IMG/VR virus record: IMGVR_UViG_3300037336_000025
Location: 32,001 to 96,000 of that record
Reading direction: 5' to 3' (one strand)
From: a virus
DNA length: 64,000 nt
Part shown: one piece after another, positions 1 to 64,000 of the stretch
Layout: each line of letters starts with the position of its first letter
Position numbering within the stretch: the stretch's first letter is position 1
Notes under the pieces: model-generated
What the model was told of the DNA's origin: nothing
What the model saw: only the letters and a program-made list of their open reading frames with translations
Database searches by the model: none
Program-made: the position numbers and the translations under genes

Positions 1-1
1 A

Positions 2-283
2 ATCGACGAGCTATGTAACTTCGTTAAGGGATCAACTCCATCAGTTAAGTTGCGAGAGCAACCGAAGAAAGAAGTTGTACCGGCAGTTGATACTGATATT
101 CCTGCGCCGGTACGTGCTCAAGCTGTATCAAACGAAGCATTGTCTGATAAAGATATTGCTAAAAGTTATCGTAGTCAAGCAGATGCCATGTATAAAGAAG
201 CAGCCAAACTACGTAAAGATGCAGACGAGTTAGATCCTCCGGCTAAAAAAACAACAAAGGCTAAAGAATCAGTAGATGCCTAG
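2..283 (+). CDS. Hypothetical protein, 5'-truncated by the window edge
   Basis: The frame of ORF 50..283 is open back to position 2 (IDELCNFVKGSTPSVKLREQ...). Charged helical C-terminus (YRSQADAMYKEAAKLRKDADELDP). Stop overlaps the next ATG. Confidence 0.75.
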   Translation: MDELCNFVKGSTPSVKLREQPKKEVVPAVDTDIPAPVRAQAVSNEALSDKDIAKSYRSQADAMYKEAAKLRKDADELDPPAKKTTKAKESVDA

Positions 284-581
284 TCGGCTGTTTAAACCTC
301 CAAGACATCTGGTCAAAGAATGGCCAGAAGTCTTTGAGGATCTTTATATGAATACAGTGCCTATAGCTTATCTAGATGTAGTTCATCTGGAGTTTGCTAA
401 CGGCAGAGTATGGGAAATTAATATTAAAGAACAGACTATTAATTTAGACCCAGATGCAATTGCTACTAGATTAGTAGAAACGCTTCGAGAGTATAAAGAC
501 GAGATTGTGAAAATAGAGTTTAAGGTTGATATAGTTAGACTTAAAACCGACATTAATAAATCAACTAAAACTATTTTTTAA
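276..581 (+). CDS. Hypothetical protein (101 aa)
   Basis: ATG overlaps the end of the previous gene; no recognisable motif; converges on the minus-strand cluster. Confidence 0.7.
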   Translation: MPSRLFKPPRHLVKEWPEVFEDLYMNTVPIAYLDVVHLEFANGRVWEINIKEQTINLDPDAIATRLVETLREYKDEIVKIEFKVDIVRLKTDINKSTKTIF

Positions 582-1363
582 TTAATATGGTTAGCAATTA
601 ATTCAGCCATATGTCTAGCTGAATTTCTTCCAGGGTGTACTAAGTCTCTTGCTTGATTATCAATTTCAATCCATGCACTTTCTGTGTAGTGTGCTGTTTG
701 GTCAAAAAAACTAGCAGAATAATACTTGCACCGATTTTTCCAAAGTTCTCTACTTGCAATAGATATGTAACTAGCTTCTGTCATTGAATGATAGATGTTA
801 GTTGCATATTCTTTGTACATAGCAGTATCATCCCACGGTCCGGCGTGCTCTATTAGTTGTTCTTTAAAAATAGTAAATCTGTCTATATTTGTCCATAAGT
901 TGACTACAGCATACGGAGTTGGAAAATTCTTAGATAGTAATGTTGAGTTTATAAAAGAAAATTGCATAGAAGATGCACTAGCGCCCATATTAACCACTGG
1001 TCTATTTAACATTTTAGACAATTGAGCAGTAACTGTTTCATCCTCGGCTAACCCTACTCCTAGTGTGCAAGAACATCCAAATACTACAACAGCATTTTGC
1101 CAGTCAATTAAATGCCACTCGTCTGCTCTATAACCATTAAGATTGCAAGCGTATGTTACTTCTTTTGATCGGTAATGCCAGTCATCTGGCTGAGTTTGTA
1201 AATTTTTCTCAAACAGGGCAGGCGAATCATACGAAGTAAACTTATTTGAATAAATTTGGTGCCCGGGTGTTGCATCGTCTGCGTAATTTAGTATTAAGGA
1301 TTTTAAAAATTTATAATCAGTTACATAATCAGGCAACGGGCTTGCATTTAGCAACTTATACAT
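578..1363 (-). CDS. SGNH/GDSL-fold protein (putative acyl-esterase or acyltransferase)
   Basis: SGNH-like blocks VFGCSCTLGVG, VVNMGASASS and C-terminal DLVHPG. Start moved from 1420 to ATG 1363, 1 nt after the upstream stop at 1365. Confidence 0.55.
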   Translation of the reverse strand: MYKLLNASPLPDYVTDYKFLKSLILNYADDATPGHQIYSNKFTSYDSPALFEKNLQTQPDDWHYRSKEVTYACNLNGYRADEWHLIDWQNAVVVFGCSCTLGVGLAEDETVTAQLSKMLNRPVVNMGASASSMQFSFINSTLLSKNFPTPYAVVNLWTNIDRFTIFKEQLIEHAGPWDDTAMYKEYATNIYHSMTEASYISIASRELWKNRCKYYSASFFDQTAHYTESAWIEIDNQARDLVHPGRNSARHMAELIANHIN

Positions 1364-1364
1364 A

Positions 1365-2396
1365 TTACGCCGTAATGAATTTAAAAAGTTCTTGTGCAAA
1401 TAGATCGTGCCCCTTTGCACTAGGATGGCAACACAATGTTACCCAATTGTTAGGTGTTCCTTTGCCATTATAATCCCAATATGGTGTATTTTCTAGCCCT
1501 TCTTGTTTTAAACACAAGTTCATAAAGGTATCACATCCTTGAGGGGTGAACATGTTGGCCCAAGGCCATTGGTCTACTATTGCGCTAAAAATATCGAGAA
1601 CTTCCTGAGAGCGGCGTATTTCATTTTTATTATGGGCATATTCAACATATCTTATAGTTTTCTGATTACTAGTTCTCTCTGATAGATCTTGAATAATTTC
1701 ATTAAATCTTTCTTGTTTGTACGATGTATCAAATCCAGGAGTAATTATTAATTTTGCATTTTTTAATTTGCACCAGTTTTCTAATTCAATAACATTTGAT
1801 ATTTGCTCTAGCATTGCTGACTTTTCGCTATATATTGCAGTACCGTATCCTTTCCATAGCGTTTTTCTAGGGCCTTTTTCTTGATCGTCGGACCAAGGCC
1901 ATGCACACTGAAACTGATGGTGTTCATTGAATTCGTCACTTACAAAATCAAATCGTTCAGGCCCGCTTGGAACATATAGCACTATTAATTCGTCAATGTT
2001 GTTCCAGTTTATTTGAGGATGAAAATATAAACTTTTAATGGACGCCCGATTGCCCTTTCCCCTAATACCAAAATTAATAGGAGTATACGTGCCCTTAAAA
2101 TATTTTTTACATAATACTTCAACAAATGCATTCTTGTATTCCATAAATTTCCAAATTATACGGCCAGTGTTATCTATTGATAGCTCTGGATGATCAGATA
2201 GCATTTTAGACTTTTCATTTTTTGATAAAATTGGTTCCATAGGAACTCCAATCTTAGCCATAGACCATTGATAGCTATCGCAAATTTCTTGATCGACTGC
2301 TCCTTGGCCTTCAACAAATGAACATCCTAAACTAATAATTGCTTTTCGTGTTCTTTTTAAATCTTTATTAATTTCAATAATTTGAGTATTATACAT
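1365..2396 (-). CDS. SGNH/GDSL-fold protein
   Basis: IISLGCSFVEGQG, INFGIRGKGN and CCHPSAKGH blocks; paralogous in layout to 578-1363. Confidence 0.55.
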   Translation of the reverse strand: MYNTQIIEINKDLKRTRKAIISLGCSFVEGQGAVDQEICDSYQWSMAKIGVPMEPILSKNEKSKMLSDHPELSIDNTGRIIWKFMEYKNAFVEVLCKKYFKGTYTPINFGIRGKGNRASIKSLYFHPQINWNNIDELIVLYVPSGPERFDFVSDEFNEHHQFQCAWPWSDDQEKGPRKTLWKGYGTAIYSEKSAMLEQISNVIELENWCKLKNAKLIITPGFDTSYKQERFNEIIQDLSERTSNQKTIRYVEYAHNKNEIRRSQEVLDIFSAIVDQWPWANMFTPQGCDTFMNLCLKQEGLENTPYWDYNGKGTPNNWVTLCCHPSAKGHDLFAQELFKFITA

Positions 2397-2398
2397 TT

Positions 2399-3724
2399 TT
2401 AATCCGCCATGTAGTTAGATAATAGTATTGCAGACCTTGGTGTTTTGGCCCTTGTATTTTCTTTTAAAACATTAAAGTTATAATCTAACACATCTTTCAT
2501 AGATGTAAACCATTGTATTTTTTTATCAGCATCCATTAAGTTAATGTCTTTTAATAATTTTATAATTGCATCTAATCGATCCCAGGATTCTAAATCATCA
2601 TACGACTCGTCAAAAAAATCGCTAAATGTTTTATACCCTAAATTTTTAAGATATTTTAAACTATGTTTATTGCCATACATAATAAAAGGATGACACGTTG
2701 CTATCGGCTTAAAACTTTTTTCACTTATGAAACAAGTATCTTCAGCAAACGACGCTTCGCTAATTACACTTATCCATGTATCTAACGTTGCCTGGTGATT
2801 TAAGTCTCGTTCAAACAGGCCGCCGAGCCCACCTTCAAATGCATCTTTAAATTTATCATTAAGGTCAGTTCTTGGGTATATTGGCAATATATTAATCAAG
2901 GACTTGTATAGTTCAACATTTAGTGTTTTTCCTTCGTAGTATGAATTAGAATGTCTAAATGAATTCATACTATTAATGCCAACGTCTAGTAAATTATTTT
3001 CGTATAATTTACTAAACAGCCAAATGCGGTGAGGCCTTGTTCTCTTTTGAAATGCATTGTATAATTTAATATTGTCTGTATTCTTGGTCTTATATTCAAT
3101 TTGTTGGAATGAAGTTGGCAATGTACTACCTTGTTTTTCGGCAGCATCTTGTATAAATTCTTCAAATTGAATATTTGGAATTACACACATTTTATCTTGT
3201 ATTGTGTTGATGTTGCACCAATTATTATATTGTTCAATGACTGCAAGATTTCCAGTTACATATATTATTTGTGTAGGATTTATATCGTAATGATTACAAC
3301 AATCATGAAACCATTCAAACAACCAACTAGTATGATATCCTTCGTGTGATTGGTCTAATAACAAGAAGCATTTCTTTTTGCGAATAGCCGATAGCTGCTT
3401 CTCTGATAAGTAAGCAAATATTGTTTTACGCTCAAGCATATATGTATCGTGTTTTTTGTTTAGATCAGTATATCCGCACCAGTCCCAAGGAGAATGTGTC
3501 ACGCCTGCTGAAATAATATATTTTGGATATAATTTTCGCTTATCCCAATAATTAGAATTTACAGAAATAGTATCAAGATCAACTAATGGCAATTTAATAG
3601 TCTTCCATCGAATTATCGAGGTTACTAACGGGCTTGCGGTAAATCTACGTATTCCCGAGGTATTAACATCTGGACATTGTGAAAAATTTGTGTGTGTGCG
3701 TAGATTTTCAAATATAAAATTCAT
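2399..3724 (-). CDS. Putative glycosyltransferase, GT10 (fucosyltransferase)-like C-terminal domain
   Basis: C-terminal ISEASF...FISEKSFKPIATCHPFIMYG resembles the GT10 E-N-x(n)-Y-x-T-E-K nucleotide-sugar motif. Start set at ATG 3724 (ATGA overlap with the upstream stop). The family call is inference. Confidence 0.4.
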   Translation of the reverse strand: MNFIFENLRTHTNFSQCPDVNTSGIRRFTASPLVTSIIRWKTIKLPLVDLDTISVNSNYWDKRKLYPKYIISAGVTHSPWDWCGYTDLNKKHDTYMLERKTIFAYLSEKQLSAIRKKKCFLLLDQSHEGYHTSWLFEWFHDCCNHYDINPTQIIYVTGNLAVIEQYNNWCNINTIQDKMCVIPNIQFEEFIQDAAEKQGSTLPTSFQQIEYKTKNTDNIKLYNAFQKRTRPHRIWLFSKLYENNLLDVGINSMNSFRHSNSYYEGKTLNVELYKSLINILPIYPRTDLNDKFKDAFEGGLGGLFERDLNHQATLDTWISVISEASFAEDTCFISEKSFKPIATCHPFIMYGNKHSLKYLKNLGYKTFSDFFDESYDDLESWDRLDAIIKLLKDINLMDADKKIQWFTSMKDVLDYNFNVLKENTRAKTPRSAILLSNYMAD

Positions 3725-4509
3725 AATCGATTCCATTGTTCAACTGACGTTCCGTTAGTAACACTGCGCCGTTCTATTAAATCTAGAATATCTTGGTTAT
3801 TTTTTTGATGAGCGGTCGGGGCAAATAATGCCCGGTTTCGTTGATTGGTATCTGCAGGAGGGGATATTAAGTAATACATTGCTATACTGTTTCTTGATAT
3901 ATTTATCGGTGAAGTTACAGGCGTAGATAACCCATGCCAACAATGTTGGGTTGTATCAAAAAATATAGCTCTGTTAAATGTTGGTAATATTTCTTTAAGT
4001 AATGCTGTTGGAGATGTTCCGTCTGTATCCCATATTCCAAAATTCCCTCCCCAAGTATGTTGCCATTCGGGAGTAAGGTAAATGAGAAGATTAAATTTTC
4101 GTTGTAATCCTAACTTAGGATGAAGACTGTAATCAAGATGAGGATTAAGTTTGCCTCCTCGAGGATGCGAATGCATTCCACCACCGTGAATCCCAGGATC
4201 ACTGTATAAGTGATCAAGTCCGGTGTGACTTAATAGAACATTAATAAAATCTGTTGAGTTAAGATACGTTATTAGCTTATAAATGCTTGCTGGGAATCTA
4301 TCCCATATATTACAAGTACGCTTCAGTTCAATTTGATTATCATAGTTGCCGTTAAATAATCCAGAATCATACGCAAGAAAATCTGCTGCTATCTGGGTAG
4401 CAACATCTTCATTTAAAAAATTATCAATTACACAGTGTGAATATTTTTCTTTATGAAAATTATCAAATGCTGTTGATAAATTATTAATATTAATTAAACT
4501 ATTAGCCAT
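3721..4509 (-). CDS. 2OG-Fe(II) oxygenase
   Basis: HxD (HLDY) plus distal His (WHG) facial triad; R-x-S (RNS); GGGMH and LLIYLTPEW...GG strands typical of the prolyl-hydroxylase-like double-stranded beta-helix. Confidence 0.85.
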   Translation of the reverse strand: MANSLININNLSTAFDNFHKEKYSHCVIDNFLNEDVATQIAADFLAYDSGLFNGNYDNQIELKRTCNIWDRFPASIYKLITYLNSTDFINVLLSHTGLDHLYSDPGIHGGGMHSHPRGGKLNPHLDYSLHPKLGLQRKFNLLIYLTPEWQHTWGGNFGIWDTDGTSPTALLKEILPTFNRAIFFDTTQHCWHGLSTPVTSPINISRNSIAMYYLISPPADTNQRNRALFAPTAHQKNNQDILDLIERRSVTNGTSVEQWNRL

Positions 4510-5519
4510 CTATTGTTTTTTAATGTCCAATGTATTACTTCTTCTAATCTTTTATATGCAGGCTGAGGTTCCCATCCTAACTGTTTCATCTTATTACCAT
4601 CTAGTGCATATCGCAAATCGTGGCCAGGGCGACTAGTATGGAAATCCGTCATTTCGTAGTTGAGCGGTTTTTCTTGGACATCTGCAATAAACTGTGCTAA
4701 TTTTAAATTGTCAATTTCTGTAGATCCTACAATATTAAATTTTTGGCATTTTGCGCCACCGTAGTCTGGTTCTAATTTACTAAGGTCGGTATGATATAAA
4801 AACATCAATGCATCTGCAACATCTCGAGCATGTATATAATGTCTTGATCCTGCAATTGTTTTTTCTGCGTTAGCATGTACTGTAATTTTTTCGTTATCTC
4901 GAACACGTTTGATACACATAGGAATATACTTTTCAGGATGTTGTCTTTCCCCAAATACATTCATAGTGTGAGTAATAATTGCCGGAAGACCGTAAGTATT
5001 CTCGTATGCAACTACCATTTCTTCTGCGGCAGCTTTGCTAGCACTGTAAGGATTGGTGCTGTTATATCTATCGTTTTCTTTGTAGCTAACTCCAACAGGT
5101 GCCGGTCCAAAAATTTCATCTGTTGAAAAGTACGCAAACAGATCTAAGCTATCTAAATTACGAGCGTAGTCCATTAAATTAACAGTGCCCACTATATTGT
5201 CTTGTACGAATTCCATAGGATAAGAAATGGATCGATCAACGTGACTTCCTGCGGCAAGGTGCGCTATTAAATCAACTTTTCCAATCATTGATCTAATTTG
5301 AGAATTTAGTTCTGCCTTTAGATCGTGATGAACTACCCTTACACGTTTGCGCTCGATTGCAGGGTGAGACATTACTACGTCGTTTAATCTATTTAAATTT
5401 CCACTGTAATCTAATCGATCAAGGGTTACGATTCTCCAATCAGTTTCGGTTAATATTTTATCAACTAAATGGTGAGCTATAAACCCGGCGCCGCCTGTAA
5501 TTAAAATTGTTTTGCTCAT
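4494..5519 (-). CDS. rfbB: NDP-glucose 4,6-dehydratase (RmlB/RfbB-type extended SDR)
   Basis: TGGAGFIA Rossmann motif, HLAAGSHVDRS, STDE catalytic Thr-Asp-Glu, YSASK, RPGHDLRYALD. Start at ATG 5519 with an AAGGA SD. Nucleotide specificity is not determinable. Confidence 0.88.
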   Translation of the reverse strand: MSKTILITGGAGFIAHHLVDKILTETDWRIVTLDRLDYSGNLNRLNDVVMSHPAIERKRVRVVHHDLKAELNSQIRSMIGKVDLIAHLAAGSHVDRSISYPMEFVQDNIVGTVNLMDYARNLDSLDLFAYFSTDEIFGPAPVGVSYKENDRYNSTNPYSASKAAAEEMVVAYENTYGLPAIITHTMNVFGERQHPEKYIPMCIKRVRDNEKITVHANAEKTIAGSRHYIHARDVADALMFLYHTDLSKLEPDYGGAKCQKFNIVGSTEIDNLKLAQFIADVQEKPLNYEMTDFHTSRPGHDLRYALDGNKMKQLGWEPQPAYKRLEEVIHWTLKNNRWLIV

Positions 5520-5526
5520 AGTGTCC

Positions 5527-6894
5527 TTATTCTGTTTGTCTACACTCAAGATAGAAGTTTTCCAATTCTGGAAATGTTTCTAAGAAATTAGTACCGCGTC
5601 TGCGGTCGTATTCTGTAAACCAATTAAAGAAGTCGCGTTTGCCTTCTTTTAGTTTTTCTGGGGTATAGATAGCTGATTCCATGTATTTTACTACTCTTAG
5701 GAATTTTTCATACTCTAAGTCGTTGAATTTGCTACGGTTTTTATCGTCTAGATTGGCTAGAATGAAGTCTAGATGTCTTTGCATGTAAGGCATAAACTCA
5801 TCTTTAGGCAATAAATTCATGTCGTACTGTAATGGCTCTTTTAAGAACGGAGTGTCAAAGCGTATACGCTGCCATTTGTTCTGATCAAAACCATTATACT
5901 TAACACGCCATTCTAAGATCTTTTCTAATAAACTTTGGAAGTTTGTTACTGTTAGAATATTAAAGGTACACATAAATGTAACCGGTAACGTGGTTTTAGT
6001 TAGATATGTATCTAAGTTCTTTTCCCAAACAGTTAAATCTAGCCCTGTGCGTATGTATTCCGCTTGCGGTCCCCATGTATCCATGCTAGTAAAAATCTTA
6101 AAGTCTTTAATTGCACCTTTAGCTAAGAGAGCATTTACCTTTTCTACTAATCGATCGATAAGTATTGGCTTAACTCCGAAGTTGCTATTAATATTAAGCT
6201 CGAGATTAGGTTTAGGATTATTATCAAGCTCATCTAAGAGTCTCCAAGTTGATTTTTGTAATAGCGGTTCGCCGCCAGTAATTCGTAATATTGTTAAGGT
6301 CTTACTAACCTCGGGCCACCACTTCCACCATGCTTCTACGTAAGGATTAGTATCTTCTTCATAGACAGTGAACCAGTTAATATCATTGCGGTGATTTTTA
6401 ACCATATCATACGGTCCAAAATCTTTGATCTCTTTGTGGTATGCACTACTATGCTTAGGATGGCAATATCCGCATTTGAAATTGCATTCATTACCAAAAC
6501 TTACCTCAATGTATTGTGGATTTACAGGAGCTAGAGGATTAGCTTTTATAGCTCCGAGTCTTTCCTCAGTATAGATACTTGCGTTACGCTCCTTGCGATC
6601 GCTAATATAATCCTCCCCCATTGCTTCAATGTTCCAGCAATAATTGCAACCACTAGGCTTTTTGCCTGCAATCATTTCAGCACGTTCACTAATTTTTTCT
6701 TTAGTATTATGTAATGCGCTTGGGTCTAGTGCAATTTCAGCCAAGGGAATTTTGTGAGGCGCAGGATGGTAGCAACTGTGTGTTTCTCCCGTTTGCAAAT
6801 AGATAGTAGTGTGATGCCATTTGGCCAAACAGAAAGTTGGACTAACTTCTTTCATTATGGGAATGAATTTTTGTATGCGTTGTTTATCGTCCAT
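5527..6894 (-). CDS. Radical SAM protein with an extra N-terminal Cys/His cluster (twitch/SPASM-like)
   Basis: CNFKCGYC (CxxxCxxC) and ITGGEP; N-terminal CLAKW...HSCYH...GCNYCW motif. Confidence 0.85.
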   Translation of the reverse strand: MDDKQRIQKFIPIMKEVSPTFCLAKWHHTTIYLQTGETHSCYHPAPHKIPLAEIALDPSALHNTKEKISERAEMIAGKKPSGCNYCWNIEAMGEDYISDRKERNASIYTEERLGAIKANPLAPVNPQYIEVSFGNECNFKCGYCHPKHSSAYHKEIKDFGPYDMVKNHRNDINWFTVYEEDTNPYVEAWWKWWPEVSKTLTILRITGGEPLLQKSTWRLLDELDNNPKPNLELNINSNFGVKPILIDRLVEKVNALLAKGAIKDFKIFTSMDTWGPQAEYIRTGLDLTVWEKNLDTYLTKTTLPVTFMCTFNILTVTNFQSLLEKILEWRVKYNGFDQNKWQRIRFDTPFLKEPLQYDMNLLPKDEFMPYMQRHLDFILANLDDKNRSKFNDLEYEKFLRVVKYMESAIYTPEKLKEGKRDFFNWFTEYDRRRGTNFLETFPELENFYLECRQTE

Positions 6895-7552
6895 AGAACT
6901 GTTCCTCTAACCATTTAAAATTGTTAATCTTTTTTAATGCTTCTACATCTAATTTATTTTCTTCACCGTACTTGCGGCCAGCAATTGCTCCTGCAAGTAC
7001 ATCGATGTCTGTGCCAACTGTACACCAGGTGTCTAATCGTTGTTGAGTTTCAGTATCGTCTTGTCTATCAATAACGCGACTAGATAATTTACAACATTCT
7101 CTAAATGCACTTTTCCAACTGTTAAAAGGATCAGTGTTAAATGCAGTAATGTTACTGATCTCTTCCATGGCCTTAAACAGCGGACTAATGCTTGTTGTCA
7201 TGTCAGGTCTAGCTAAGTCCATAGTCATAGTCAACTTCTTAGGAAGTAGTTTAACTCCGCCGTATCCGTATTCTAGTCCATTAACTGGATTTTGGCTGCG
7301 CCAAACATGTACACATTCTAGATCGTATTTGCTTACTACATAATTAAAGTTGAATGTGTCTACAATTACAGCATCGCCGTCAACTACCCAAAACATCTTA
7401 GTAAAGGCTTTCCTAGCTGCTGCAATGTGTGCCTGGTGTATTCCTGTAACTCCGCTAACTCGTTGAGCGTAGGGAAATCTTGCCTTTAGTTTATTAAAGT
7501 TTTCGTCCGCGTTAGGCTCACTGTAACTAATGAAGATTATATCGTATTTCAT
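6884..7552 (-). CDS. GT-A fold (GT2-like) glycosyltransferase
   Basis: DIIFISYSEP start, WVVDGD DxD motif, GYGGVKL; paralog of 7549-8430. Confidence 0.55.
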   Translation of the reverse strand: MKYDIIFISYSEPNADENFNKLKARFPYAQRVSGVTGIHQAHIAAARKAFTKMFWVVDGDAVIVDTFNFNYVVSKYDLECVHVWRSQNPVNGLEYGYGGVKLLPKKLTMTMDLARPDMTTSISPLFKAMEEISNITAFNTDPFNSWKSAFRECCKLSSRVIDRQDDTETQQRLDTWCTVGTDIDVLAGAIAGRKYGEENKLDVEALKKINNFKWLEEQFYGR

Positions 7553-8430
7553 TGTCGGTAATAAGTTAAGCCTAAATTAATTGTTTCATCATAAAGCGCT
7601 AATGTGTACTTACTCTGTTCTGCATTTAACCAAGGCCACTTAAGACCTAGCTCTTGTTTAATCTTTTCACCTAGCACTTGTGCATCGGCTTCGACGTCGA
7701 TGTGGTTAACTTTTTCTTCGTAGATATCTTTTAATAGCTCGAAGTCTCTAACATCTACATAGTTCCAATCTGTACAGTTAGTCATGTATGTTCCCATACG
7801 TGTGCCAAGGATTGCATAGGCACCGTGTTCTTCGTGCATACCTACAGTCGACCACATACGCAGTCTATGAATATTATGCCACCAAATACGTTCTTGTATT
7901 TCTTGTGCTGGCACTTTTTCGCCGTCAAGCAGAGTCATTTTAACACCTTCACGAAACCCTGCTCTCCACGCTTGAAAAGGCGATCCTGTAATAATGCTGT
8001 CACTATAGATCTTTGGAAAGTTCTTGTATCCATCTTCCCAACAAAAATCAACTTGGGCACGATCGCTTTCTGCTGCTTCGTGTGTGCGCATGTTTAACAC
8101 AAACTCTTTTTTCCAAATCTTTAGGCCGCCGTTACCATAACGTAAACCGTTGATAGAATTTCTAGCACACCATCCGTAGACTTGTATCTTAGGATCGCTC
8201 ATGTCTAGTTCTAGATCAAAGAATTTAGGATCTACCATATTGTCTGCATCAACTGTAATGAACCAATCAGTATCGCTTAACTCAGCTGCTGCTTTATGAG
8301 CAGCGTCACTGCCTTTAACTCCATGTACACGTTTAGCCCATGGTGCTTTATTGCATAAATCTGCGTAATGCAAATCTGCATTAGGCTCATCATAACTTAG
8401 AAAAATAATATCAAATTCAACTATTCTCAT
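7549..8430 (-). CDS. GT-A fold (GT2-like) glycosyltransferase
   Basis: DIIFLSYDEP start, ITVDADN DxD motif, YGNGGLKIW, AWRAGFREGVK; paralog of 6884-7552. Confidence 0.55.
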   Translation of the reverse strand: MRIVEFDIIFLSYDEPNADLHYADLCNKAPWAKRVHGVKGSDAAHKAAAELSDTDWFITVDADNMVDPKFFDLELDMSDPKIQVYGWCARNSINGLRYGNGGLKIWKKEFVLNMRTHEAAESDRAQVDFCWEDGYKNFPKIYSDSIITGSPFQAWRAGFREGVKMTLLDGEKVPAQEIQERIWWHNIHRLRMWSTVGMHEEHGAYAILGTRMGTYMTNCTDWNYVDVRDFELLKDIYEEKVNHIDVEADAQVLGEKIKQELGLKWPWLNAEQSKYTLALYDETINLGLTYYRQ

Positions 8431-9050
8431 AATTTTTCAATCACGTAATTTTTAAAAACACGCCTAGTATATATACTAAACTTTACTGGTAAATTTGTTA
8501 CATCAACTGTATGAGATTTTGCTATAATATCAGCAAGTGTTACAACAACAGACTGATAAAGTATATTAGGATCATTGTATTCTGTTATAAAAAAATGAAG
8601 CTGCATGTCCCTATCCCATCTAACTTCTCTTTTCTTTACCGGTTGGAACTTCTTATCTAAAATATAAGTTCCATATAATTCTTCCGTTAGTTGAAAAACT
8701 ATAGTGTTATTATCGTATGTAATGTGAAGGTCTGGTTTTTCTATATTGCTCCATCGACTATCAACTATTCTATGCAGCACATCGTCCATTTTAAGCTCTG
8801 TCCTGCGTCCAGTTAGCTCTAGAGTATTTGATGTAGGGTCAACAAAACACGCATGTATTTTTGTTCTGCCTTCTATTATAGAAAGTGCAGTTTCGTCATC
8901 GAGATCTAAGGTAAACTTTTCTTCAGGAAACGCATAAGACGGTCCGACACTGGTTACTTCCCCAGTATCAGGATCAAATACTGCAACGTACTTAATTTCA
9001 GGCATTTCTATATTTGCCATCAATGTTTCTAAGTCACTCATTTCTTCCAT
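8427..9050 (-). CDS. Hypothetical protein within the glycan cluster
   Basis: 207-aa ORF coupled on both sides, GAGGA SD; no motif recognised. Confidence 0.7.
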   Translation of the reverse strand: MEEMSDLETLMANIEMPEIKYVAVFDPDTGEVTSVGPSYAFPEEKFTLDLDDETALSIIEGRTKIHACFVDPTSNTLELTGRRTELKMDDVLHRIVDSRWSNIEKPDLHITYDNNTIVFQLTEELYGTYILDKKFQPVKKREVRWDRDMQLHFFITEYNDPNILYQSVVVTLADIIAKSHTVDVTNLPVKFSIYTRRVFKNYVIEKL

Positions 9051-9877
9051 GCTAGTTCCTCTAAGATGTTTATCATTTCGGTTGTAATTAAATCTTTTTC
9101 AACATAGTGTACAATATCATTCTGCTGATAATTTCCTATTTTTAATTTTCCCTGTTTATTAAAATAAAATCCAACATGATCAGAACACCTGTCGGCAGGC
9201 CATGGCCAATTCTGTACTAGCGGTTTTAGATGCACTACCCTAGGAAATTCTAAATCATAGGCAATTATATCTTCTATTCCTAAAATCTTTGCACTAAGGG
9301 CAAACGCTTCATCTGTCCCTACTACTTTTGGTTTAAGTGCAGTAAGAAACAAGTTAGAAAACTCCTTGGGATTTTTAATAATATAACGTCCAAGAGTAAA
9401 GAACTCATTAACTAGTGTACTATCTTTCTTAAAGAATGTAAAGAATGAATATAAATTTGGCAGATTATTTTTGGTAAAAGTTTTACGATAGTCGTCGCTA
9501 GTTACTATCTCACCTCGATATGTGTAGCTTTTATTTGGAATATATAACTTATTATTTTCAATGAAATAATCAATCCAGTAACTATAATCTTTTAGAAACA
9601 ACATATCAACATCTAAACAGACAGTGTACTCAAACGGGGTTAGCTTATCCATCCAACTACGACCGTTCCAAAAAGTTTCTTGATCCCACGGAATAATGTG
9701 ATCAAATACCCATTTAGATTCAAATCTATCTAAGTCGGCAGGATTGTCAATTACTATTGCAACCTTATCGTACCCTTCTTTTTGTGTATTCTTAATACTT
9801 AATGCTAATGCATACGCTAGTTTAGCATAGTCAACTGTTTCGTGCTTGGCTACAAATATTAGATATCCAAAGTTCAT
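9038..9877 (-). CDS. GT-A fold (GT8-like) glycosyltransferase
   Basis: YALALSIK N-terminal motif, TPFEYTVCLDVDMLF DxD, DEAFAL; paralog of 9874-10737. Confidence 0.55.
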   Translation of the reverse strand: MNFGYLIFVAKHETVDYAKLAYALALSIKNTQKEGYDKVAIVIDNPADLDRFESKWVFDHIIPWDQETFWNGRSWMDKLTPFEYTVCLDVDMLFLKDYSYWIDYFIENNKLYIPNKSYTYRGEIVTSDDYRKTFTKNNLPNLYSFFTFFKKDSTLVNEFFTLGRYIIKNPKEFSNLFLTALKPKVVGTDEAFALSAKILGIEDIIAYDLEFPRVVHLKPLVQNWPWPADRCSDHVGFYFNKQGKLKIGNYQQNDIVHYVEKDLITTEMINILEELAWKK

Positions 9878-10737
9878 ATTAACCTCAATAGAGATTTTGC
9901 ATTTCTCACAATGCTTTCTTTGTTCATAACATGCACATCGATATCTTTAATTGCTGCTGCGCAAAATTTATCGTTTAAATTTGCATTGATTAGAAAAATT
10001 AATTTTCCAGAGTCGTCTACGCTGTGTAATATGTCTTTGTCAATAGCAGTTAATAACTTTGGCAGGCTAATGCGTTTATCAGTTTTAAACCCAAAAAGTA
10101 TGTGATTAGCAACACTAAATGCAATATCATTTCGATATTGTTTTGTATCAAATCTAAACAGATCTCCGTAGTATTGATAGTTTTCTCTAACGAAATTTAC
10201 TAGGTCAAAAAATCTTTTTCCGTTTTTATTTTTAGTAAACATCACAGTGGTAGCCCAAAACATGTGTACTCCAGTATCAGAAATATACTTGTCATGATAA
10301 CCCATGCGTGATTGGCTGTAAAAATCTAACATTGATTCTGCTATTAGGACATCTTCATCTACTTCCCAATATTCATTTAATCTATCTGAAAATATTAAAA
10401 AATCACTATCAAGCAGTAATGTCCTATCATACGGTGTTAGGTCGTAGGCGCTGGCACGATTAGAATTTACAAAAGGCACGATTTTCTTACTTGTACCATC
10501 ATGTAGATTGCGATAGTTATTAGTAACAGGTTTTTCTACTTGGATAATTTGATCAAATACTTCTACAGCTCTACTATAAATGTTAGAAGTTTTCATCCAC
10601 TCAATAGTAGATTCATCACTAACTAGAGATACTGGGACTTGTAAATTCTTTTTAACTAGCCCTGCAGATATTACAGACAGTAAAGCGTAATCAACCTCTC
10701 TGTTATTATGTGCAAATATTAGTGCGCCGCATTTCAT
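9874..10737 (-). CDS. GT-A fold (GT8-like) glycosyltransferase
   Basis: TPYDRTLLLDSDFLIF DxD, FWATTVMF, RNDIAFSVA. Confidence 0.55.
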   Translation of the reverse strand: MKCGALIFAHNNREVDYALLSVISAGLVKKNLQVPVSLVSDESTIEWMKTSNIYSRAVEVFDQIIQVEKPVTNNYRNLHDGTSKKIVPFVNSNRASAYDLTPYDRTLLLDSDFLIFSDRLNEYWEVDEDVLIAESMLDFYSQSRMGYHDKYISDTGVHMFWATTVMFTKNKNGKRFFDLVNFVRENYQYYGDLFRFDTKQYRNDIAFSVANHILFGFKTDKRISLPKLLTAIDKDILHSVDDSGKLIFLINANLNDKFCAAAIKDIDVHVMNKESIVRNAKSLLRLI

Positions 10738-11084
10738 AGATCTAACAATTTTTCTACTGATCTACTTTTTTTTAACTCTTGGTATTGATCGTAGTACTCA
10801 AAAGTAGTAGTATAGTATCTGTCTAAGATTTTATCGCGGAAATCTTCGAGATTAGTAATAAGAATAGGATTATCGTTTGAATCAATTAACGGCACGCCTC
10901 CAGTGCGCCCTCTATCTACTAACATTTGCACATAGGCAATTAGAGATTTATCAATTTTAAAGATGCCTCCGCTAACGCCGTAAGTTAGTTTGGCTTCAAT
11001 TTTTTCTTTAAGTGTTTGTCGTTGGATTGAAAATGTCTGGCGATAATTGGCAAAGTCCAGAGCTTGTTTGAGTTGATCGTCCAT
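10734..11084 (-). CDS. Hypothetical protein (116 aa), first gene after an internal late promoter
   Basis: AGGAG SD at 11091-11095 and TAAATA at 11111-11116. Confidence 0.75.
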   Translation of the reverse strand: MDDQLKQALDFANYRQTFSIQRQTLKEKIEAKLTYGVSGGIFKIDKSLIAYVQMLVDRGRTGGVPLIDSNDNPILITNLEDFRDKILDRYYTTTFEYYDQYQELKKSRSVEKLLDL

Positions 11085-11110
11085 TGTTTCTCCTAATTAA
11101 CATAGCAGTT

Positions 11111-11116
11111 TATTTA
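11111..11116 (-). promoter_or_regulatory. Putative late (gp55-dependent) promoter TAAATA
   Basis: Correctly oriented in the intergenic gap upstream of the glycan cluster; the same hexamer recurs upstream of many structural genes. Confidence 0.55.
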
Positions 11117-11143
11117 TTTGCGATGCTGCTAGAGAGAAATATT

Positions 11144-12100
11144 TTAAGCGCTAATTGCACCCAATGTTACAGTAGGATCTTCTACTACAAAACTACCAGC
11201 GCTTGCTGGAACAAGTGTTCCTGTAGCATACAATGTAGAAACTGCAAGGGTTAATGTTCCGTCTACGCTATCGCCGGGTGCAGGTGCGCCTGGATCAACA
11301 TAGTTATCCTGCCAATAGACTAAAAGTTCAATTTGAGAAGCGGTGCCGTTGCTATTATCGGCAACACTTGGACTTCTGGCAAATATGCTAAAAGTGTTTG
11401 CGCCGTATGGACTAGAAGCAGAAGCTGCATACCATGCTGCGTAAGTATTAGATAATCGGTAAAAGTTAGTTCCATTGTTTGGTTCTGTACCAGTTCCAGG
11501 GGCATTCCCGCCAAATATAGGACCTGCACCACCGTTGATAGAACTAACTGTGTTTAACAAATTTGTCCAGCCTGTATTTTGTCCAGATGACGTTCCACCT
11601 GTCCTAGTTGAATTAAATCTTATCTGGCCGCCTGAATTGAAAAAATACCTAGCTTGTGCCGGCGAAGTAAATGTTACAGTAACAACAGCCTGCGCTAATG
11701 TATTCCAACTGTTTCCGTACGGTCCAGGCCATGCGGTGCTCGTACTGCCTTTAGATCGTGTTGCACTTTGACCTGCTGCAATATTAAATTTGTTAGCAAC
11801 GATTGTATTAGCAATTGTATCGTATTGAAAATTTGGCTTGGCTGCGTTGTATCGAACTATTTCGTTTTCTGCAATTGATCCTAAAGACGGTGCGCTACCT
11901 GTTTGATGATAATAGGCATTGTATATATCGAAAAACAAATTCGTCCAATCATTTACTCCTACTTTAGTTGATTGTGAAAGTGCAGAACTTTTAATCAGTT
12001 GTCCGTAGCCTGAATTACCAGATCCTGTGCCTAATATCTCGATAACTTTGTTTCTAATATCGTTATAATCTGCGAATTTAATTTTATCATTTACAGCCAT
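11144..12100 (-). CDS. Virion structural protein (tail/fibre-associated), paralog of 12133-13029
   Basis: Shared blocks DYNxIRNK...G.G..GYGQ, ARYFFNSGG.I.F.S.R, W.xLL..VG and W.DNY...GTL; Gly/Ser/Thr/Asn-rich. Confidence 0.6.
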   Translation of the reverse strand: MAVNDKIKFADYNDIRNKVIEILGTGSGNSGYGQLIKSSALSQSTKVGVNDWTNLFFDIYNAYYHQTGSAPSLGSIAENEIVRYNAAKPNFQYDTIANTIVANKFNIAAGQSATRSKGSTSTAWPGPYGNSWNTLAQAVVTVTFTSPAQARYFFNSGGQIRFNSTRTGGTSSGQNTGWTNLLNTVSSINGGAGPIFGGNAPGTGTEPNNGTNFYRLSNTYAAWYAASASSPYGANTFSIFARSPSVADNSNGTASQIELLVYWQDNYVDPGAPAPGDSVDGTLTLAVSTLYATGTLVPASAGSFVVEDPTVTLGAISA

Positions 12101-12120
12101 GTATTAACTTTCCTCTACTC

Positions 12121-12126
12121 TATTTA
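12121..12126 (-). promoter_or_regulatory. Putative late promoter TAAATA
   Basis: In a 32-nt gap, upstream of the GAGGA SD and ATG 12100. Confidence 0.55.
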
Positions 12127-12132
12127 ACAATG

Positions 12133-13029
12133 TTAACTTGCGGTAATGCTAGATAGTGAATAGCTAGGACTAGTTATTGTAAACGGTGAACCACTAGGTA
12201 TTAGTGTTCCGGTAGCTTTTAATTCACTAATTGCAATTGATAGTGTTCCATTAACTAGATCTGCTGTATTAGCGTAGTTATCTTGCCAAGTTATTTTAAA
12301 AGTAACCGATGTAGCTGTTCCAGTTGAGTTATTAGCAACATTGCATAATGCAGCTAATTGACAAAAATTATTAGAATAAGGAGTACTTTGAGCAAGTTGA
12401 TAAAATGGTTGGTAGCTTGATGTTAGTGTATAAAAATTAGCAAGACTAGGAGTGGCGCCACCGAACGCTTGTGTGCCAACTGCTGCTAATAATTCTGTCC
12501 AAGCATTGTTTTGTGGCGTACTTGATCCTGCAGATCGGCTGCTAAAAAATTGAATTTTGCCACCGCTGTTAAAAAAATATCTAGCTTCGTTTGCTGTGCC
12601 AAATACAATTGTTAAGGTGCATGATGCTTGCGTACTCCAACTGCTACTGTAGGAGGTATTAGCTTTTGATGAAATAATTAATTGGTTAGCTCCGATATTA
12701 AATCTTGCTAGATCTGCTTGAGCAGCAATTGTTTCATAGTTAGTGTTTGGGTTGCTAGCACCGTATCGAATGACATCACCTGGTTGTAAAGTAACAATAG
12801 GAGGTTCAATTCCGTCCTGGTGTGTCTTTACATTTATTAAATCGTATCTAAGTAAATCCCAATGAGATTTAAGGATAGTATTCCCAGACGTCACAGCTGA
12901 GCTACTTGTTGCTTGTCCGTAGCCTCTACTACCAAGACCAGGACCTAATAATGTAACCGCTTTGTTGCGGATTGCATTATAGTCAAGATTTGAAATTCTT
13001 GCAGGAGTCTGTGAATCTAACTTTGCCAT
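12133..13029 (-). CDS. Virion structural protein, paralog of 11144-12100
   Basis: Same conserved blocks as 11144-12100. Confidence 0.6.
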   Translation of the reverse strand: MAKLDSQTPARISNLDYNAIRNKAVTLLGPGLGSRGYGQATSSSAVTSGNTILKSHWDLLRYDLINVKTHQDGIEPPIVTLQPGDVIRYGASNPNTNYETIAAQADLARFNIGANQLIISSKANTSYSSSWSTQASCTLTIVFGTANEARYFFNSGGKIQFFSSRSAGSSTPQNNAWTELLAAVGTQAFGGATPSLANFYTLTSSYQPFYQLAQSTPYSNNFCQLAALCNVANNSTGTATSVTFKITWQDNYANTADLVNGTLSIAISELKATGTLIPSGSPFTITSPSYSLSSITAS

Positions 13030-13030
13030 A

Positions 13031-14803
13031 TTATAGTACCAATACTTCGATTACTTTTGCACCTTCGTCATCACTGCTTTCTAGTGCAACAGCAAATACT
13101 CCGCTTGCATGTGGCGCTGCTATTATAGCACATCCATCATTTGATGCTACTAGCTCGTCACCTTTCTTAATACAACCAACTACTTTACAAGGAACACGCC
13201 CTTTAAGTGCAACATACACACCGCCTTCTAGATCTTTGTTCATCATATAGGCAGGATTGGTACTAATTACTCCAATAGCACGGTTACCTAACATGCTAGC
13301 AGTAACTTCTGCGTTACCGCCAATGCACATAACAGTGCCAGGAGCATATTCTGCATCTGGTAAATATTTTTCTGCCAAGTCAGCGTACCTAGCTGCTGCT
13401 GCTGTTCCTTGAAATATCGATCCATAAATATCGCCTGCACTATCTCTAACTGCAATAGTATTGATATCAGCTGATGTAGAAGAAGATCGATATATTGCTC
13501 CAACTAATAGTTGGTCAGCACTGTTTGATGTTCCTATAAATTTTCTAGCTGTGATATCACCGTCTGTACTTCTAACAGGAATTGAACTTTTATCAGCGGT
13601 ACTAGGCAATGTTACTGATGGGCTGTTCTCTCCTAACTTGCTAGCATTGTCTGAGTTACCAGTTAAGTTTCCTTGCACGTTTCCAAATAATGTTCCTCTG
13701 AGTATTGCACCAGCATAGCCAATTTCTTTTGAGCTACCATTAATCATCACTGTAGAATCAGTTGCTATTAGATTGCCAATATGATTTCCAGTGGAATTTC
13801 CAGTAATGTTACCAACTAAGTTAGCTGTTACTGTAGTTGCATATATGTTACGCCATATTGAACTAGTAGTTCCTAGATCGTATGTGCTAGTCTGTGACGG
13901 CGTTATACCAGTGTCGCTAAACACTGCAACATCTTTAGCAATTGACCCGATTGGGTTCGTGATCCGTACAGTAATTGTTTCGCCAATTTGATTTTCAATA
14001 AGAGCACCTGCGGTTGGATCAATCCAAAGGCGTATGTCGCTATCTACACCGATAGTTATTCCAGCGTCAGTTGCAAAACTAACTCCAGACGTAAACGAAT
14101 TTTCGCCGCGTTGTAAGAACTGGGTTGCCAACACTCCTCCTAATCTTAAAGAGTTAGATGCTGTTCCCCATACTAATTCATCGCTTGACCCTACTCCGGA
14201 GCTATTTGTATTAATTAATGTAATACCTTTCTTGATTACTGTAAATCCAGTAATAGGATTCACTCCGCTGTTAAGCGTAAATTCGTCTTGGCTTACAATT
14301 GCTATAGTTTTGGTTGTCGTGCCGCCGGCGATAAATTTAAGAATAGTATGACTAGTGTTTAACGTATCTTTAACTACTTGGGCAATTACTGAACTTGTAC
14401 CTAAATCTGGACTAGCTGCTGGACCAACTAGTATAAAGTCGGTTCCGGTATATGCATACAACTGTTTAGCAGAGCTATCCCACCAAAATTCACCTATTGC
14501 TAATCCGCTAGGTGCAGTAGCTGCTACTTCGGCGCCGCCGGCAACTTTCCACTTTGCATCTGTCTCATTATAAAACTTTAATTTTTTGTTTGCACTATCG
14601 TACCAAATTTGACCGGTAACTGCTTTAGGAGGTTGAGTAGTATTAGCAAAATGCTCCATTAAATGTAGATAGTTTTCATTTTGCACTTCGCCGTAACCTG
14701 CGTAGTTCTTACCAACGAAACGTAAATCTGTAGTGGAATCGATGGTTCCGTCTGCTACAGATGTTAAAAACGTTCCGTTAAAATTATTTACTTGATATGC
14801 CAT
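13031..14803 (-). CDS. Tail fibre with C-terminal intramolecular-chaperone (peptidase G2-like) domain
   Basis: Shared fibre N-terminal module; GN-rich shaft repeats; C-terminal ARYADLAEKY...GVISTNPAYMMN...VALKGRVPCKV...KKGD.L. Confidence 0.7.
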   Translation of the reverse strand: MAYQVNNFNGTFLTSVADGTIDSTTDLRFVGKNYAGYGEVQNENYLHLMEHFANTTQPPKAVTGQIWYDSANKKLKFYNETDAKWKVAGGAEVAATAPSGLAIGEFWWDSSAKQLYAYTGTDFILVGPAASPDLGTSSVIAQVVKDTLNTSHTILKFIAGGTTTKTIAIVSQDEFTLNSGVNPITGFTVIKKGITLINTNSSGVGSSDELVWGTASNSLRLGGVLATQFLQRGENSFTSGVSFATDAGITIGVDSDIRLWIDPTAGALIENQIGETITVRITNPIGSIAKDVAVFSDTGITPSQTSTYDLGTTSSIWRNIYATTVTANLVGNITGNSTGNHIGNLIATDSTVMINGSSKEIGYAGAILRGTLFGNVQGNLTGNSDNASKLGENSPSVTLPSTADKSSIPVRSTDGDITARKFIGTSNSADQLLVGAIYRSSSTSADINTIAVRDSAGDIYGSIFQGTAAAARYADLAEKYLPDAEYAPGTVMCIGGNAEVTASMLGNRAIGVISTNPAYMMNKDLEGGVYVALKGRVPCKVVGCIKKGDELVASNDGCAIIAAPHASGVFAVALESSDDEGAKVIEVLVL

Positions 14804-14829
14804 GATTCAATAGTCCCAAAGTGTAGTTG

Positions 14830-14835
14830 TATTTA
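14830..14835 (-). promoter_or_regulatory. Putative late promoter TAAATA
   Basis: In a 43-nt gap upstream of ATG 14803. Confidence 0.55.
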
Positions 14836-14846
14836 TTCGAAGCCAA

Positions 14847-15203
14847 TTAAACGATTCTGCTGGCTGCTGTTTCTCGTTGTGACTCTAGTGTTAAGTATTG
14901 TTCTTCTGTTAAACTAGTTGTAATACCTAGTGCTTTTTGTCTAATATGGCGCAACACTTTCCAGTCTGTACTATTAAGGAATTCTCTTTCTTGACCGTTT
15001 GTAATCTCTATTTCTTTTTGCGTAATTACTTCTGCAGAAACAGATAATACATTAGCCGACTCAACATTAAAATAGTGTGTTTGTGACATTATTTGAGCAT
15101 ACTGCTCGTCAGTAATTAAGGTAATACTGACTGTGCTCGGTACTGCTGGCTCGTAGGACATAATACTTGTTACTGCTGCGTTCTCTATACATACATAATA
15201 CAT
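14847..15203 (-). CDS. Putative tail fibre assembly chaperone
   Basis: Small gene directly downstream of a fibre gene; C-terminal REFLNSTDWKVLRH resembles the R-x-x-L-x-x-(S/T)-D-W motif of tail fibre assembly chaperones. Confidence 0.5.
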   Translation of the reverse strand: MYYVCIENAAVTSIMSYEPAVPSTVSITLITDEQYAQIMSQTHYFNVESANVLSVSAEVITQKEIEITNGQEREFLNSTDWKVLRHIRQKALGITTSLTEEQYLTLESQRETAASRIV

Positions 15204-15204
15204 A

Positions 15205-17511
15205 TTATTGACTCCAAATTACTAGGTAGTTTGCTGCTGGTGTAGATCGCTGTTCTGTATTTTGTACATAAACTCGAACTCTATCGCTAAGGTATGAGTA
15301 TGTGCATCGTAAACTGTCGTCTCCGTTCACGCCGCCTGCAAAGTGAATCATGCGGATTGATGGTATAAATGCCACTAGATTAGCCATTGTTTTTCCACTC
15401 GGTGGATATAAATCAAAGTAGTTAGCACCATCATTGAACGATCCAACTTGATTAGTAAACCCTGAGGTACTAAAAGAGGAACCTGAAATAATTTGATACT
15501 GTGGTATCCTGCTGTCAACATATGCTTTTGTAGCAGCATGGTTAGTGGCTACTGGAGTTCCAACCAAAGTTAAATACCCAGTCATTGCGCCGCCTGCTAA
15601 CGGAACTTTTGTAGTGTCTGGAGCCGAGATAGTAATATTCGATGTACCGTTAAACAGCGTACCGTTGATTGTTCTTGCTGTTTGCAGTTGAGTTGCAGTA
15701 GTTGAATTTCCAGTTACGTTACCAGTAACATTACCAGACACTGTAGCAGTTATAGTACCTGCACTAAAATTACCACTGCTATCTCTAGCAACTACTGTAC
15801 CGGCAGTATTAGACGATGTTGCATCAATTGACAGCGTTGTCGGAGTTGATAGACTGTAGGACAATACTGGCGAACCGCTCACTGTGTTAATAAAACTTAA
15901 ATGTGTTCCACTTGATAGAGCCTCTTGACCAATTGCTAGCCAAGATAATGTACCTGCTGCACCGGCAGTTAACACTGTTCCAGCTATCCCGACAGGCAAT
16001 AAATTTGTTGTGCTAGCTGCTGTCTGGTAAGGGATAGATCCTGCTGCGCCGGCTGCTATGTTTGTTGCAGTAGCTGCTAAGGTTGCAGTATCTGCATTTC
16101 CAACTAGGTTGCTAGCATACACTTGATTCCAAACAGCAGTAGGGTGTCCTAAATTAGTAATAGTTCCAGTAGTAGGTATAAGAGCCGGACTATCTTGGCC
16201 GCCTAACGCTAGAGAATCAGCAGATGGAATAAACCTAATGTCTGTGATATTTCCTTGACGGGTATCTACTATGTCAAATTTAATTTGTTTATTACTTGCC
16301 AATCCTCTAATCGTAGGAATTCCGCCTGTGTCGGTAAACATTTTAATACTACTATCAACTTCAACTCCGGTTGCTGCGGTTTTAAGAGATGTTAAAATTC
16401 CAACACTAGTAAGACTTGATGTAGTTACTGCACCATTTAATGTTGTGCCGGTCAATGTGCCTGCGGCAGCGGTAACTGTAACATCTGAAGATCCGTCAAA
16501 ATAAGTTCCGTTAATATTCCTGCCTGTCTGTAACCTTGTTGCTGAAGACGAATTTCCTCTTAATACCGGTCCAATAATTTGAGTAGCTTGTATTATATCA
16601 AATACGCTAGTTCCAGTAGTTGCAGTCACATTACCCACAACGTTGCCAACTAGGTCAGCAGTGATAGTCCCAGCAGCAAATCCGCCTTGGCTATTTCTTG
16701 CTACAACTTTTCCAATAACATTTGCAGAGCTTGCATCAACGCTCCATGTAATCGGCATAGATCCGTTAAAATTAGAACCAGTTAAATAATCACCTCTAAT
16801 TAAATTATTAGAGGTGCTGGCCTGCACTATAATGTCAGATGTGCCGTTGAATCCTATACCGTTAATTGTTCTTAATTCTTCTAATTGACTTGCACTAGAA
16901 GCATTGCCTATAATATCGCCTTTAAATGTTCGAAGTGTTGACATTGTAATGCCTGCTACTACATCTAAAAATCCTTCAATTGTTTCAGATAGTGAAATTG
17001 TAAATGCACTTGTAGAACAGATAGCTGTTACTGTGCCGTCAATAGTCAATAGTATGACGGGATGCCGATTACCATCAATACCTAATACAGTAGTAGACTT
17101 TGCTCGAGTAGTGTCAAATCCTTCAGCAACTTCGGGTCCGATAAATTCCCATGCAGTACCATTCCAGATGTTTAATGTATTGATATCGCTGTCTAACCAC
17201 AATGCACCGTTAGCTGGCTGTTCTGGCGCAGTAGCTGATAATATTGCTGCGCCGACTACAGCCCATGCAGTTCCGTTATACACGTATAGTAAACTGTTGG
17301 TAGAGTTAAACCACGTTTGCCCTTGGATCGGCCTCGATGGCGCCGAATCATTAGAAAAGTTTTCTAATAAGAATACAAAATTTTCATTCTGAGTTTCTCC
17401 ATAGCCAACATAATTTCTGCCAACCAACCCAATGCTAGTAGACGTATCAATTGTCCCGTCTTCAAGGACAACTAACTGCGGTCCACTAAATTTATTAATT
17501 ATATACGACAT
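15205..17511 (-). CDS. Tail fibre protein (768 aa)
   Basis: Shared N-terminal module; three GN.SSA..L...R.INGxxFxG(T/S)xxI repeats; two DA.S.N..G.VVAR.S.G.F.AGTITA repeats; distinct C-terminal tip. Confidence 0.75.
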   Translation of the reverse strand: MSYIINKFSGPQLVVLEDGTIDTSTSIGLVGRNYVGYGETQNENFVFLLENFSNDSAPSRPIQGQTWFNSTNSLLYVYNGTAWAVVGAAILSATAPEQPANGALWLDSDINTLNIWNGTAWEFIGPEVAEGFDTTRAKSTTVLGIDGNRHPVILLTIDGTVTAICSTSAFTISLSETIEGFLDVVAGITMSTLRTFKGDIIGNASSASQLEELRTINGIGFNGTSDIIVQASTSNNLIRGDYLTGSNFNGSMPITWSVDASSANVIGKVVARNSQGGFAAGTITADLVGNVVGNVTATTGTSVFDIIQATQIIGPVLRGNSSSATRLQTGRNINGTYFDGSSDVTVTAAAGTLTGTTLNGAVTTSSLTSVGILTSLKTAATGVEVDSSIKMFTDTGGIPTIRGLASNKQIKFDIVDTRQGNITDIRFIPSADSLALGGQDSPALIPTTGTITNLGHPTAVWNQVYASNLVGNADTATLAATATNIAAGAAGSIPYQTAASTTNLLPVGIAGTVLTAGAAGTLSWLAIGQEALSSGTHLSFINTVSGSPVLSYSLSTPTTLSIDATSSNTAGTVVARDSSGNFSAGTITATVSGNVTGNVTGNSTTATQLQTARTINGTLFNGTSNITISAPDTTKVPLAGGAMTGYLTLVGTPVATNHAATKAYVDSRIPQYQIISGSSFSTSGFTNQVGSFNDGANYFDLYPPSGKTMANLVAFIPSIRMIHFAGGVNGDDSLRCTYSYLSDRVRVYVQNTEQRSTPAANYLVIWSQ

Positions 17512-17532
17512 CTAAGGCGCTCCTGGTTCTCA

Positions 17533-19362
17533 TTACGGTGGAAGGATCGTGTCGGATACCCATACCCAACCGCCTACTCCCAAATAAAATTGTTTAATAA
17601 TTCTTGTTGTAGTGATCGACGGCGATGGCACCGTAGCCGTACCGATTGAATAATTTGTTACTGCCGGTGCAGTTCCTGTCGGGGTATTAAAAGTTGCTGT
17701 CGATTTACCTGCTGCTAACAATGTATTTAAATCTAATGACACAGTGTTGTTAGTTAGCGTAGTACATAAAATTCTTGCAATTGTTCCTACTCTGTAATAG
17801 GCAGTCGGGGCAAGATTATTTAAAATGTTGGTAATAATGTAACTATTTGGCTTACCGTCTGATAAGTCCATGCTGAACAATAAGTTTCGTAGTTCTATAG
17901 TATTATCAACATATTCTTTTGTAGCAGCGTCTTGCTGATCAACAGGATCAGCTAGACCAATAATTCTAGGATCACCAATTAACGCAACATTACCTACGCC
18001 GTCTGGTGCTAACTCAAGATTAAGATCAGAAGGTACTGTTGATATCCTATTATTTTCTAACAGCAGTTGCGGGTCAGCAACTCCTAACGGATACGGTCCA
18101 ACAGTAATTGATAATTGCGTACCAAGCTGATTAACGTTAGGAAAGTTTGTTACAAAAACTGTATCAGTATTAAGTACTGTTACACCATTAATTTTGTATT
18201 CCGGAGCGGGAACTGAATCTGATGTAACTAAATTTATGTGTTCGGAACTGTTCCATGCACGAGATGCATCAGTCCAAGTTAAGGTGTGATCAGTAGTACC
18301 TTTTAGTGTGATTCCACCTCCGTCAGCATTAGCGTTAGATGGACTGTTAGATGCTGCTAATTCAATATTTTTATCATCAACTGTTAATGTTGTAGAGTTA
18401 ACTGTAGTTGTTGTTCCTTCAACTGTAAAGTTTCCAGCAATTGTTAAATTTCCGCCAACATTGACTTGACTATCAGTAGCGCCTTCATATAAGTTAATAA
18501 CCCTAGTCGATGATGATATTACTATGGCTGCATCTGAAGTTGTATCATCTTTATTAACTTGAAATGTTATATTTTTGTTTGATGAAGAATTTGCGATTAA
18601 TACGTTTCCGTTGGATACTTGTAAAATAAGCTCGTTAGCTAATCCAATAACAACTCCAAGATCGTCTTGAATAGTTAGAGAACCGTTTAATTGATTGTTA
18701 GTATCTGTTCTTACATAGGTAGTAGACGGCACGCCACCTAAACTATCTGAATTAGTTGCAGTAACATTAAACTTTAATCCCGATAAGCTGCCAGCATTAA
18801 ATCCTGGACTGATGTTTCCACTAAATCCAATAATTGCATTTTTTGGAGTAAATGCATCTTTAGCAAATATGCCTAATAAAATTCCGTTATTATATAAACT
18901 TGTGATAACACGAGTTTGGTTTAACGTGTCTAAAATACTATCAACTTTTAATCCACTCAACGATTGACTAGCAGAATAAGCCGGTCCTAATAAAATTGGT
19001 GTCGTTCCATCAAAGAAATATAATTGAGCATCTGTACTACTAAACCAAAGATCGCCAATTCCTAATGTACCGGGTTGTGTGCTTGCAATTGTAGCAGAAC
19101 TAACTGGTATAAATGTAGTACCATTATAAACTTTTAATTTATTTTCTGCCGTATCAAACCACAGTTGCCCGGTAATAGGGTGCACCGGACTAGCAGTACT
19201 TGAAAAATGTTCGAGAAGTTTAATAAAGTTTTCGTTAAGAGCTTCTCCAAATCCGCTATAGTTTTTACCGATAAGAGTTATATCTGTTGATAGAGTATCT
19301 ATTTGTCCATCTGCTACTGTAGCAACAATAGTGCCGTCTGTTTTGTTAACTTGATATGCCAT
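17533..19362 (-). CDS. Tail fibre/baseplate-attached fibre protein (609 aa)
   Basis: Shared N-terminal module; GNLTIAGNFTVEGTTTTVNSTTLTVDDKNIEL and LADPVDQQDAATKEYVD fibre motifs. Confidence 0.7.
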   Translation of the reverse strand: MAYQVNKTDGTIVATVADGQIDTLSTDITLIGKNYSGFGEALNENFIKLLEHFSSTASPVHPITGQLWFDTAENKLKVYNGTTFIPVSSATIASTQPGTLGIGDLWFSSTDAQLYFFDGTTPILLGPAYSASQSLSGLKVDSILDTLNQTRVITSLYNNGILLGIFAKDAFTPKNAIIGFSGNISPGFNAGSLSGLKFNVTATNSDSLGGVPSTTYVRTDTNNQLNGSLTIQDDLGVVIGLANELILQVSNGNVLIANSSSNKNITFQVNKDDTTSDAAIVISSSTRVINLYEGATDSQVNVGGNLTIAGNFTVEGTTTTVNSTTLTVDDKNIELAASNSPSNANADGGGITLKGTTDHTLTWTDASRAWNSSEHINLVTSDSVPAPEYKINGVTVLNTDTVFVTNFPNVNQLGTQLSITVGPYPLGVADPQLLLENNRISTVPSDLNLELAPDGVGNVALIGDPRIIGLADPVDQQDAATKEYVDNTIELRNLLFSMDLSDGKPNSYIITNILNNLAPTAYYRVGTIARILCTTLTNNTVSLDLNTLLAAGKSTATFNTPTGTAPAVTNYSIGTATVPSPSITTTRIIKQFYLGVGGWVWVSDTILPP

Positions 19363-19375
19363 ATTTTCTACCTAA

Positions 19376-21523
19376 TTATACCGCCGTAGTAAATGCAGGA
19401 GGACCTGATCTAATAATGTAATTTAATGTTTGATACGGATTCATTATACCAACTGCTGTACTAAATGTAAAATCGGAACTTGGCTTCTTAATAGGTCCAG
19501 AAGTATTTAGGAACTGTGCTTGTCCAGGTGCTGTTGGGCCAAACCCAGTTGTTGCAGGTGGATTAATTGCGGTATCAACTCGGATTGCAGAATACTGTGT
19601 GCCTGCATTTTGTAAACTGTGTTCGTGATCTGGAAGATTTCCTAAGGATAATGTCACTGAACTTGCACCAGCATCGGCACCTAACTGCTGTGCTTTAGTG
19701 TCTGGAACCCGACTAGCGGTTCCACCGCCTGCGTCAACATACCCGCCGATACTGTTAGGAACTGTACCAGCATTATCCATATTGTCTCTACCTAACGGAA
19801 ATCGTCCTCGTAAGTCTGGCAATCTATATGTATTTACGCCACTGAGAGCTGCTGTACCATTGTATGTTGTAGAAATAATGTCGAATAGTTCAGGATATTT
19901 AATGCGTTCAATTTCGCTGCCATCACAAAATAAGAATCCATAAGGTACAGACCCTCCTGCATACGGAAGGATAGCACCAATTGGTATACCTAAATCGCCT
20001 ACAAACGTATCTCTAGTTTGTTTTAATAATCCACTTGATACACTAGCTGCTTCAGATTCTCTGTAGGTTAATATAAAATCTGTTTTCTTAGATACGTTAG
20101 GAAAAGGATTACTTTTTGCTGAAATAATATTTGCAGTTAGTGAAGTAGCAAATGTTTTAGTATAACTGCCAACTTGTCCATCGAACTGGATAGCCGGAGA
20201 TACTACGTCTCCAGTTAACTGAAAGGTAGTTACATTTTTTAAACTAATAGCTCTGTTTGCATCTCCACTAATGTTGCCGTCTAATACACCTCGGATAGTG
20301 TCTGCAATAACGGTTTTTGCTCTTACAGTGTTCCAGCGTTTTAGTGATGTTCCGTTATCATAGGTATCAGTAGTTGCAGGTTGCAAGTCATTAAGTTGAG
20401 TAGTCCCGGTAACGTTTAGACCTTCTCCAATTAATACGTTTTTAGTAACTGCTAATCCGCCTAGTGTGCGGATGCTGCCGTTGCCAAAGTTAGTGCTAGC
20501 GGTTGCGTTTGTTACTATTAAATTTCCGTTTAGTGTAATGTTTCCATCAACATCTAATGCTTCTTCAGGAACTGCTTTGTTGATGCCTATCTTATTATCA
20601 AGCACACGCAAAATTGTAGTAGGTACACCGTTTCGGTTAACTTGCAAATCTACAGAACTACCTGCGGCTGAATTATAAATTCGAGCAGAAGTGGCGCTAG
20701 TTGAGATATTAAAGTTTCCATCAAGTCCAAGTGTTACTCCCGAATTGTTTTTAACAACAATTCCAAAATCAGTAGTATTAGTAATATCTGATCTTAAAAA
20801 TTTACTAGCTGAAATAATTGAAGTGTCAGTAGGAGTGTAAGTTGAATCAACTTTTAATGCGTTAGCAATTAATGAGGTCCCATAATACTTAGGTAGGAAT
20901 CCACCTTCGAAGCTTGTAATTTCTTCACTAGTTGCAGGTATATTAATATTAATACCACTCTTGATTAGCGGGTATCCAGAGATAGTAACTTTTGGGGTGA
21001 AACTATCTTTACTAATAATAATTACCGGAATGTCAGCGATATAAAATGCTAATACAGATCTAGTTGCGTTATCTGAGTCAATAATAGATTCCACAGAAGG
21101 TCCGTATCGTAGACCGTCTAACGAACTTTCGCTTGGTCCAACTAAAATCCATCGCGTTCCTGTATAGATACGTAACTGCTGATTAGTAGTATCGACCCAT
21201 AGTTCTCCAACTTTAGAAGTTTCTACGCTCGGTTCATTTGGACTCTTTTGAATGTTACTAGCTGCTTTCCAATTAGTTCCGTCAAATAATTGTAAAAATC
21301 CGTTACCACTATCATACCAAAGTTGTCCTTCAGTTGGATTAATTGGTTGGTCGGCACTAGCAAAGTTTTCTAATACGTGTAGGAAATTTTCTGCAATAAT
21401 CTGCCCGTACCCGGTAACATTCCTGCCTGGAAATGTTAAACTAGTGTCTGTGCTAGAAGTATTGTCAAACACCGTTAATGGTGTTTTATTGTCGCTGTCG
21501 GTAAATTTAACTGTATATGGCAT
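19376..21523 (-). CDS. Tail fibre with tail-collar domain (short-fibre/gp12-like)
   Basis: PIGAILPYAG...GFLFCDG...YPELF...LPDLRGRFPLG tail-collar motif and C-terminal NPYQTLNYIIR. Confidence 0.75.
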   Translation of the reverse strand: MPYTVKFTDSDNKTPLTVFDNTSSTDTSLTFPGRNVTGYGQIIAENFLHVLENFASADQPINPTEGQLWYDSGNGFLQLFDGTNWKAASNIQKSPNEPSVETSKVGELWVDTTNQQLRIYTGTRWILVGPSESSLDGLRYGPSVESIIDSDNATRSVLAFYIADIPVIIISKDSFTPKVTISGYPLIKSGININIPATSEEITSFEGGFLPKYYGTSLIANALKVDSTYTPTDTSIISASKFLRSDITNTTDFGIVVKNNSGVTLGLDGNFNISTSATSARIYNSAAGSSVDLQVNRNGVPTTILRVLDNKIGINKAVPEEALDVDGNITLNGNLIVTNATASTNFGNGSIRTLGGLAVTKNVLIGEGLNVTGTTQLNDLQPATTDTYDNGTSLKRWNTVRAKTVIADTIRGVLDGNISGDANRAISLKNVTTFQLTGDVVSPAIQFDGQVGSYTKTFATSLTANIISAKSNPFPNVSKKTDFILTYRESEAASVSSGLLKQTRDTFVGDLGIPIGAILPYAGGSVPYGFLFCDGSEIERIKYPELFDIISTTYNGTAALSGVNTYRLPDLRGRFPLGRDNMDNAGTVPNSIGGYVDAGGGTASRVPDTKAQQLGADAGASSVTLSLGNLPDHEHSLQNAGTQYSAIRVDTAINPPATTGFGPTAPGQAQFLNTSGPIKKPSSDFTFSTAVGIMNPYQTLNYIIRSGPPAFTTAV

Positions 21524-21526
21524 TTA

Positions 21527-22189
21527 TTATACCTCTGTAAAGCCGGTTAAGCTCTGTACACGAATTGTATAATCAACTTGTAAGAGTCTGTTTAAAGATT
21601 TTTGTACTGGATGAAAAACTACATGAGTTAATAATTTTCCGATACCGTCTGGGTTGTAAGATTTAAGTCCTAATTCGTCAAACACAAAATTTCCGCTTAG
21701 ACTAATTGAGTTATCAAATGCTTCTTGATCAATTGGCTCACCATAGTCTAACAAACAACTAATAATGATATCGCTATAAGTAGCACCGCTAATATGGCGA
21801 ACTTCCATTTTATTTCTTATAGGATCAACATTATTAGTTGAATTTTGATCAACTACTTTTGTATATGTTTGATTATAAAGACTAGAGTTAACTCCAACAG
21901 TATTAGGTGTCAGATATGTAATAAGTCCTGTAGGATCTACAGTAGTTCCGCCTGTGCCAAATGACATTTCATATACTGTTCCTTGCCCTTGGTTTGATAA
22001 ACTTTGTACCATAGCCACTGACATGTTTTCATAATGAATAGCATTTCGCTTATCTTGAAAAACTTCTCCAGTTTCAGGGTCAAATATTTTAATGTGACCT
22101 TCAAAGTGAAAGCCTCCCGTTTCATTAGGGCGAGTTTGTTTAGTATTTTGATCTGTATTTTCTGGCATTTTAGTCTCTTGTGTTTCCAT
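21527..22189 (-). CDS. Putative baseplate/fibre adaptor protein
   Basis: Beta-rich, with FDELGL...LLTHVVF...LQVDYTIRV; lies between the giant baseplate gene and the fibre genes. Alternative start at ATG 22168. Confidence 0.5.
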   Translation of the reverse strand: METQETKMPENTDQNTKQTRPNETGGFHFEGHIKIFDPETGEVFQDKRNAIHYENMSVAMVQSLSNQGQGTVYEMSFGTGGTTVDPTGLITYLTPNTVGVNSSLYNQTYTKVVDQNSTNNVDPIRNKMEVRHISGATYSDIIISCLLDYGEPIDQEAFDNSISLSGNFVFDELGLKSYNPDGIGKLLTHVVFHPVQKSLNRLLQVDYTIRVQSLTGFTEV

Positions 22190-22194
22190 ATATG

Positions 22195-22200
22195 TATTTA
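22195..22200 (-). promoter_or_regulatory. Putative late promoter TAAATA, 5 nt upstream of ATG 22189
   Basis: Minus strand reads gaaTAAATAcatatATG; no SD before ATG 22189. Confidence 0.5.
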
Positions 22201-25200
22201 TTCAGGCAATTTCGTTGTGCGTTTAGCTATGAAATTAGCAATAGGAGTTGCGTTTTCTAGCAATGTAATCCCGCTAGTAGCGGTATCTTCACCTCGATCA
22301 TACCATGAATTTCCTGTTCGTTTAATAATAGATATACGAGTTCCTGCAGAAACGGCTTCAGTAAGTCGTATAATTACTGCAGATCCATCTACTGAAAATT
22401 CTGCTTCTAATGTAATGTCTGCACCTGGGCTACTTGCACCGTTAATTTCATTATATACAGCTAACGGATCTTTACGTAATCGTCTTCCGCCTACAAACAC
22501 TTCTATTTCGTCGCATGGTCCATAAGTTGTAGGAATTGTAGTACGTACCCAGTTATTTCTAGAAGACTTAGCTGGTACATAGTTTAGGGGTCCAATTAAG
22601 ATAGTATTTCCGTCGCTAATAAAGTCTTCTCTAATTTGACTTTCGTTATACGGAATAACTTCTCGAGATCCTTGATCAACTACCGGTGTCCCAATAGCAT
22701 ATAAATTGCCAATTGATGTTCCGTGACTACCTCTCCTTAGTTGAGACAATACATTACCTGCTTTCCGTGTATACTCTATGCGCTCGCCATTAATTTCAAC
22801 AACACCTGGAATATTTCTAGATGCTATAGGAGCTGTTAATTCAGTAGCGTCGGTAACTGTGATAGTTTGATCATAATAGTTTAATGCTACAGCTAGTGTT
22901 ACAGAATTAATTGAATATCTAGTAAAACGGTAGATGTTTAACATATCTTTGTGTATTTCATAAGCACTTGGCAATTTATAAATATCAGTCCCAAACATTA
23001 CGACTTTGATTAAATCATTAGTAGTACTGTTATCTGTTAGGTAGATAGATCCTCTTGGCAACGTGATGAAATAATCAATATCTTTAGTTAATCGTATTCC
23101 GTTCTTGTACACCCATACATAATTAATTGACAACGGAGTTCGTTGTAGGAAATAATTTACTTTTCCTCCAGTGAACTCATCTGATATAATACGCATAGTT
23201 GGATATTCGCTAAACCAAGTAACATCAATGATATCATTGTCTGTTTCATTAGTTGATGTAAGTTCAACTCCAGCAGCAATAACAATGTTGTTATTTTCTA
23301 CATAGTATTCAGATCGTAGATTATTTTCAATTCTAATAGTATTGCCATTACTTAAAATTGCAGGTGTAATAGTAATTATTTTATTAGTGCCGTCATACAC
23401 ATAGTCTCGGATAACTGTGCGTTCTACATTATTCACAAACAATTTAATATTGCTTGTTAAAATTGCACCAGCACTCTCTACCGGGTCAAGGCCTAGCACA
23501 AACTTATTAGTAATACCGTCGTAGACATAATAGCTAGTATCTGGTCCACGTAGCGCAACTCCATTAACTTCTACTATCATCGACGATGCAGCTGATGCAG
23601 ATGGTAAATTAACAAATTCTGCAAGGTCAAAATTTCTAGTACTTCCTTCAAATTCAAATGACTGTTTGTGAACTTGTACTAGCGAAACTCCTGAAGAATC
23701 AGTAACCGTTGACGATCCTAAACAAATAATCTTAACAACATCTCTAAACTCTGGATTTGTTCCAAATTGGATTAATGTTTTATTAGTCGTAGATGTTAGC
23801 GCAGAACTATTGGTAAATCCAATATCCTCTCGCTGACCGTTTATTGTTACAAATACTGAACTTGTATCTGCAAAATTTGCTGCTGTTAAGAATAAACTAG
23901 TTTCGCCATCTGCCACAAATTCTTGATAATCTAGCAATACAATTCCACCAATGCCTACAGATATTATTTCGATTATTGATTCTGCGGTAGGTGCCACTAT
24001 AAACTCAATTTGGTTAGATACAAAATCAATTGTATAACTATCTTCTTGATTAATCTTGTTAACATAAACTAATACAGACGTTGTTTCTAATACATTCAAA
24101 TCAATAGTGTATAACTTAGTAGTACCGTCAGCTATGATAGTTTTAGACTGTAAAGGTGCAGCTCCAGTTGATGTGTTGTTAAACACTTTGATGCTTACAC
24201 TATCTAGGACCTGACCTGGTACGTTTTCTTCAGTAGCAGGCACTTGATCAGGACTAATAAATTTGTCACCGTCTATTGAAATTTCGTCTGCTGTGATACC
24301 GGTAGCTGTAGAATATGCGCCGGTCATACTTGCTAGTGTACCACCGCTTAAATTAGTGTCTAATAAATTACCATCGTTGATTGATACAGATCCATCACTT
24401 TCGATTGGGCGGAATATTAAAATGTCGCCGGCAGCAGTTTCAACGTAAGGAAAGTCAGTTAGTTGATTTACAAAATCAACTGTTGCAGTAACTCCGTCGC
24501 CGATAAAGGTTGGCATTTCTGCATTAGGATTTGATGAAGTTGACGAATCTACTTGATTGTTAAATGCCGGATCGTCAATTCTAATAGATCTTTGATCGCC
24601 TACTCTTTTAATGTAGATGTTAATCTCTTGACCTGTGGCCGGAACAAACGGTAATGTAATATTAACAGTACTGCCGTCGCATACAACATAATAATCTGCA
24701 CTCGACTCAACACTATCCCAATTATCAGTAAACCATGGTAGTGCATCCCAGCCGCCAGTGACATCGAATGTTGTACCTTGTATTTGCACACCGCCGAAGT
24801 CAATACCTGTCATTAACTGGGTTAACTCGTTGCCTTTCATTCCTGCTGTAGGTGCATAGTATTTTTGTATTCTATTAACACTGTCCAGTAAAGAATCATT
24901 CTTTTCGTAGTTAACTACAATACTATCTCCTCTAGCTGGAATTTCTGCAAAGCTAATCTTTCCTTTTAGTAAACTATAAGTATCAGTAGTAGAGGTGAAC
25001 AAGCTAATAAAATATTGATTGTTTAACAAAACTTGTCCATTCTTAACAACTGAAATTTTACTTTTATCTCTAGTTGGAGCATAGTTTAAATTGAACACGG
25101 AAACATTTCCAGTTCCAACAAGTGTCTGAGACTGTGAAAATGTTGTGAACAGGCCTGTCTTGCTAATCCTATCAAATTTCATAGTTAGATCGAAAGTTCG

Positions 25201-28200
25201 AACTTTCGAGTCTCCAATGAATGCTACCGCTTTTGCTTGCTCTGAACTTGCTGGATTGCCTCCGACTAATGTAACAGTTGGCGCTGATGTATATCCTGTT
25301 CCCGGATTTGTTACTTTAATTCCAGAGACTGCACCGTTTGAGATGTATGCCTGCGCTGTTGCACCCGTACCTGTTCCGGTAATTAATACTGCAGGAGCTG
25401 AAATATAATCTGCACCTGATTTATATGTAGTAATTGCTGTTATAGAATATCCGTTAGTATCCGTCCACCATTTCCACGGATACGATTGCAATTCGATACT
25501 GTATTGATTCACTGGAACAATTTTTCCTGCTTCAACTGAGTAAGTTGGAGGTAAATCAAAATCTGAAATTGCAGACGGTGCCGCTTCTATTGTGTCGTAT
25601 CTGCTGATATATTCTCTTACCGTTGTTCTATATGGCTTAACTTCGTTAATATATTCTTGGAAACTTTCAATGTTATCATTTTTGTAATTAAGTTTTTGCG
25701 TTAGCGGACCTACATTATGAGTAGCCGTTAAGAAACTAGTTTTAAACGCCCAGTCAATATATGTCTGTTCAGCAAATGCATATCTTACAGAATTAAAGAA
25801 TAGTCGGTTCCATTCGATTGCATAGTCGCCAATAAATATGTTTTCTTTGATTGCCGCAAAAATATTTCTTAATTCGGTAGAATTTCCTATATCATAGTAA
25901 GTAGCATCAAATGTTTGGGCAGTATCATACCCAATCCCAGATGATGTAATATCATACAAACTGCTAGATAATTCCACAGTACCTTTTTCTCTACCTACTA
26001 GTTGATGGTTATCTAAAAATGTATTAATGCTAGTATTTTGCAAATTAGTTAGTTCTTCAAAGACTGCCCATCCGCCAGCGCCGTATTCTTTAATACGGAC
26101 TAGATCTCCTGCCTCAAGATTTGTTATCGCAGGATACTCTGAAAGATTTGTAATTTCCTTAACAATGCGGTCTGTTGGAGTATATCCTTCTTTCCACCAA
26201 TCTGATAGACTCCAATAACGTGTTGTGTCATACGATTGCGATATACTTCTAAAGAACACTTTTCTTACATCATCCCATGCATATATACTCCAGAAATTAT
26301 TAGAAGTAGCATCACTATTAACTAAAACCGAGAACTGTCTTACTGTTGCAGATGCTGAACTATATTTCTTACCTTTTGAAGTTATTACAACTGCAATAAC
26401 TCTGCCCTGGCCATCAATGCGGCATGCTGCTGTGGCTCCTGTACCTGTACCTGTTATACTAATCGTTGGACCAACATACACTCCAGGAATTGATTGATTA
26501 ACTAATTCTGTTGGCTTGTAACCAAATCCCGGACTAACAATATCAATAGTATCGATTAATCCGTCTACAATGTTAACTGATAAAGTCGCTTGACGAGTTT
26601 TAGCTGTACCCACTAATAATAAGTCTGCGTATGTATCTACTGCAACATCATAGCGATTTAATACAGCATTAGGTGCTTGGTCAATTAAATTTAAGTTATT
26701 AAAATTGATAATATCTGCAAACGATTCCTGTTGCAACACAGTATTAACTCGTTGTATAGCTGCTTTCAGTGCTGCTATATTATTAACAAACATTGACTGC
26801 CTTGGTCTAAAACTTATTCCGTATTTTTGTTTGTCAGATAATGTAGAATCTGGAACTCGGTCACCTGTTAAATTTATACCAATTAAACTATCAATCCATT
26901 TTGTTTCTAACTGTTTTGTAGGTACGCTATCTGCTACACCTTCAGTTAACAATTGATATTCGTTGTGTATTGCATTTAAACTATCAGTGGTTTTACGATA
27001 TTCAATATTCAACAATGCTGTATCAGACGAGATAACCGAGGTAAAGTTATACGTTAATATTTTGTCTGTATCTAGTAGTGCAACAAATGCTGTTCCGGTT
27101 CCTGCTGGGCTACTGATATATGATGCAACTGATGCAGCTGATATTCTTCTGCTTGGCATATTTTCAGGTACTGTTACTTTGCTCTTGACCCAATAATAGT
27201 ATAAGGTTGAGGTTGCTAGCCCAGTATTAGAATTAAACAGTTCTTTAACTGAATACACATTATCATTAGGATATAATGGCTGTCCGGAAATACCTTCGGC
27301 TATACCTTCGTTAGTATCTGCAACTCCGCTCCATTCTGACGGTAGCAGTAAACTTTCTACCCATTCGTAAATGTCAATACTTGCGCCTGCTGCAAGAGTA
27401 TTCCAGTTGCCTACTCGATAAGCAATATCGCCTTGCTGATAGTCTATCCACTTAGCTTGTGACAAATCCCACCAAAGTTCACCTACATGTTTAGTAGTCC
27501 ATGACTGTGTTGGTTCAACAACTTGATCATCAGTTCCTAGTGTGTACACTGCCGGATCAAACGGAGTTTTGAATGCAAGTTCCTGTTCTGCAGAATTTAA
27601 TATTTTTAAATTAGCATGGTCAACATAGTCTATGTCTTGAATTTTTGTGTTTTTAACATTGTCATATAACCCAATGCTTCGAATTTTTGCAAGGTCAACA
27701 ATTTTTTGCTTAGTTGATAACACTTCCCATGATTCGATAGTTTCATCTTTTCTAAACAATCTAACTGTGCCTATCTTTTGTCCAGGGTATGTAAATGCTG
27801 ATCCAGACAATACCGGCGCAACAAATCTGGGAGATCCTACAGCTATTGCAGATCTAGTACAATCTATGCTATTACCAAAAGATTCAAACGGCGATAACTC
27901 TGCTTCTAATTTTTCAGTTAGGAAATAGCTATCTGCTTTTCTTTCAAATACATATACTGCGCCTGCATATCCCTTTGCATCGATAAATCGTGTTAGCGAC
28001 TGATCAAACGATGTACCATCTAGAGTATCAAACATTGTGACATTAACAAACGGAGTATTCTTTGCGCCGATGGCAATTCTTTCTGTACCAGAGCTAATAG
28101 AGATACTTTGGCCGAACCATTCATCAGCATACTGTTCAAAACTTTCTAGTTTTTGCTTCAATCTAAATTCGAGGGCTGCAAGTCCTGCAGTTTCGAACAC

Positions 28201-31200
28201 ATAAGCAGAGCCTTGATTTATAAGATTTAAGTCTGCCCTAGGACTTGTTATTACTAGTGTAGTTCCTGAATAATCAACATCAATAGCAAATCCAAATTGG
28301 TCGCCTGCATTAATTTCTGTATTGCCGGTAGTAATATCATTTAACCCTACCATCGATCCAGCATTGATTGTCTGCTTGAGATCATATGTTCCCAATGTAG
28401 ACCGTTGGTAAATGTAAACTTTGCCAGATGATACTGTGGTACTATCGCCCACATTAATCCAAGGCAGTCCACTGCCTGACGGGTCGTCGTTAATGCTTGT
28501 TGCATCTGTTAATTTATAATATTGTGTTTCAGACTTCACTACATCATTTTCAGCATACTCTACATCTGCTCTCCATTGTCCTCTGTAGTTTGCAAAATAT
28601 TGGCCGTCGCTGTTTGGTGCACCGATAACAAGAATGCCACCGTCTCGGCTCATAGTCATCGAAGTACCGAACTCGTCTCCTACTTTAATTAATTCTGCTA
28701 ATTGCGTGTTGCCTAATATACCAATAGTAGCTTCTTCTGTAAGATTTATAAGCGCTAATGTTGATCCATCATCGTCAATGGAGATATTTGATGGTAGTGA
28801 GGTATGTGTAGATCCTGGATCTAGTTGTGTCCACTGTTGTGAGTCTACAGTAATAGAGCTGCCGTCACCTAGTTGGTCTTCTAGAGACTGCCACAAAGAT
28901 TCGTTAAACCAAACAATTGTTCCTGCTGGGTAACTAGTTGCTCCTGTTGGATCATAGATTCCAGCATAGCTAGAATTTTCTTTGTGTGTCCACTCTACGC
29001 CGTCGTATTCAAATAGGTAAACTCTTCCTCGATTTTCTAGTGAACCGATTGCAGAGACTGCCATGTAATATTCTGTGCCGCTTACTCCAATTGCAACTTC
29101 TGAGCCAAAGAATTCATATTCTTGTGGACGCGGGCTAACAAATGAAGAATGTATATTCCATTGTTGGTTACTCCATTCGTAAATAGAAATCATACCTTGC
29201 TGAGTAAATCCAGGAGCTCTTCCGGACGATAGTGCAGGAATAGAGTTAGCTTGTTCCCAATTTTCTGAATCAAGATCAATCGTGCTGTAATCGCTAGTGT
29301 TTATATCCTTGTTTGCTTTCCATAAACTACCAGCATATAGAACAATATCATCCTCTATGTATGATGCTGATGAAAAACCACCCTGGTAATTACTCTTGAT
29401 TCCGCTGGCCAATGGTGATGACACGATTAACCAACGACTGTCTGGACTTATCGCCATCTTGCTACCAAACGATCCAACAACATTTGACTCGAACCCGCTT
29501 AGAGGAGCAATAATTTGTTTTAGTGTTAGACCATTATGTGATTCAATATAACTCATTACATATCCGGATCCTGGAATACTAGATATAGTCTGTTTTAAAT
29601 TGTCATCATAGATAACTTTAGTTCCTGCATTAATAGGAGTTGTAATGCCATACTCAGTTAATTCTTTGTTTACAAATTGTTTATTTTTTCTAATAACTTC
29701 CCAAAGGTCACTGCCGTTGTTGTCAACCCACAGTTTAGCGCCATTAACTAATAATGCGGCTGCTTCTGGATCCAATGTGTCGTAGGATGCAGTACGAGCA
29801 GTAGTCAACGTGTACAATGTTGTAAGTGTGCTAGCATCAAATTCAGGTGCAGTAGTTGAGGTTGCTTCAACTACTAATGTATAATCTCCAACTTCAACAA
29901 TCTTAAAAAATCCTGTAAGATTAGGAATTTCCTTAACCCCAACAATGTCGTCAACTATAAGACTATGACGGCGTGACAGTGTAATTGTTACTTGCCCATC
30001 TGCTAGAGATACGTCAATAATATTAAGTTGTGGTGCTTGGTTATATCGTAAAACTGTCCAGGTGTATGAATCAAATGTGATCCAGATATGATCATTTTCT
30101 ACAACACTATTAATATCAAGATCTAAAATGTCGTCTCTAGATTTCAATATAAAATCTATTTGATCATTTTTTACATATCCAGCCGTTTTTTCTAATCCAT
30201 TGCTGTATGCTACAGGAGTTACATTAAAAGTAAAGTCTATAGGAGATACTGTAAAATTTGATTGTGCGATTCTATAATATTGATCAGTGATAGCTGTATC
30301 AATATTAGCTGTTAATAAAAACGGTTGGGGATCAATTTTAAATTTATTCTTTGAAAATTCAAACTCAATTTCTCTTAATTGATCTGTTCCGCCGACGCGG
30401 CCAACTCTAAATGCCCATTCCTCATTGAGTACAATACTGTCTCCTGTTGAACGACTTAGTTTATTAAACACTTTAGAAATTGCATTTGCTGTGCCCTTTT
30501 CTCTAACAAATCCCTGATATAATTGGAACTGTGTTACTGGATCTTCAGCTAGAGTTTGTAAATATTCTCTAGTCTGGTAACCAACTGCGTGACGTGCTAG
30601 AGCACGTTGGCTTTCACCTGTACCTTCAGCATCTACATTATAGTAATCTTCAAATTGATTGATCTTATAATCAAAGTTTGCAACTAGTTGTTTTTCCGGG
30701 GTTGAATCTAGTTTTGTCCAGCTAGTATTGTTAAATGTTTCTGACCCTAATTGGTTTACAAGGCTAGTCCAATTGTAACTTCTATAAGAAACAATGTCTC
30801 CTAACTTATAATCATTAAAAGGAGCCCAGGCAGTAATGTTAACGTTATCAAACAAAAAGCCAGGGCTAGTGTAATCCCCGTCCCAATCAACTGTGCGGAA
30901 TCCTTGTGTCTTTAGCCTATCCTGGCGATACCCAGTTGACTTGTCATAGATAATATCATTGAATACTGTACGATCAGAGAAAATAGCAACGTGTTCTTTA
31001 AGCACATAGTATACTGTTAGGTAATGGATACCTTCTGTAGTATTAGTAGTCGCTACTGTGATATTTTGAAAACTTCTGTTAACGTTAATAAAATTAGGAG
31101 CTAACGGTTTTCCGTCGGCTTTTAATAACTGGTAACTGTAGAATCCATCTAGAATATTATCAGCAACTCCTACTGGAATTGTAATATCTAATTTTTCTGC

Positions 31201-34200
31201 GCCTGGGCTTAATGTAATTAGAGACCCTACTGCCCAATTCTGTCTGGTCCAGAACATGTATTCTTTGCAGCTTGTTGTCCAGTCTTGAGAAACTTGATTT
31301 GCTGGATCGTATCTATTAAAGGTAAACCCAACAGATTTTAGATATGCTTCATACCCTAGCAGAAAGTTAACTACTTCTTGCACAGTATCTAATCTAGCAC
31401 CATAGCTGAGTCTAGAAAGATTCAAAGTATTAAAAGTTCTACGACGTTGTGCTTCCACTGCGCCAACTAGTGGCAACTGTGGTAATTTTTTCCACTGGGC
31501 TGTATCAAAGACCGTACTGCTACTATGAGTTCTTAATGCTCTATAAAATGTATTATTCCGACGTACTATCTGTCCATTGTTATAGGTTTTATTTGTTGTC
31601 CAGTCAGTAAATGTTTCACTAACTCCGCCTACTGAGATTGTAGGATCGGCTTGATTAGCTACAGCTGGATAGTAGTTAAAATACGGGTGAATATTATCGT
31701 AGCCACTTATAACCCATCCGCCTTCAGATTTTTCTAATATCACTCCGCTATAGGAAACACTTGCGATCGGAGAACTAACATTAAAAATAATGTCGTAGTT
31801 TTCTGCAGGAATGTAAATGTTACTAGAAGTTGCACTTGGATTCTTGCTGTCTAAAATATACTTTTGTTGAGCTTTGTCAACAAAGCCTGACAATCTAGTA
31901 GATAAATTAACATCAAGATTTCGTAGCTTTGTATTAACTTCTGAAATATCTGCACCAATAGATCTAATATAACTTGAGACATATTTCACTAGCCCAGATG
32001 TTAGTTCGTTACTAGCTGTCGATATTACAATATCTTTAAGAGTTGAAAACACTCCTGTCTTAGAATTAATTGTTTGCCCTAATATATTTGTAGTTGTATT
32101 GGACCTATCAAAGCTGTCTGTAATAAATTCAAACGGTTTCATTAAACACATTGCTAATGTTACAGCAAACGGCCATTCGCTGCTAGATCTCCAAGCATAC
32201 TCTGCTGGGCTAACATCCCCTAATACGAAGCTTCCTCTGTTGTTTATCAATGTAAAGTTTTTAGATACCCCGGCGTCTAACGGACTTAGTAAGTTACCGT
32301 CACTATCAACCGGAATATATGTTGTTAATCCAGGACGCTTGTATCTATCATACGTTCCAGCAGTAGTGCCTTTGCGGATTATGCCAGCTTCAAGGTCTTC
32401 CCAAAGAATTAAGTTGCCGCTAGTATAAGGAGCAGAACCGTACTCTGCTTCCCACCATACTGGCTGCTCTGAAAATCCTAACATTTCCCAAGGGCAACGA
32501 TGTGGGCGATCAGTGTCAAAGAACCACTGGTATACTCCTCTCCAGTACCCTGGCAAATTTTGTGTACCAGATGGGTCGGTCATGTTACTGTATGTGTAAG
32601 TGAAAGAATTTTCACTATCAAAATACTCGTTAATTGTATAGTTAATATTTGTGTTTTGAACCCACTTTAAAAACTCTTGCACAACAATGCCGTCTAATTG
32701 AGATTTAGTATACAATACGTTACTGTAGTATCCGCCTACTACTAAATCATTATCAAAAATAGCTGTATTATATTCTTGCTTAATGTTGTTGTAAATTCTG
32801 TATTCTAGTTCTAATAATAGATCATCACGGAAATCACCGTAAGAGGCAGTAATACTACCGTCGTGGCCTTGAATTACTTCTCTAGGTTCTTGGTAAGTAT
32901 CATCGACAAATTTCATTGGTGTGTATTTTTTATACAGTCCCATTGATGTTGGTGTTGACGGAATATAGTTTGCTGCTGTCGAAATATATTCTCTAATTTC
33001 AACTTCGTCGTTTTCTGCCAAGTCAGCTAAAATAGTTATAAAACCAAAAGTAGCATTAAATTCATATTCTGTAGCGTTCAATAACTGTTGATTGTTTATG
33101 TAAACATAAACTGCTCTGTTGCTTAGTTCAGTTAGTGTAAATTTCTCTGATAATGCAAATGTTGTAATTCCAGTATCTTCTACTGTATAGTTGATAGCAA
33201 TAAATGCGCCGCTGCCAATCATGTCAGAATTTGAAAATGCACTATCTGCATTTTTTGTCTTGGTTAAGTCGGTAATGATATCATCAACAAAATTAATTAA
33301 GTTATCGTTATAATCTATAGTAGTAGACCTAGCAATAAAATTATTTTTAAAATCTGTATAAGATTTTCTAGCATGTTGAATTGATTTAATTATGTTAGAA
33401 GTTTTATCACATAATAAACTAACTGCTAACGGTGCAATTCCAGAATGCTTTAAAAATCTTTTTGCAAACGGTTGGTAGTCATCTAGATCTCGAATATTAG
33501 AAATGCCTGGAATATTTCCAGAATATCTAGTATCAAACTCAACTGATCCAGCTACGTGATCAATTGCCTGGCCTAATGTAAAAGTTGTTAATGCTTGATT
33601 TAACGGATTCTTTTCAAGACTAACCGGCATTTCATAATACCCGGTATCTGGAGACAAATCTGTAATTATTTTAACATATACAACGTCGTCAACTGCAAAA
33701 TTATTTGCAAAAGTGAATACTCCGCGCTCTCTAGTAATAGGCGTTACTTGTTTTTGCTGTTGGTTAACATAGAAATTAATTATTAAATTAGTATTATCAG
33801 TAACATTATCCCAGTTAATAGTTGTTAACTTTATAGTGTTAGTTACTTCGGTAATGACCTGACTATCAATGATAGGCTGGATATATGTATTATCAGTTTT
33901 AGTCCATCCGTTTAAATAAACATCGTCTGGATTAATTTTGAAATATCCGCTAGATATATTTTTAGTCAACTCTAATTGATCAAGAGTGTATGTGAAATTA
34001 TCAATTTCCCAATTCCAGTCAAACTGGATGTCGCCCACATTGTCAATATTCAAGTAACTTAGACTAAATCCTAATTCTTTGTCCGCAATACTGTTTCCAA
34101 TCTTGTATGCAAATAGTTTGTTTCCGTTAAAAGAATTTATAGGGTACGTATCAGTATTGGAAAAACTTATTCCATTACTGTCAAACACATCAAATAGCGG

Positions 34201-35985
34201 AGGCTGGTTGACTGCTGTTTTTGCTTGGCTAGCTAACCAACTTGATCCATTGAAATAATACATCAATCCGCCGTTATTCTTACCTCGACGTACTAATACT
34301 CCGGCGCCTGCTACAGAATCAGAATCTGTAGTTTCTGCTAAATGTATTCGTTTTTTGTTATTATGTGTAATAAAGTTAACTTCGTAAATTTTATTGTTTG
34401 CAAGAATATCAGTATCAGCAGTTACTAAAATTCGAGCGCCTTCAAATAAATTTTCTCCATCAATGTTGTAGCCAACACTACCTTCTATTTTAGAAAATAC
34501 ATCTGTTGTATAATCATCAATATAGTCTACAACTTCTTTAGAAATACTACCATGATTAAACAATTGAATGTTTGACTTAAACTCAATGATAGGACGTTTT
34601 GCTCTTTGAGATTCAGTTGCTGAAAAATCTTCGCCTCGTAAAGTGTAAGAATATTCTAATACATTTCGGTGGAACCAACGGTTATAACGACTCCAAGGAT
34701 TAGTATCTTTGCTATCACGTTTGATAGTGATATAATCTTTCTGTGCAGGATATGTTGTTGCATCGTCAAACGGCTGAGTATCAAATCCTTCATTATCAAA
34801 TACAACTTCCGGAGTATCTGTTGTCAACACAGGAACAATAAGATCTGCAAACCGTGTTAATGTAATTGCTGTGCCTACTCCTTCTACTAGCCAACTGTCT
34901 AGACTATATTTTAAAGGAGTAACTTGTCCTCTAAATTCTAAAACCATGCCGTTTGAGAATGTTATTCCGTTGCTGCTAGTGTAGGTTATTTTGCCAATGA
35001 TGTCTTTATCAATGTTTATCTTTGTGTTTGCCTCAATATCAGTAATTAGAAACCTACCAAACTTGTTAGGATCAATTAAACTTTGATAGAATAATACATC
35101 AGGTGCGTCGTACGGTACTTTAAAAGTTAAGGTTCCGTTTTCAATTCCATTATTAGTAACACCAATGCTATAGTCAAGGGCAGTGCCTGACGCTACAAGT
35201 GCTATAAATTCCCAATCCTGACTTCCAAGCGTAATACTACTGCTGGCTCCAGACGCAATTGCTACTTTAGCTTTCCATAGTTTGCCATCATATACCGCTT
35301 GTTCGTTTGCAGAATATGGGCGGGCTGGATTGAATATTAATGAGCCAGTGTCATAGTTTGTTCTAATTGCAAACCCTTCTTTAGGTGCTTTAATTTGAAA
35401 TTTATATGATTGGCCACGGTATAGTGTAATTGTTGGATTATTAGTAAATGAATCAGGAGTAAAGATAAAAGAGTTTAATCCGAGAGCAACTTTGTATGTG
35501 CTAATAATTTTTGCTGATTGACCGAATACTGGTATCGCTGGTGGTCCACTAGGTTCCCAGTAGTATTCGCGATAGTTAATAAACTTGTCCCAGTCAATAG
35601 GAGGATTCCAACTGTAGTGTTCTTGGCCTGTGATTAAGTCGTCACGTTCCTCTGTATTTCCAAAGAACTGTAATTGATTTTTAAAATCGAGATAATCGTA
35701 GAAACTGTCTACAGTGTTATTGGTTCTAGAAACTACTCCAGGTTCTAACTGATATCTGCTACGTAGTGTATTATCAGTATCAATATAGATATCAGATCCG
35801 TTGTATGTATTTCCATAGCGTCTTCCAACATATCCTACTAACTTTTGTAAGGTGCCTGGTTGAACTAACGGATCAACCACTGCCGACATGAATTTGTCAT
35901 TCGCGTCTGATCTAAAAACTGTTGGTAACAATTCAACAGTTTTTCTGATTGGTAAACCGCTTTGAGGGAATTTTTTATCTGCCAT
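22198..35985 (-). CDS. Giant (4595 aa) virion protein, probable baseplate wedge/gp7-position protein with adhesion-type modules
   Basis: Uninterrupted 13.8-kb ORF directly downstream of gp6; about six short Trp/Tyr modules, about six FG-GAP-like repeats and Ig-like C-terminal repeats. The gp7 equivalence is from synteny only. Confidence 0.6.
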   Translation of the reverse strand: MADKKFPQSGLPIRKTVELLPTVFRSDANDKFMSAVVDPLVQPGTLQKLVGYVGRRYGNTYNGSDIYIDTDNTLRSRYQLEPGVVSRTNNTVDSFYDYLDFKNQLQFFGNTEERDDLITGQEHYSWNPPIDWDKFINYREYYWEPSGPPAIPVFGQSAKIISTYKVALGLNSFIFTPDSFTNNPTITLYRGQSYKFQIKAPKEGFAIRTNYDTGSLIFNPARPYSANEQAVYDGKLWKAKVAIASGASSSITLGSQDWEFIALVASGTALDYSIGVTNNGIENGTLTFKVPYDAPDVLFYQSLIDPNKFGRFLITDIEANTKINIDKDIIGKITYTSSNGITFSNGMVLEFRGQVTPLKYSLDSWLVEGVGTAITLTRFADLIVPVLTTDTPEVVFDNEGFDTQPFDDATTYPAQKDYITIKRDSKDTNPWSRYNRWFHRNVLEYSYTLRGEDFSATESQRAKRPIIEFKSNIQLFNHGSISKEVVDYIDDYTTDVFSKIEGSVGYNIDGENLFEGARILVTADTDILANNKIYEVNFITHNNKKRIHLAETTDSDSVAGAGVLVRRGKNNGGLMYYFNGSSWLASQAKTAVNQPPLFDVFDSNGISFSNTDTYPINSFNGNKLFAYKIGNSIADKELGFSLSYLNIDNVGDIQFDWNWEIDNFTYTLDQLELTKNISSGYFKINPDDVYLNGWTKTDNTYIQPIIDSQVITEVTNTIKLTTINWDNVTDNTNLIINFYVNQQQKQVTPITRERGVFTFANNFAVDDVVYVKIITDLSPDTGYYEMPVSLEKNPLNQALTTFTLGQAIDHVAGSVEFDTRYSGNIPGISNIRDLDDYQPFAKRFLKHSGIAPLAVSLLCDKTSNIIKSIQHARKSYTDFKNNFIARSTTIDYNDNLINFVDDIITDLTKTKNADSAFSNSDMIGSGAFIAINYTVEDTGITTFALSEKFTLTELSNRAVYVYINNQQLLNATEYEFNATFGFITILADLAENDEVEIREYISTAANYIPSTPTSMGLYKKYTPMKFVDDTYQEPREVIQGHDGSITASYGDFRDDLLLELEYRIYNNIKQEYNTAIFDNDLVVGGYYSNVLYTKSQLDGIVVQEFLKWVQNTNINYTINEYFDSENSFTYTYSNMTDPSGTQNLPGYWRGVYQWFFDTDRPHRCPWEMLGFSEQPVWWEAEYGSAPYTSGNLILWEDLEAGIIRKGTTAGTYDRYKRPGLTTYIPVDSDGNLLSPLDAGVSKNFTLINNRGSFVLGDVSPAEYAWRSSSEWPFAVTLAMCLMKPFEFITDSFDRSNTTTNILGQTINSKTGVFSTLKDIVISTASNELTSGLVKYVSSYIRSIGADISEVNTKLRNLDVNLSTRLSGFVDKAQQKYILDSKNPSATSSNIYIPAENYDIIFNVSSPIASVSYSGVILEKSEGGWVISGYDNIHPYFNYYPAVANQADPTISVGGVSETFTDWTTNKTYNNGQIVRRNNTFYRALRTHSSSTVFDTAQWKKLPQLPLVGAVEAQRRRTFNTLNLSRLSYGARLDTVQEVVNFLLGYEAYLKSVGFTFNRYDPANQVSQDWTTSCKEYMFWTRQNWAVGSLITLSPGAEKLDITIPVGVADNILDGFYSYQLLKADGKPLAPNFINVNRSFQNITVATTNTTEGIHYLTVYYVLKEHVAIFSDRTVFNDIIYDKSTGYRQDRLKTQGFRTVDWDGDYTSPGFLFDNVNITAWAPFNDYKLGDIVSYRSYNWTSLVNQLGSETFNNTSWTKLDSTPEKQLVANFDYKINQFEDYYNVDAEGTGESQRALARHAVGYQTREYLQTLAEDPVTQFQLYQGFVREKGTANAISKVFNKLSRSTGDSIVLNEEWAFRVGRVGGTDQLREIEFEFSKNKFKIDPQPFLLTANIDTAITDQYYRIAQSNFTVSPIDFTFNVTPVAYSNGLEKTAGYVKNDQIDFILKSRDDILDLDINSVVENDHIWITFDSYTWTVLRYNQAPQLNIIDVSLADGQVTITLSRRHSLIVDDIVGVKEIPNLTGFFKIVEVGDYTLVVEATSTTAPEFDASTLTTLYTLTTARTASYDTLDPEAAALLVNGAKLWVDNNGSDLWEVIRKNKQFVNKELTEYGITTPINAGTKVIYDDNLKQTISSIPGSGYVMSYIESHNGLTLKQIIAPLSGFESNVVGSFGSKMAISPDSRWLIVSSPLASGIKSNYQGGFSSASYIEDDIVLYAGSLWKANKDINTSDYSTIDLDSENWEQANSIPALSSGRAPGFTQQGMISIYEWSNQQWNIHSSFVSPRPQEYEFFGSEVAIGVSGTEYYMAVSAIGSLENRGRVYLFEYDGVEWTHKENSSYAGIYDPTGATSYPAGTIVWFNESLWQSLEDQLGDGSSITVDSQQWTQLDPGSTHTSLPSNISIDDDGSTLALINLTEEATIGILGNTQLAELIKVGDEFGTSMTMSRDGGILVIGAPNSDGQYFANYRGQWRADVEYAENDVVKSETQYYKLTDATSINDDPSGSGLPWINVGDSTTVSSGKVYIYQRSTLGTYDLKQTINAGSMVGLNDITTGNTEINAGDQFGFAIDVDYSGTTLVITSPRADLNLINQGSAYVFETAGLAALEFRLKQKLESFEQYADEWFGQSISISSGTERIAIGAKNTPFVNVTMFDTLDGTSFDQSLTRFIDAKGYAGAVYVFERKADSYFLTEKLEAELSPFESFGNSIDCTRSAIAVGSPRFVAPVLSGSAFTYPGQKIGTVRLFRKDETIESWEVLSTKQKIVDLAKIRSIGLYDNVKNTKIQDIDYVDHANLKILNSAEQELAFKTPFDPAVYTLGTDDQVVEPTQSWTTKHVGELWWDLSQAKWIDYQQGDIAYRVGNWNTLAAGASIDIYEWVESLLLPSEWSGVADTNEGIAEGISGQPLYPNDNVYSVKELFNSNTGLATSTLYYYWVKSKVTVPENMPSRRISAASVASYISSPAGTGTAFVALLDTDKILTYNFTSVISSDTALLNIEYRKTTDSLNAIHNEYQLLTEGVADSVPTKQLETKWIDSLIGINLTGDRVPDSTLSDKQKYGISFRPRQSMFVNNIAALKAAIQRVNTVLQQESFADIINFNNLNLIDQAPNAVLNRYDVAVDTYADLLLVGTAKTRQATLSVNIVDGLIDTIDIVSPGFGYKPTELVNQSIPGVYVGPTISITGTGTGATAACRIDGQGRVIAVVITSKGKKYSSASATVRQFSVLVNSDATSNNFWSIYAWDDVRKVFFRSISQSYDTTRYWSLSDWWKEGYTPTDRIVKEITNLSEYPAITNLEAGDLVRIKEYGAGGWAVFEELTNLQNTSINTFLDNHQLVGREKGTVELSSSLYDITSSGIGYDTAQTFDATYYDIGNSTELRNIFAAIKENIFIGDYAIEWNRLFFNSVRYAFAEQTYIDWAFKTSFLTATHNVGPLTQKLNYKNDNIESFQEYINEVKPYRTTVREYISRYDTIEAAPSAISDFDLPPTYSVEAGKIVPVNQYSIELQSYPWKWWTDTNGYSITAITTYKSGADYISAPAVLITGTGTGATAQAYISNGAVSGIKVTNPGTGYTSAPTVTLVGGNPASSEQAKAVAFIGDSKVRTFDLTMKFDRISKTGLFTTFSQSQTLVGTGNVSVFNLNYAPTRDKSKISVVKNGQVLLNNQYFISLFTSTTDTYSLLKGKISFAEIPARGDSIVVNYEKNDSLLDSVNRIQKYYAPTAGMKGNELTQLMTGIDFGGVQIQGTTFDVTGGWDALPWFTDNWDSVESSADYYVVCDGSTVNITLPFVPATGQEINIYIKRVGDQRSIRIDDPAFNNQVDSSTSSNPNAEMPTFIGDGVTATVDFVNQLTDFPYVETAAGDILIFRPIESDGSVSINDGNLLDTNLSGGTLASMTGAYSTATGITADEISIDGDKFISPDQVPATEENVPGQVLDSVSIKVFNNTSTGAAPLQSKTIIADGTTKLYTIDLNVLETTSVLVYVNKINQEDSYTIDFVSNQIEFIVAPTAESIIEIISVGIGGIVLLDYQEFVADGETSLFLTAANFADTSSVFVTINGQREDIGFTNSSALTSTTNKTLIQFGTNPEFRDVVKIICLGSSTVTDSSGVSLVQVHKQSFEFEGSTRNFDLAEFVNLPSASAASSMIVEVNGVALRGPDTSYYVYDGITNKFVLGLDPVESAGAILTSNIKLFVNNVERTVIRDYVYDGTNKIITITPAILSNGNTIRIENNLRSEYYVENNNIVIAAGVELTSTNETDNDIIDVTWFSEYPTMRIISDEFTGGKVNYFLQRTPLSINYVWVYKNGIRLTKDIDYFITLPRGSIYLTDNSTTNDLIKVVMFGTDIYKLPSAYEIHKDMLNIYRFTRYSINSVTLAVALNYYDQTITVTDATELTAPIASRNIPGVVEINGERIEYTRKAGNVLSQLRRGSHGTSIGNLYAIGTPVVDQGSREVIPYNESQIREDFISDGNTILIGPLNYVPAKSSRNNWVRTTIPTTYGPCDEIEVFVGGRRLRKDPLAVYNEINGASSPGADITLEAEFSVDGSAVIIRLTEAVSAGTRISIIKRTGNSWYDRGEDTATSGITLLENATPIANFIAKRTTKLPE

Positions 35986-36007
35986 ATTTTATCTTCTTAA
36001 TACTCTG

Positions 36008-39000
36008 TTAAACGCTAGAACCGACTTCGGCGGTTGTTATTGCTGACACTATTTCTACATCATCTACTGTTGCGCCGCTGATTAAAATTTCGTCAGGCCC
36101 GCTTTGAATTTCAAATAAACTACCAAATGCTAAACTAGCCTGTCTTGGTGTTATTGTTAAATTGCTAATGTCTGGTGCTGTTTGATTTAGTATATATGTG
36201 TTCATTTCACTTAGGTAAAATCTATCTCCGAAGTCCCAATTGTTTATATCAAAGAACTCATTAATAGCTGTGATAATTCTTACTTTGAGGTCGTTGTCGT
36301 TGATTGCTTTATTAGGATTCTTAACTACTTTAAATTGTGCTTGTAGATTCGCTGCCGCAGTGCTGCCAAATAATACTTTGTAGGTTACCGGATGATATAT
36401 AATCTCATCGCTGATCGATTTAATCGCATTTAGATTTGTACCAAACGTTATTTGCAAACTATCGCTGCTAGGTGCTTCTGGTTCTGTACTTCCGCCTGCT
36501 AGATAAATCCTATAAGCAGTATCATAACTTCTAGTCATTAAAAATACATCAATAATATTACTTACGCTAGGATCAATTCGGCGATCAACACTAGCGTTAT
36601 GCACGTATTGGAATTTTAATTTATCTCTACCAACTACTCCTTTGTAGGAGCTTTCTAATATCAATGTGTTAGTAACTTTGTTTACTCGCTTAACACGATT
36701 TTCTGCAGAGTCATAAAAATAAATTAAATTGCCGTTGGCATAATCATTAACGTTAACTAGTGATTCTTTCTGTACCACTGTGATATTATTAGAAGAATTA
36801 TCAACCAATTCGTATGTTGTGTTTCCTGCAGAATCTGTTACTTCTTGGAAGAATAGATAATTTAAATCTGCATCTTCACCTATAATCTGTTCAAATTGCT
36901 CAGGATTATCAATAACGCCGTCGCTGTCAATATCTGAAAATGCAACTTTGATTTCTTTTGCACTTTCATATCCATCGTCAAATTTAATAGTATCGGTAAC
37001 TTCAAATGCGAAATCCTGCTTGATAGCACTACCTGATCCATCGCTAACTGTGTTGATTCCTAAAATTGTTACAGTATCTTTTACAACTGCGCCAACTTGA
37101 TTATTGTATTGTTTTTGGTTAACATCATAGTAAAATCTATTTTGTTCAACACTACCAGCAATATAGTCTAGGCCTCGTATCCGTACTCTATATTGATCTG
37201 CTTCTCTAATAAATGCAATTATCCATGATGCATCTAAATTGTTGCTAGTAGTGTCACCTGAACGTCCTAAACTAAAGTCACTAACTGAATCTAGGTTAGA
37301 TGAAGTGATAATATTCCATGTTGATGCTTCAACTTCAAATCGCAGTCCAAAATTTAAATTTTGAGATACTTGATTAACAATTTCCGATTCTAATGCAGCA
37401 GGCAGATCATTTACAAATTTTGGAATAATACGCTGAGCTATTGCTCCAGACGGAATAGTATCACTAAACGACACAGGACCTAGTCCCGATGTTAATATAC
37501 CTCTGCCAGAATTTGTACCGTCGCCGACAACTTTAATTACTTTGGTCCACAGTCGATCAGTTTGCAACGAATCTGCAAGGTTAATGTCTACAATTTGTCC
37601 ATTCTTAAATGCTTTACCTGTAGGAGGAACAAATTTAACCAACGCACCAAATTTAACATATTTTAAATTATTAGTAGAATAAGTGCCAACTTGGAATAAC
37701 GATTGGTCTACTGAGTTTTTAAAATACCCGGTAGTAAGATTTACTTGAGTTGTTGTTTGTTCCCATACAGTGTTAGTTTCAGTGAATGTTATTTTATCAA
37801 AATTAGTTATGTAGAAGTTATAAACATCGGTGTCTGTAAATACAGGCTCAACACTACGCTTAATAAAATTAATAATATCTATTCGGTTTGACCATTTAAA
37901 AGTCAATGCTCTTTCAATTTCTTCTTTATATAAGAATCCGTCATTTGCAAATACATTAACTGAACTGTATTTTCCGCTGGCATCAATAATTTCAAAGTTG
38001 CGAGAAATTCCGCTACTTGTTCTATTAACTGCTTTAATTTTTAAAATATCTTGGCTACTTGATAACGGTGCAAGATTGTAATCTTCACCAGTAATCATTC
38101 TATTTTGTGTATAATATACCGCAGGTGCATTTGTTCTAATAGTGTCAATATCTTCAGAAGCTGCACTTGAAGATACACTTGACTGCAATGCTAGCCCAAT
38201 AGTTAATGTATGCTGTACTCCTTGTTTGTTAGTATAAGGAACTGCAATGTTAATACCGCGCATTTCTGCCGGTGCAATAGTATATGATAATCCGTTACTA
38301 ACTCTATAGTAAACTCTAAATGCACCTTGTGGAATATTACCGTATACTCCATCAGCAAATTTTAAATCAATACGGTCGTTTTCTTTAGTAACAACTGAGT
38401 AGATATTTCTAATATCTTGACTTAGACTATTGTAGGCAATATTGTTACCTAGTAACGTAGATACCGGAGTCCATTCATTTAGTTGTGTGCCTGTTGAGCT
38501 TAGGCTGTATAACCATACATCATTGTTATTAATGTTAACACTGTCAACTGAGACTGTTTCATTAGTTGTAGGAACTTCAATATTAAAGTCTGCAAGCTCT
38601 AAACTGCCCTGTTTAAACATCAAGTAAAAACCAGTGTTAGAACTACCAGGCCCTTTGCCGTCATTACGGTAGACAAATCCTACTTGATTACCAGGAACAG
38701 GCGGTTCTTCGTATATGCTGGTGCTACCATTAAATGATGTGCTTACAATTTCAAAAGCCATGCCGCGGCCGGCTACAGTTTTGTTAAATGTGTAAACTGC
38801 AACGTCTGTGCTAGTGCTACGCAATCTATATTGTTCTGTAGGAATGCCTTGTATAGTTGCACTACCTTGGCTGCGCCCAAACTCTGTATTATCTGCCATT
38901 GCAGAATTCAACACAGTTATGAATTGTTCTAACCAATTAGTGTTAGTTGGGTCGTTCCAAGAGATAATTTGCTGTGCTAAGTTTTTACCGTTACTATCAA

Positions 39001-39388
39001 GAATGTCTTCGGTAGTTGTAACTGTAGAGAATTTTAAAAGACCGCTAGAAGAGATGTTTCTTTTGGCGTTGTAGCTTAACATACGAGCAAGACGTAGGAC
39101 ACTTTCCTTACGCTCTGCAAGCTCAATAAAGTTTTCTCTTGATGCTAGATCAATACGGAAAGCAAGACTTTGACCTAAAAATGCAACAGCATCAATAAGA
39201 GCCATGTACTCAGATGACTCAATATAATCGTTAAAATCTTCCGGATAGTTTTCACGGAGATAGGTAATAATGACACGACGTAAATTTTCAAAGTCGTAAC
39301 TTTTAAAGTCAGCATTACTAAACGTCTGGTAGATTCTAGTCCAATCTTGGTTTAAAATTAAGTTATTTTGTCTTGTTGTCGTTGTCAT
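36008..39388 (-). CDS. gp6: Baseplate wedge protein, T4 gp6-like (extended, 1126 aa)
   Basis: DFENLR...YL......F.DY.ESS....LID..A...F..D....ENF...AERKESVLRLARMLSYNAKR N-terminus; EDIDTIRTNAP..Y.TQNRMITGEDY baseplate-J motif. Confidence 0.85.
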   Translation of the reverse strand: MTTTTRQNNLILNQDWTRIYQTFSNADFKSYDFENLRRVIITYLRENYPEDFNDYIESSEYMALIDAVAFLGQSLAFRIDLASRENFIELAERKESVLRLARMLSYNAKRNISSSGLLKFSTVTTTEDILDSNGKNLAQQIISWNDPTNTNWLEQFITVLNSAMADNTEFGRSQGSATIQGIPTEQYRLRSTSTDVAVYTFNKTVAGRGMAFEIVSTSFNGSTSIYEEPPVPGNQVGFVYRNDGKGPGSSNTGFYLMFKQGSLELADFNIEVPTTNETVSVDSVNINNNDVWLYSLSSTGTQLNEWTPVSTLLGNNIAYNSLSQDIRNIYSVVTKENDRIDLKFADGVYGNIPQGAFRVYYRVSNGLSYTIAPAEMRGINIAVPYTNKQGVQHTLTIGLALQSSVSSSAASEDIDTIRTNAPAVYYTQNRMITGEDYNLAPLSSSQDILKIKAVNRTSSGISRNFEIIDASGKYSSVNVFANDGFLYKEEIERALTFKWSNRIDIINFIKRSVEPVFTDTDVYNFYITNFDKITFTETNTVWEQTTTQVNLTTGYFKNSVDQSLFQVGTYSTNNLKYVKFGALVKFVPPTGKAFKNGQIVDINLADSLQTDRLWTKVIKVVGDGTNSGRGILTSGLGPVSFSDTIPSGAIAQRIIPKFVNDLPAALESEIVNQVSQNLNFGLRFEVEASTWNIITSSNLDSVSDFSLGRSGDTTSNNLDASWIIAFIREADQYRVRIRGLDYIAGSVEQNRFYYDVNQKQYNNQVGAVVKDTVTILGINTVSDGSGSAIKQDFAFEVTDTIKFDDGYESAKEIKVAFSDIDSDGVIDNPEQFEQIIGEDADLNYLFFQEVTDSAGNTTYELVDNSSNNITVVQKESLVNVNDYANGNLIYFYDSAENRVKRVNKVTNTLILESSYKGVVGRDKLKFQYVHNASVDRRIDPSVSNIIDVFLMTRSYDTAYRIYLAGGSTEPEAPSSDSLQITFGTNLNAIKSISDEIIYHPVTYKVLFGSTAAANLQAQFKVVKNPNKAINDNDLKVRIITAINEFFDINNWDFGDRFYLSEMNTYILNQTAPDISNLTITPRQASLAFGSLFEIQSGPDEILISGATVDDVEIVSAITTAEVGSSV

Positions 39389-39406
39389 CTTTCAGTCCTA
39401 TAATCA

Positions 39407-39412
39407 TATTTA
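39407..39412 (-). promoter_or_regulatory. Putative late promoter TAAATA
   Basis: In a 42-nt gap upstream of the AGGA SD and ATG 39388. Confidence 0.55.
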
Positions 39413-39430
39413 CCAAACAAAATAATGTGC

Positions 39431-39868
39431 TCAGTTAATGACGGAATTGTCCTTGTCGAAATTAAAACTCATGCGCTCGTTAATGTTAAAGGGTATATAT
39501 GTAATATCTGCTTGTATTCTAATACCCTGGTCAGTACTATCTATTTGTACTTGATTTACCGCAATACGAGGATCATAATTGATAATGTCCTCAACATCTT
39601 TGGCAATCATATTTTTTACATCTTCAGTAAATTGTTCGAACAGCATGTCCCAGATAATTGTACCAAACTCTGGATTTTCTAATTTTTCACCCTTACGGAT
39701 ATAAAAATGATTGATTAAATCCTGTTTGACTAAGTCTATATCATAGAGCTTAAAGTTCTTTTTAGTTTCGCTTGAACTAAATCCTTTGTAGGCAAAGCTG
39801 CCTCCTGCATCGCCGACCGATGCTTTATTAACTGCAACAGTTTTTTGATTATATAATTTATTGGCCAT
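39431..39868 (-). CDS. gp25: Baseplate wedge protein gp25 (sheath initiator)
   Basis: DLINHFYIRKGEKLENPEFGTIIWDMLFE...INYDPRI matches the gp25/GPW motif. Confidence 0.9.
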   Translation of the reverse strand: MANKLYNQKTVAVNKASVGDAGGSFAYKGFSSSETKKNFKLYDIDLVKQDLINHFYIRKGEKLENPEFGTIIWDMLFEQFTEDVKNMIAKDVEDIINYDPRIAVNQVQIDSTDQGIRIQADITYIPFNINERMSFNFDKDNSVIN

Positions 39869-39869
39869 G

Positions 39870-41468
39870 TTATACGTCCCTATCCGTGTTATCCGGAGTT
39901 AATAAGTTAGGTGCTTGATTCTCATGCAGCGGCCAAGGCTCGTGCATAGGTATGCGTTTCATAATACTGTTTGTGGTACCTGACTGATATTTTGTTGATG
40001 CCCAATTCCTATCACCACTCGTTACTGGATTAGCATGTAACGGTAACGGCCTAACGAAGTCGGCATTTACTGCTGGATCAGCAGCAAGATCACTGTTCAT
40101 GTTAATAGTTGCCGCAGTTTCTTTATGATCCCCTGCACTACCTATACTAGTGTTTCCAGAAGTACTAAATTTGTTATCACCGCCTGAATTAAGATCAAAT
40201 GTTCCTACTTGAGATACTTTTGTATTTGCACCTACAAGTATATCAAGATTCTTACCTATAGTAATTTTGCCATCAGCATTGGCAAATACTTCAAAATTTG
40301 TTGCAGTTTCAACATGCATTTGCCCAGACAACGTTTTGATATTAATGTTGCGGCCAGCTTCCATGTTAATATCACGGGCTGCTTTAATGTTTAAATCATT
40401 TTCAGTATGGATACTGATACTATCGGCAGCATAGATATCTATTTTACCATTGCTAGTCAGTTCTACCCATGATGTACCTCTAGCATTTCCAATGTAGATT
40501 AAATCTTCGCTGTTATGCATTAGCAGTTGGTGGCCGGTTCTTGTACGGATACGGAAGTATTCGCTGTACGGAATAGTAGGGTCGCCCTTTTCGCCGGCAA
40601 GTACATCTGCATACTTTACAGGGCCGCCTGTTGGACCTCCTGCTGGCGTTGCACGTTGATAACGATCGTCGCCGTCGTCCATGACAAACTGTGTTCCGCC
40701 TAGTCTGCTGACTGGAACTGTTGCAGTTGTTTGGCTTGACAATGTTCCTAATCTTGCTTTCTTTGCTTGGCTACGTTTGTCTAGTGGTCCTGGAGTAGAT
40801 ATTCCGAATACCATGCTAGGAGTATTACGTCTAGCACTTGAAGTAGTAACTCCCCGGACATCATCTTCTACTAGTCCTTGTTCTAAGAATCTTTCAGCAA
40901 TAGGGTGTAATGGCCTCTTTTTATTATCAATGTCAACTGACTGGTCTTTTGCATTCAATCTACGATTTAGTTCTGCAATTGGCAATGGCTGTTTAGTATT
41001 ATATTTGTCTTTGTCCGCCTTGTCCATATCGACTTGTGTTGACCCTGCGATTGCAGGAACCATATTATTAGCAAATCTACTAGGTATACATCCAATCCAA
41101 TATCCTTGACTAGGATCTCCATCAACAAATACTACTAATACTGTTACTCCCGGATCTGGTGGTACGAACCACATACCATAGCTTTTTTGAGTATCGTTAA
41201 ACGCTTCAATTGTTGGAACTTTTCCGTCAGTAGCAGTATTTTGTCCCATGTTCTCATAGGCAGTGTACCCATAAAATGGCTGGGCACATTTTACAATGTA
41301 TGTTTGTGTATCCTCGCCAATAGTGTTTCCTTGATTTCTAAGTAAAGTAACTTCTAAACTTCCCATAAAACTTGGATCTAAGTGACTAATAATTTTAGCC
41401 AAGTAGGGCCCTGCGCCGATATCTTTTTTGTCTGTTACTGCTACTGAGCTACGTTTTTGTTGTGACAT
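39870..41468 (-). CDS. gp5: Central spike protein, gp5/VgrG-like (OB-fold plus beta-helix), no lysozyme domain seen
   Basis: SYGMWFVPPDPGVTVLVVF.DGD..QGYWIG OB-fold; IRTRTGHQLLMHNSE...GTSWVELTSNGKIDIYA...SIHTENDLNIKAARDINMEAGRNINIK beta-helix repeats. Confidence 0.8.
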   Translation of the reverse strand: MSQQKRSSVAVTDKKDIGAGPYLAKIISHLDPSFMGSLEVTLLRNQGNTIGEDTQTYIVKCAQPFYGYTAYENMGQNTATDGKVPTIEAFNDTQKSYGMWFVPPDPGVTVLVVFVDGDPSQGYWIGCIPSRFANNMVPAIAGSTQVDMDKADKDKYNTKQPLPIAELNRRLNAKDQSVDIDNKKRPLHPIAERFLEQGLVEDDVRGVTTSSARRNTPSMVFGISTPGPLDKRSQAKKARLGTLSSQTTATVPVSRLGGTQFVMDDGDDRYQRATPAGGPTGGPVKYADVLAGEKGDPTIPYSEYFRIRTRTGHQLLMHNSEDLIYIGNARGTSWVELTSNGKIDIYAADSISIHTENDLNIKAARDINMEAGRNINIKTLSGQMHVETATNFEVFANADGKITIGKNLDILVGANTKVSQVGTFDLNSGGDNKFSTSGNTSIGSAGDHKETAATINMNSDLAADPAVNADFVRPLPLHANPVTSGDRNWASTKYQSGTTNSIMKRIPMHEPWPLHENQAPNLLTPDNTDRDV

Positions 41469-41469
41469 A

Positions 41470-43806
41470 TTATGTGTAATCCACTGGTGGCGTATTATCT
41501 ATTACGGATGTTTTAGGTTTTTCTTCTGGGCCAAGTTTAATAGATAATGCATTGGCTGGATCTGTTCTGAGATCTGATTTAATCTCTGCTGGGCTGTCTG
41601 CATAGTCAGCTGGCTGTCCTGGCATTCTAATACAAGTTAGTTTTTGTTTAAAAATACCGTCGCTGAATATATTTTCGCACATAGTTACCCTGTAGATCCC
41701 AGTGAATGGACTTTCAGCTTTAGGAAAATTATATAATCCTGTTTCTTGATTAATATCAATTGGAGTTCTAAAGGTCAAATAAATGAAAACATCGCCGCTT
41801 TCGTAATTCATTGTACCGTCTTCTGTAATTTGTGCTTGCGGTTCTACAGTAGCGGCAAAATAGTTTCCCTGTCCGCTATCTACTACCCAATAGGTATCCC
41901 CTAAAATTTCCAAATTAACAGTTACCATCTCTGCTTGGCTCTGTGTAAATGCTCTATGAAACTGTTCCGCTACCTGTTGCTCAGTGTTAGAATCGCCAGT
42001 GCCGCCTTTCATTGCTACTATCTGTTCTGGAGTCTTTTTAGGTCTAGATCTTCCTAGGTTAGCTGTTTGTGCAGCTCTTGATCCGCCGTCGGCAACTCTT
42101 GACTCTTTAGGCTGTTCTGCTGCTACACCCTTTTGATCTTGGTTACTAGCCGTAGAAGCATCTGCAGGGTTACCTGGTTGAATACCAGTATAGAACATAT
42201 TATTAATTTGTATGTCAAACTTAAGGACATCTACGTTTTGACCGCTGTATATGTATTCGTATCCTTTACAAATTCTACCTAGCAACTTTGGATATCCAAT
42301 GGGTACTGAATTAGGATTAGAAAATATAGAATGATGTACGAAATACGGAACTACTCGATATGTAATTTTCTTAGCAAAGTCGCTAGTTAGTGCATCAAAG
42401 TCTAGTAGTTCAATTTGTACATCAAGACGGAACCACTTAATAAACCCATCCTTAAGATTTTTCACACTGGTAACTGCATCTTGTGCATACTTGGAACTGA
42501 CTACTACCTGATTAATAATTGCGGTAAGTGTTTGTCCTTGGCTAAATTGAAATGATCTGTTTTTAGGATCAATAGTCATGTTGTCTCGTTTAACAACTCC
42601 GGTCTTAGCGTCATACTGATCGCCGGCTTTCTTAAAGGTCATGTTGCCGCCACTACTTTGACTAAATCCTAAACTTGAACCGCCAATTTCGTTTTTATCA
42701 AAAGCAGCTACTACTTCAGTATTACTTCCAGCTATTACTATTTTTGCTAGCTGGCCGGGACTTGATGTTGCTTTTTGTGTTCCTACTGGAGCATTAGCTC
42801 GCTGAAAGGAAGAAGAGTCTTTTGGAAACTGAATTTCATATTGATCAGCCACTCCAACTTGTTTATCAGCAACTAACTTCTGTTCAATTTTGTTAAGAAC
42901 TGCTTGCAAACTTTCTGGTCCAGTAGATAGTATTTCTTCAACAGTTCCTTGAGTAGACGCTACTAATTTTAAGTCAGTGTAGGCAGTATTGATATCATCA
43001 CTAAAACCTTGATGATTATACGGAACAGCTTCTACTTTATAAGTACTACCGCCTTCGTTAACGCTAAACTTACACGAGGTTAGTCTAAGAACAAAGTATT
43101 TTGATTTTACTGCTTTGTAACCAAGACCTAGATCGTCCCATCCCATAAAGTCTAATTTTAAAACATAAGGAGCATTACTAAGATAGTTGATATATCCAGC
43201 AGTGTTTGCAGCTACTTGAAGACTCTGTAACAACAGTCCCATGCTGTATGGTTCATATATATCAAATTCAAATTTAAATGCGTTACTATTACCAGTTTTA
43301 CTGTTTGCACCAACAGTAGTTTTCATAACAAAATTCTGAATATAGTATTCAGGAGATCCACTAGCTGTTTTAGTTCGCTGACTATCAAATCGACCGCCGG
43401 AAGAAAATATCACAGTTGAACTGAATGTGTTACCAGTTTTATCATCTATATAACTGTCATTTGTCCACACTTGATCATTGTTTCTATACAAGGACGGATT
43501 ATTAAATTGTTTAGGAGTTAGACATGCTAATGTCCACATGTAATTAACTGATGCGAATTTTTCTAAGGGATTCTTAATCACGCTTGGAAGATTTCTAGTC
43601 ACTACAGATAACGGCTTGTTAGGATCAGTAGCTACCTTACTAACGCCATCAACTAGTTTGTCAGTAGCTCTTGCTGGATTCTCTAAGGTTGTACGTACTG
43701 CCGACCCGATACTTACCAGAGAAGACAGTCCGGAACTAATAATATTTGTTCCGTCCGGTTTAACAATGTTTAATGCTGCTGTACCAAGATCTCTAAATAA
43801 TGCCAA
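41470..43806 (-). CDS. Putative baseplate hub protein (gp27-like)
   Basis: Directly upstream of gp5; C-terminal LEILGDTYW...FTGIYRVTMCENIFSDGIFKQKL pattern typical of hub proteins. The call is partly syntenic. Confidence 0.55.
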   Translation of the reverse strand: MALFRDLGTAALNIVKPDGTNIISSGLSSLVSIGSAVRTTLENPARATDKLVDGVSKVATDPNKPLSVVTRNLPSVIKNPLEKFASVNYMWTLACLTPKQFNNPSLYRNNDQVWTNDSYIDDKTGNTFSSTVIFSSGGRFDSQRTKTASGSPEYYIQNFVMKTTVGANSKTGNSNAFKFEFDIYEPYSMGLLLQSLQVAANTAGYINYLSNAPYVLKLDFMGWDDLGLGYKAVKSKYFVLRLTSCKFSVNEGGSTYKVEAVPYNHQGFSDDINTAYTDLKLVASTQGTVEEILSTGPESLQAVLNKIEQKLVADKQVGVADQYEIQFPKDSSSFQRANAPVGTQKATSSPGQLAKIVIAGSNTEVVAAFDKNEIGGSSLGFSQSSGGNMTFKKAGDQYDAKTGVVKRDNMTIDPKNRSFQFSQGQTLTAIINQVVVSSKYAQDAVTSVKNLKDGFIKWFRLDVQIELLDFDALTSDFAKKITYRVVPYFVHHSIFSNPNSVPIGYPKLLGRICKGYEYIYSGQNVDVLKFDIQINNMFYTGIQPGNPADASTASNQDQKGVAAEQPKESRVADGGSRAAQTANLGRSRPKKTPEQIVAMKGGTGDSNTEQQVAEQFHRAFTQSQAEMVTVNLEILGDTYWVVDSGQGNYFAATVEPQAQITEDGTMNYESGDVFIYLTFRTPIDINQETGLYNFPKAESPFTGIYRVTMCENIFSDGIFKQKLTCIRMPGQPADYADSPAEIKSDLRTDPANALSIKLGPEEKPKTSVIDNTPPVDYT

Positions 43807-43807
43807 T

Positions 43808-44107
43808 TTATACTCCTAGATATTTTTCTAGATTAGATTTTTTAGGCAAGAAAATGGTTGTTCCTGGTTCAAAATCATATATTGGGTCTCGTAAAACACT
43901 CATGTTACGTTGAACAAATACCCACCATAATTTTACATTACCGTATAAATCATAGGCTAACAAATCAGGCCGATGCCTATACTGATTTTCGATCGTATAT
44001 TTAAAATCGTCGGGTTCAGCAGGTACAGGTCTAATTTCTAGTAATTCCAAATATAGATTGTTTTGTCTTGTAGCTGCCCACGGACTTGTAGATTTATATT
44101 GTGCCAT
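43808..44107 (-). CDS. gp53: Baseplate wedge protein gp53-like (LysM-type)
   Basis: YRHRPDLLAYDLYGNVKLWWVF motif. Confidence 0.8.
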   Translation of the reverse strand: MAQYKSTSPWAATRQNNLYLELLEIRPVPAEPDDFKYTIENQYRHRPDLLAYDLYGNVKLWWVFVQRNMSVLRDPIYDFEPGTTIFLPKKSNLEKYLGV

Positions 44108-44108
44108 A

Positions 44109-45257
44109 TTAGATATATCCTGTACTTGATGCTACTTTGCCTTTGGCATAATCTGCTAGGCTGAACTTTCTCAAGTTTGCTCTGTTGTAAACTGGACTTA
44201 CTGTAACTGAAATAGTGCTAACTACTGGTACCCAAGTATTAGTTCCAAAGGTGTTACACTGAATATAGTTGGTATCATCTTTTAGGTCTACGCTAAAACT
44301 TTTTACTACAACAGGAATTGAATCAAATACACTTGATCCATATCCGCTTAGGTTGCAAATGATTGGAGGATTACCTGCATTAGCTCCTTGTCCAAAAAAC
44401 ATCTTTGTAGCGGTCTTAAAAAATGTAGTTGCTGCTATCCAGTAAGCGGCATCTGTTTCTGTTTCGCAAGTAAACTCTCCAACAATAGAGATGTCTTCAA
44501 CTACACTGTTTTTATATCCCTGTGTAGGATAGTTACTGTGAGTAGTTTCTACTGAATTATAATTTGCTTTAGTAGAAACTGTGATGTTAGGCAAGTAAGG
44601 CCACACAACACCGCCGGTATTCTCCAACAGGCTAAACAGCGGACTGTCAAATAATGTCCAGTTAGCATTTAATCTTACACGCCAATCGTTTTTGGCACTA
44701 GCTTGTAATTTAATAGCTTGTCCGTTTTGAGTGAATAGCTGGCCACCGGCTGGTAAATTAGCTCCACGTTTTAGGCTTAGAAAATTGTTTAGCATGCCTG
44801 CTGCTTTACTAATATCTCCAGCAAGAGCTTGTAATCCGCCGCCGAGATTACCGCCTGCTAGTTTGTTAAGTGTGCCGGAAATATCCGCTGTAATATTACT
44901 AGTTGCCCCAACTGCTGATTGTAGACTACTAATACCGCCTGCTACTGAGCTTTGGATACTAGTGCCTAGTCCGCCGAGTCCTGTGGTATTAATCTGTCCA
45001 AGGGCATTTCCGATAGAGCCGCCAACTCCATTAAGTGATGAACTTGCTGTAGATAGCAACCCCTTAGCCCCTGTGGTCATTCCGTTTAACCCGCTACCAA
45101 TTTCTCCGCTTAGTCTTCCGATCTTAGCGTCTAGGTTAGCTTTTGAGAACGCATCCCCTATACCTGGTAGAGCTGCATTTGCTTCATTTGTTGCCTGTGC
45201 AATACTAGATGTCGCTGTTGAAATCAGTTGTGCCAAAGGATTTATAGATAGTGCCAT
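44109..45257 (-). CDS. Tail tube initiator, gp48/gp54-like, with Gly/Ser-rich N-terminal extension
   Basis: C-terminal VWPYLPNITV...Y......HSNY...ISIVGEFT...NPPIICNLSGYG..VFDSIPVVVKSFSVDL tube-fold; about 185 aa of low-complexity N-terminus. Confidence 0.65.
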   Translation of the reverse strand: MALSINPLAQLISTATSSIAQATNEANAALPGIGDAFSKANLDAKIGRLSGEIGSGLNGMTTGAKGLLSTASSSLNGVGGSIGNALGQINTTGLGGLGTSIQSSVAGGISSLQSAVGATSNITADISGTLNKLAGGNLGGGLQALAGDISKAAGMLNNFLSLKRGANLPAGGQLFTQNGQAIKLQASAKNDWRVRLNANWTLFDSPLFSLLENTGGVVWPYLPNITVSTKANYNSVETTHSNYPTQGYKNSVVEDISIVGEFTCETETDAAYWIAATTFFKTATKMFFGQGANAGNPPIICNLSGYGSSVFDSIPVVVKSFSVDLKDDTNYIQCNTFGTNTWVPVVSTISVTVSPVYNRANLRKFSLADYAKGKVASSTGYI

Positions 45258-45283
45258 TTTGGTTAAATATCTCCGCTATACTC

Positions 45284-45289
45284 TATTTA
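45284..45289 (-). promoter_or_regulatory. Putative late promoter TAAATA heading the baseplate/fibre operon
   Basis: In the divergent gap 45258-45337, upstream of the GGAG SD at 45271-45274. Confidence 0.55.
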
Positions 45290-45337
45290 TTTCATTAAAA
45301 ATGTGCTATTATATTAGTAACAGGAGATCCTTATATA

Positions 45338-46186
45338 ATGAATACCGTACCCAAAATAAAGTACCTAACTAACAAAGATCTATTAAAAGAGATCCACAGA
45401 AGCAAAAACACATTTTGTACCTACTCTGCGCCCGAATACGCAGACTATGATATGATTATACCAAATGTAGAAAAGATCAATATTCGTACAATAGCGGAAG
45501 CTAAACGCAATAGAGCATCAAGATTAGCTAAATTAGCCCACGAAGCTGCTGTACTTGCAGGTGGTAAAAAGTTACCTTCTAAAGAATTCGAAATCGACTA
45601 TAAAACTATCAAGAAAGATGATGTAGTTTTTAGAGTTATGACCTTTGTACATGTTCCGCTTGCTCCGGGTCGTAAGAAGACTTTAAAAAATACTGCCGAT
45701 AGTCACGAAAAAGTGAATTTTCCTCCGTTCCAACACTGGAAGTTTGATGCTAATAATAACCTAATCTTAGTTGGTAAGAGCCACTGGAAAGGTGATTTTA
45801 CCACAGGAGTGTTTAATAAAGAACACGGGCAAATGACTAACAATCTAGCTCGCATGTTTTTAAAATTATGTGAAAGATATGCGACCAGAGGAAACGTTCG
45901 TGGCTATACTTACAACGATGAAATGCGCGGTCAAGCAATCCTTCAGCTCACCCAGATAGGTTTACAATTTGATGAAAGCAAAAGTGATAACCCGTTTGCT
46001 TACTATACCGCTGCTGTTACTAACAGTTTTGTTCGCATTATCAATATTGAGAAGCGTAATCAAAACATTCGAGATGATATTCTCGAAATGAACGGAATGA
46101 ACCCAAGTTGGAGTAGGCAGAACAGTGGGTCCGGAGGCGGTGGAGCAACTATTTCAGCTACACCTCCTGTTGGCGATAACGACTAG
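45338..46186 (+). CDS. gp55: Late-transcription sigma factor, T4 gp55-like
   Basis: YLTNKDLLKEI N-terminus and NVRGYTYNDEMRGQAI...FDESKSDNPFAYYTAAVTNSFVRIINIEKR match the gp55 YVNNKELL and NF.GY...EM...FD..K..NP.AY.T...NAF..I.KE blocks; AGGAG SD. Confidence 0.85.
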   Translation: MNTVPKIKYLTNKDLLKEIHRSKNTFCTYSAPEYADYDMIIPNVEKINIRTIAEAKRNRASRLAKLAHEAAVLAGGKKLPSKEFEIDYKTIKKDDVVFRVMTFVHVPLAPGRKKTLKNTADSHEKVNFPPFQHWKFDANNNLILVGKSHWKGDFTTGVFNKEHGQMTNNLARMFLKLCERYATRGNVRGYTYNDEMRGQAILQLTQIGLQFDESKSDNPFAYYTAAVTNSFVRIINIEKRNQNIRDDILEMNGMNPSWSRQNSGSGGGGATISATPPVGDND

Positions 46187-46215
46187 TTGACATTTTGTCT
46201 TTAACCCTGTATAAT
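46187..46215 (+). promoter_or_regulatory. Perfect sigma70 consensus promoter TTGACA-17 bp-TATAAT
   Basis: TTGACA 46187-46192, TATAAT 46210-46215, AGGAG 46222-46226, ATG 46232. Confidence 0.85.
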
Positions 46216-46231
46216 AATATTAGGAGATACT

Positions 46232-47242
46232 ATGTCATTGTTTAAAAAAGTCGCTTGTTTCACAGATATTCACTTTGGCCTTAAAAGTGGTAGTCGTACA
46301 CATAATCAAGATTGCGAAGATTTCGTATCTTGGTTCTGTGACACTGCTAAAGAACAAGGTTGCGAAACTGCAATCTTTCTAGGAGACTGGCATCATAATC
46401 GCAGTACTACAGACGTTAGTACTATGAATTATACTGTGAGCAACTTAGAGAAGCTGAGCAAAAGTTTTGAAAAAGTCTATTTTATTCTAGGCAATCACGA
46501 TCTGTTCTACAAAGACAAGCGTGAAATTAATAGCATCGAATTTATGCGACTGTTTCCTAACATTATTCCTGTTAGAGATCAATTAACAGAAGGTGATGTT
46601 ACTATTATGCCTTGGCTAATAGGCGACGAGTGGCGAGGAGTTTCTAAACTTAAAAGCCGCTATGTGTTTGGACACTTAGAGTTGCCATTGTTCTATATGA
46701 ACGCCATGGTGCAGATGCCAGATCACGGAACGTTGCAAGCTAGTCACTTTAGTGGACAAGAGTATGTATTCAGCGGACACTTTCATAAGCGACAGAGTAA
46801 AGGCAATGTAACCTACATTGGCAATGCTTTCCCCCATAATTATGCCGATGCAGGTGACGATGTTCGCGGTATGATGATTCTAGAGTGGGGCAATGAGCCC
46901 GAATATCATACATGGCCAGGGCAGCCCACGTTTAGAACCTACAAGCTGAGTCAGATTATTGACGACCCAGAAGGACTTCTACGTGAGAAGATGCATTGCC
47001 GTGTGACTATCGACTTGCCTATTACGTTCGAAGAAGCAAACTTTATCAAAGAGCAGTTTATTCCTCAGTACAAATTACGTGAGTTGATGTTAATCCCCGA
47101 AAAAGTAGAAATAGAATCAAATTCTGTTCCAATTGATATTAGCTTTGAAAGTGTAGATACAATTGTTATGAATCAAATTAATGCTATCGAAAGCGATGCA
47201 TTTGACAAAGGTATGTTGTTGGACATTTATAGAAACCTATGA
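46232..47242 (+). CDS. gp47: Recombination endonuclease subunit gp47 (Mre11/SbcD-like)
   Basis: Phosphoesterase motifs TDIH, GDWHH, GNHD, GHLE and SGHFH. Confidence 0.93.
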   Translation: MSLFKKVACFTDIHFGLKSGSRTHNQDCEDFVSWFCDTAKEQGCETAIFLGDWHHNRSTTDVSTMNYTVSNLEKLSKSFEKVYFILGNHDLFYKDKREINSIEFMRLFPNIIPVRDQLTEGDVTIMPWLIGDEWRGVSKLKSRYVFGHLELPLFYMNAMVQMPDHGTLQASHFSGQEYVFSGHFHKRQSKGNVTYIGNAFPHNYADAGDDVRGMMILEWGNEPEYHTWPGQPTFRTYKLSQIIDDPEGLLREKMHCRVTIDLPITFEEANFIKEQFIPQYKLRELMLIPEKVEIESNSVPIDISFESVDTIVMNQINAIESDAFDKGMLLDIYRNL

Positions 47243-49017
47243 TAAAAATTAAGAATTTAACTGTTAGAAACTTTATGAGTGTGGGCAATCAAACCCAGGC
47301 TATTAGTTTTGACAAAGGCCAGCTTACACTTGTACTCGGTGAAAACTTAGACCTTGGTGGAGATGATAGTGGTGCTCGCAACGGTACTGGTAAGACTACT
47401 ATTATTAACGGCCTTAGCTATGGCATTTATGGAACTGCTCTTACTAACATCAAAAAAGATAATCTAGTTAACAAGATTAACGGTAAGGGTATGTTAGTTA
47501 CCCTGACATTTGACAAAGATGGTCAAGAGTATCATATTGAACGTGGTCGTAAACCCAACGTACTCAAGTTTAGTATCAATGGTCAAGAACAAGATCTTAA
47601 AGACCTAGACGAAAGCCAAGGTGATAGTCGTGAAACACAAAAAGCCATTGAAGAGATGATGGGTATGAGTCACGATATGTTTAAGCATCTTGTGGCGTTA
47701 AACACTTACACTGAACCGTTCTTGTCTATGAAAGCTGGTGAACAACGCAGCATTATTGAGCAGTTATTGGGCATTACTTTACTTTCTGAAAAAGCAGAAA
47801 CCCTTAAAGAAGCTATCCGTATTAGCAAAGATTCAATTACGACAGAAAACACTCGCATTGAAACTATCAAAGTGTCCAACGAGCGTATACAGCAGAGTAT
47901 CGATGCGCTAGAACGAAAACAGCGCCTGTGGGATGAGACTAAAGAAAAAAATATCGAAAATATTTTAAAGAGCATTGACACGCTTAGTACTATTGATCCA
48001 GAAGTTGAAATTGTTAATCATAAGGCTCTTGCTCTCTACAATGAAAAACGTAAAGACATTAACGATTTAACTAGCGCAATGCAACGCACTCGATTAGAAC
48101 AAGATAAAGATGCAAAACGATTCGATAAGCTAACTGCTGAAATTGCTACTCTTAAAAATCACCAATGTCATGCCTGCGGACAAGAATTTCACGATGAAAA
48201 ACATGAGTCTGTACTTTCCGGTAAACTTAAAGATCTCAAAGAAGCTACTGTTAACTTCGAATCTGCCGGGGAAATAATTATGGACACTGAATTTGCCTTG
48301 AAAGAAATTGGTGAATTGGGTGATTGTCCTAGAGTACAGTACGACAGCTTAGAGGAAGCACTTAATCATAAGAATACTATCAACGGGTTAATTAAAGATT
48401 TAGAAATTAAAGAAGGTGATAATAATCCGTATCTTGAACAGATTAACGAACTTAAGAAAAGTGCGGTTCAGGAAATTAACTGGCAAGCTGTAAATGAAGC
48501 TAACCGCATCAAAGAGCATCAAGAGTTCCTGCACAAGTTGCTAACAAATAAAGATAGTTTTGTACGCAAACGAATTATTGATCAAAACTTAGCGCACTTG
48601 AATCAACGCCTAACATATTACCTCGATAAGATTGGGTTGCCACATATCGTTGAATTCCAGAATGACTTGGGTGTTATTATTACACAGTTAGGCCAAGATC
48701 TAGACTTTGATAACTTATCACGTGGTGAACGTAATCGATTAATTCTAAGTATGAGCTGGGCATTCCGTGATGTGTGGGAAAACTTATATCATAGTATCAA
48801 CTTATTGTTTATTGACGAGCTTGTTGATAGCGGTATGGACGCTAGCGGTGTTGAAAGTTCTATTAGTGTACTTAAAAAGATGACTCGCGAGCGTGATAAG
48901 AATGTGTTCTTGATCAGTCACCGTGATGATTTAACAAGTCGAGTAAATCATGTGCTCAAAGTAATAAAAGAAGGCGGCTTTACCACTTACAGCAACGACG
49001 TAGAGATAGTACAATAA
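47239..49017 (+). CDS. gp46: Recombination ATPase gp46 (Rad50/SbcC-like)
   Basis: Walker A NGTGKT, central CHAC zinc hook in a coiled coil, LSRGE signature, FIDE Walker B, ISH H-loop. Confidence 0.93.
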   Translation: MIKIKNLTVRNFMSVGNQTQAISFDKGQLTLVLGENLDLGGDDSGARNGTGKTTIINGLSYGIYGTALTNIKKDNLVNKINGKGMLVTLTFDKDGQEYHIERGRKPNVLKFSINGQEQDLKDLDESQGDSRETQKAIEEMMGMSHDMFKHLVALNTYTEPFLSMKAGEQRSIIEQLLGITLLSEKAETLKEAIRISKDSITTENTRIETIKVSNERIQQSIDALERKQRLWDETKEKNIENILKSIDTLSTIDPEVEIVNHKALALYNEKRKDINDLTSAMQRTRLEQDKDAKRFDKLTAEIATLKNHQCHACGQEFHDEKHESVLSGKLKDLKEATVNFESAGEIIMDTEFALKEIGELGDCPRVQYDSLEEALNHKNTINGLIKDLEIKEGDNNPYLEQINELKKSAVQEINWQAVNEANRIKEHQEFLHKLLTNKDSFVRKRIIDQNLAHLNQRLTYYLDKIGLPHIVEFQNDLGVIITQLGQDLDFDNLSRGERNRLILSMSWAFRDVWENLYHSINLLFIDELVDSGMDASGVESSISVLKKMTRERDKNVFLISHRDDLTSRVNHVLKVIKEGGFTTYSNDVEIVQ

Positions 49018-49248
49018 ATGAGTACAGACAGTCATGATCGTATGATCCACGCTTTTCAGGAATACTTTAAGTATCAGGATCGCTTTGAACATCGAGGTTC
49101 AGATAGTGCTGGTGTTAGAGCACGATATTGGCTGAGTGAGATACGCAATGAGGCAAGTTTAAGGCGCACAGAAATACAGGCAAAAAGAGACGAACGTAAA
49201 GCAGCCAGGAAAGGCATGGTAGGAAGACCCCCTAAAATAAGTACTTGA
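49018..49248 (+). CDS. Small basic helical protein, Hc1 (histone H1-like)-type
   Basis: GSDSAGVRARYWLSEIRNEASLRRTEIQ resembles the Hc1-family G.KAA..R.R..L..L......R.E helix-turn-helix; Arg/Lys-rich tail. Confidence 0.45.
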   Translation: MSTDSHDRMIHAFQEYFKYQDRFEHRGSDSAGVRARYWLSEIRNEASLRRTEIQAKRDERKAARKGMVGRPPKIST

Positions 49249-49682
49249 TGACATGGTACTATAAGAAGAAAGAAATTACTGCAATCTCCGAAGATTATAT
49301 CGGTTTCGTATATCTTATTACCAATGTCATCTCTGGGCGCAAGTATATAGGCAAAAAACTAGCAAAGTTCGCAAAAACAACTTATAAAACAGTTACACTT
49401 AAGAACGGCACTAAGAAAAAAAAGAAAATTAGAGGCAAGATTGAAAGCGATTGGAAGGACTATTATGGTTCTAGCGATGCGCTTACAGCAGATATTAAGA
49501 CTTTAGGCAAAAATAACTTCACCAGAGAAATTCTATTTTACTGCAAAAACAAATCAGAATGCAGCTACATCGAGGCAAGAGAACAATTTAAACACAAAGT
49601 TCTAGAATCTACTGACTGGTACAACGGTCACATACAGGTTCGAGTTCACGGCTCACATATCCTCAAAAAACCCAAAATTTAA
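49245..49682 (+). CDS. Stand-alone GIY-YIG (Seg-like) nuclease domain
   Basis: GFVY-x10-YIG, YYGSS, NFTREIL, catalytic-type Glu (YIEARE) and YN; 145 aa with no C-terminal DNA-binding domain; Lys-rich insertion. Confidence 0.85.
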   Translation: MMTWYYKKKEITAISEDYIGFVYLITNVISGRKYIGKKLAKFAKTTYKTVTLKNGTKKKKKIRGKIESDWKDYYGSSDALTADIKTLGKNNFTREILFYCKNKSECSYIEAREQFKHKVLESTDWYNGHIQVRVHGSHILKKPKI

Positions 49683-49689
49683 GCAACAC

Positions 49690-50216
49690 CATTGCCGCTA
49701 GGCACAGACAATTTCAACAAATCCAGGCATTTAATCACCAAAAAAGCCCGCACCGGCGACTATTACTGTGCCCTAAATCCGTTCTGATGTGTGACGGTAA
49801 GGAATCTCTACTTGGTGAAGAGGTTATAAATCACTATCCTTAACAGGACGACGATCGGATACGCCTACGTACAACCGGTTTGATTTATAAAGAGAATATT
49901 AAAAAGGCTAAAAGATGGGAGAGAGACCCACGATTACTATGTGCGATAGCGTGTGCATAGTAATTCGCCGTTATTATTAAGACGGAATGAGTAGGTACCG
50001 GATAACCGCCTACGCAAGCAGCAATGCTTATAGTTCTAACGCTACTGTGTACTGTGCAACTCGCATAATGCTAGATTTTCTTAGCCCGCAAGGGCTAAGT
50101 GTGACTGAACAATCTGCATAATACTTAATTGCATTAATAACATATCTCTTAAAATACTGTTAAATAAAAGAAGTGCTTTGAGCGTGAGCGAAAAAGCAAA
50201 TGAGCTTTAGCTCATT
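49690..50216 (+). ncRNA. Candidate large structured non-coding RNA (about 530 nt), family unassigned
   Basis: The 596-nt gap (49683-50278) is the only long non-coding gap in the window and has no ORF in the track. It holds more than 10 helices, e.g. 49824-49833/49881-49890 (perfect 10 bp), 49933-49945/49952-49964 (13 bp with G.U), 49991-49995/50009-50013, 50016-50029 and 50080-50099 (GCAA tetraloops). GNRA loops and G.U pairs favour the + strand. Boundaries are approximate. Confidence 0.7.
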
Positions 50217-50223
50217 ATTGTAA

Positions 50224-50229
50224 TAAATA
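50224..50229 (+). promoter_or_regulatory. Putative late promoter TAAATA
   Basis: Immediately after the last hairpin of the candidate RNA and upstream of ORF 50279; a second copy lies at 50161-50166. Confidence 0.45.
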
Positions 50230-50278
50230 AACTATAGATCTGAAAAAGATTATAACATATGCCTAGGAATGAATTAAA

Positions 50279-50836
50279 ATGCGACTAACTGAAATCTTAA
50301 CTGAATCACAAGAACTTGAAGAAGGACCGTTAGGTGCTATTGGTCGTGGACTAGCTAAGGGCATTGGCGGGGTTGCTAAAGGCGTTGGTATGATTGGCGG
50401 CATTGCAGGTGGCGTTAAGAAAGCGTACCAAAAAGGTAAAGCTACTTCTACTGCAACCATTGCAGGTGATGTTCCAGATGCAGAACAAGATCCAGCTGCA
50501 GAACAAGATCCAGCTGTGAAAAAAGCATATGACGATGAATATGCTAAAGTTACGGCTCCTAAGAAAGCAGCTCCTAAGAACGCAGCACCAATGGCAGCAG
50601 CATCTGGGTACAAACAAGCACAGCAGGCCATTGCCACTTTAAAGCCTAGCGAGAAACAGAAAATTCTTGCTATGCTACAAACTTCAATGACAGCGCCGGC
50701 TCCTGTACGCAAAAATCCAGTTAGAGTTACTGGCAGAGCAGCAGCTCAACCAGCTCAACCAGCTATGCAGACTCAAAGTAAAGTTAATAGCGGTAAAGTA
50801 GTTGCCGAAGGCTTTACATTGTTCCGTCAAAAGTAA
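50279..50836 (+). CDS. Hypothetical Ala/Lys/Pro-rich protein, possible head-internal protein
   Basis: N-terminus MRLTEILTESQELEEG carries L/I-x-E motifs; low-complexity body; AGGA SD; followed by a terminator. Confidence 0.65.
   Translation: MRLTEILTESQELEEGPLGAIGRGLAKGIGGVAKGVGMIGGIAGGVKKAYQKGKATSTATIAGDVPDAEQDPAAEQDPAVKKAYDDEYAKVTAPKKAAPKNAAPMAAASGYKQAQQAIATLKPSEKQKILAMLQTSMTAPAPVRKNPVRVTGRAAAQPAQPAMQTQSKVNSGKVVAEGFTLFRQK
50479..50516 (+). repeat. Exact 18-bp tandem duplication (TGCAGAACAAGATCCAGC x2) encoding AEQDPA
   Basis: Read directly from the sequence; in-frame within ORF 50279-50836. Confidence 0.9.
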
Positions 50837-50850
50837 TATATACAGCCAAC

Positions 50851-50877
50851 AAAAAGCCTGCTTTAAGCAGGCTTTTT
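50851..50877. terminator. Bidirectional intrinsic terminator
   Basis: AAAAAGCCTGCT-TTA-AGCAGGCTTTTT perfect inverted repeat with A/T tracts on both sides, between convergent genes. Confidence 0.9.
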
Positions 50878-50882
50878 TATGA

Positions 50883-51086
50883 TTAAAAGAAAGGTAAGTT
50901 AGTTTTCTTTGTAGTCTCTAAGTTTTCTTTAATAATCTCAGCAACAATTTCTCTTTCATCATGACTTAGATTCATGCCTTCACTATAAGAAAGACCTCTC
51001 ATGTACCAACACATTTTGAGAACGTCTTTCTTGATTCCCTTAACCTCAGACTCCATCCGTTTGGCTATCTGTAAAATCTCCGGCAA
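50883..51086 (-). CDS. gp51: gp51-like baseplate hub assembly protein; probably translated as a -1 frameshift extension of the gp26-like gene
   Basis: LKMCWYMRGLSYSEGMNLSHDERE motif typical of gp51-like proteins (...Y.....E..N....ER). Only a TTG start without SD; the frame stays open upstream to 51152 across a slippery site. Confidence 0.65.
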   Translation of the reverse strand: MPEILQIAKRMESEVKGIKKDVLKMCWYMRGLSYSEGMNLSHDEREIVAEIIKENLETTKKTNLPFF

Positions 51087-51119
51087 AGGGCTGTTTAAGA
51101 TTTTACTGCGAAAAAATTT
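51071..51119 (-). promoter_or_regulatory. Candidate programmed -1 ribosomal frameshift signal
   Basis: Minus strand: A_AAT_TTT (51119-51113, overlapping T_TTT_TTC) in the gp26 frame, a 6-nt spacer, then a perfect 9-bp stem GTAAAATCT/AGATTTTAC (51106-51098/51079-51071). The -1 frame is exactly the gp51-like ORF. Confidence 0.7.
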
Positions 51120-51961
51120 GATTGGTCCATTGTCACAGGTAGTAAGAACTCCTTATGACAGTCTCCGCATTGGACATCTTTTGCTTTAAACTCTATAGTA
51201 TCTTTAATTTTAGTAATGTGTGTTTGGATAGCTTCAAATACATCTTTAGATGAATTATTAATAAAGTCTTTGATCTGAACTTTATCGTCAGTGGATCCGT
51301 CTGGAGTTTCAATATGTGTAATGCAATCTGCAATAATATCAACTGTGAGTTCAGTTAGTCTAACAAAACTTTCACCAAACTTTTCTAACTTTAGTTCATC
51401 GCTGATTTCTTCATTATTGATAATACTAAAAATCTTCTGTTGCTCTAGTGTTTTAATTGATGCTTTTGTAACTTCTTTATAGTTGTAAGGTCTCACATGC
51501 ACGTTTAGCGGCCCAGCTTCTACAATTGAATTGTAAGTAAATTGGCTAAAGATACCAATCCAGTCTGACAGGTTGATATCGTAGGTATTTTCTTCTTTGC
51601 AATGTGGACAGTCTACTCTAACTTCCATGTTTTCGCCGTAGGTAGCGATGCGGATAGCAATGAGTGCAAAGTCTAGATCAATACTGGGCATTGCCCAGGG
51701 ATCTAAAATAGCAGGAATACAACTTTTAATAACTTCAACTGTACTTTGCCCGCTTAACAGTGCATCAGGAGTTTTAAACATTAACTCGTCTTTGGCAGTC
51801 ATTGAGTATACAGGATATTCTTCGTTTGCACTAACGTCTAATGCACCTGGGGGATAGAATCGACCTTGACTAGGCAATCTCACATAGATTTTAGGCTGTC
51901 TATACCAATTAGCCAAAGGATTTAATTTTGGCGTTTGCGGTATATTTACATTTTGATTCAT
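51095..51961 (-). CDS. gp26: Baseplate hub assembly protein gp26-like (288 aa)
   Basis: VYSMTAKDELMFKTPDALLSG...DLDFALIAIRIATYGE...CPHC...and C-terminal CGDC zinc motifs. Start corrected from 52045 to ATG 51961 (GGAG SD at 51968-51971). Confidence 0.8.
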   Translation of the reverse strand: MNQNVNIPQTPKLNPLANWYRQPKIYVRLPSQGRFYPPGALDVSANEEYPVYSMTAKDELMFKTPDALLSGQSTVEVIKSCIPAILDPWAMPSIDLDFALIAIRIATYGENMEVRVDCPHCKEENTYDINLSDWIGIFSQFTYNSIVEAGPLNVHVRPYNYKEVTKASIKTLEQQKIFSIINNEEISDELKLEKFGESFVRLTELTVDIIADCITHIETPDGSTDDKVQIKDFINNSSKDVFEAIQTHITKIKDTIEFKAKDVQCGDCHKEFLLPVTMDQSNFFAVKS

Positions 51962-51973
51962 ATTTTTCTCCGA

Positions 51974-52001
51974 TAAATACAATAGTGTTATAACGTATTT
52001 A
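51974..52001. promoter_or_regulatory. Face-to-face pair of late promoters (TAAATA + strand 51974-51979; TAAATA - strand 51996-52001)
   Basis: TAAATAC...GTATTTA 7-bp inverted repeat in the divergent gp26/tape-measure gap. Confidence 0.55.
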
Positions 52002-52029
52002 TGTACGCAGTTTACCAGGAATTTATTTA

Positions 52030-54528
52030 ATGGCATCAGTAACAATTGATATACCAGGCATAGGAAATGTAGAAGCTAAGAATGCAGCGTCTGAAGCCAC
52101 CTTACGAGAGTTAGTCAGTGCTATTAAGGGAATGAAAGGTGGAAAAGGTAATAAAGACGACGAAAAGAATCAGAGAGATCGAAATAAAAATCAGAAAGAA
52201 GATAACGGTAACCGGAAAGCTAGCACTGATCATTTTAAAAGACTAACAGTTGGTATCAGTAGCGTTGTTGGAGGGTTCTTTACTCTAGGTAATAAACTAA
52301 CCAGCACTGTTAGCCAGTTCGCTCAGTTAGATGGTTCAATTACAGATGCAGCTGATATATTTAAACAGTTACCAATTGTGGGCGGCCTAGTAGGTGGAGC
52401 ATTTGGAGCAGTTGCTGGCGCAGCTGATAGAGTTACTAAATCATTTGTAAATGCCGCAGGCGGCGGAGCAAGTTTCGGTGGAAGCATGGCTAGTTTCTCT
52501 GCATCAGCATCTCAAGCTGGCATGAACATGGCAGAATTTGGATCATTAATTAAAAATAACGGCGCTGGCTTGATGGCCTTTGGTACAACTACCGAAGATG
52601 GTGCTAAAAACTTTGCACAAGTTTCAAAATCAGTACGGTCAACTAGTTCAGAGTTATATGCACTAGGTATGAGTAGTCAAGAAATTAATGGCGGTCTTAT
52701 TCGATATGGTGCGTTATTAAGAAGTCAAGGGTTGTCTGGCGGTAAGACTAATGCTCAACTAGCACAAGGTGCAAGGACATATCTAAAAGAGATGGACGGC
52801 CTTGCAAAGATTACCGGCGAAGAACGTTCTGCTAAAGAAGCACAAGCAGCAACACTGGCTAAAGATGCACAGTTCCAAGCAGCAATGGCTGGACAAAACG
52901 AAGAAGTACAAAAGTCTTTTAGAAATACTGTTCTCGGATTGCCAGAACCGTTGCAGAACTTTACCAAAGATATGTTGGCCAACGGTACAGCAACTACTGA
53001 AGAGAATCAAAAGTTGTTAGCGCAATTGCCTCAGTCGGCGGCTATGTTAACTACTATGCAACAGAAGATGCAGCGTGGTGAAGCGGTTACTGATGCAGAA
53101 CGTAACGCTCTTAACAATAAAATGAAGGAAGAGGGTGCAAAGAATCTAAAAAATATTAAAAGTGCAGCAGCAGCCGATGCTAGTCTTGCAGGAACCACTA
53201 ATGCACTGGCAGCCACTTACCAAATTGCCACAGACGGTGTGAAGAAAGCAGGGGAACAACAGGGCGAAGCTGCAAAGAACACTGACAAGATGAATGAGAA
53301 GATGCAAAAGTTTCAGCAAAGTCTTGCAGAAATTGGAAACGCTTTTTCAATGGCATTAGCTGGAAGTGGTATGCTTGATGTATTAATGGGAGCATTTAAA
53401 ATTGTTGCCGATCTAGTAACAACTTATGTGTTACCTGCCTTTATGATTTTTAGCGATATTATTACACAAGTTGGTATGTATCTTGTAACAAATTTAAAAC
53501 CAATATTTGAAAGTATTGGAAACTTTATTAGAGATAGCCTGTACCCAGCTTTCCTAACTTTGGCAGCATTTGTGTTGGTAGATATTGTTCCAGTACTGCA
53601 AACAATGGCCACAGTAATATCCGAATATGTTACTCCGGTGTTATCTGTTATAGGTCAAGTATTTCAATCAGTTGCATCTTTCATTGCTGATAATTTTATG
53701 CCTATAATGTACGGTCTAGGTGCAGGGCTTGCAACATTAACTACTTTATATCTAATTAAAAACGGAGTATTACTAGCTGCAATTGTTGCGCAAAGCGCAT
53801 TAACTTTAGCAATGGCACTATTAACTAGTCCGATATTCTTACTTATTGCAGGCGTTGTTACATTAGTTGCTATTTTTAAATCATTATATGATAGTGGTTA
53901 CACATTTAGCTCTGCACTTGACATGATTGTTGACAATATTTTAAATTTAATAAACAAGATTACGTTTGGCTCAACAGGAATTAGTGACGATGAGCTCAAA
54001 TCTAGAAATGATAAACGAGATCTAGAAAAAGAAAAGATAGCAGCTGAGCGCGATGTTGATAGCAATAAAACTGCCAGAGCAGAAAAAGCTGCTGAAATTG
54101 ATAAAAAATTAATTACTTTAAAAGACAAACACGTTAAGAAATTAGGTGTTGAAAACGATAAAACAGAAGCAGCACAATCAAAGACTAATTTTAATACAAG
54201 CAACAGTTTAGATTTGTTAAAATCCGAAGTAGCAATTGCCGGAGGTCCAAAATCAGGCGGTATGGCCACAGCTGAAACCGGAAAGAGAGATATTGAAACT
54301 AAAAAAGAAGCTGAAGTTAAAGCCAAAGCAGACGAAGAAGAGATGAAGAAATCAGGAGGTGCCGCTACTGCTACTGCACCTACTCAAGAATCAGCAGAAT
54401 CATTACTTGCTAGCTTAAATACTAAGTTGGAGCAGTTAATAAAAGTAAATATGAACATGAAAGATGTTCAAGATAGACAGCTTACAGTGCAGCAAGGATT
54501 GAGCGGTGACTTATTTGCCAGCGTCTAA
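52030..54528 (+). CDS. Tape measure protein (832 aa)
   Basis: Long Ala/Gly-rich helical protein with amphipathic Pro-spaced repeats and a hydrophobic stretch; adjacent to the gp26/gp51 chaperone pair. Confidence 0.75.
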   Translation: MASVTIDIPGIGNVEAKNAASEATLRELVSAIKGMKGGKGNKDDEKNQRDRNKNQKEDNGNRKASTDHFKRLTVGISSVVGGFFTLGNKLTSTVSQFAQLDGSITDAADIFKQLPIVGGLVGGAFGAVAGAADRVTKSFVNAAGGGASFGGSMASFSASASQAGMNMAEFGSLIKNNGAGLMAFGTTTEDGAKNFAQVSKSVRSTSSELYALGMSSQEINGGLIRYGALLRSQGLSGGKTNAQLAQGARTYLKEMDGLAKITGEERSAKEAQAATLAKDAQFQAAMAGQNEEVQKSFRNTVLGLPEPLQNFTKDMLANGTATTEENQKLLAQLPQSAAMLTTMQQKMQRGEAVTDAERNALNNKMKEEGAKNLKNIKSAAAADASLAGTTNALAATYQIATDGVKKAGEQQGEAAKNTDKMNEKMQKFQQSLAEIGNAFSMALAGSGMLDVLMGAFKIVADLVTTYVLPAFMIFSDIITQVGMYLVTNLKPIFESIGNFIRDSLYPAFLTLAAFVLVDIVPVLQTMATVISEYVTPVLSVIGQVFQSVASFIADNFMPIMYGLGAGLATLTTLYLIKNGVLLAAIVAQSALTLAMALLTSPIFLLIAGVVTLVAIFKSLYDSGYTFSSALDMIVDNILNLINKITFGSTGISDDELKSRNDKRDLEKEKIAAERDVDSNKTARAEKAAEIDKKLITLKDKHVKKLGVENDKTEAAQSKTNFNTSNSLDLLKSEVAIAGGPKSGGMATAETGKRDIETKKEAEVKAKADEEEMKKSGGAATATAPTQESAESLLASLNTKLEQLIKVNMNMKDVQDRQLTVQQGLSGDLFASV

Positions 54529-54543
54529 TAATAGGATAATATA

Positions 54544-56247
54544 ATGAGTTGGAAAAAATACTTCACCCCAGTAGACACATCGAATCAATCAGGATCAATG
54601 AGTCCATTGGGCGGCCAAGGGCGGCCCGGGCCAGCTCGTACTAATTACTCAAGCTACTTGCCAGATGTATACGCAGGTAGTCCGAACCGTATTGAAAAGT
54701 ATATTCAATACGACACAATGGATATGGACAGTGAAGTTAACGCTGCATTAGATATCCTTGCTGAATTTTGTACACAGCGCGATAAAGAAAACGAAACACC
54801 GTTTAGTACACACTTCCGCGGCAAGCCAACTAGCACTGAAGTTAAACTAATTAAAGACAGCCTGCAGAAGTGGGTCAAGCAACAACAATTTGAAACACGT
54901 ATATTCCGCATTGTGCGTAATGCATTCAAATACGGCGACTGTTTCTTTGTACGTGATCCTGAAACTAAAAAATGGCTATTTGTTGATGCTGCTAAAGTAA
55001 GCAAAATTATTGTAAACGAAAGCGAAGGTAAAGTTCCTGAGCAGTATGTTATTAAAGATATGAACTTCAACTTTGCAAATCTAGTTGCAGTTACTCCACA
55101 CGGAACATCTAACACTAGCCCTAGCGGTACAAGCTCTTACACCACAGGTGGCGGATTTGGACGCGGTATGGTTGGTGATATGGGACAGTCTCCTGGTACA
55201 CGTTTTCAAAATGCTTCAAACGAATTTTGCGTTGATGCAAAAGATGTTGTGCATATTTCATTAAGTGAAGGACTAGATAGAAACTATCCTTTCGGCAATA
55301 GCTTGCTAGAATCAGTATTCAAAGTTTACAAGCAAAAAGAATTGCTGGAAGATGCAATTATTATCTATCGTATTCAACGTGCGCCTGAACGTAGGATTTT
55401 CTATGTTGACGTGGGTAATATGCCAGCACACATGGCCATGAGCTTTGTTGAACGTGTTAAAAACGAAATACAGCAGCGCCGCATTCCTAGTGCTAGTGGC
55501 GGCGGTTCAAACATTGTTGACTCAAGTTATAATCCATTAAGCACTAACGAAGATTATTTCTTTCCGCAGACAGCAGAAGGTCGCGGATCAAAAGTAGAAA
55601 CGTTACCAGGCGGTACTAACCTAGGTGAAATTACTGACTTACGCTTCTTTACTAACAAGTTATTCCGTGCGTTGAGAATTCCCAGTGCTTACTTGCCAAC
55701 AGGTGTTGAAGAATCAAGTAACTCAGTTGCCGATGGCAAAGTTGGCACAGCATACATTCAAGAACTACGATTTAACAAGTACTGCGAACGGTTGCAGGCA
55801 ATGGTTGTCGAAACATTCGACTTAGAATTTAAGTTATGGATGCAGCACCAAGGCATCAATATTGATTCAAGTTTGTTTGACTTAAGATTTAATCCTCCGC
55901 AAAACTTTGCTGCTTACCGTCAAGCAGAACTTGATACTACTCGTGTTGGAGTGTTTGCGCAGGTGCAAGAAATTCCACATATGAGCAAACGTTTTGCTAT
56001 GAAACGATATCTTGGTCTTACTCAGGAAGAGATTGTAGAAAACGAAACATTATGGCGCGAAGAAAACGGCAACAAGCTAAAAGCATCTACAGATGCAGCA
56101 AGCGAGATGCGATCAGCAGGTATTACTCCAAGCGGTATGTCAGCTGATTTAGGCGGCCAAGATGAAACAGCTCCTGATGATATGGCAGCAGCAGCCGAAG
56201 CAGGCGCAGCAGCCCAGGCACCTGCAGAAGAACCTCCAGCAGTATAA
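54544..56247 (+). CDS. gp20: Portal protein gp20
   Basis: LLEDAIIIYRIQRAPERRIFYVDVGNMP...EDYFFP...GRGSKVETLPGGTNLGEI.D..FF..KL.RAL.IP signature. Confidence 0.96.
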   Translation: MSWKKYFTPVDTSNQSGSMSPLGGQGRPGPARTNYSSYLPDVYAGSPNRIEKYIQYDTMDMDSEVNAALDILAEFCTQRDKENETPFSTHFRGKPTSTEVKLIKDSLQKWVKQQQFETRIFRIVRNAFKYGDCFFVRDPETKKWLFVDAAKVSKIIVNESEGKVPEQYVIKDMNFNFANLVAVTPHGTSNTSPSGTSSYTTGGGFGRGMVGDMGQSPGTRFQNASNEFCVDAKDVVHISLSEGLDRNYPFGNSLLESVFKVYKQKELLEDAIIIYRIQRAPERRIFYVDVGNMPAHMAMSFVERVKNEIQQRRIPSASGGGSNIVDSSYNPLSTNEDYFFPQTAEGRGSKVETLPGGTNLGEITDLRFFTNKLFRALRIPSAYLPTGVEESSNSVADGKVGTAYIQELRFNKYCERLQAMVVETFDLEFKLWMQHQGINIDSSLFDLRFNPPQNFAAYRQAELDTTRVGVFAQVQEIPHMSKRFAMKRYLGLTQEEIVENETLWREENGNKLKASTDAASEMRSAGITPSGMSADLGGQDETAPDDMAAAAEAGAAAQAPAEEPPAV

Positions 56248-56250
56248 GAC

Positions 56251-56256
56251 TAAATA
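56251..56256 (+). promoter_or_regulatory. Putative late promoter TAAATA, 5 nt upstream of ATG 56262
   Basis: acTAAATAcaagtATG; no SD present. Confidence 0.5.
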
Positions 56257-56261
56257 CAAGT

Positions 56262-56504
56262 ATGCTCCTATTAGAATTTTTTTATTTCAACAACGAAAAT
56301 AACGACTTTGCTAACGATCGTAGATACGATAACAGTAAAGACAGTTCAGTTGTGAAAAAAAGCGACACTCGCAAGATTCGCTTAACACTAAGACAGATAA
56401 ATCAGCTTAGGTTACAATCTGAAGCGCACCAAGCAGAAGAAAATTCAGAGCAAGGGTTTATCCAACAGATGTATGGTATCCCAGTTGAAGCAGCAGCCGA
56501 ATAA
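56262..56504 (+). CDS. Small prohead-associated protein (gp67/68 position)
   Basis: 80 aa directly after the portal; MLLLEF N-terminus; RKIRLTLRQINQLRL helix. The call is syntenic. Confidence 0.6.
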   Translation: MLLLEFFYFNNENNDFANDRRYDNSKDSSVVKKSDTRKIRLTLRQINQLRLQSEAHQAEENSEQGFIQQMYGIPVEAAAE

Positions 56505-57123
56505 TACTCCAGCATTTGTACTAGGAAATGGAACCAGCAGACTATCTGTTGATCCTAAATCTCTGCTACCTAAAGGTATTGTTTACGGATGTAATGCCCA
56601 GTATAGAGAATATGAACCACACGTTTTAATTGCAGTAGATGTTAAAATGGTTAATGAGATTATTGAGTCTGGCTATCATAAGACACACCAGGTATGGACT
56701 AATCCTAATAAAGGTATTAGCTCTAAAGCAGGTATAAATTTCTTTACACCTCATAAAGGTTGGTCAAGTGGTCCAACAGCACTATGGCATGCTGCAAGTC
56801 AAGGCCATAAAGAAGTTTACATTTTAGGGTTTGACTATCAAGGTATTGCTGGAAAGTTTAACAATGTATATGCAGATACATTTAACTACAAAAAATCAAC
56901 AGACGCAGCAACTTTTCATGGAAACTGGTTAAGCCAGACGGAAAAAGTTATTAAAGAGTTTAAAGGTATTAAATTTTATAGAGTTATACCGACAACTGCT
57001 TTTATTCCAGATAAACTTGGAAATCAGCTAGGTAATCTTAGCCATATAAGTTTTAGTCAATTTGAACAAAAATTTCCAGAAACTGCATATTCAGATCAAA
57101 CGAATCAAAAAACTATCATTTAA
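56473..57123 (+). CDS. GT42 (CstII sialyltransferase)/Maf-MptE (DUF115)-like protein
   Basis: FVLGNGTS, VYGCNAQY, IAVD and SSGPTALWHAASQGHKEVYILGFDY parallel the CstII AGNGPS, FRCNQFY and TSGVYM..VA..LGYKEIYLSGIDF blocks. Confidence 0.6.
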   Translation: MVSQLKQQPNNTPAFVLGNGTSRLSVDPKSLLPKGIVYGCNAQYREYEPHVLIAVDVKMVNEIIESGYHKTHQVWTNPNKGISSKAGINFFTPHKGWSSGPTALWHAASQGHKEVYILGFDYQGIAGKFNNVYADTFNYKKSTDAATFHGNWLSQTEKVIKEFKGIKFYRVIPTTAFIPDKLGNQLGNLSHISFSQFEQKFPETAYSDQTNQKTII

Positions 57124-57145
57124 CGCCGGTTTTAAATCTACGCAT

Positions 57146-57151
57146 TAAATA
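57146..57151 (+). promoter_or_regulatory. Putative late promoter TAAATA for the head operon
   Basis: In a 63-nt gap upstream of the AAGGAG SD and ATG 57187. Confidence 0.55.
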
Positions 57152-57186
57152 TACTACAGCCTAACAATCTTGAAGGAGAACATAAC

Positions 57187-58026
57187 ATGGCAGACAAAAA
57201 TATTTTAGAACAGATGCTAGCGCATCTAGTTAACGAAGACCAAGCTAAAGCAGAAGAACTATTCCACGAATACGTAGTTGCTGCTTCACGTGAAATTTAC
57301 GAAAATCTAATCGATTCCGAAATTTCTGAAGAAGAAGAAGAAGAAGACGAAGACGAAGAAGAAATGGACGAAGCAGCTGAAGATGAAGATGCTGAAGAAG
57401 ACAAGATGGATGAAAACTTCGAAGATATCGCATATGAAGGCGATGACGAAATGGGCGGCGACGCAACTGACGATCTAGAAAGTGATTTAGATATGGACAT
57501 GGGTCCAGAAGAAGATGACGAAGAAAAGTCCGAAGAAGAATTATTCCAAGATCTAGACAGTATTGTAGATGAACTACAAGCTAAGTTTGATGCATTGAAA
57601 GGTGGCGACATGGCTGACGACAGCGACGACATGGGCGACGAAATGGAAATGAAAGATGACTTTGATCTAGAAACAGTGCGTGAATATGTTGAGAAAGTTC
57701 CAGCAGGTCACGGCGCAGAAAAGAAAGGTCAATCCGAAAAAGCTGACGGCGGCAAGTCCCCAGTAGCTGGTAAGAATGATATGGGTGGTACAACTGCTAA
57801 CATCCTAAGCGGCCGTAACGGTAGCGAAGGTTCAGAGACAGGTGCATTAAAAGGCAACGGTCTGTTAAAAGGTAATCCAAAAGAACAAAATACAGGTAAC
57901 ATCAATGTCCCAGGCGGAAAAGCAGGTAGTGCTTTCTCCAAGAAAGAGCCAGGTCATGGTGCTGAGAAAAAGGGCGCAGCGGAAGGTTCCACTGATGGCC
58001 AAAGTCTTTTCCGTGGTCGTAGATAA
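57187..58026 (+). CDS. Highly acidic prohead core protein
   Basis: Poly-Glu/Asp N-terminal two-thirds and Gly/Lys-rich C-terminus; immediately upstream of the prohead protease. Confidence 0.65.
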   Translation: MADKNILEQMLAHLVNEDQAKAEELFHEYVVAASREIYENLIDSEISEEEEEEDEDEEEMDEAAEDEDAEEDKMDENFEDIAYEGDDEMGGDATDDLESDLDMDMGPEEDDEEKSEEELFQDLDSIVDELQAKFDALKGGDMADDSDDMGDEMEMKDDFDLETVREYVEKVPAGHGAEKKGQSEKADGGKSPVAGKNDMGGTTANILSGRNGSEGSETGALKGNGLLKGNPKEQNTGNINVPGGKAGSAFSKKEPGHGAEKKGAAEGSTDGQSLFRGRR

Positions 58027-58035
58027 TAGGACCGA

Positions 58036-58671
58036 ATGGTGAAAAAATTTACTCTAGCAGAACATTTAAGTTACGATCAGGCTAAGATTGTTCTTGAGAG
58101 CGAAGAAGATGGTAACGGCGGTAAGTCGTTACATCTCAACGGGATTTGCATCCAAGGTGATATCCGCAATGCAAATCAACGTGTTTATTCTTCTCAAGAG
58201 ATTGGCAGGGCTGTCAAAACGCTCAACGAACAGATCTCTGGTGGTTACTCTGTGCTAGGTGAAGTTGATCATCCTCAGGATTTAAAAATTAATCTAGATC
58301 GTGTTAGTCATATGATTACCAAGATGTGGATGGATGGTCCTAACGGCTACGGAAAACTAAAAATCTTGCCAACACCAATGGGTAAATTAATTGAATCCAT
58401 GTTGACGGCAGGAGTTAAGTTGGGTGTAAGTTCAAGAGGATCCGGCGAAGTAGACGGCGGCGGCAATGTCCAGGGATTTGAAATTATCACTGTTGACATT
58501 GTTGCGCAGCCAAGCGCACCCGGAGCTTACCCAACTCCAGTATATGAGCACTTGATGAATAACACAGGTGGCTATCAGGCATTTAAAATGGCATCAGAAG
58601 TACAAGGCAACCCACAGGCACAAAGATATATAGCAGAGAGCTTGGTGAAAATCATCAAGGGTCTCAAATAA
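58036..58671 (+). CDS. gp21: Prohead protease gp21
   Basis: NANQRVY, LGEVDHP (catalytic His), GVSSRGSG (catalytic Ser), DIVAQPSAPGA. Confidence 0.95.
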   Translation: MVKKFTLAEHLSYDQAKIVLESEEDGNGGKSLHLNGICIQGDIRNANQRVYSSQEIGRAVKTLNEQISGGYSVLGEVDHPQDLKINLDRVSHMITKMWMDGPNGYGKLKILPTPMGKLIESMLTAGVKLGVSSRGSGEVDGGGNVQGFEIITVDIVAQPSAPGAYPTPVYEHLMNNTGGYQAFKMASEVQGNPQAQRYIAESLVKIIKGLK

Positions 58672-58684
58672 AAAGGAGAATCAC

Positions 58685-59779
58685 ATGCTAGATTTCGTTA
58701 AACAATTATTTGAAAACAATGTGATTTCCGAGGACATCAAATCGGAGATTGAAACTGCTTGGAATACGCAGATTCAAGAATCTCGTGATCAAGTCACTGC
58801 TACACTACGTGAAGAATTTGCGCAGAAATATGCGCACGATAAAACCGCAATGGTTGAAGCTGTTGAAGGAATGTTAGCTGATCGCTTAACCGCAGAGCTA
58901 ACAGAACTTGCTGAAGACCGTCAAGGACTTATCGAAGCCCGTGCAAAATACGCTAGAAAAATGAAAGATGATGCGGCCACTATGGAATCATTCATCTTAA
59001 ATAATCTACGCAAAGAAATTGCAGAATTACACGAAGACCGTAACGCAGTTGCAGGCAACGTTGAAAAATTAGAGTCTTTTATTGTGGACTCACTAGCGAA
59101 AGAAATCGCAGAATTCCACAGCGACAAGAAAGATTTAGCTGAAACTAAAGTACGTCTAGTACGTGATAGTAGAGTTAAGTTTGAAGCTGTCAGGAAAGAT
59201 TTCATCGCTCGTTCAGCACAAATCATTGAAGAAACAGTCTCTAAGGGATTGAAATCTGAAATGACTCAGTTGAAAGAAGATATCAACTCTGCTCGCAGAA
59301 ACGACTTTGGTCGCAGAATTTTTGAATCATTCGCAAGCGAGTTTGCTGCAAGTCATCTAAATGAAAAATCTGAAACTGCACGCCTGTTAAAGGTAGTTGC
59401 ACAGAAAGAAATGGAATTAGAAGAAGCAGCAAAGATTGTTGCAGAAACAGAAAAATTAGTAGAAAGCAATAAAACTGAATTAAGAATCATTAAAGAATCC
59501 GCAAAGCGCACAGCAGTTATGGGCGAGTTGTTAGGACCATTAGGTGGTGATAAGCGTTCAGTAATGAGCCAACTATTAGAGTCAGTACAAACAGATAAGC
59601 TAAATGCAGCTTTTGACAAGTATCTACCAGCAGTAATGAATGGTGGAACTCCGGCCAAGAAAGCATTGACCGAAGGCAAAGAAATTACAGGCAATAAACA
59701 TCAGGCACAACAATTTAGCAGTGAAGAAAAAACTGCTGAAATATTTGACATCCGCAGGCTTGCGGGACTAAAAGTTTAA
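58685..59779 (+). CDS. gp22: Prohead scaffold protein gp22-like
   Basis: 364-aa coiled coil rich in L/I-x-E motifs, between gp21 and gp23. Confidence 0.8.
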   Translation: MLDFVKQLFENNVISEDIKSEIETAWNTQIQESRDQVTATLREEFAQKYAHDKTAMVEAVEGMLADRLTAELTELAEDRQGLIEARAKYARKMKDDAATMESFILNNLRKEIAELHEDRNAVAGNVEKLESFIVDSLAKEIAEFHSDKKDLAETKVRLVRDSRVKFEAVRKDFIARSAQIIEETVSKGLKSEMTQLKEDINSARRNDFGRRIFESFASEFAASHLNEKSETARLLKVVAQKEMELEEAAKIVAETEKLVESNKTELRIIKESAKRTAVMGELLGPLGGDKRSVMSQLLESVQTDKLNAAFDKYLPAVMNGGTPAKKALTEGKEITGNKHQAQQFSSEEKTAEIFDIRRLAGLKV

Positions 59780-59790
59780 GGAGAACTATA

Positions 59791-60960
59791 ATGTCACAAT
59801 TACTCGAGTCACGCTGGTCGGAAACCAAAGACGCCCTTCTAGAAGGTCTTCAAGGTAACAAGCGTTCAGTAATGGCTACTACTTTAGAAAATACCCGCAA
59901 GTATTTGGCTGAGAGTGCTACTGCTGGAGCTACATCCGCTGGCAACGTTGCAACTTTAAATCGTGTGATCCTTCCAGTGATCAGACGTGTAATGCCTACC
60001 GTTATCGCTAACGAGTTAGTAGGTGTACAACCAATGACTGGCCCAGTTGGTCAGATCCATACCTTGCGTGTTCGCTATGCAGATAGCTTTAACAGCGCAG
60101 CCGGTACTGACATCACAGCTGGTGATGAGGCACTAAGCCCATTCAAGATCGCCGAAGGCTATTCCGGTTCAGCATCTGACAAAGCAGCTAGTACAGCAGC
60201 TTTAGAAGGTCGTGCTGGTAACAGACTAAGCATTCAAATCTTGAAACAGACAGTTGAAGCTAAGACACGTAAATTGTCAGCTCGCTGGACGTTTGAGTCT
60301 GCACAAGATGCACAAGCCCAACAGGGTATTGACATCGAAGCAGAAATTATGGCTGCTTTGGCGCAAGAAATTACTGCTGAAATTGACCAAGAAGTTATTG
60401 CTAGCTTGAAGAGCTTGTCTGGTATCGTATTAACATACGACCAAGCTGCTGTTTCTGGTACTGCAACTTTCGTTGGTGACGAGCACGCTGCTTTAGCTGT
60501 TCAAATCAATCGTACTGCTAACTTGATTGCTCAACGCACACGTCGTGGTGCTGGTAACTGGGCTGTTGTATCTCCAACAGTTCTAACTCTTCTACAATCT
60601 GCTACTACAAGCGCATTTGCTCGTACAACAGAAGGTACATTCGAAGCTCCTACAAACACAAAGTTTGTTGGTACATTGAACAGTGCAATGAAGATTTATG
60701 TTAACGGCTATGCTACTGACGACAACGTATTAGTAGGTTACAAAGGTTCATCTGAGTCAGATGCAGCGGCATTTTACTGCCCTTACATTCCTCTAATGAG
60801 TTCTGGTGTAGTGTTAGATCCATCAACATTCGAACCAGTGGTGTCATTCATGACACGCTATGGTTATGTTGAGTTGACAAACACAGCATCTTCTTTAGGT
60901 AACGCAGCTGATTACCTAGGTACTGTTGCTGTAACTAGCGCAAACCTACGTTTTGCTTAA
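59791..60960 (+). CDS. gp23: Major capsid protein gp23 (389 aa)
   Basis: VIANELVGVQPMTGPVGQI, VEAKTRKLSARWT.E.AQD, LAQEITAEIDQE, YCPYIPL and FMTRYG signature motifs; AAGGAG SD. Confidence 0.97.
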   Translation: MSQLLESRWSETKDALLEGLQGNKRSVMATTLENTRKYLAESATAGATSAGNVATLNRVILPVIRRVMPTVIANELVGVQPMTGPVGQIHTLRVRYADSFNSAAGTDITAGDEALSPFKIAEGYSGSASDKAASTAALEGRAGNRLSIQILKQTVEAKTRKLSARWTFESAQDAQAQQGIDIEAEIMAALAQEITAEIDQEVIASLKSLSGIVLTYDQAAVSGTATFVGDEHAALAVQINRTANLIAQRTRRGAGNWAVVSPTVLTLLQSATTSAFARTTEGTFEAPTNTKFVGTLNSAMKIYVNGYATDDNVLVGYKGSSESDAAAFYCPYIPLMSSGVVLDPSTFEPVVSFMTRYGYVELTNTASSLGNAADYLGTVAVTSANLRFA

Positions 60961-60985
60961 TTCTTAGAAATAAGAAGAAAGATTC

Positions 60986-61009
60986 AAAAAGGCCCTTCGG
61001 GGCTTTTTT
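60986..61009 (+). terminator. Intrinsic terminator after the major capsid gene
   Basis: GGCCC-TTCG-GGGCT stem with a C-UUCG-G tetraloop followed by a T tract; preceded by the small hairpin TTCTTA-GAAA-TAAGAA (60961-60976). Confidence 0.9.
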
Positions 61010-61016
61010 GTTGACT

Positions 61017-61022
61017 TAAATA
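61017..61022 (+). promoter_or_regulatory. Putative late promoter TAAATA, 4 nt upstream of ATG 61027
   Basis: Restarts transcription right after the terminator; no SD before ATG 61027. Confidence 0.5.
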
Positions 61023-61026
61023 CCTG

Positions 61027-61296
61027 ATGCAAATAGAATCAGACAACGACTTTAAACAGATGCGTGAGCAGTTTAGTATATGGCGTAAACGCTTTCCTAT
61101 GTTTACTCACGATGTTAATCAGATAGAACATATGATTGAAAATCGCATAAAGCAACATAGTATTATTATGGTACAGCATAGACAAACTAAAAGTCGAGCC
61201 TATTTAGAAAAAGCACAAAAAGAAATAGACACTATTAATCAAATACTAAGCACAGTTGAAAAAATTGAGCTAATGGCAATGCTTAGTCGTGGATAA
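61027..61296 (+). CDS. Hypothetical helical protein (89 aa)
   Basis: Fills the gap between two late promoters; no motif recognised. Confidence 0.65.
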   Translation: MQIESDNDFKQMREQFSIWRKRFPMFTHDVNQIEHMIENRIKQHSIIMVQHRQTKSRAYLEKAQKEIDTINQILSTVEKIELMAMLSRG

Positions 61297-61299
61297 ATA
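61294..61299 (+). promoter_or_regulatory. Putative late promoter TAAATA overlapping the stop of 61027-61296
   Basis: Followed by a structured leader of about 65 nt and an AAGGAG SD. Confidence 0.5.
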
Positions 61300-61367
61300 A
61301 AGAGTCAAGAAGATTTATGCAGAATCCCTCTGCGTAGACCTAGAACGTCAAATTAAGGAGAAACAAA

Positions 61368-61763
61368 ATGGGACGTCCATTAAGAAAAGATGTAAACGGA
61401 GTTGATGTTATCGGAACTGGTGCTACTACAGCTACTGGTGTAAGAGTTGAGTTTTTTGATGCATCGTTAAGAACAGACGGTGTTATTCTCAAGCAACGTG
61501 GCGCAAAAACTTTCGTAGTTACTCAAGTAGGAAACATTGGTACAACTTCATCATATGTTACTGCAACTGTAGTATCTGATGAACCTAATGCATACGGAGA
61601 AATGCGTATCACTGGTTATGTTGGCGGCAACGGACTTAATAATACCAAACAAATTGCTAAGATTACTAAACGTGTAGCTACAGACTTCGCCGGCGTTAAG
61701 TACAATTGGTACTTAGAAAATGACTCATCAGCAGACTACATTGTACTAACAGCAATCGTTTAA
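61368..61763 (+). CDS. Putative virion structural protein (131 aa)
   Basis: Strong SD, beta-rich composition, late promoter upstream. Confidence 0.65.
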   Translation: MGRPLRKDVNGVDVIGTGATTATGVRVEFFDASLRTDGVILKQRGAKTFVVTQVGNIGTTSSYVTATVVSDEPNAYGEMRITGYVGGNGLNNTKQIAKITKRVATDFAGVKYNWYLENDSSADYIVLTAIV

Positions 61764-61777
61764 TTTAGGATTACAAC

Positions 61778-62872
61778 ATGGGACAGTTTTTAAGAGTCAA
61801 CGGCGATTATAATATACAAGCCATTAGAGATTCAGTATCCGGAGGTACAATTACCCTAGATACTGGACCTTCAGGTACGGTTATTGTAACTGGCGGATTA
61901 CTAGTTGAAGGGGAAACTGTCTATGTTGCTGCAACACAATTAGAAATTGAAGACAACGTTATCACGCTAAACAAAGGTGAAGGAGGCGACGGAGTATCAT
62001 TAATTATTTCCGGAATCCGAATTGATCGAGGTTCAGCTGATGACGCTTCTTTACTTTGGGATGAGAATATTGCTATACCAACAGCACAGACATTTCCAAG
62101 TTTAGAACTAGGAGCAACCGCAGGCGGATGGAAACTAGTCGGCGCCGAAGACGCTTATACATTCCAAAACAGTCGTTTAAAATTAAGACAAATAATTACA
62201 GATAGTATAACAGACGCCGGAGACTTGACATTGATTGGTCAGGGAACAGGAGTTGTTAAAGTATCTGGTACTACCAGCTATGAAGATCAAGTTACACACG
62301 ACGATGTGTTAACAAACAAAAAATATGTTGATGATGCAATTCAAAATAATCCAACATTCCAAATTCTTAAAGATAACACTAGAGTAATTATTGCTGACGC
62401 CGATGTTACTCCTAATAATACAGATACAGCAGGCTCGCTTGCATTTGCGACTGCAACTGTTGGTCAATTAATTAATGAAAGCTCTGTATCTATTGTAGTG
62501 GATACTACGCTAACGGCTCAGTTTTTTGCAGATAGATTTTTAGTTGGTCTCAAAGGACTGAATGGTATTGAGATCGACGGGGTAAATTTTGAAGTAAGAA
62601 CGCCCGACGGTGTATCGGATCAAAATATTTTTATCAACACTGCTCGATTTGATGCCGGCAGTACTGGAAAGCTTCAAACAAATTATGCATTACAACTAGA
62701 TCAAATATCTAGTGATCCTGCTTTTGTTTCTGGGGCAACATTAATTCGAGCAGGCGACCCGGGATTAGGAACTAGCGGTGTTTACTATGTAAACGATAGT
62801 GCAAGCACTAATCACCGAACTGGCGAATTAATAAGCAAAAACAAGGCACTTGTTTTTAGCATGATATTTTAA
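61778..62872 (+). CDS. Putative virion fibre/appendage protein (364 aa)
   Basis: GGLLVEGETVYV..TQLEIEDNVITLNKGE...GIRIDRGSADDASLLWDE fibre-type motif, related to the block in 17533-19362. Confidence 0.6.
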   Translation: MGQFLRVNGDYNIQAIRDSVSGGTITLDTGPSGTVIVTGGLLVEGETVYVAATQLEIEDNVITLNKGEGGDGVSLIISGIRIDRGSADDASLLWDENIAIPTAQTFPSLELGATAGGWKLVGAEDAYTFQNSRLKLRQIITDSITDAGDLTLIGQGTGVVKVSGTTSYEDQVTHDDVLTNKKYVDDAIQNNPTFQILKDNTRVIIADADVTPNNTDTAGSLAFATATVGQLINESSVSIVVDTTLTAQFFADRFLVGLKGLNGIEIDGVNFEVRTPDGVSDQNIFINTARFDAGSTGKLQTNYALQLDQISSDPAFVSGATLIRAGDPGLGTSGVYYVNDSASTNHRTGELISKNKALVFSMIF

Positions 62873-62882
62873 AGAGACAACT

Positions 62883-63257
62883 ATGATTACAAGTACATTG
62901 ATTGATGTAACAAGAGCACTTACATCTCCAGGACTTCCTATTTTTGTTAGCACTACTAACGGAGCTAGTGGCGGGACTGGGCAAGTGAATGCTATAACAA
63001 CTATTGCATTATGTAATATTGGTGATGTAACACTAACTGACGAAACAGCTAATGCAGTTACAGTTAATATTTGGTTTGCTCGTGCTGGAATTGGCAATCA
63101 AAATTATAACAGGATTGTTAGCAACTTGATTATTCCAGCAGGCGAAACTGTTTTCTTTTCAGAAGAAAGAATAGTGTTAGATGCAAACGATACAATTTAT
63201 GTAGGCGCAGATGTTGCAGACTTAATCGCAGTAACAGTAAGTTCATTGCCGGTATAA
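62883..63257 (+). CDS. Small beta-sandwich virion protein (124 aa)
   Basis: Alternating beta-strand pattern (AITTIALCN, VTVNIWF, IPAGETVFF, IVLDANDTIYV). Confidence 0.55.
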   Translation: MITSTLIDVTRALTSPGLPIFVSTTNGASGGTGQVNAITTIALCNIGDVTLTDETANAVTVNIWFARAGIGNQNYNRIVSNLIIPAGETVFFSEERIVLDANDTIYVGADVADLIAVTVSSLPV

Positions 63258-63258
63258 T

Positions 63259-63771
63259 ATGAAATTTCTAAAACAAAAAAATATTTCAAAGTTTAGTATT
63301 AGAGACCAAACTCTATTCACTAATCAATTTGGTCGTGCAGTAATGGGACTAACTGGTGGGTTAAGATTGCCACAGGGAACAACTGCACAACGTCCTAACG
63401 AAACACTCGTACGTTATCCAGGCGGCATTAGTGGCGCCGAATTTGCCGACGGTACAATTCGTTACAACCTAGACACTAACAGTCTAGAAGCTCTTATTGC
63501 AGGAGTATGGGAAATTGTACGAGGTCCAGGCGCAACGGCAATTACTAAAGAAACATTAGGCCCTGGCAACGATGTTAACACTACTTATACCCTCAATCCG
63601 CCATTTGGTATAGCACCATCTAGTGCAGATAATCTTATTGTTCTAGTAGAAAACGTTATGCAAATTTCTGTTACTAACTATAACTTGATCAACGGCAACA
63701 CTGAAATCGAATTTACCAGTGCTATCCCAAGCGGCAAGTACGTTACAGTCTTTTACGGCTTTGCTAACTAA
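63259..63771 (+). CDS. Putative virion structural protein (170 aa)
   Basis: LRLPQGTTAQRP...GTIRYNLDTNSLE fibre-type motif plus a C-terminal Ig-like repeat. Confidence 0.6.
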   Translation: MKFLKQKNISKFSIRDQTLFTNQFGRAVMGLTGGLRLPQGTTAQRPNETLVRYPGGISGAEFADGTIRYNLDTNSLEALIAGVWEIVRGPGATAITKETLGPGNDVNTTYTLNPPFGIAPSSADNLIVLVENVMQISVTNYNLINGNTEIEFTSAIPSGKYVTVFYGFAN

Positions 63772-63783
63772 CTAAATTTAGAG

Positions 63784-63789
63784 TAAATA
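63784..63789 (+). promoter_or_regulatory. Putative late promoter TAAATA
   Basis: In a 41-nt gap upstream of the GGAG SD and ATG 63813. Confidence 0.5.
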
Positions 63790-63812
63790 TACATATCGAA
63801 CGGAGATATGTA

Positions 63813-64000
63813 ATGCCAGAATCTTATGCAGCCAGTTTAGGTAGAATTAGTGGTAAGCTACTTACTGAAAACCTTCTACGCAACGGTAGCGATCTAACCT
63901 TTAGAAACGCTCCTACTGACACCGACTTATTATATCTTGACGTTAATAACCTGCGTATCGGTATTAATACTGATGCACCGTTATACGATCTACAGATTGA
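63813..64000 (+). CDS. Virion fibre-like protein, 3'-truncated (not in the ORF track)
   Basis: Open to the window end: MPESYAASLGRISGKLLTENLLRNGSDLTFRNAPTDTDLLYLDVNNLRIGINTDAPLYDLQI. Confidence 0.7.
   Translation, partial: MPESYAASLGRISGKLLTENLLRNGSDLTFRNAPTDTDLLYLDVNNLRIGINTDAPLYDLQI

Follow-up and report, generated by a model that had tools for sequence, protein, structure and literature searches.

A pseudoknotted, twin-box RNA behind the recombination genes of T4-like jumbo phages: a possible replication-origin primer

In a T4-like jumbo phage from freshwater (source record of 186 kb, 53% complete), the gene for a small GIY-YIG nuclease is followed by a long non-coding gap, and the question that this locus raises is whether the RNA encoded there works with the nuclease or has a task of its own. 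Within the window, i.e., the whole 64,000-nt stretch analyzed, the gene order is late sigma factor, gp47, gp46, a 76-aa ORF, the GIY-YIG ORF, the 596-nt gap and a 185-aa ORF, after which baseplate genes follow on the opposite strand. The gap had been singled out for its length in a preliminary description, and indeed, at 596-597 nt, it is the sole gap of more than 300 nt in the 186-kb record; it also folds better than shuffled sequences (z = −3.7). Among cultured phages, the closest gp46 proteins are those of PA5oct/Paride, Phosso and Atu_ph07 (47-49%), followed by those of the GAP32, 121Q and RaK2 group (34-36%).

The run from gp47 to the RNA is headed by a sigma-70 promoter pattern (Table 1), and a pattern scan revealed no terminator-like plus-strand site between this promoter and the RNA. 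RNA-library contigs in four metatranscriptome assemblies, all from relatives and available as contigs only, cover the RNA region. A single contig from a relative spans both the GIY-YIG ORF and the RNA, which hints at their co-transcription. Two contigs end at 50070 and 50110, ends that are too weak for placing that of the RNA, and metatranscriptome depth cannot rank expression. The last 100 nt of the gap comprise an AT-rich tract, two hairpins and the late promoter of the next gene, whose ATAAATA motif we take to resemble the T4 late promoter consensus. The product of that next gene starts with M-R/K-x-x-E-I-L-x-E, a motif that is common to the variable genes at this position and recalls T4 capsid-targeting sequences.

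Table 1. Features of the locus, numbered as in the window
Feature	Position	Strand	Basis
Perfect sigma-70 promoter (TTGACA-17-TATAAT), heading the gp47-gp46-76-aa ORF-GIY-YIG-RNA run	46187-46215	+	pattern match only
Stand-alone GIY-YIG nuclease (PF19835, phrog_447)	49245-49682	+	Pfam, PHROGs, model; slot swaps
Conserved structured RNA, full-length Polynucleobacter-1 type, ~390 nt, ends approximate	49736-50122	+	alignments, covariation
5′ domain with two pseudoknots: 49736-41/49812-17, and 49746-48/49755-57 across helix 49750-54/49767-71	49736-49817	+	covariation
Part matching Rfam RF01718 (Polynucleobacter-1)	49745-49890	+	70 bits (gathering 37), E 8e-13
3′ domain: hairpin loop 49947-52 paired with 50039-44; 49970-73/50003-06; helix 49984-88/50033-37	49933-50044	+	pair counts
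Box 1, GCATAAT, first direct repeat	50063-50069	+	alignments, covariation
GC-rich hairpin between the boxes	50080-50099	+	covariation
Box 2, GCATAAT; putative DNA invasion site	50116-50122	+	alignments, covariation
AT-rich tract, 80% A+T here	50123-50173		composition
Two hairpins of the DNA mini-hairpin type: GC-GNNA-GC at 50182-89, second at 50199-216	50174-50216	+	loop counts
T4-late-like promoter motif ATAAATA of the next gene	50223-50229	+	motif match
ORF after the RNA, 185 aa	50279-50836	+	ORF list

The nuclease gene and its slot behind gp46

The nuclease ORF encodes 145 aa from a TTG start, or 144 aa from the ATG at 49248. Motif, catalytic Glu and Asn, and fold are those of the GIY-YIG superfamily: the hallmarks pointed out in the preliminary description (GFVY-x10-YIG, Glu109 and Tyr125-Asn126) are invariant across 30 homologs, and the Pfam model SegE_GIY-YIG matches residues 4-130 (E = 5e-33). 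Domain searches returned nothing beyond SegE_GIY-YIG, in line with the earlier view that a C-terminal DNA-recognition module is absent, and the basic insertion, likewise described before, is predicted by the structure model to form a β-hairpin on an otherwise plain GIY-YIG fold. Fold comparison gave I-TevI (Z = 8.3; rmsd 2.9 over 77 residues), EndoII (Z = 4.4) and HIGLE (Z = 3.9); such searches support the GIY-YIG assignment but do not tell a resolvase from other roles. No solved structure related by sequence was found for the nuclease. With the stand-alone proteins T4 EndoII, Slx1 and HIGLE and the catalytic domain of I-TevI, it shares fold and catalytic residues; unlike them, it is a SegE-type protein with a basic β-hairpin, and its activity is a predicted one. 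T4 EndoII is a single-domain GIY-YIG enzyme that is able to work without RNA.

Members of the nuclease family are found in 468 cultured phage records, for the most part those of cyanophages. In PHROGs, as in many cyanophage records, phrog_447 carries the label 'NAD synthetase' and is actually a GIY-YIG nuclease. Homologs have a mean column identity of 78%, and the gene occupies a fixed, conserved slot. A free-standing homing endonuclease of the Seg or I-TevI kind was considered and rejected, given the lack of a second domain and a slot that is conserved rather than sporadic.

Loci were collected via the protein (80) and via the RNA pattern (118), and 114 of the RNA-anchored loci were informative for the upstream gene. 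The adjacency first seen in this one phage is the usual arrangement, with the GIY-YIG gene directly upstream of the RNA in 100 of the 114. An 800-nt gene lies between the two in seven loci, a PD-(D/E)xK protein (phrog_244, a RusA/Hjc-like resolvase) takes the same slot in three, and neither protein is found upstream in the remaining four. A search with phrog_244 likewise placed this resolvase ahead of RNA bodies of type A and of other kinds. Cultured relatives have, next after gp46, a gene for a RusA-like resolvase (Paride, Phosso) or for endonuclease VII (GAP32, 121Q, A4, XaC1), mostly with a gap of 0.8-1 kb behind it. Two genomes that are 98-99% complete (G001 and G002) possess the GIY-YIG gene and lack both phrog_244 and endonuclease VII, the latter searched with custom profiles and T4 gp49, and five cultured phages with endonuclease VII or phrog_244 are devoid of phrog_447. 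Among the genomes tested, which are a small sample, the three nucleases are mutually exclusive. Since unrelated resolvases fill the same slot behind gp46, the GIY-YIG protein is, on balance, probably a Holliday-junction or branched-DNA resolvase that acts beside the gp46/47 recombination genes and needs no RNA. Alternatively, by analogy to T4 EndoII, it may degrade host DNA. Uri nucleases of such phages have been proposed to be resolvases (PMC7824862).

Nuclease and RNA each also occur without the other. Behind the nuclease gene of the three cultured carriers that we inspected (P-SSM4, phiM7 and Melnitz), no RNA is present, and bacterial integrative elements possess the RNA but not such a nuclease. 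Whatever lies behind the GIY-YIG gene, its product keeps the insertion and every catalytic residue unchanged (30 homologs). In view of the swaps, the elements and the RNA-less cultured phages, an obligatory pairing of RNA and ORF does not hold: the nuclease is a replaceable neighbor of the RNA and not its partner.

An RNA with four pseudoknots and twin boxes

Conservation reaches ~50122 in the 80 protein-found and the 118 RNA-pattern loci, and the conserved part of the RNA measures only ~390 nt rather than the ~530 nt of the first estimate. Covariation, assessed by mutual information on 110 sequences and by pair counts on 45, supports the structured plus-strand RNA that had been proposed from the single sequence. 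In the 45-sequence set, 85.6% of the helix cells pair, as compared to ~40% when slid, and 55 of 78 pairs show two-sided changes. Among the helices drawn previously, covariation supports 49804-09/49819-24, the 10-bp helix 49824-33/49881-90 with its two inner hairpins, the hairpins 49916-30, 49933-64 and 49991-50013, and the GCAA hairpin between the boxes. Helix 49779-82/49795-98 exists one base off the proposed register, its 3′ strand being 49794-97. Others can form in this sequence but are not conserved: helix 49699-707/49766-75, whose 5′ strand is missing in many homologs and whose 3′ strand pairs with 49750-54; the closing helix 49893-99/50030-37, of which 50033-37 pairs with 49984-88; hairpin 49968-85, of which 49970-73 pairs with 50003-06; and helix 50068-77/50111-19, which is not part of the conserved fold. 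Hairpin 50016-29 is present, albeit as a lineage-specific insertion.

The RNA contains four pseudoknots, which the preliminary description had lacked together with the twin boxes and the Rfam match. Pseudoknot 49736-41/49812-17 is strong by mutual information (110 sequences) and 45% paired in the 45-sequence set, where the alignment is out of register. Helices of the 3′ domain are 95-100% paired, most pairs with two-sided changes (45 sequences), and the bulged core hairpin 49991-50013 is near-invariant. Its interpretation as a group IIC domain 5 was discarded, as strand order and bulge geometry differ. Hairpin 49917-49929 has a purine-rich T-loop-type loop in many homologs and is exchanged in some members for a longer conserved internal-loop module. 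The 5′ strand of hairpin 50080-99 can pair alternatively with 49978-81, a site at which 67 of 92 cases are identical against 31 expected. G-U pairs outnumber A-C mismatches by 8 to 0 in this inter-box hairpin, which argues that the plus strand acts single-stranded.

The match to RF01718 covers the full model (positions 1-141), and the family was also matched in 15 of 20 related loci. The 5′ third of the RNA thus belongs to a catalogued family, albeit one with no function assigned to it. Polynucleobacter-1 was found mostly downstream of one phage-like gene family (GOS11034/PSSM2_218-like), its 3′ half was not always detected and no function was given (Weinberg et al. 2010, PMC2864571, supplement). 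The gene family upstream of the RNA has cyanophage members; neither that gene nor a function is catalogued for Polynucleobacter-1. RF01718 holds 141 nt only, to which the phage RNA adds 3′ 230 nt, three pseudoknots, the twin boxes and the downstream hairpins. ROOL, GOLLD, RNase P and group I/II introns gave no Rfam match at gathering threshold or at E up to 10, and neither a ribozyme family, RNA II nor any Rfam family besides RF01718 was matched. ARAGORN detected no tmRNA in the gap, no split gene surrounds it as would be the case for an intron, and nucleotide BLAST with the RNA matched no cultured phage. HEARO/OMEGA systems (IscB-omegaRNA) likewise comprise a large structured RNA beside an endonuclease gene. 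However, the phage nuclease is GIY-YIG only and not RuvC/HNH (IscB, IsrB, TnpB), linkage in the phages is non-obligatory, there are neither transposon ends nor a HEARO Rfam match, and no freely variable guide is seen, the variable columns being paired stems and boxes that are bound to match each other.

The two boxes are identical in 92 of 94 cases against 16 expected, in a set selected for near-identity; without selection on identity, box column identity is 0.96-1.00. Sixteen box variants occur, and ~40 parsimony changes map onto the tree of the RNA body, both copies changing together. Switches between A and G number 19 at position 1 and 15 at position 5 and leave not one discordant tip, as compared to 0-27% non-Watson-Crick tips for RNA helix pairs of similar rate. 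Indels are mirrored in both boxes (L102 versus L132 within one subgroup; GAP32 versus 121Q). Four variants exist among phages with GIY-YIG proteins that are >90% identical, and two Erwinia aphidicola phages differ in their box, which does not track the host. Borders are sharp at 7 nt, with flanks that differ between the two boxes and stay fixed. The spacing is continuous from 47 to 61 nt, arguing against helical phasing as with protein-bound iterons. No third site complementary to the boxes was found in the RNA (covariation scan, 110 sequences), nor did G000 yield any in the form of extra copies. Boxes are imperfect in L315/L324, L320/L325 and L220-L229. Readings of the boxes as K-turn, CsrA site, DnaA box or −10 promoter were rejected, as none suits every variant, and all five hits of one pattern were chance matches. 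In L082, a natural deletion of box 1 and the inter-box hairpin leaves a single box, which may reflect an assembly error or a decaying copy.

The AT-rich tract and mini-hairpins travel with the RNA as a unit. In relatives, the tract often carries a bottom-strand GCGAAGC with a GAA triloop (52 of 94), and the second hairpin has a C-GTA-G loop in many (26 counted). Downstream loops are GNNA/GNA and not GNRA (GATA 14, GCAA 11, GAA 10, GAAA 9, GTTA 6). Mini-hairpins of this class have a far higher stability in DNA than in RNA and sit at the G4, St-1 and RSF1010 ssiA priming sites (PMC13037366). By analogy, the two hairpins downstream of the tract are candidate primase or single-strand initiation signals.

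Other RNA bodies, cultured phages and bacterial elements

At least four RNA bodies occupy the slot, unrelated ones having only the twin-box tail in common. Locus L016 encodes a GIY-YIG protein 92% identical to that of our phage, followed by a different RNA body with the same twin-box tail (model match, E = 7e-4); here the body was swapped and the box of its own lineage kept. The second body, ~330-400 nt long and with no Rfam match, is found at L016:1080-1480 and in L212-L217 and L220-L229, and an 86-aa ORF without Pfam match lies ahead of it in L016 and L215. Third and fourth bodies (L047, L051, L076, L236, L243; L242, L244) have a new 5′ third, or are new throughout with twin GGCAA-type boxes, and gave no Rfam match where scanned. 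The module was also seen with twin boxes and a diverged core in other phage gene contexts (L178, L170, L133), in L178 next to ClpS and IF-1-like genes. Each near-complete genome holds one RNA copy. An RNase H gene lies directly ahead of the slot RNA in L220-L229, and RNase HI adjoins the gap, directly after it, in Phosso; no RNase H1 was found in G000, G001 and G002.

A conserved RNA of the same layout is present in 72 cultured jumbo-phage records, including GAP32, 121Q and RaK2. This 121Q-type layout comprises a pseudoknot with compensatory changes, a core hairpin, twin boxes (CGTCAAG, CGTCAG or CTTCAAG, each twice), a hairpin, an AT tract and a sigma-70-like promoter of its own. The RNA is ~500 nt long (L255:8700-9440; L297:4900-5650; L299:2135-2870), unannotated as such and often mistaken for tiny ORFs. 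In RaK2-like phages it lies far from gp46, with no nuclease alongside. Profile and covariance models (R1, with no more than 9 pairs) failed to pick up the regions of 121Q, Paride and Phosso, which are taken here as same-layout analogs. The slot holds ~1 kb of non-coding DNA in Paride/PA5oct (L208:2550-3850, minus strand), with a consensus sigma-70 promoter and terminal hairpins, and in Phosso (L254:8410-9425). Twin boxes are not clear in Paride or Phosso, and none of the four ncRNAs reported for PA5oct corresponds to its slot region at 75.7-77.1 kb. These slots possibly harbor further RNA families.

Outside phages, the motif scored above cut-off in 17 of 151 Polynucleobacter genomes. The integrative elements that we inspected carry the whole RNA module together with genes for a tyrosine integrase, an Xer-like recombinase and a DUF6641 protein. 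Usually they also encode a clamp-loader subunit in truncated form (phrog_168, E = 4e-22), and the element genes scanned included no recognizable GIY-YIG, Rep or primase. Twelve of the 17 bacterial copies have a T4-late-like TAAATA ahead of the RNA, and small element ORFs have N termini like those of phage virion proteins. Element loci (L247-L250, L252, L253, L327-L331) stem from Polynucleobacter and one Oxalobacteraceae genome. They may be satellites that borrow a helper's replisome, or defense decoys. Like PICI and PLE phage satellites, they are small, integrase-bearing and patchy and have helper-type promoters and genes; they differ in the lack of a recognized Rep or primase, in the clamp-loader fragment and RNA module, and in that phage induction is a candidate trait.

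A possible origin primer and its rivals

Tentatively, and with reservations, we favor the RNA as a cis-acting primer precursor of a replication origin, similar to ColE1 RNA II or the R-loop origins of T4; this would make an origin-priming RNA, a side idea of the preliminary description, the preferred if far from assured reading. Host RNA polymerase would transcribe the RNA, whose folded body would present box 1; box 1 RNA would pair with the template DNA strand at box 2 and nucleate a persistent R-loop; the RNA 3′ end, after RNase H action or polymerase release, would prime leading-strand synthesis, and the displaced DNA would fold into the mini-hairpins and load primase or helicase. Small integrative elements would carry a copy of the module so that helper-phage enzymes replicate them. 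Pairing of box 1 RNA with the template strand of box 2 would explain why the boxes are identical and not complementary, and an invading RNA that must outcompete a perfect DNA duplex could account for the absence of wobble. The origin reading thus draws on the twin boxes, the AT tract, the mini-hairpins, the RNase H neighbors, the single copy and the Rep-less elements.

In ColE1, RNA II pairs through a run of rG with a run of dC in the template strand (PMC4412123; PMC5043065), and T4 oriF and oriG combine a promoter, an unwinding element and an R-loop (PMC4412123). The phage RNA resembles RNA II as a long folded transcript leading to an AT-rich site, with an RNA segment identical to downstream sequence, alternative pairings, putative displaced-strand hairpin signals and, in relatives, RNase H nearby. 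A segment that could pair with the template downstream is present, the boxes having stayed identical over ~40 changes. There is, however, no sequence match to ColE1, the setting is a phage or genomic island, the hybrid is a predicted one, a variable 7-nt box takes the place of the G run, and an antisense RNA I was not identified; the RNA may work like ColE1 yet is no member of its family. With oriF and oriG it shares a T4-like phage and a promoter plus downstream unwinding element among replication and recombination genes. To our knowledge, T4 origin transcripts are mRNA segments without an ornate conserved fold or twin boxes, and a model search of the T4 genome gave no match.

Several points speak against the origin reading. 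Seven bp are a short anchor, a primer would hardly seem to require a body of such complexity and conservation, and some loci have the imperfect boxes listed above. The lineage-matched box of L016 after its body swap fits a reader encoded elsewhere equally well, RNase H1 was not found in the three genomes named, and neither kind of model detected homology of the 121Q-type RNA. In two near-complete genomes, neither GC skew nor fourfold-site skew gives an origin signal, as both follow the gene strand. Finally, the clade has a primase and recombination-dependent replication (PMC7824862), and an RNA-primed origin may therefore be unneeded.

Of the rival explanations, a trans-acting structural RNA (scaffold, decoy or packaging RNA) fares best, although we consider it unlikely. 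Its boxes would be read by one fast-changing phage factor, e.g., a dimeric protein or a second RNA, and the elements would express the RNA during infection to borrow or jam phage machinery. The rich tertiary structure with its pseudoknots, the L016 box that follows the phage lineage, the T4-late-like promoters of the bacterial copies and the virion-targeting-like N termini of element ORFs all suit such a role. However, box changes this fast, with four variants among near-identical nucleases and no A/G difference tolerated, are hard to reconcile with recognition by a protein or by a shared RNA partner that would allow G-U; moreover, the box does not follow the host, and DNA-type hairpins travel with the RNA.

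Less probable still is a ribozyme or self-processing RNA with one active site that takes up the two boxes in turn, for cleavage, circularization or excision, e.g., in maturing the 3′ end of the gp47-gp46 transcript. A near-invariant bulged core hairpin with pseudoknot, the alternative pairing of 49978-81, which suggests a two-state switch, and the sharp box borders would fit. Against this, no internal guide covaries with the boxes, no ribozyme family was matched, unrelated RNA bodies share only the twin-box tail, and no box-to-box joint was seen in the contigs of the four metatranscriptome assemblies.

We regard it as very improbable that the boxes serve as DNA sites (iterons, nick or recombination sites) whose identity is maintained by gene conversion or a protein, while the upstream RNA has a regulatory task of its own. 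Wobble-free identity and mirrored indels would also fit copying between repeats, and a resolvase is usually next door, but the spacing lacks helical phasing, conversion would tend to erase the fixed differences between the box flanks, and the G-U bias of the inter-box hairpin points to a single-stranded plus strand. Hardly credible, lastly, is the earlier proposal of an RNA that acts as guide or scaffold for the GIY-YIG nuclease, a box then being the guide segment: the usual adjacency, the contig spanning both and a basic β-hairpin without a second domain are outweighed by a nuclease that is replaced by unrelated folds, separated or absent while the RNA persists, by the body swap in L016 beside a nearly unchanged nuclease, by cultured phages with the nuclease and no adjoining RNA, by the lack of a freely variable guide segment and by an insertion and catalytic residues that are the same whatever follows the gene.

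Returning to the origin primer, its broadest form would have jumbo phages start replication by a pseudoknotted RNA whose own 7-nt guide invades their own DNA a few helical turns downstream, with at least four interchangeable bodies feeding the tail and Rep-less elements parasitizing the system via a copy; we find this wider proposition rather doubtful. If true, it would be a self-targeting RNA origin, of a kind not described in phages. For the nuclease, the analysis suggests a real function for a core gene that is labelled 'NAD synthetase' in hundreds of cyanophage records. The literature searched gave no account of replication initiation in these jumbo phages, and Polynucleobacter-1 has counted as an orphan motif ever since 2010; both questions become testable with a full-length model, a sharp compensatory test of the two boxes and cultured phages of the same layout (121Q, E. 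coli). If the origin model holds, an RNA-directed origin would be added to phage biology, and the elements would point to satellites of jumbo phages.

Follow-up and report, generated by a model that had tools for sequence, protein, structure and literature searches.

A predicted programmed -1 frameshift in the single T4 gp26/gp51-family gene of an uncultured jumbo phage and its relatives

The window analysed here is a stretch of 64,000 nucleotides (positions 32,001 to 96,000 of IMG/VR record IMGVR_UViG_3300037336_000025), part of a 186-kb record of an uncultured, T4-related jumbo phage. On its minus strand, ORF1 (51095..51961) runs from an ATG at 51961 to a TAA at 51097-51095 and, on translation, encodes 288 amino acids ending in SNFFAVKS. 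A Shine-Dalgarno sequence, GGAG, can be read directly 6 nt 5′ of the start codon (51968..51971, minus strand). ORF1 matches PF12322, the T4 gp26/gp51 family, with 63.9 bits over residues 63-284 (Pfam gathering cut-off, 24.5 bits) and the PHROG baseplate hub family phrog_150 with an E value of 3.5e-22, and it is the sole PF12322 gene across the 186-kb record. Its two CxxC cysteine knuckles (CPHC and CGDC) are kept as CPxC and CxxC in the consensus of our alignment (A3) and fall on β-hairpins in structural models, in a zinc-ribbon-like manner. By these family matches, ORF1 is a baseplate hub assembly protein of the T4 gp26/gp51 family.

ORF1 stops four codons past the heptamer T_TTT_TTC (51110..51116, minus strand), and a 75-codon -1 frame then runs on. 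A -1 slip at the heptamer would join the first 284 codons of ORF1 to this extension (50883..51110, minus strand; stop at 50885-50883), which reads FFRSKILNSPLPEIL..., to give a predicted trans-frame long form of 359 amino acids, complement(join(50883..51110,51110..51961)). At the junction the predicted long form would read ...EFLLPVTMDQSNFFR, where its short-form counterpart reads ...EFLLPVTMDQSNFFAVK. The coordinates, both product lengths and the entry of a -1 slip into the frame of the downstream ORF had been given in a preliminary description of this DNA, and all were reproduced from the sequence. Six nt past the extension stop lies a predicted intrinsic terminator (50847..50877, minus strand), a 12-bp stem followed by UUUUUGUU, which was seen by folding (-19.2 kcal/mol, z -5.2) and was unlisted by a consensus scanner. 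Its position directly 3′ of the extension implies that ORF1 and the extension are carried on one transcript that ends there. Searched with blastn, a set of 50,697 phage records contained no match to the locus.

ORF1 is adjoined by a divergent gene for an 832-aa protein (52030..54528, plus strand), which from its sequence character, the record notes on syntenic genes and a marginal PHROG match is probably the tail tape measure protein. The N-terminal end of the protein is Gly/Ala-rich, hydrophobic segments lie at residues ~430-620, and the C-terminal part is charged and helical. The divergent arrangement is conserved in RaK2, 121Q, PA5oct and others; the record of RaK2 notes similarity of the syntenic gene to tape measure proteins, and that of pEa47 calls it a "putative tape measure protein". 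In phage CBB, the homolog CBB_251 is a virion protein detected by 29 peptides in mass spectrometry, a result that would suit other virion components as well as a tape measure. The match of the 832-aa protein to the tape measure family phrog_3981 reached an E value of 0.01 only, Pfam returned no match, and BLASTP against T4 gp29 was empty; the T4-type tape measure family PF25671 is absent from the record containing the window and from Atu_ph07, PA5oct and 121Q. The preliminary description had placed ORF1 beside the tape measure gene; the adjacency stands, with the two genes divergent and the identity of the neighbour only probable.

T_TTT_TTC is the conserved shift site. The heptamer, which reads X_XXY_YYZ in the frame of ORF1, was found in phase in 112 distinct junctions (TTTTTTC in 109 and TTTTTTT in 3); these came from 80 IMG/VR relatives, from 37 loci belonging to a second clade and from 13 jumbo phages in culture. 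All 84 loci of the window's own set, among them Atu_ph07, PA5oct and 121Q, have it in phase, as do 37 of the 39 junction-spanning loci of the second clade (34-48% identity); the other two, which lack the heptamer, encode an in-frame long form. The cultured phages (10 plus Atu_ph07, PA5oct and 121Q) belong to different genera, were sequenced independently and have 28-33% protein identity. With the residues x-F-F fixed and codons used as they are locally, the chance of xxT TTT TTY in this phase is ~0.065 per sequence. Its occurrence in 112 junctions is therefore far above chance; the F-F motif alone is insufficient to explain it, and the heptamer is conserved beyond amino-acid constraint. Amino-acid conservation in the -1 frame starts exactly at the slip site (FFR), and the 0-frame tails vary, with lengths of 1-11 codons. 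The preliminary description had listed a second, overlapping heptamer, A_AAT_TTT (51119-51113). While the T_TTT_TTC site proved universal, A_AAT_TTT was found only in most close relatives and is missing from three relatives (L044, L072 and L073) and from 12 of the 13 cultured phages, the exception being SE_PL. A slip at either heptamer would yield the identical protein.

A predicted stimulatory hairpin (51071..51106, minus strand; 5′ arm 51106-51097, 3′ arm 51080-51071) follows T_TTT_TTC after a spacer of 3 nt, and its best-conserved core starts 6 nt after the heptamer. It comprises nine Watson-Crick pairs and one U-G pair, with a loop of 16-18 nt. The 9-bp stem with an 18-nt loop that had been described earlier, in which GTAAAATCT (51106-51098) pairs with AGATTTTAC (51079-51071), is indeed present, with a minimum free energy of -10 kcal/mol and a z score of -3.1 against shuffles. 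Across 57 relatives within the window's own clade, where covariation was measured, pairing of the hairpin cells of the alignment was 92.3%, compared with 32-51% in slid registers. Columns 15 and 42 of this alignment pair as GC in 38 relatives, AU in 18 and GU in 1, with no mismatches, and both columns fall on third codon positions that are synonymous in the -1 frame, as expected of compensatory changes that leave the protein unaltered. A downstream RNA structure with covariation thus lies at a short distance from the heptamer in the window's clade. RNAalifold alone recovered only a 5-pair core of the hairpin, and in distant phages other hairpins are predicted at the junction. A 3-nt spacer is short and the hairpin, at -10 kcal/mol, is AU-rich, two features that were counted against frameshifting. 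A pseudoknot between the loop and downstream sequence, also part of the preliminary description, is not supported: its positions were 70% paired, equal to the value obtained with the partner slid by +1.

The same features bear on whether the shift would occur in translation or in transcription. In the latter case, RNA polymerase would add one U within the run of six T residues and standard translation would follow. In favour of this, the site does contain a homopolymer, which in XacN1 and RsoM2USA reaches T7 or more; an in-frame fusion recorded for P0246, a close relative, could reflect heterogeneity in run length. Six T residues are, however, short for efficient bacterial transcriptional slippage (a subject reviewed in PMC5009743). 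Moreover, the terminal C of the heptamer is kept in 109 of the 112 junctions and the base that follows is G in 107, the run is always set as X_XXY_YYZ in the ORF1 frame, and ribosomal frameshifting is classically stimulated by a hairpin such as the covarying one 3-6 nt downstream. We consider transcriptional slippage very improbable.

In a second alternative, the extension would be a small gene of its own, with translation starting independently or by termination-reinitiation at a start codon close to the ORF1 stop (in the window, the TTG at 51086 or the ATG at 51056). The extension is annotated as such in 121Q, E9.1, Phosso, CBB, XaC1, SE_PL, pEa47 and XacN1, and the annotation is wrong in all public records examined, which show two genes or else one gene and an unannotated gap. 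In some relatives, an ATG lies over the ORF1 stop (ATGA in Atu_ph07, TAATG in 121Q, and a similar overlap in locus L045), and coupling at these codons could add to expression. In the window, however, neither 51086 nor 51056, the first TTG and the first ATG of the -1 ORF, is preceded by a Shine-Dalgarno motif; the preliminary description had noted that the ORF has neither an ATG nor a Shine-Dalgarno sequence at its 5′ end. At 14 of the 84 loci the conserved region of 77 aa has its first ATG, GTG or TTG only at codon 38, and its 37 preceding codons already show protein conservation that starts from the slip site; in PA5oct and Paride a start codon is absent throughout the extension. For a separate gene, an in-phase conserved heptamer and a covarying hairpin would also be purposeless.

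Uninterrupted fusions in relatives likewise argue against a separate gene. A profile search with the extension returned 326 relatives, and in ~20 of the best 150 of these 326 matches it forms the C-terminal domain of an uninterrupted protein of 319-351 aa. Seven further uninterrupted long proteins have lengths of 342-368 aa, five of them read in sequence. On a 260-kb contig, G002, the slip site is absent and the long and short forms have separate genes, as in T4: a 350-aa in-frame long gene and, after it, a short one of ~271-283 aa ending immediately ahead of the FF position. We regard independent expression of the extension as very unlikely. A non-functional relic or assembly error, in which a gp51-like gene was broken by a 1-nt deletion, could draw on the indel-prone nature of homopolymer runs and on the contiguous versions in other phages, but it is ruled out by the recurrence of the break at an identical base across 112 distinct junctions, whose sources include 13 cultured phages sequenced independently, and by protein-level conservation of the downstream frame.

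We conclude that the locus very probably represents a programmed -1 ribosomal frameshift in a single PF12322 hub-assembly gene, giving 288-aa and 359-aa forms. Comparison among relatives shows the site, its phase, the hairpin, coding in the -1 frame that begins at the slip site, and natural uninterrupted long forms; heptamer, phase and hairpin covariation together lend strong comparative support to the frameshift and the two products proposed in the preliminary description. Most ribosomes would terminate at the TAA at 51097-51095 to produce the short form. A fraction would pause at the hairpin, the P- and A-site tRNAs would re-pair one base back (Phe-Phe on T_TTT_TTC, or Asn-Phe on A_AAT_TTT), and translation of 75 further codons would generate the long form with an extra four-helix C-terminal module. 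Hub and tail assembly may require the short and long forms in a set ratio; the T4 counterparts would be gp26 for the short form and gp51 for the long one. The common body may act on the neighbouring tape-measure-like protein or on the hub, and the extension may supply a second contact, as in lambda gpG/gpGT.

A slippery heptamer stimulated by a stem-loop downstream of it makes the predicted element resemble the bacterial-type programmed -1 frameshift of E. coli dnaX, which gives rise to tau and gamma. In dnaX the shifted frame ends almost at once and the frameshift product is the shorter one, whereas here the shift would add 75 aa. A clear upstream stimulator resembling a Shine-Dalgarno sequence is not established at the window locus.

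T4 gp26 (208 aa) and gp51 (249 aa) are described as hub assembly chaperones, gp51 being absent from the virion (Leiman et al. 2010, PMC3004832). In the virion mass-spectrometry table of CBB, the ORF1 homolog CBB_250 is absent, and PA5oct gp336 is without an ESI-MS/MS tag whereas its neighbours carry one. T4 has two PF12322 genes, against a single one in each of the complete genomes of Atu_ph07, PA5oct and 121Q. In T4, gene 26 lies on the minus strand, followed by gene 25, and gene 51 is divergent, on the plus strand. Both T4 proteins are full-length PF12322 paralogs, so that the similarity of the extension, a weak one, is confined to the ~50-aa C-terminal tail that distinguishes gp51 from gp26, and does not extend to the whole of gene 51. 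The preliminary description had the frameshift joining a gp26-like gene to a gp51-like gene; the assignment of ORF1 to PF12322 upholds the first part, and the second is reduced to similarity with the gp51 tail.

Compared with the gp51 family, the long form aligned collinearly to both C-termini, with an hhalign probability of 88.6% and an E value of 2.6e-6; this result came from deeper alignments, shallow ones having given probabilities of 22-70% with the tails misaligned. The extension alone matched gp51 residues 224-257 weakly in profile-profile comparison (P 2.3e-4), with scores of 22.3-22.6 against a maximum of 17-19.8 in column shuffles, 0 of 270 of which reached the real score. The extension is predicted to be helical in an AF2 model of a contiguous homolog. 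This model had 71 BFVD matches at E ≤ 0.001, the named ones mostly baseplate hub or hub assembly proteins, and past the second zinc hairpin the AF2 models compared share an element order of short, long, short and long helices. BLASTP of the extension against T4 gp51 gave no match, and that of ORF1 against gp51 matched the zinc-knuckle region only (E 0.018). Pfam and PHROG scans of the extension returned no gp51 family, and in precomputed Pfam lists the gp51-tail family PF28602 is given for gp51 homologs and not for the long forms. A tblastn search with the C-terminal half of gp51 yielded no bridge in cyanophages or jumbo phages. This weak similarity of the tails hints that the long form may be the gp51 counterpart.

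In general design the window and T4 agree: the proteins belong to PF12322, the short form ends at an ..FF.. motif and the long form adds a helical tail, and the genes adjoin hub and tail genes. They differ in that T4 has two divergent paralogs and no slip site, gp26 ending ...GAG TTC TTT GAG..., whereas the window phage has one gene with a predicted frameshift for both forms. The window protein also has a body ~80 aa longer and a tail ~25 aa longer than its T4 counterparts.

Xu, Hendrix and Duda reportedly described, in 2004, a conserved -1 frameshift in the tail assembly chaperone genes of long-tailed phages. Frameshifts of this kind are called near-universal in long-tailed phages, "except T4" (PMC5009743). 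As in lambda gpG/gpGT, the window has an X_XXY_YYZ slip site that precedes, by a few codons, the end of a gene for an assembly factor, short and C-terminally extended predicted products with a common N-terminal body, and a gene that adjoins a (here probable) tape measure gene. Unlike in lambda, where the order is G-T-H and the genes are co-oriented, with G and T upstream, ORF1 is divergent from the tape-measure-like gene, and the locus lacks a co-oriented gene pair immediately upstream of it. The lambda products have ~140 and 280 aa; those predicted for the window, with 288 and 359 aa, are much larger and carry zinc-ribbon-like knuckles. Searched for known tail assembly chaperone families, Pfam and PHROG returned gp26/gp51 families only. 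Foldseek of a long-form homolog model against the PDB found no match at E ≤ 0.001, and VIA-align of the long-form model gave generic helical-hairpin matches only (Z ≤ 8.4). The equivalence with G/GT drawn in the preliminary description may accordingly be kept as a functional analogy, a sequence or fold link to known chaperones having not been found.

In the literature on gp26 and gp51 with frameshifting or tail assembly chaperones we found no report of such a slip, and the public database records examined do not report it. The data indicate that T4-related jumbo phages (RaK2, 121Q, PA5oct, CBB, Atu_ph07, XacN1 and others) have a tail-gene -1 frameshift, in a different protein family from the known chaperones and beside a probable tape measure gene. 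The hosts of cultured relatives are E. coli, Klebsiella and Pseudomonas, which makes direct testing easy. The comparison also suggests that the T4 hub "catalysts" gp26 and gp51 are a two-gene version of the same short/long design. A joint reading, which we put forward tentatively, at somewhat less than even chances, would have the gp26/gp51 family as a whole play in the T4 superfamily the part that the G/GT chaperone system plays in lambda. If it is true, short and long forms with a common body would be needed in a set ratio, as chaperones of the tape measure and for nucleation of the hub and tube; the pair would ancestrally, or commonly, be made from one frameshifted gene, and T4 proper and, independently, the G002 lineage would have gone to two genes.

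ORF1 runs on the minus strand from an ATG at 51961, with GGAG 6 nt to its 5′ side, to a TAA at 51097-51095, and encodes a 288-aa protein ending in SNFFAVKS that belongs to PF12322, the T4 gp26/gp51 family (63.9 bits, cut-off 24.5). Two overlapping heptamers lie near its 3′ end, A_AAT_TTT (51119-51113, minus strand) and T_TTT_TTC (51116-51110, minus strand), and a −1 slip on either gives an identical protein, in which the sequence FFRSKILNSPLPEIL... continues for 75 codons past FF to a stop at 50885-50883. The ORF, heptamers, −1 frame and 359-aa fusion given in the preliminary description were all borne out, in coordinates and lengths, on the window sequence. The extension is followed by a strong intrinsic terminator (50877-50847, minus strand; −19.2 kcal/mol, z −5.2). 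Approximately 35 nt 5′ of the ORF1 ATG, CATAAATA (51996-52003, minus strand) has one mismatch relative to the T4 late-promoter sequence TATAAATA. A frameshift annotation is absent at this locus from all public records examined: some list the extension as a "hypothetical protein" of its own, and others leave the region without annotation. Full-text literature searches turned up no paper describing the slip.

Conservation of the slip site was measured in the best 80 of 354 IMG/VR relatives (59–99% identity), read at the junction, and in Atu_ph07, PA5oct and 121Q. In 84 of 84 loci, xxT TTT TTC was present in the ORF1 frame 1–6 codons before the stop, followed by a −1 extension of ∼77 aa, counted from the slip site. 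A second clade (34–48% identity), reached via a contiguous homolog, carried the same signal in 37 of 39 junction-spanning loci, as did another 10 cultured jumbo phages from different genera, with TTTTTTC in E9.1, RaK2, Paride, Phosso, CBB, XaC1, SE_PL and pEa47, and TTTTTTT in XacN1 and RsoM2USA. Distinct junctions (n = 112) had TTTTTTC in 109 cases and TTTTTTT in 3, with G as the following base in 107; this tally takes in only junctions found by a run search, and lack of the run is judged from the 84/84 and 37/39 counts. When codon usage in the region is taken into account (T at 36% of third positions, TTT at 76%), an x-F-F motif would be encoded by this codon string by chance at ∼0.065 per sequence. 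Most close relatives also have GGAC or GGAT (Met-Asp codons) 8–11 nt 5′ of T_TTT_TTC (51121-51126, minus strand, in the window); these bases might act as a weak Shine-Dalgarno stimulator of the dnaX type, or might simply reflect conservation of the M-D residues. A 145-aa fragment (P0246) with 78% identity to the window's extension reads QANFFRSKIL all in one frame, owing either to a different T-run length or to an indel introduced in assembly.

The −1 frame is unconserved before FFR; from FFR on, mean column identity is 79% and 18 columns are invariant. The 0-frame tails vary in sequence and length (A*, E*, RES*, AVKS*, up to 11 codons). In 14 of the 84 loci, the −1 ORF has its first ATG, GTG or TTG only at codon 38 of the 77-aa stretch, and no canonical start codon was found in the −1 ORF of PA5oct or Paride; the conserved N-terminal half of the extension therefore cannot be a product of independent initiation. 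Where an ATG overlaps the ORF1 stop, as in Atu_ph07, 121Q and a further relative's locus (L045), reinitiation or coupling may add to synthesis of the extension, but neither can account for the general pattern. Comparison of the reading frames indicates that the extension is read from the slip site on.

Downstream of the heptamers, a predicted stem (51106-51098/51079-51071) has a folding energy of −10 kcal/mol (z −3.1). After T_TTT_TTC, 3 nt precede the first pair that can form and 6 nt precede the well-conserved core. In 57 distinct relatives (alignment columns 11–20 with 37–46), 92.3% of hairpin cells were paired, versus 32–51% when the partner was slid by 1–3 columns. Columns 15 and 42, which are the third bases of a Lys and an Ile codon in the −1 frame, covary (GC 38, AU 18, GU 1, mismatch 0), and compensatory changes occur in columns 12/45 (UA 41, CG 7, AU 1) and 14/43 (AU 45, GC 4, GU 1). 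The stem first described for the window held up when checked for covariation; a pseudoknot proposed with it (loop CCCTT with AAGGG) was paired in 70% of cells, a +1 slide was equally good, and it is not counted. Distant phages have different predicted hairpins, 6–17 nt downstream. Production of the long form by transcriptional slippage on the T6 run is disfavoured because the run is short, the conserved X_XXY_YYZ heptamer is in phase, ends in C and has G as the next base, and the hairpin covaries. Conservation is too broad for the frame break to stem from sequencing error or gene decay.

The preliminary description had placed the frameshift at a junction of gp26-like and gp51-like genes. The frameshift is strongly supported by comparison, but genes 26 and 51 are not an adjacent tandem in T4: gene 26 (208 aa, minus strand, gene 25 next) ends in EFFELL with non-slippery FF codons (TTC TTT), and gene 51 (249 aa, plus strand) is divergent from it. 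Pfam covers gp26 residues 1–206 and gp51 residues 1–201, leaving a 48-aa gp51 tail, and the match to phrog_150 (282 positions) extends to position 280 for gp51 but only to 235 for gp26. Alignments of long forms and of gp51 (35 members) were collinear to both C-termini over 206 columns (hhalign, 88.6% probability, E 2.6e-6). The extension alone matched the gp51 family at residues 224–257 (P 2.3e-4), with scores of 22.6 and 22.3, against highest shuffled scores of 17.0 in 150 shuffles and 19.8 in 120. In AF2 models, a contiguous long form (pLDDT 93) and a gp51 homolog (pLDDT 92) share, after the second zinc hairpin, the order short, long, short and terminal helix; the long helix has 30 residues in the former and 14 in the latter. 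In the precomputed Pfam lists, PF28602 is assigned to gp51 homologs and not to long forms. The long form is probably the gp51 equivalent. In BFVD, the fold of AF2 model mf92f7cdad80b also matches much longer proteins (430–686 aa) from further jumbo phages, Erwinia phiEaH2 and Special G among them, and proteins of Bacillus and Campylobacter phages; the gp26/gp51 family is broader than its Pfam annotation implies.

The source is a 186-kb linear IMG/VR virus record with an estimated completeness of 53%, of which the window spans bases 32001-96000. The window also encodes a T4-type portal (54544-56247; PF07230, E 1e-104), gp46/47-like SbcCD, a gp55-like late sigma factor (45338-46186, plus strand; phrog_12791, E 1e-75), and gp6-like (36008-39388) and gp5-like (39870-41468) baseplate proteins, among whose genes is set a single 4595-aa ORF (22198-35985, minus strand). 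By protein similarity, the nearest cultured relatives are jumbo myophages including Phosso, Atu_ph07, PA5oct, 121Q, RaK2 and CBB (ORF1 identity 25–33%); blastn against 50,697 phage records gave no DNA-level match to the locus. Downstream of the terminator, 49700-50850 holds only two ORFs, one on the minus strand (50263-50712) and one on the plus strand (50279-50836), which overlap each other and match no Pfam or PHROG family.

Divergent from ORF1, an 832-aa protein (52030-54528, plus strand) resembles tape measure proteins in sequence character. The RaK2 and pEa47 records describe its syntenic homologs as tape-measure-like, and its CBB homolog is a virion protein (29 peptides), listed in a virion table that does not contain the gp26-like CBB_250. 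HMM evidence is weak (phrog_3981, E 0.01), and the T4-type tape measure PF25671 was not found in the 186-kb record or three complete jumbo genomes. T4 gp26 and gp51 are listed as hub assembly chaperones, and gp51 is essential, of function not known and missing from the particle (Leiman et al. 2010; PMC3004832). The two lambda products are both missing from the virion; the body common to them binds the tape measure, and the tube protein is bound by the extension. The same source's statement on tail-chaperone frameshifts carries the wording "except T4" (PMC5009743). By this attractive analogy, we infer that the ORF1 products may have a G/GT-like role. For the earlier proposal that they are the G/GT equivalent, the frameshift is strongly supported (84/84 and 37/39 loci) and the chaperone relation is an analogy. 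Lambda G/GT differ from the divergent arrangement here in orientation relative to the tape measure, and Pfam, Foldseek against PDB, and VIA-align gave no link to known chaperones in sequence or fold.

Searching 1.84 billion proteins with an extension profile gave 326 matches at E ≤ 0.001. Among the 150 best of these, about 20 are uninterrupted proteins of 319–351 aa with the extension as C-terminal domain and the junction LDxSxxFRxK(I/L)(I/L). A separate search added 7 proteins of 342–368 aa, all with PF12322 (5 of the 7 sequences were read). In a 274-aa protein (P0247, source name "transposase-like protein"), an apparent deletion variant, the body is joined straight to mid-extension. A 260-kb contig (G002) has no slip site; instead, at L153 1315-3237, a 350-aa in-frame long gene comes immediately before another PF12322 gene of ∼271–283 aa, which stops just before the FF position and is without the extension. 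Here too the divergent upstream gene is tape-measure-like, with a BLASTP match to the 832-aa protein of the window (E 3e-6). With these tandem paralogs, the contig has independently settled on two genes, as T4 has with 51 and 26. T4 has two PF12322 genes, against a single one in each of the complete Atu_ph07, PA5oct and 121Q genomes. Taken with one-gene recoding elsewhere, the two-gene states of G002 and T4 indicate that both forms appear to be needed, whether from two genes or from one recoded gene.
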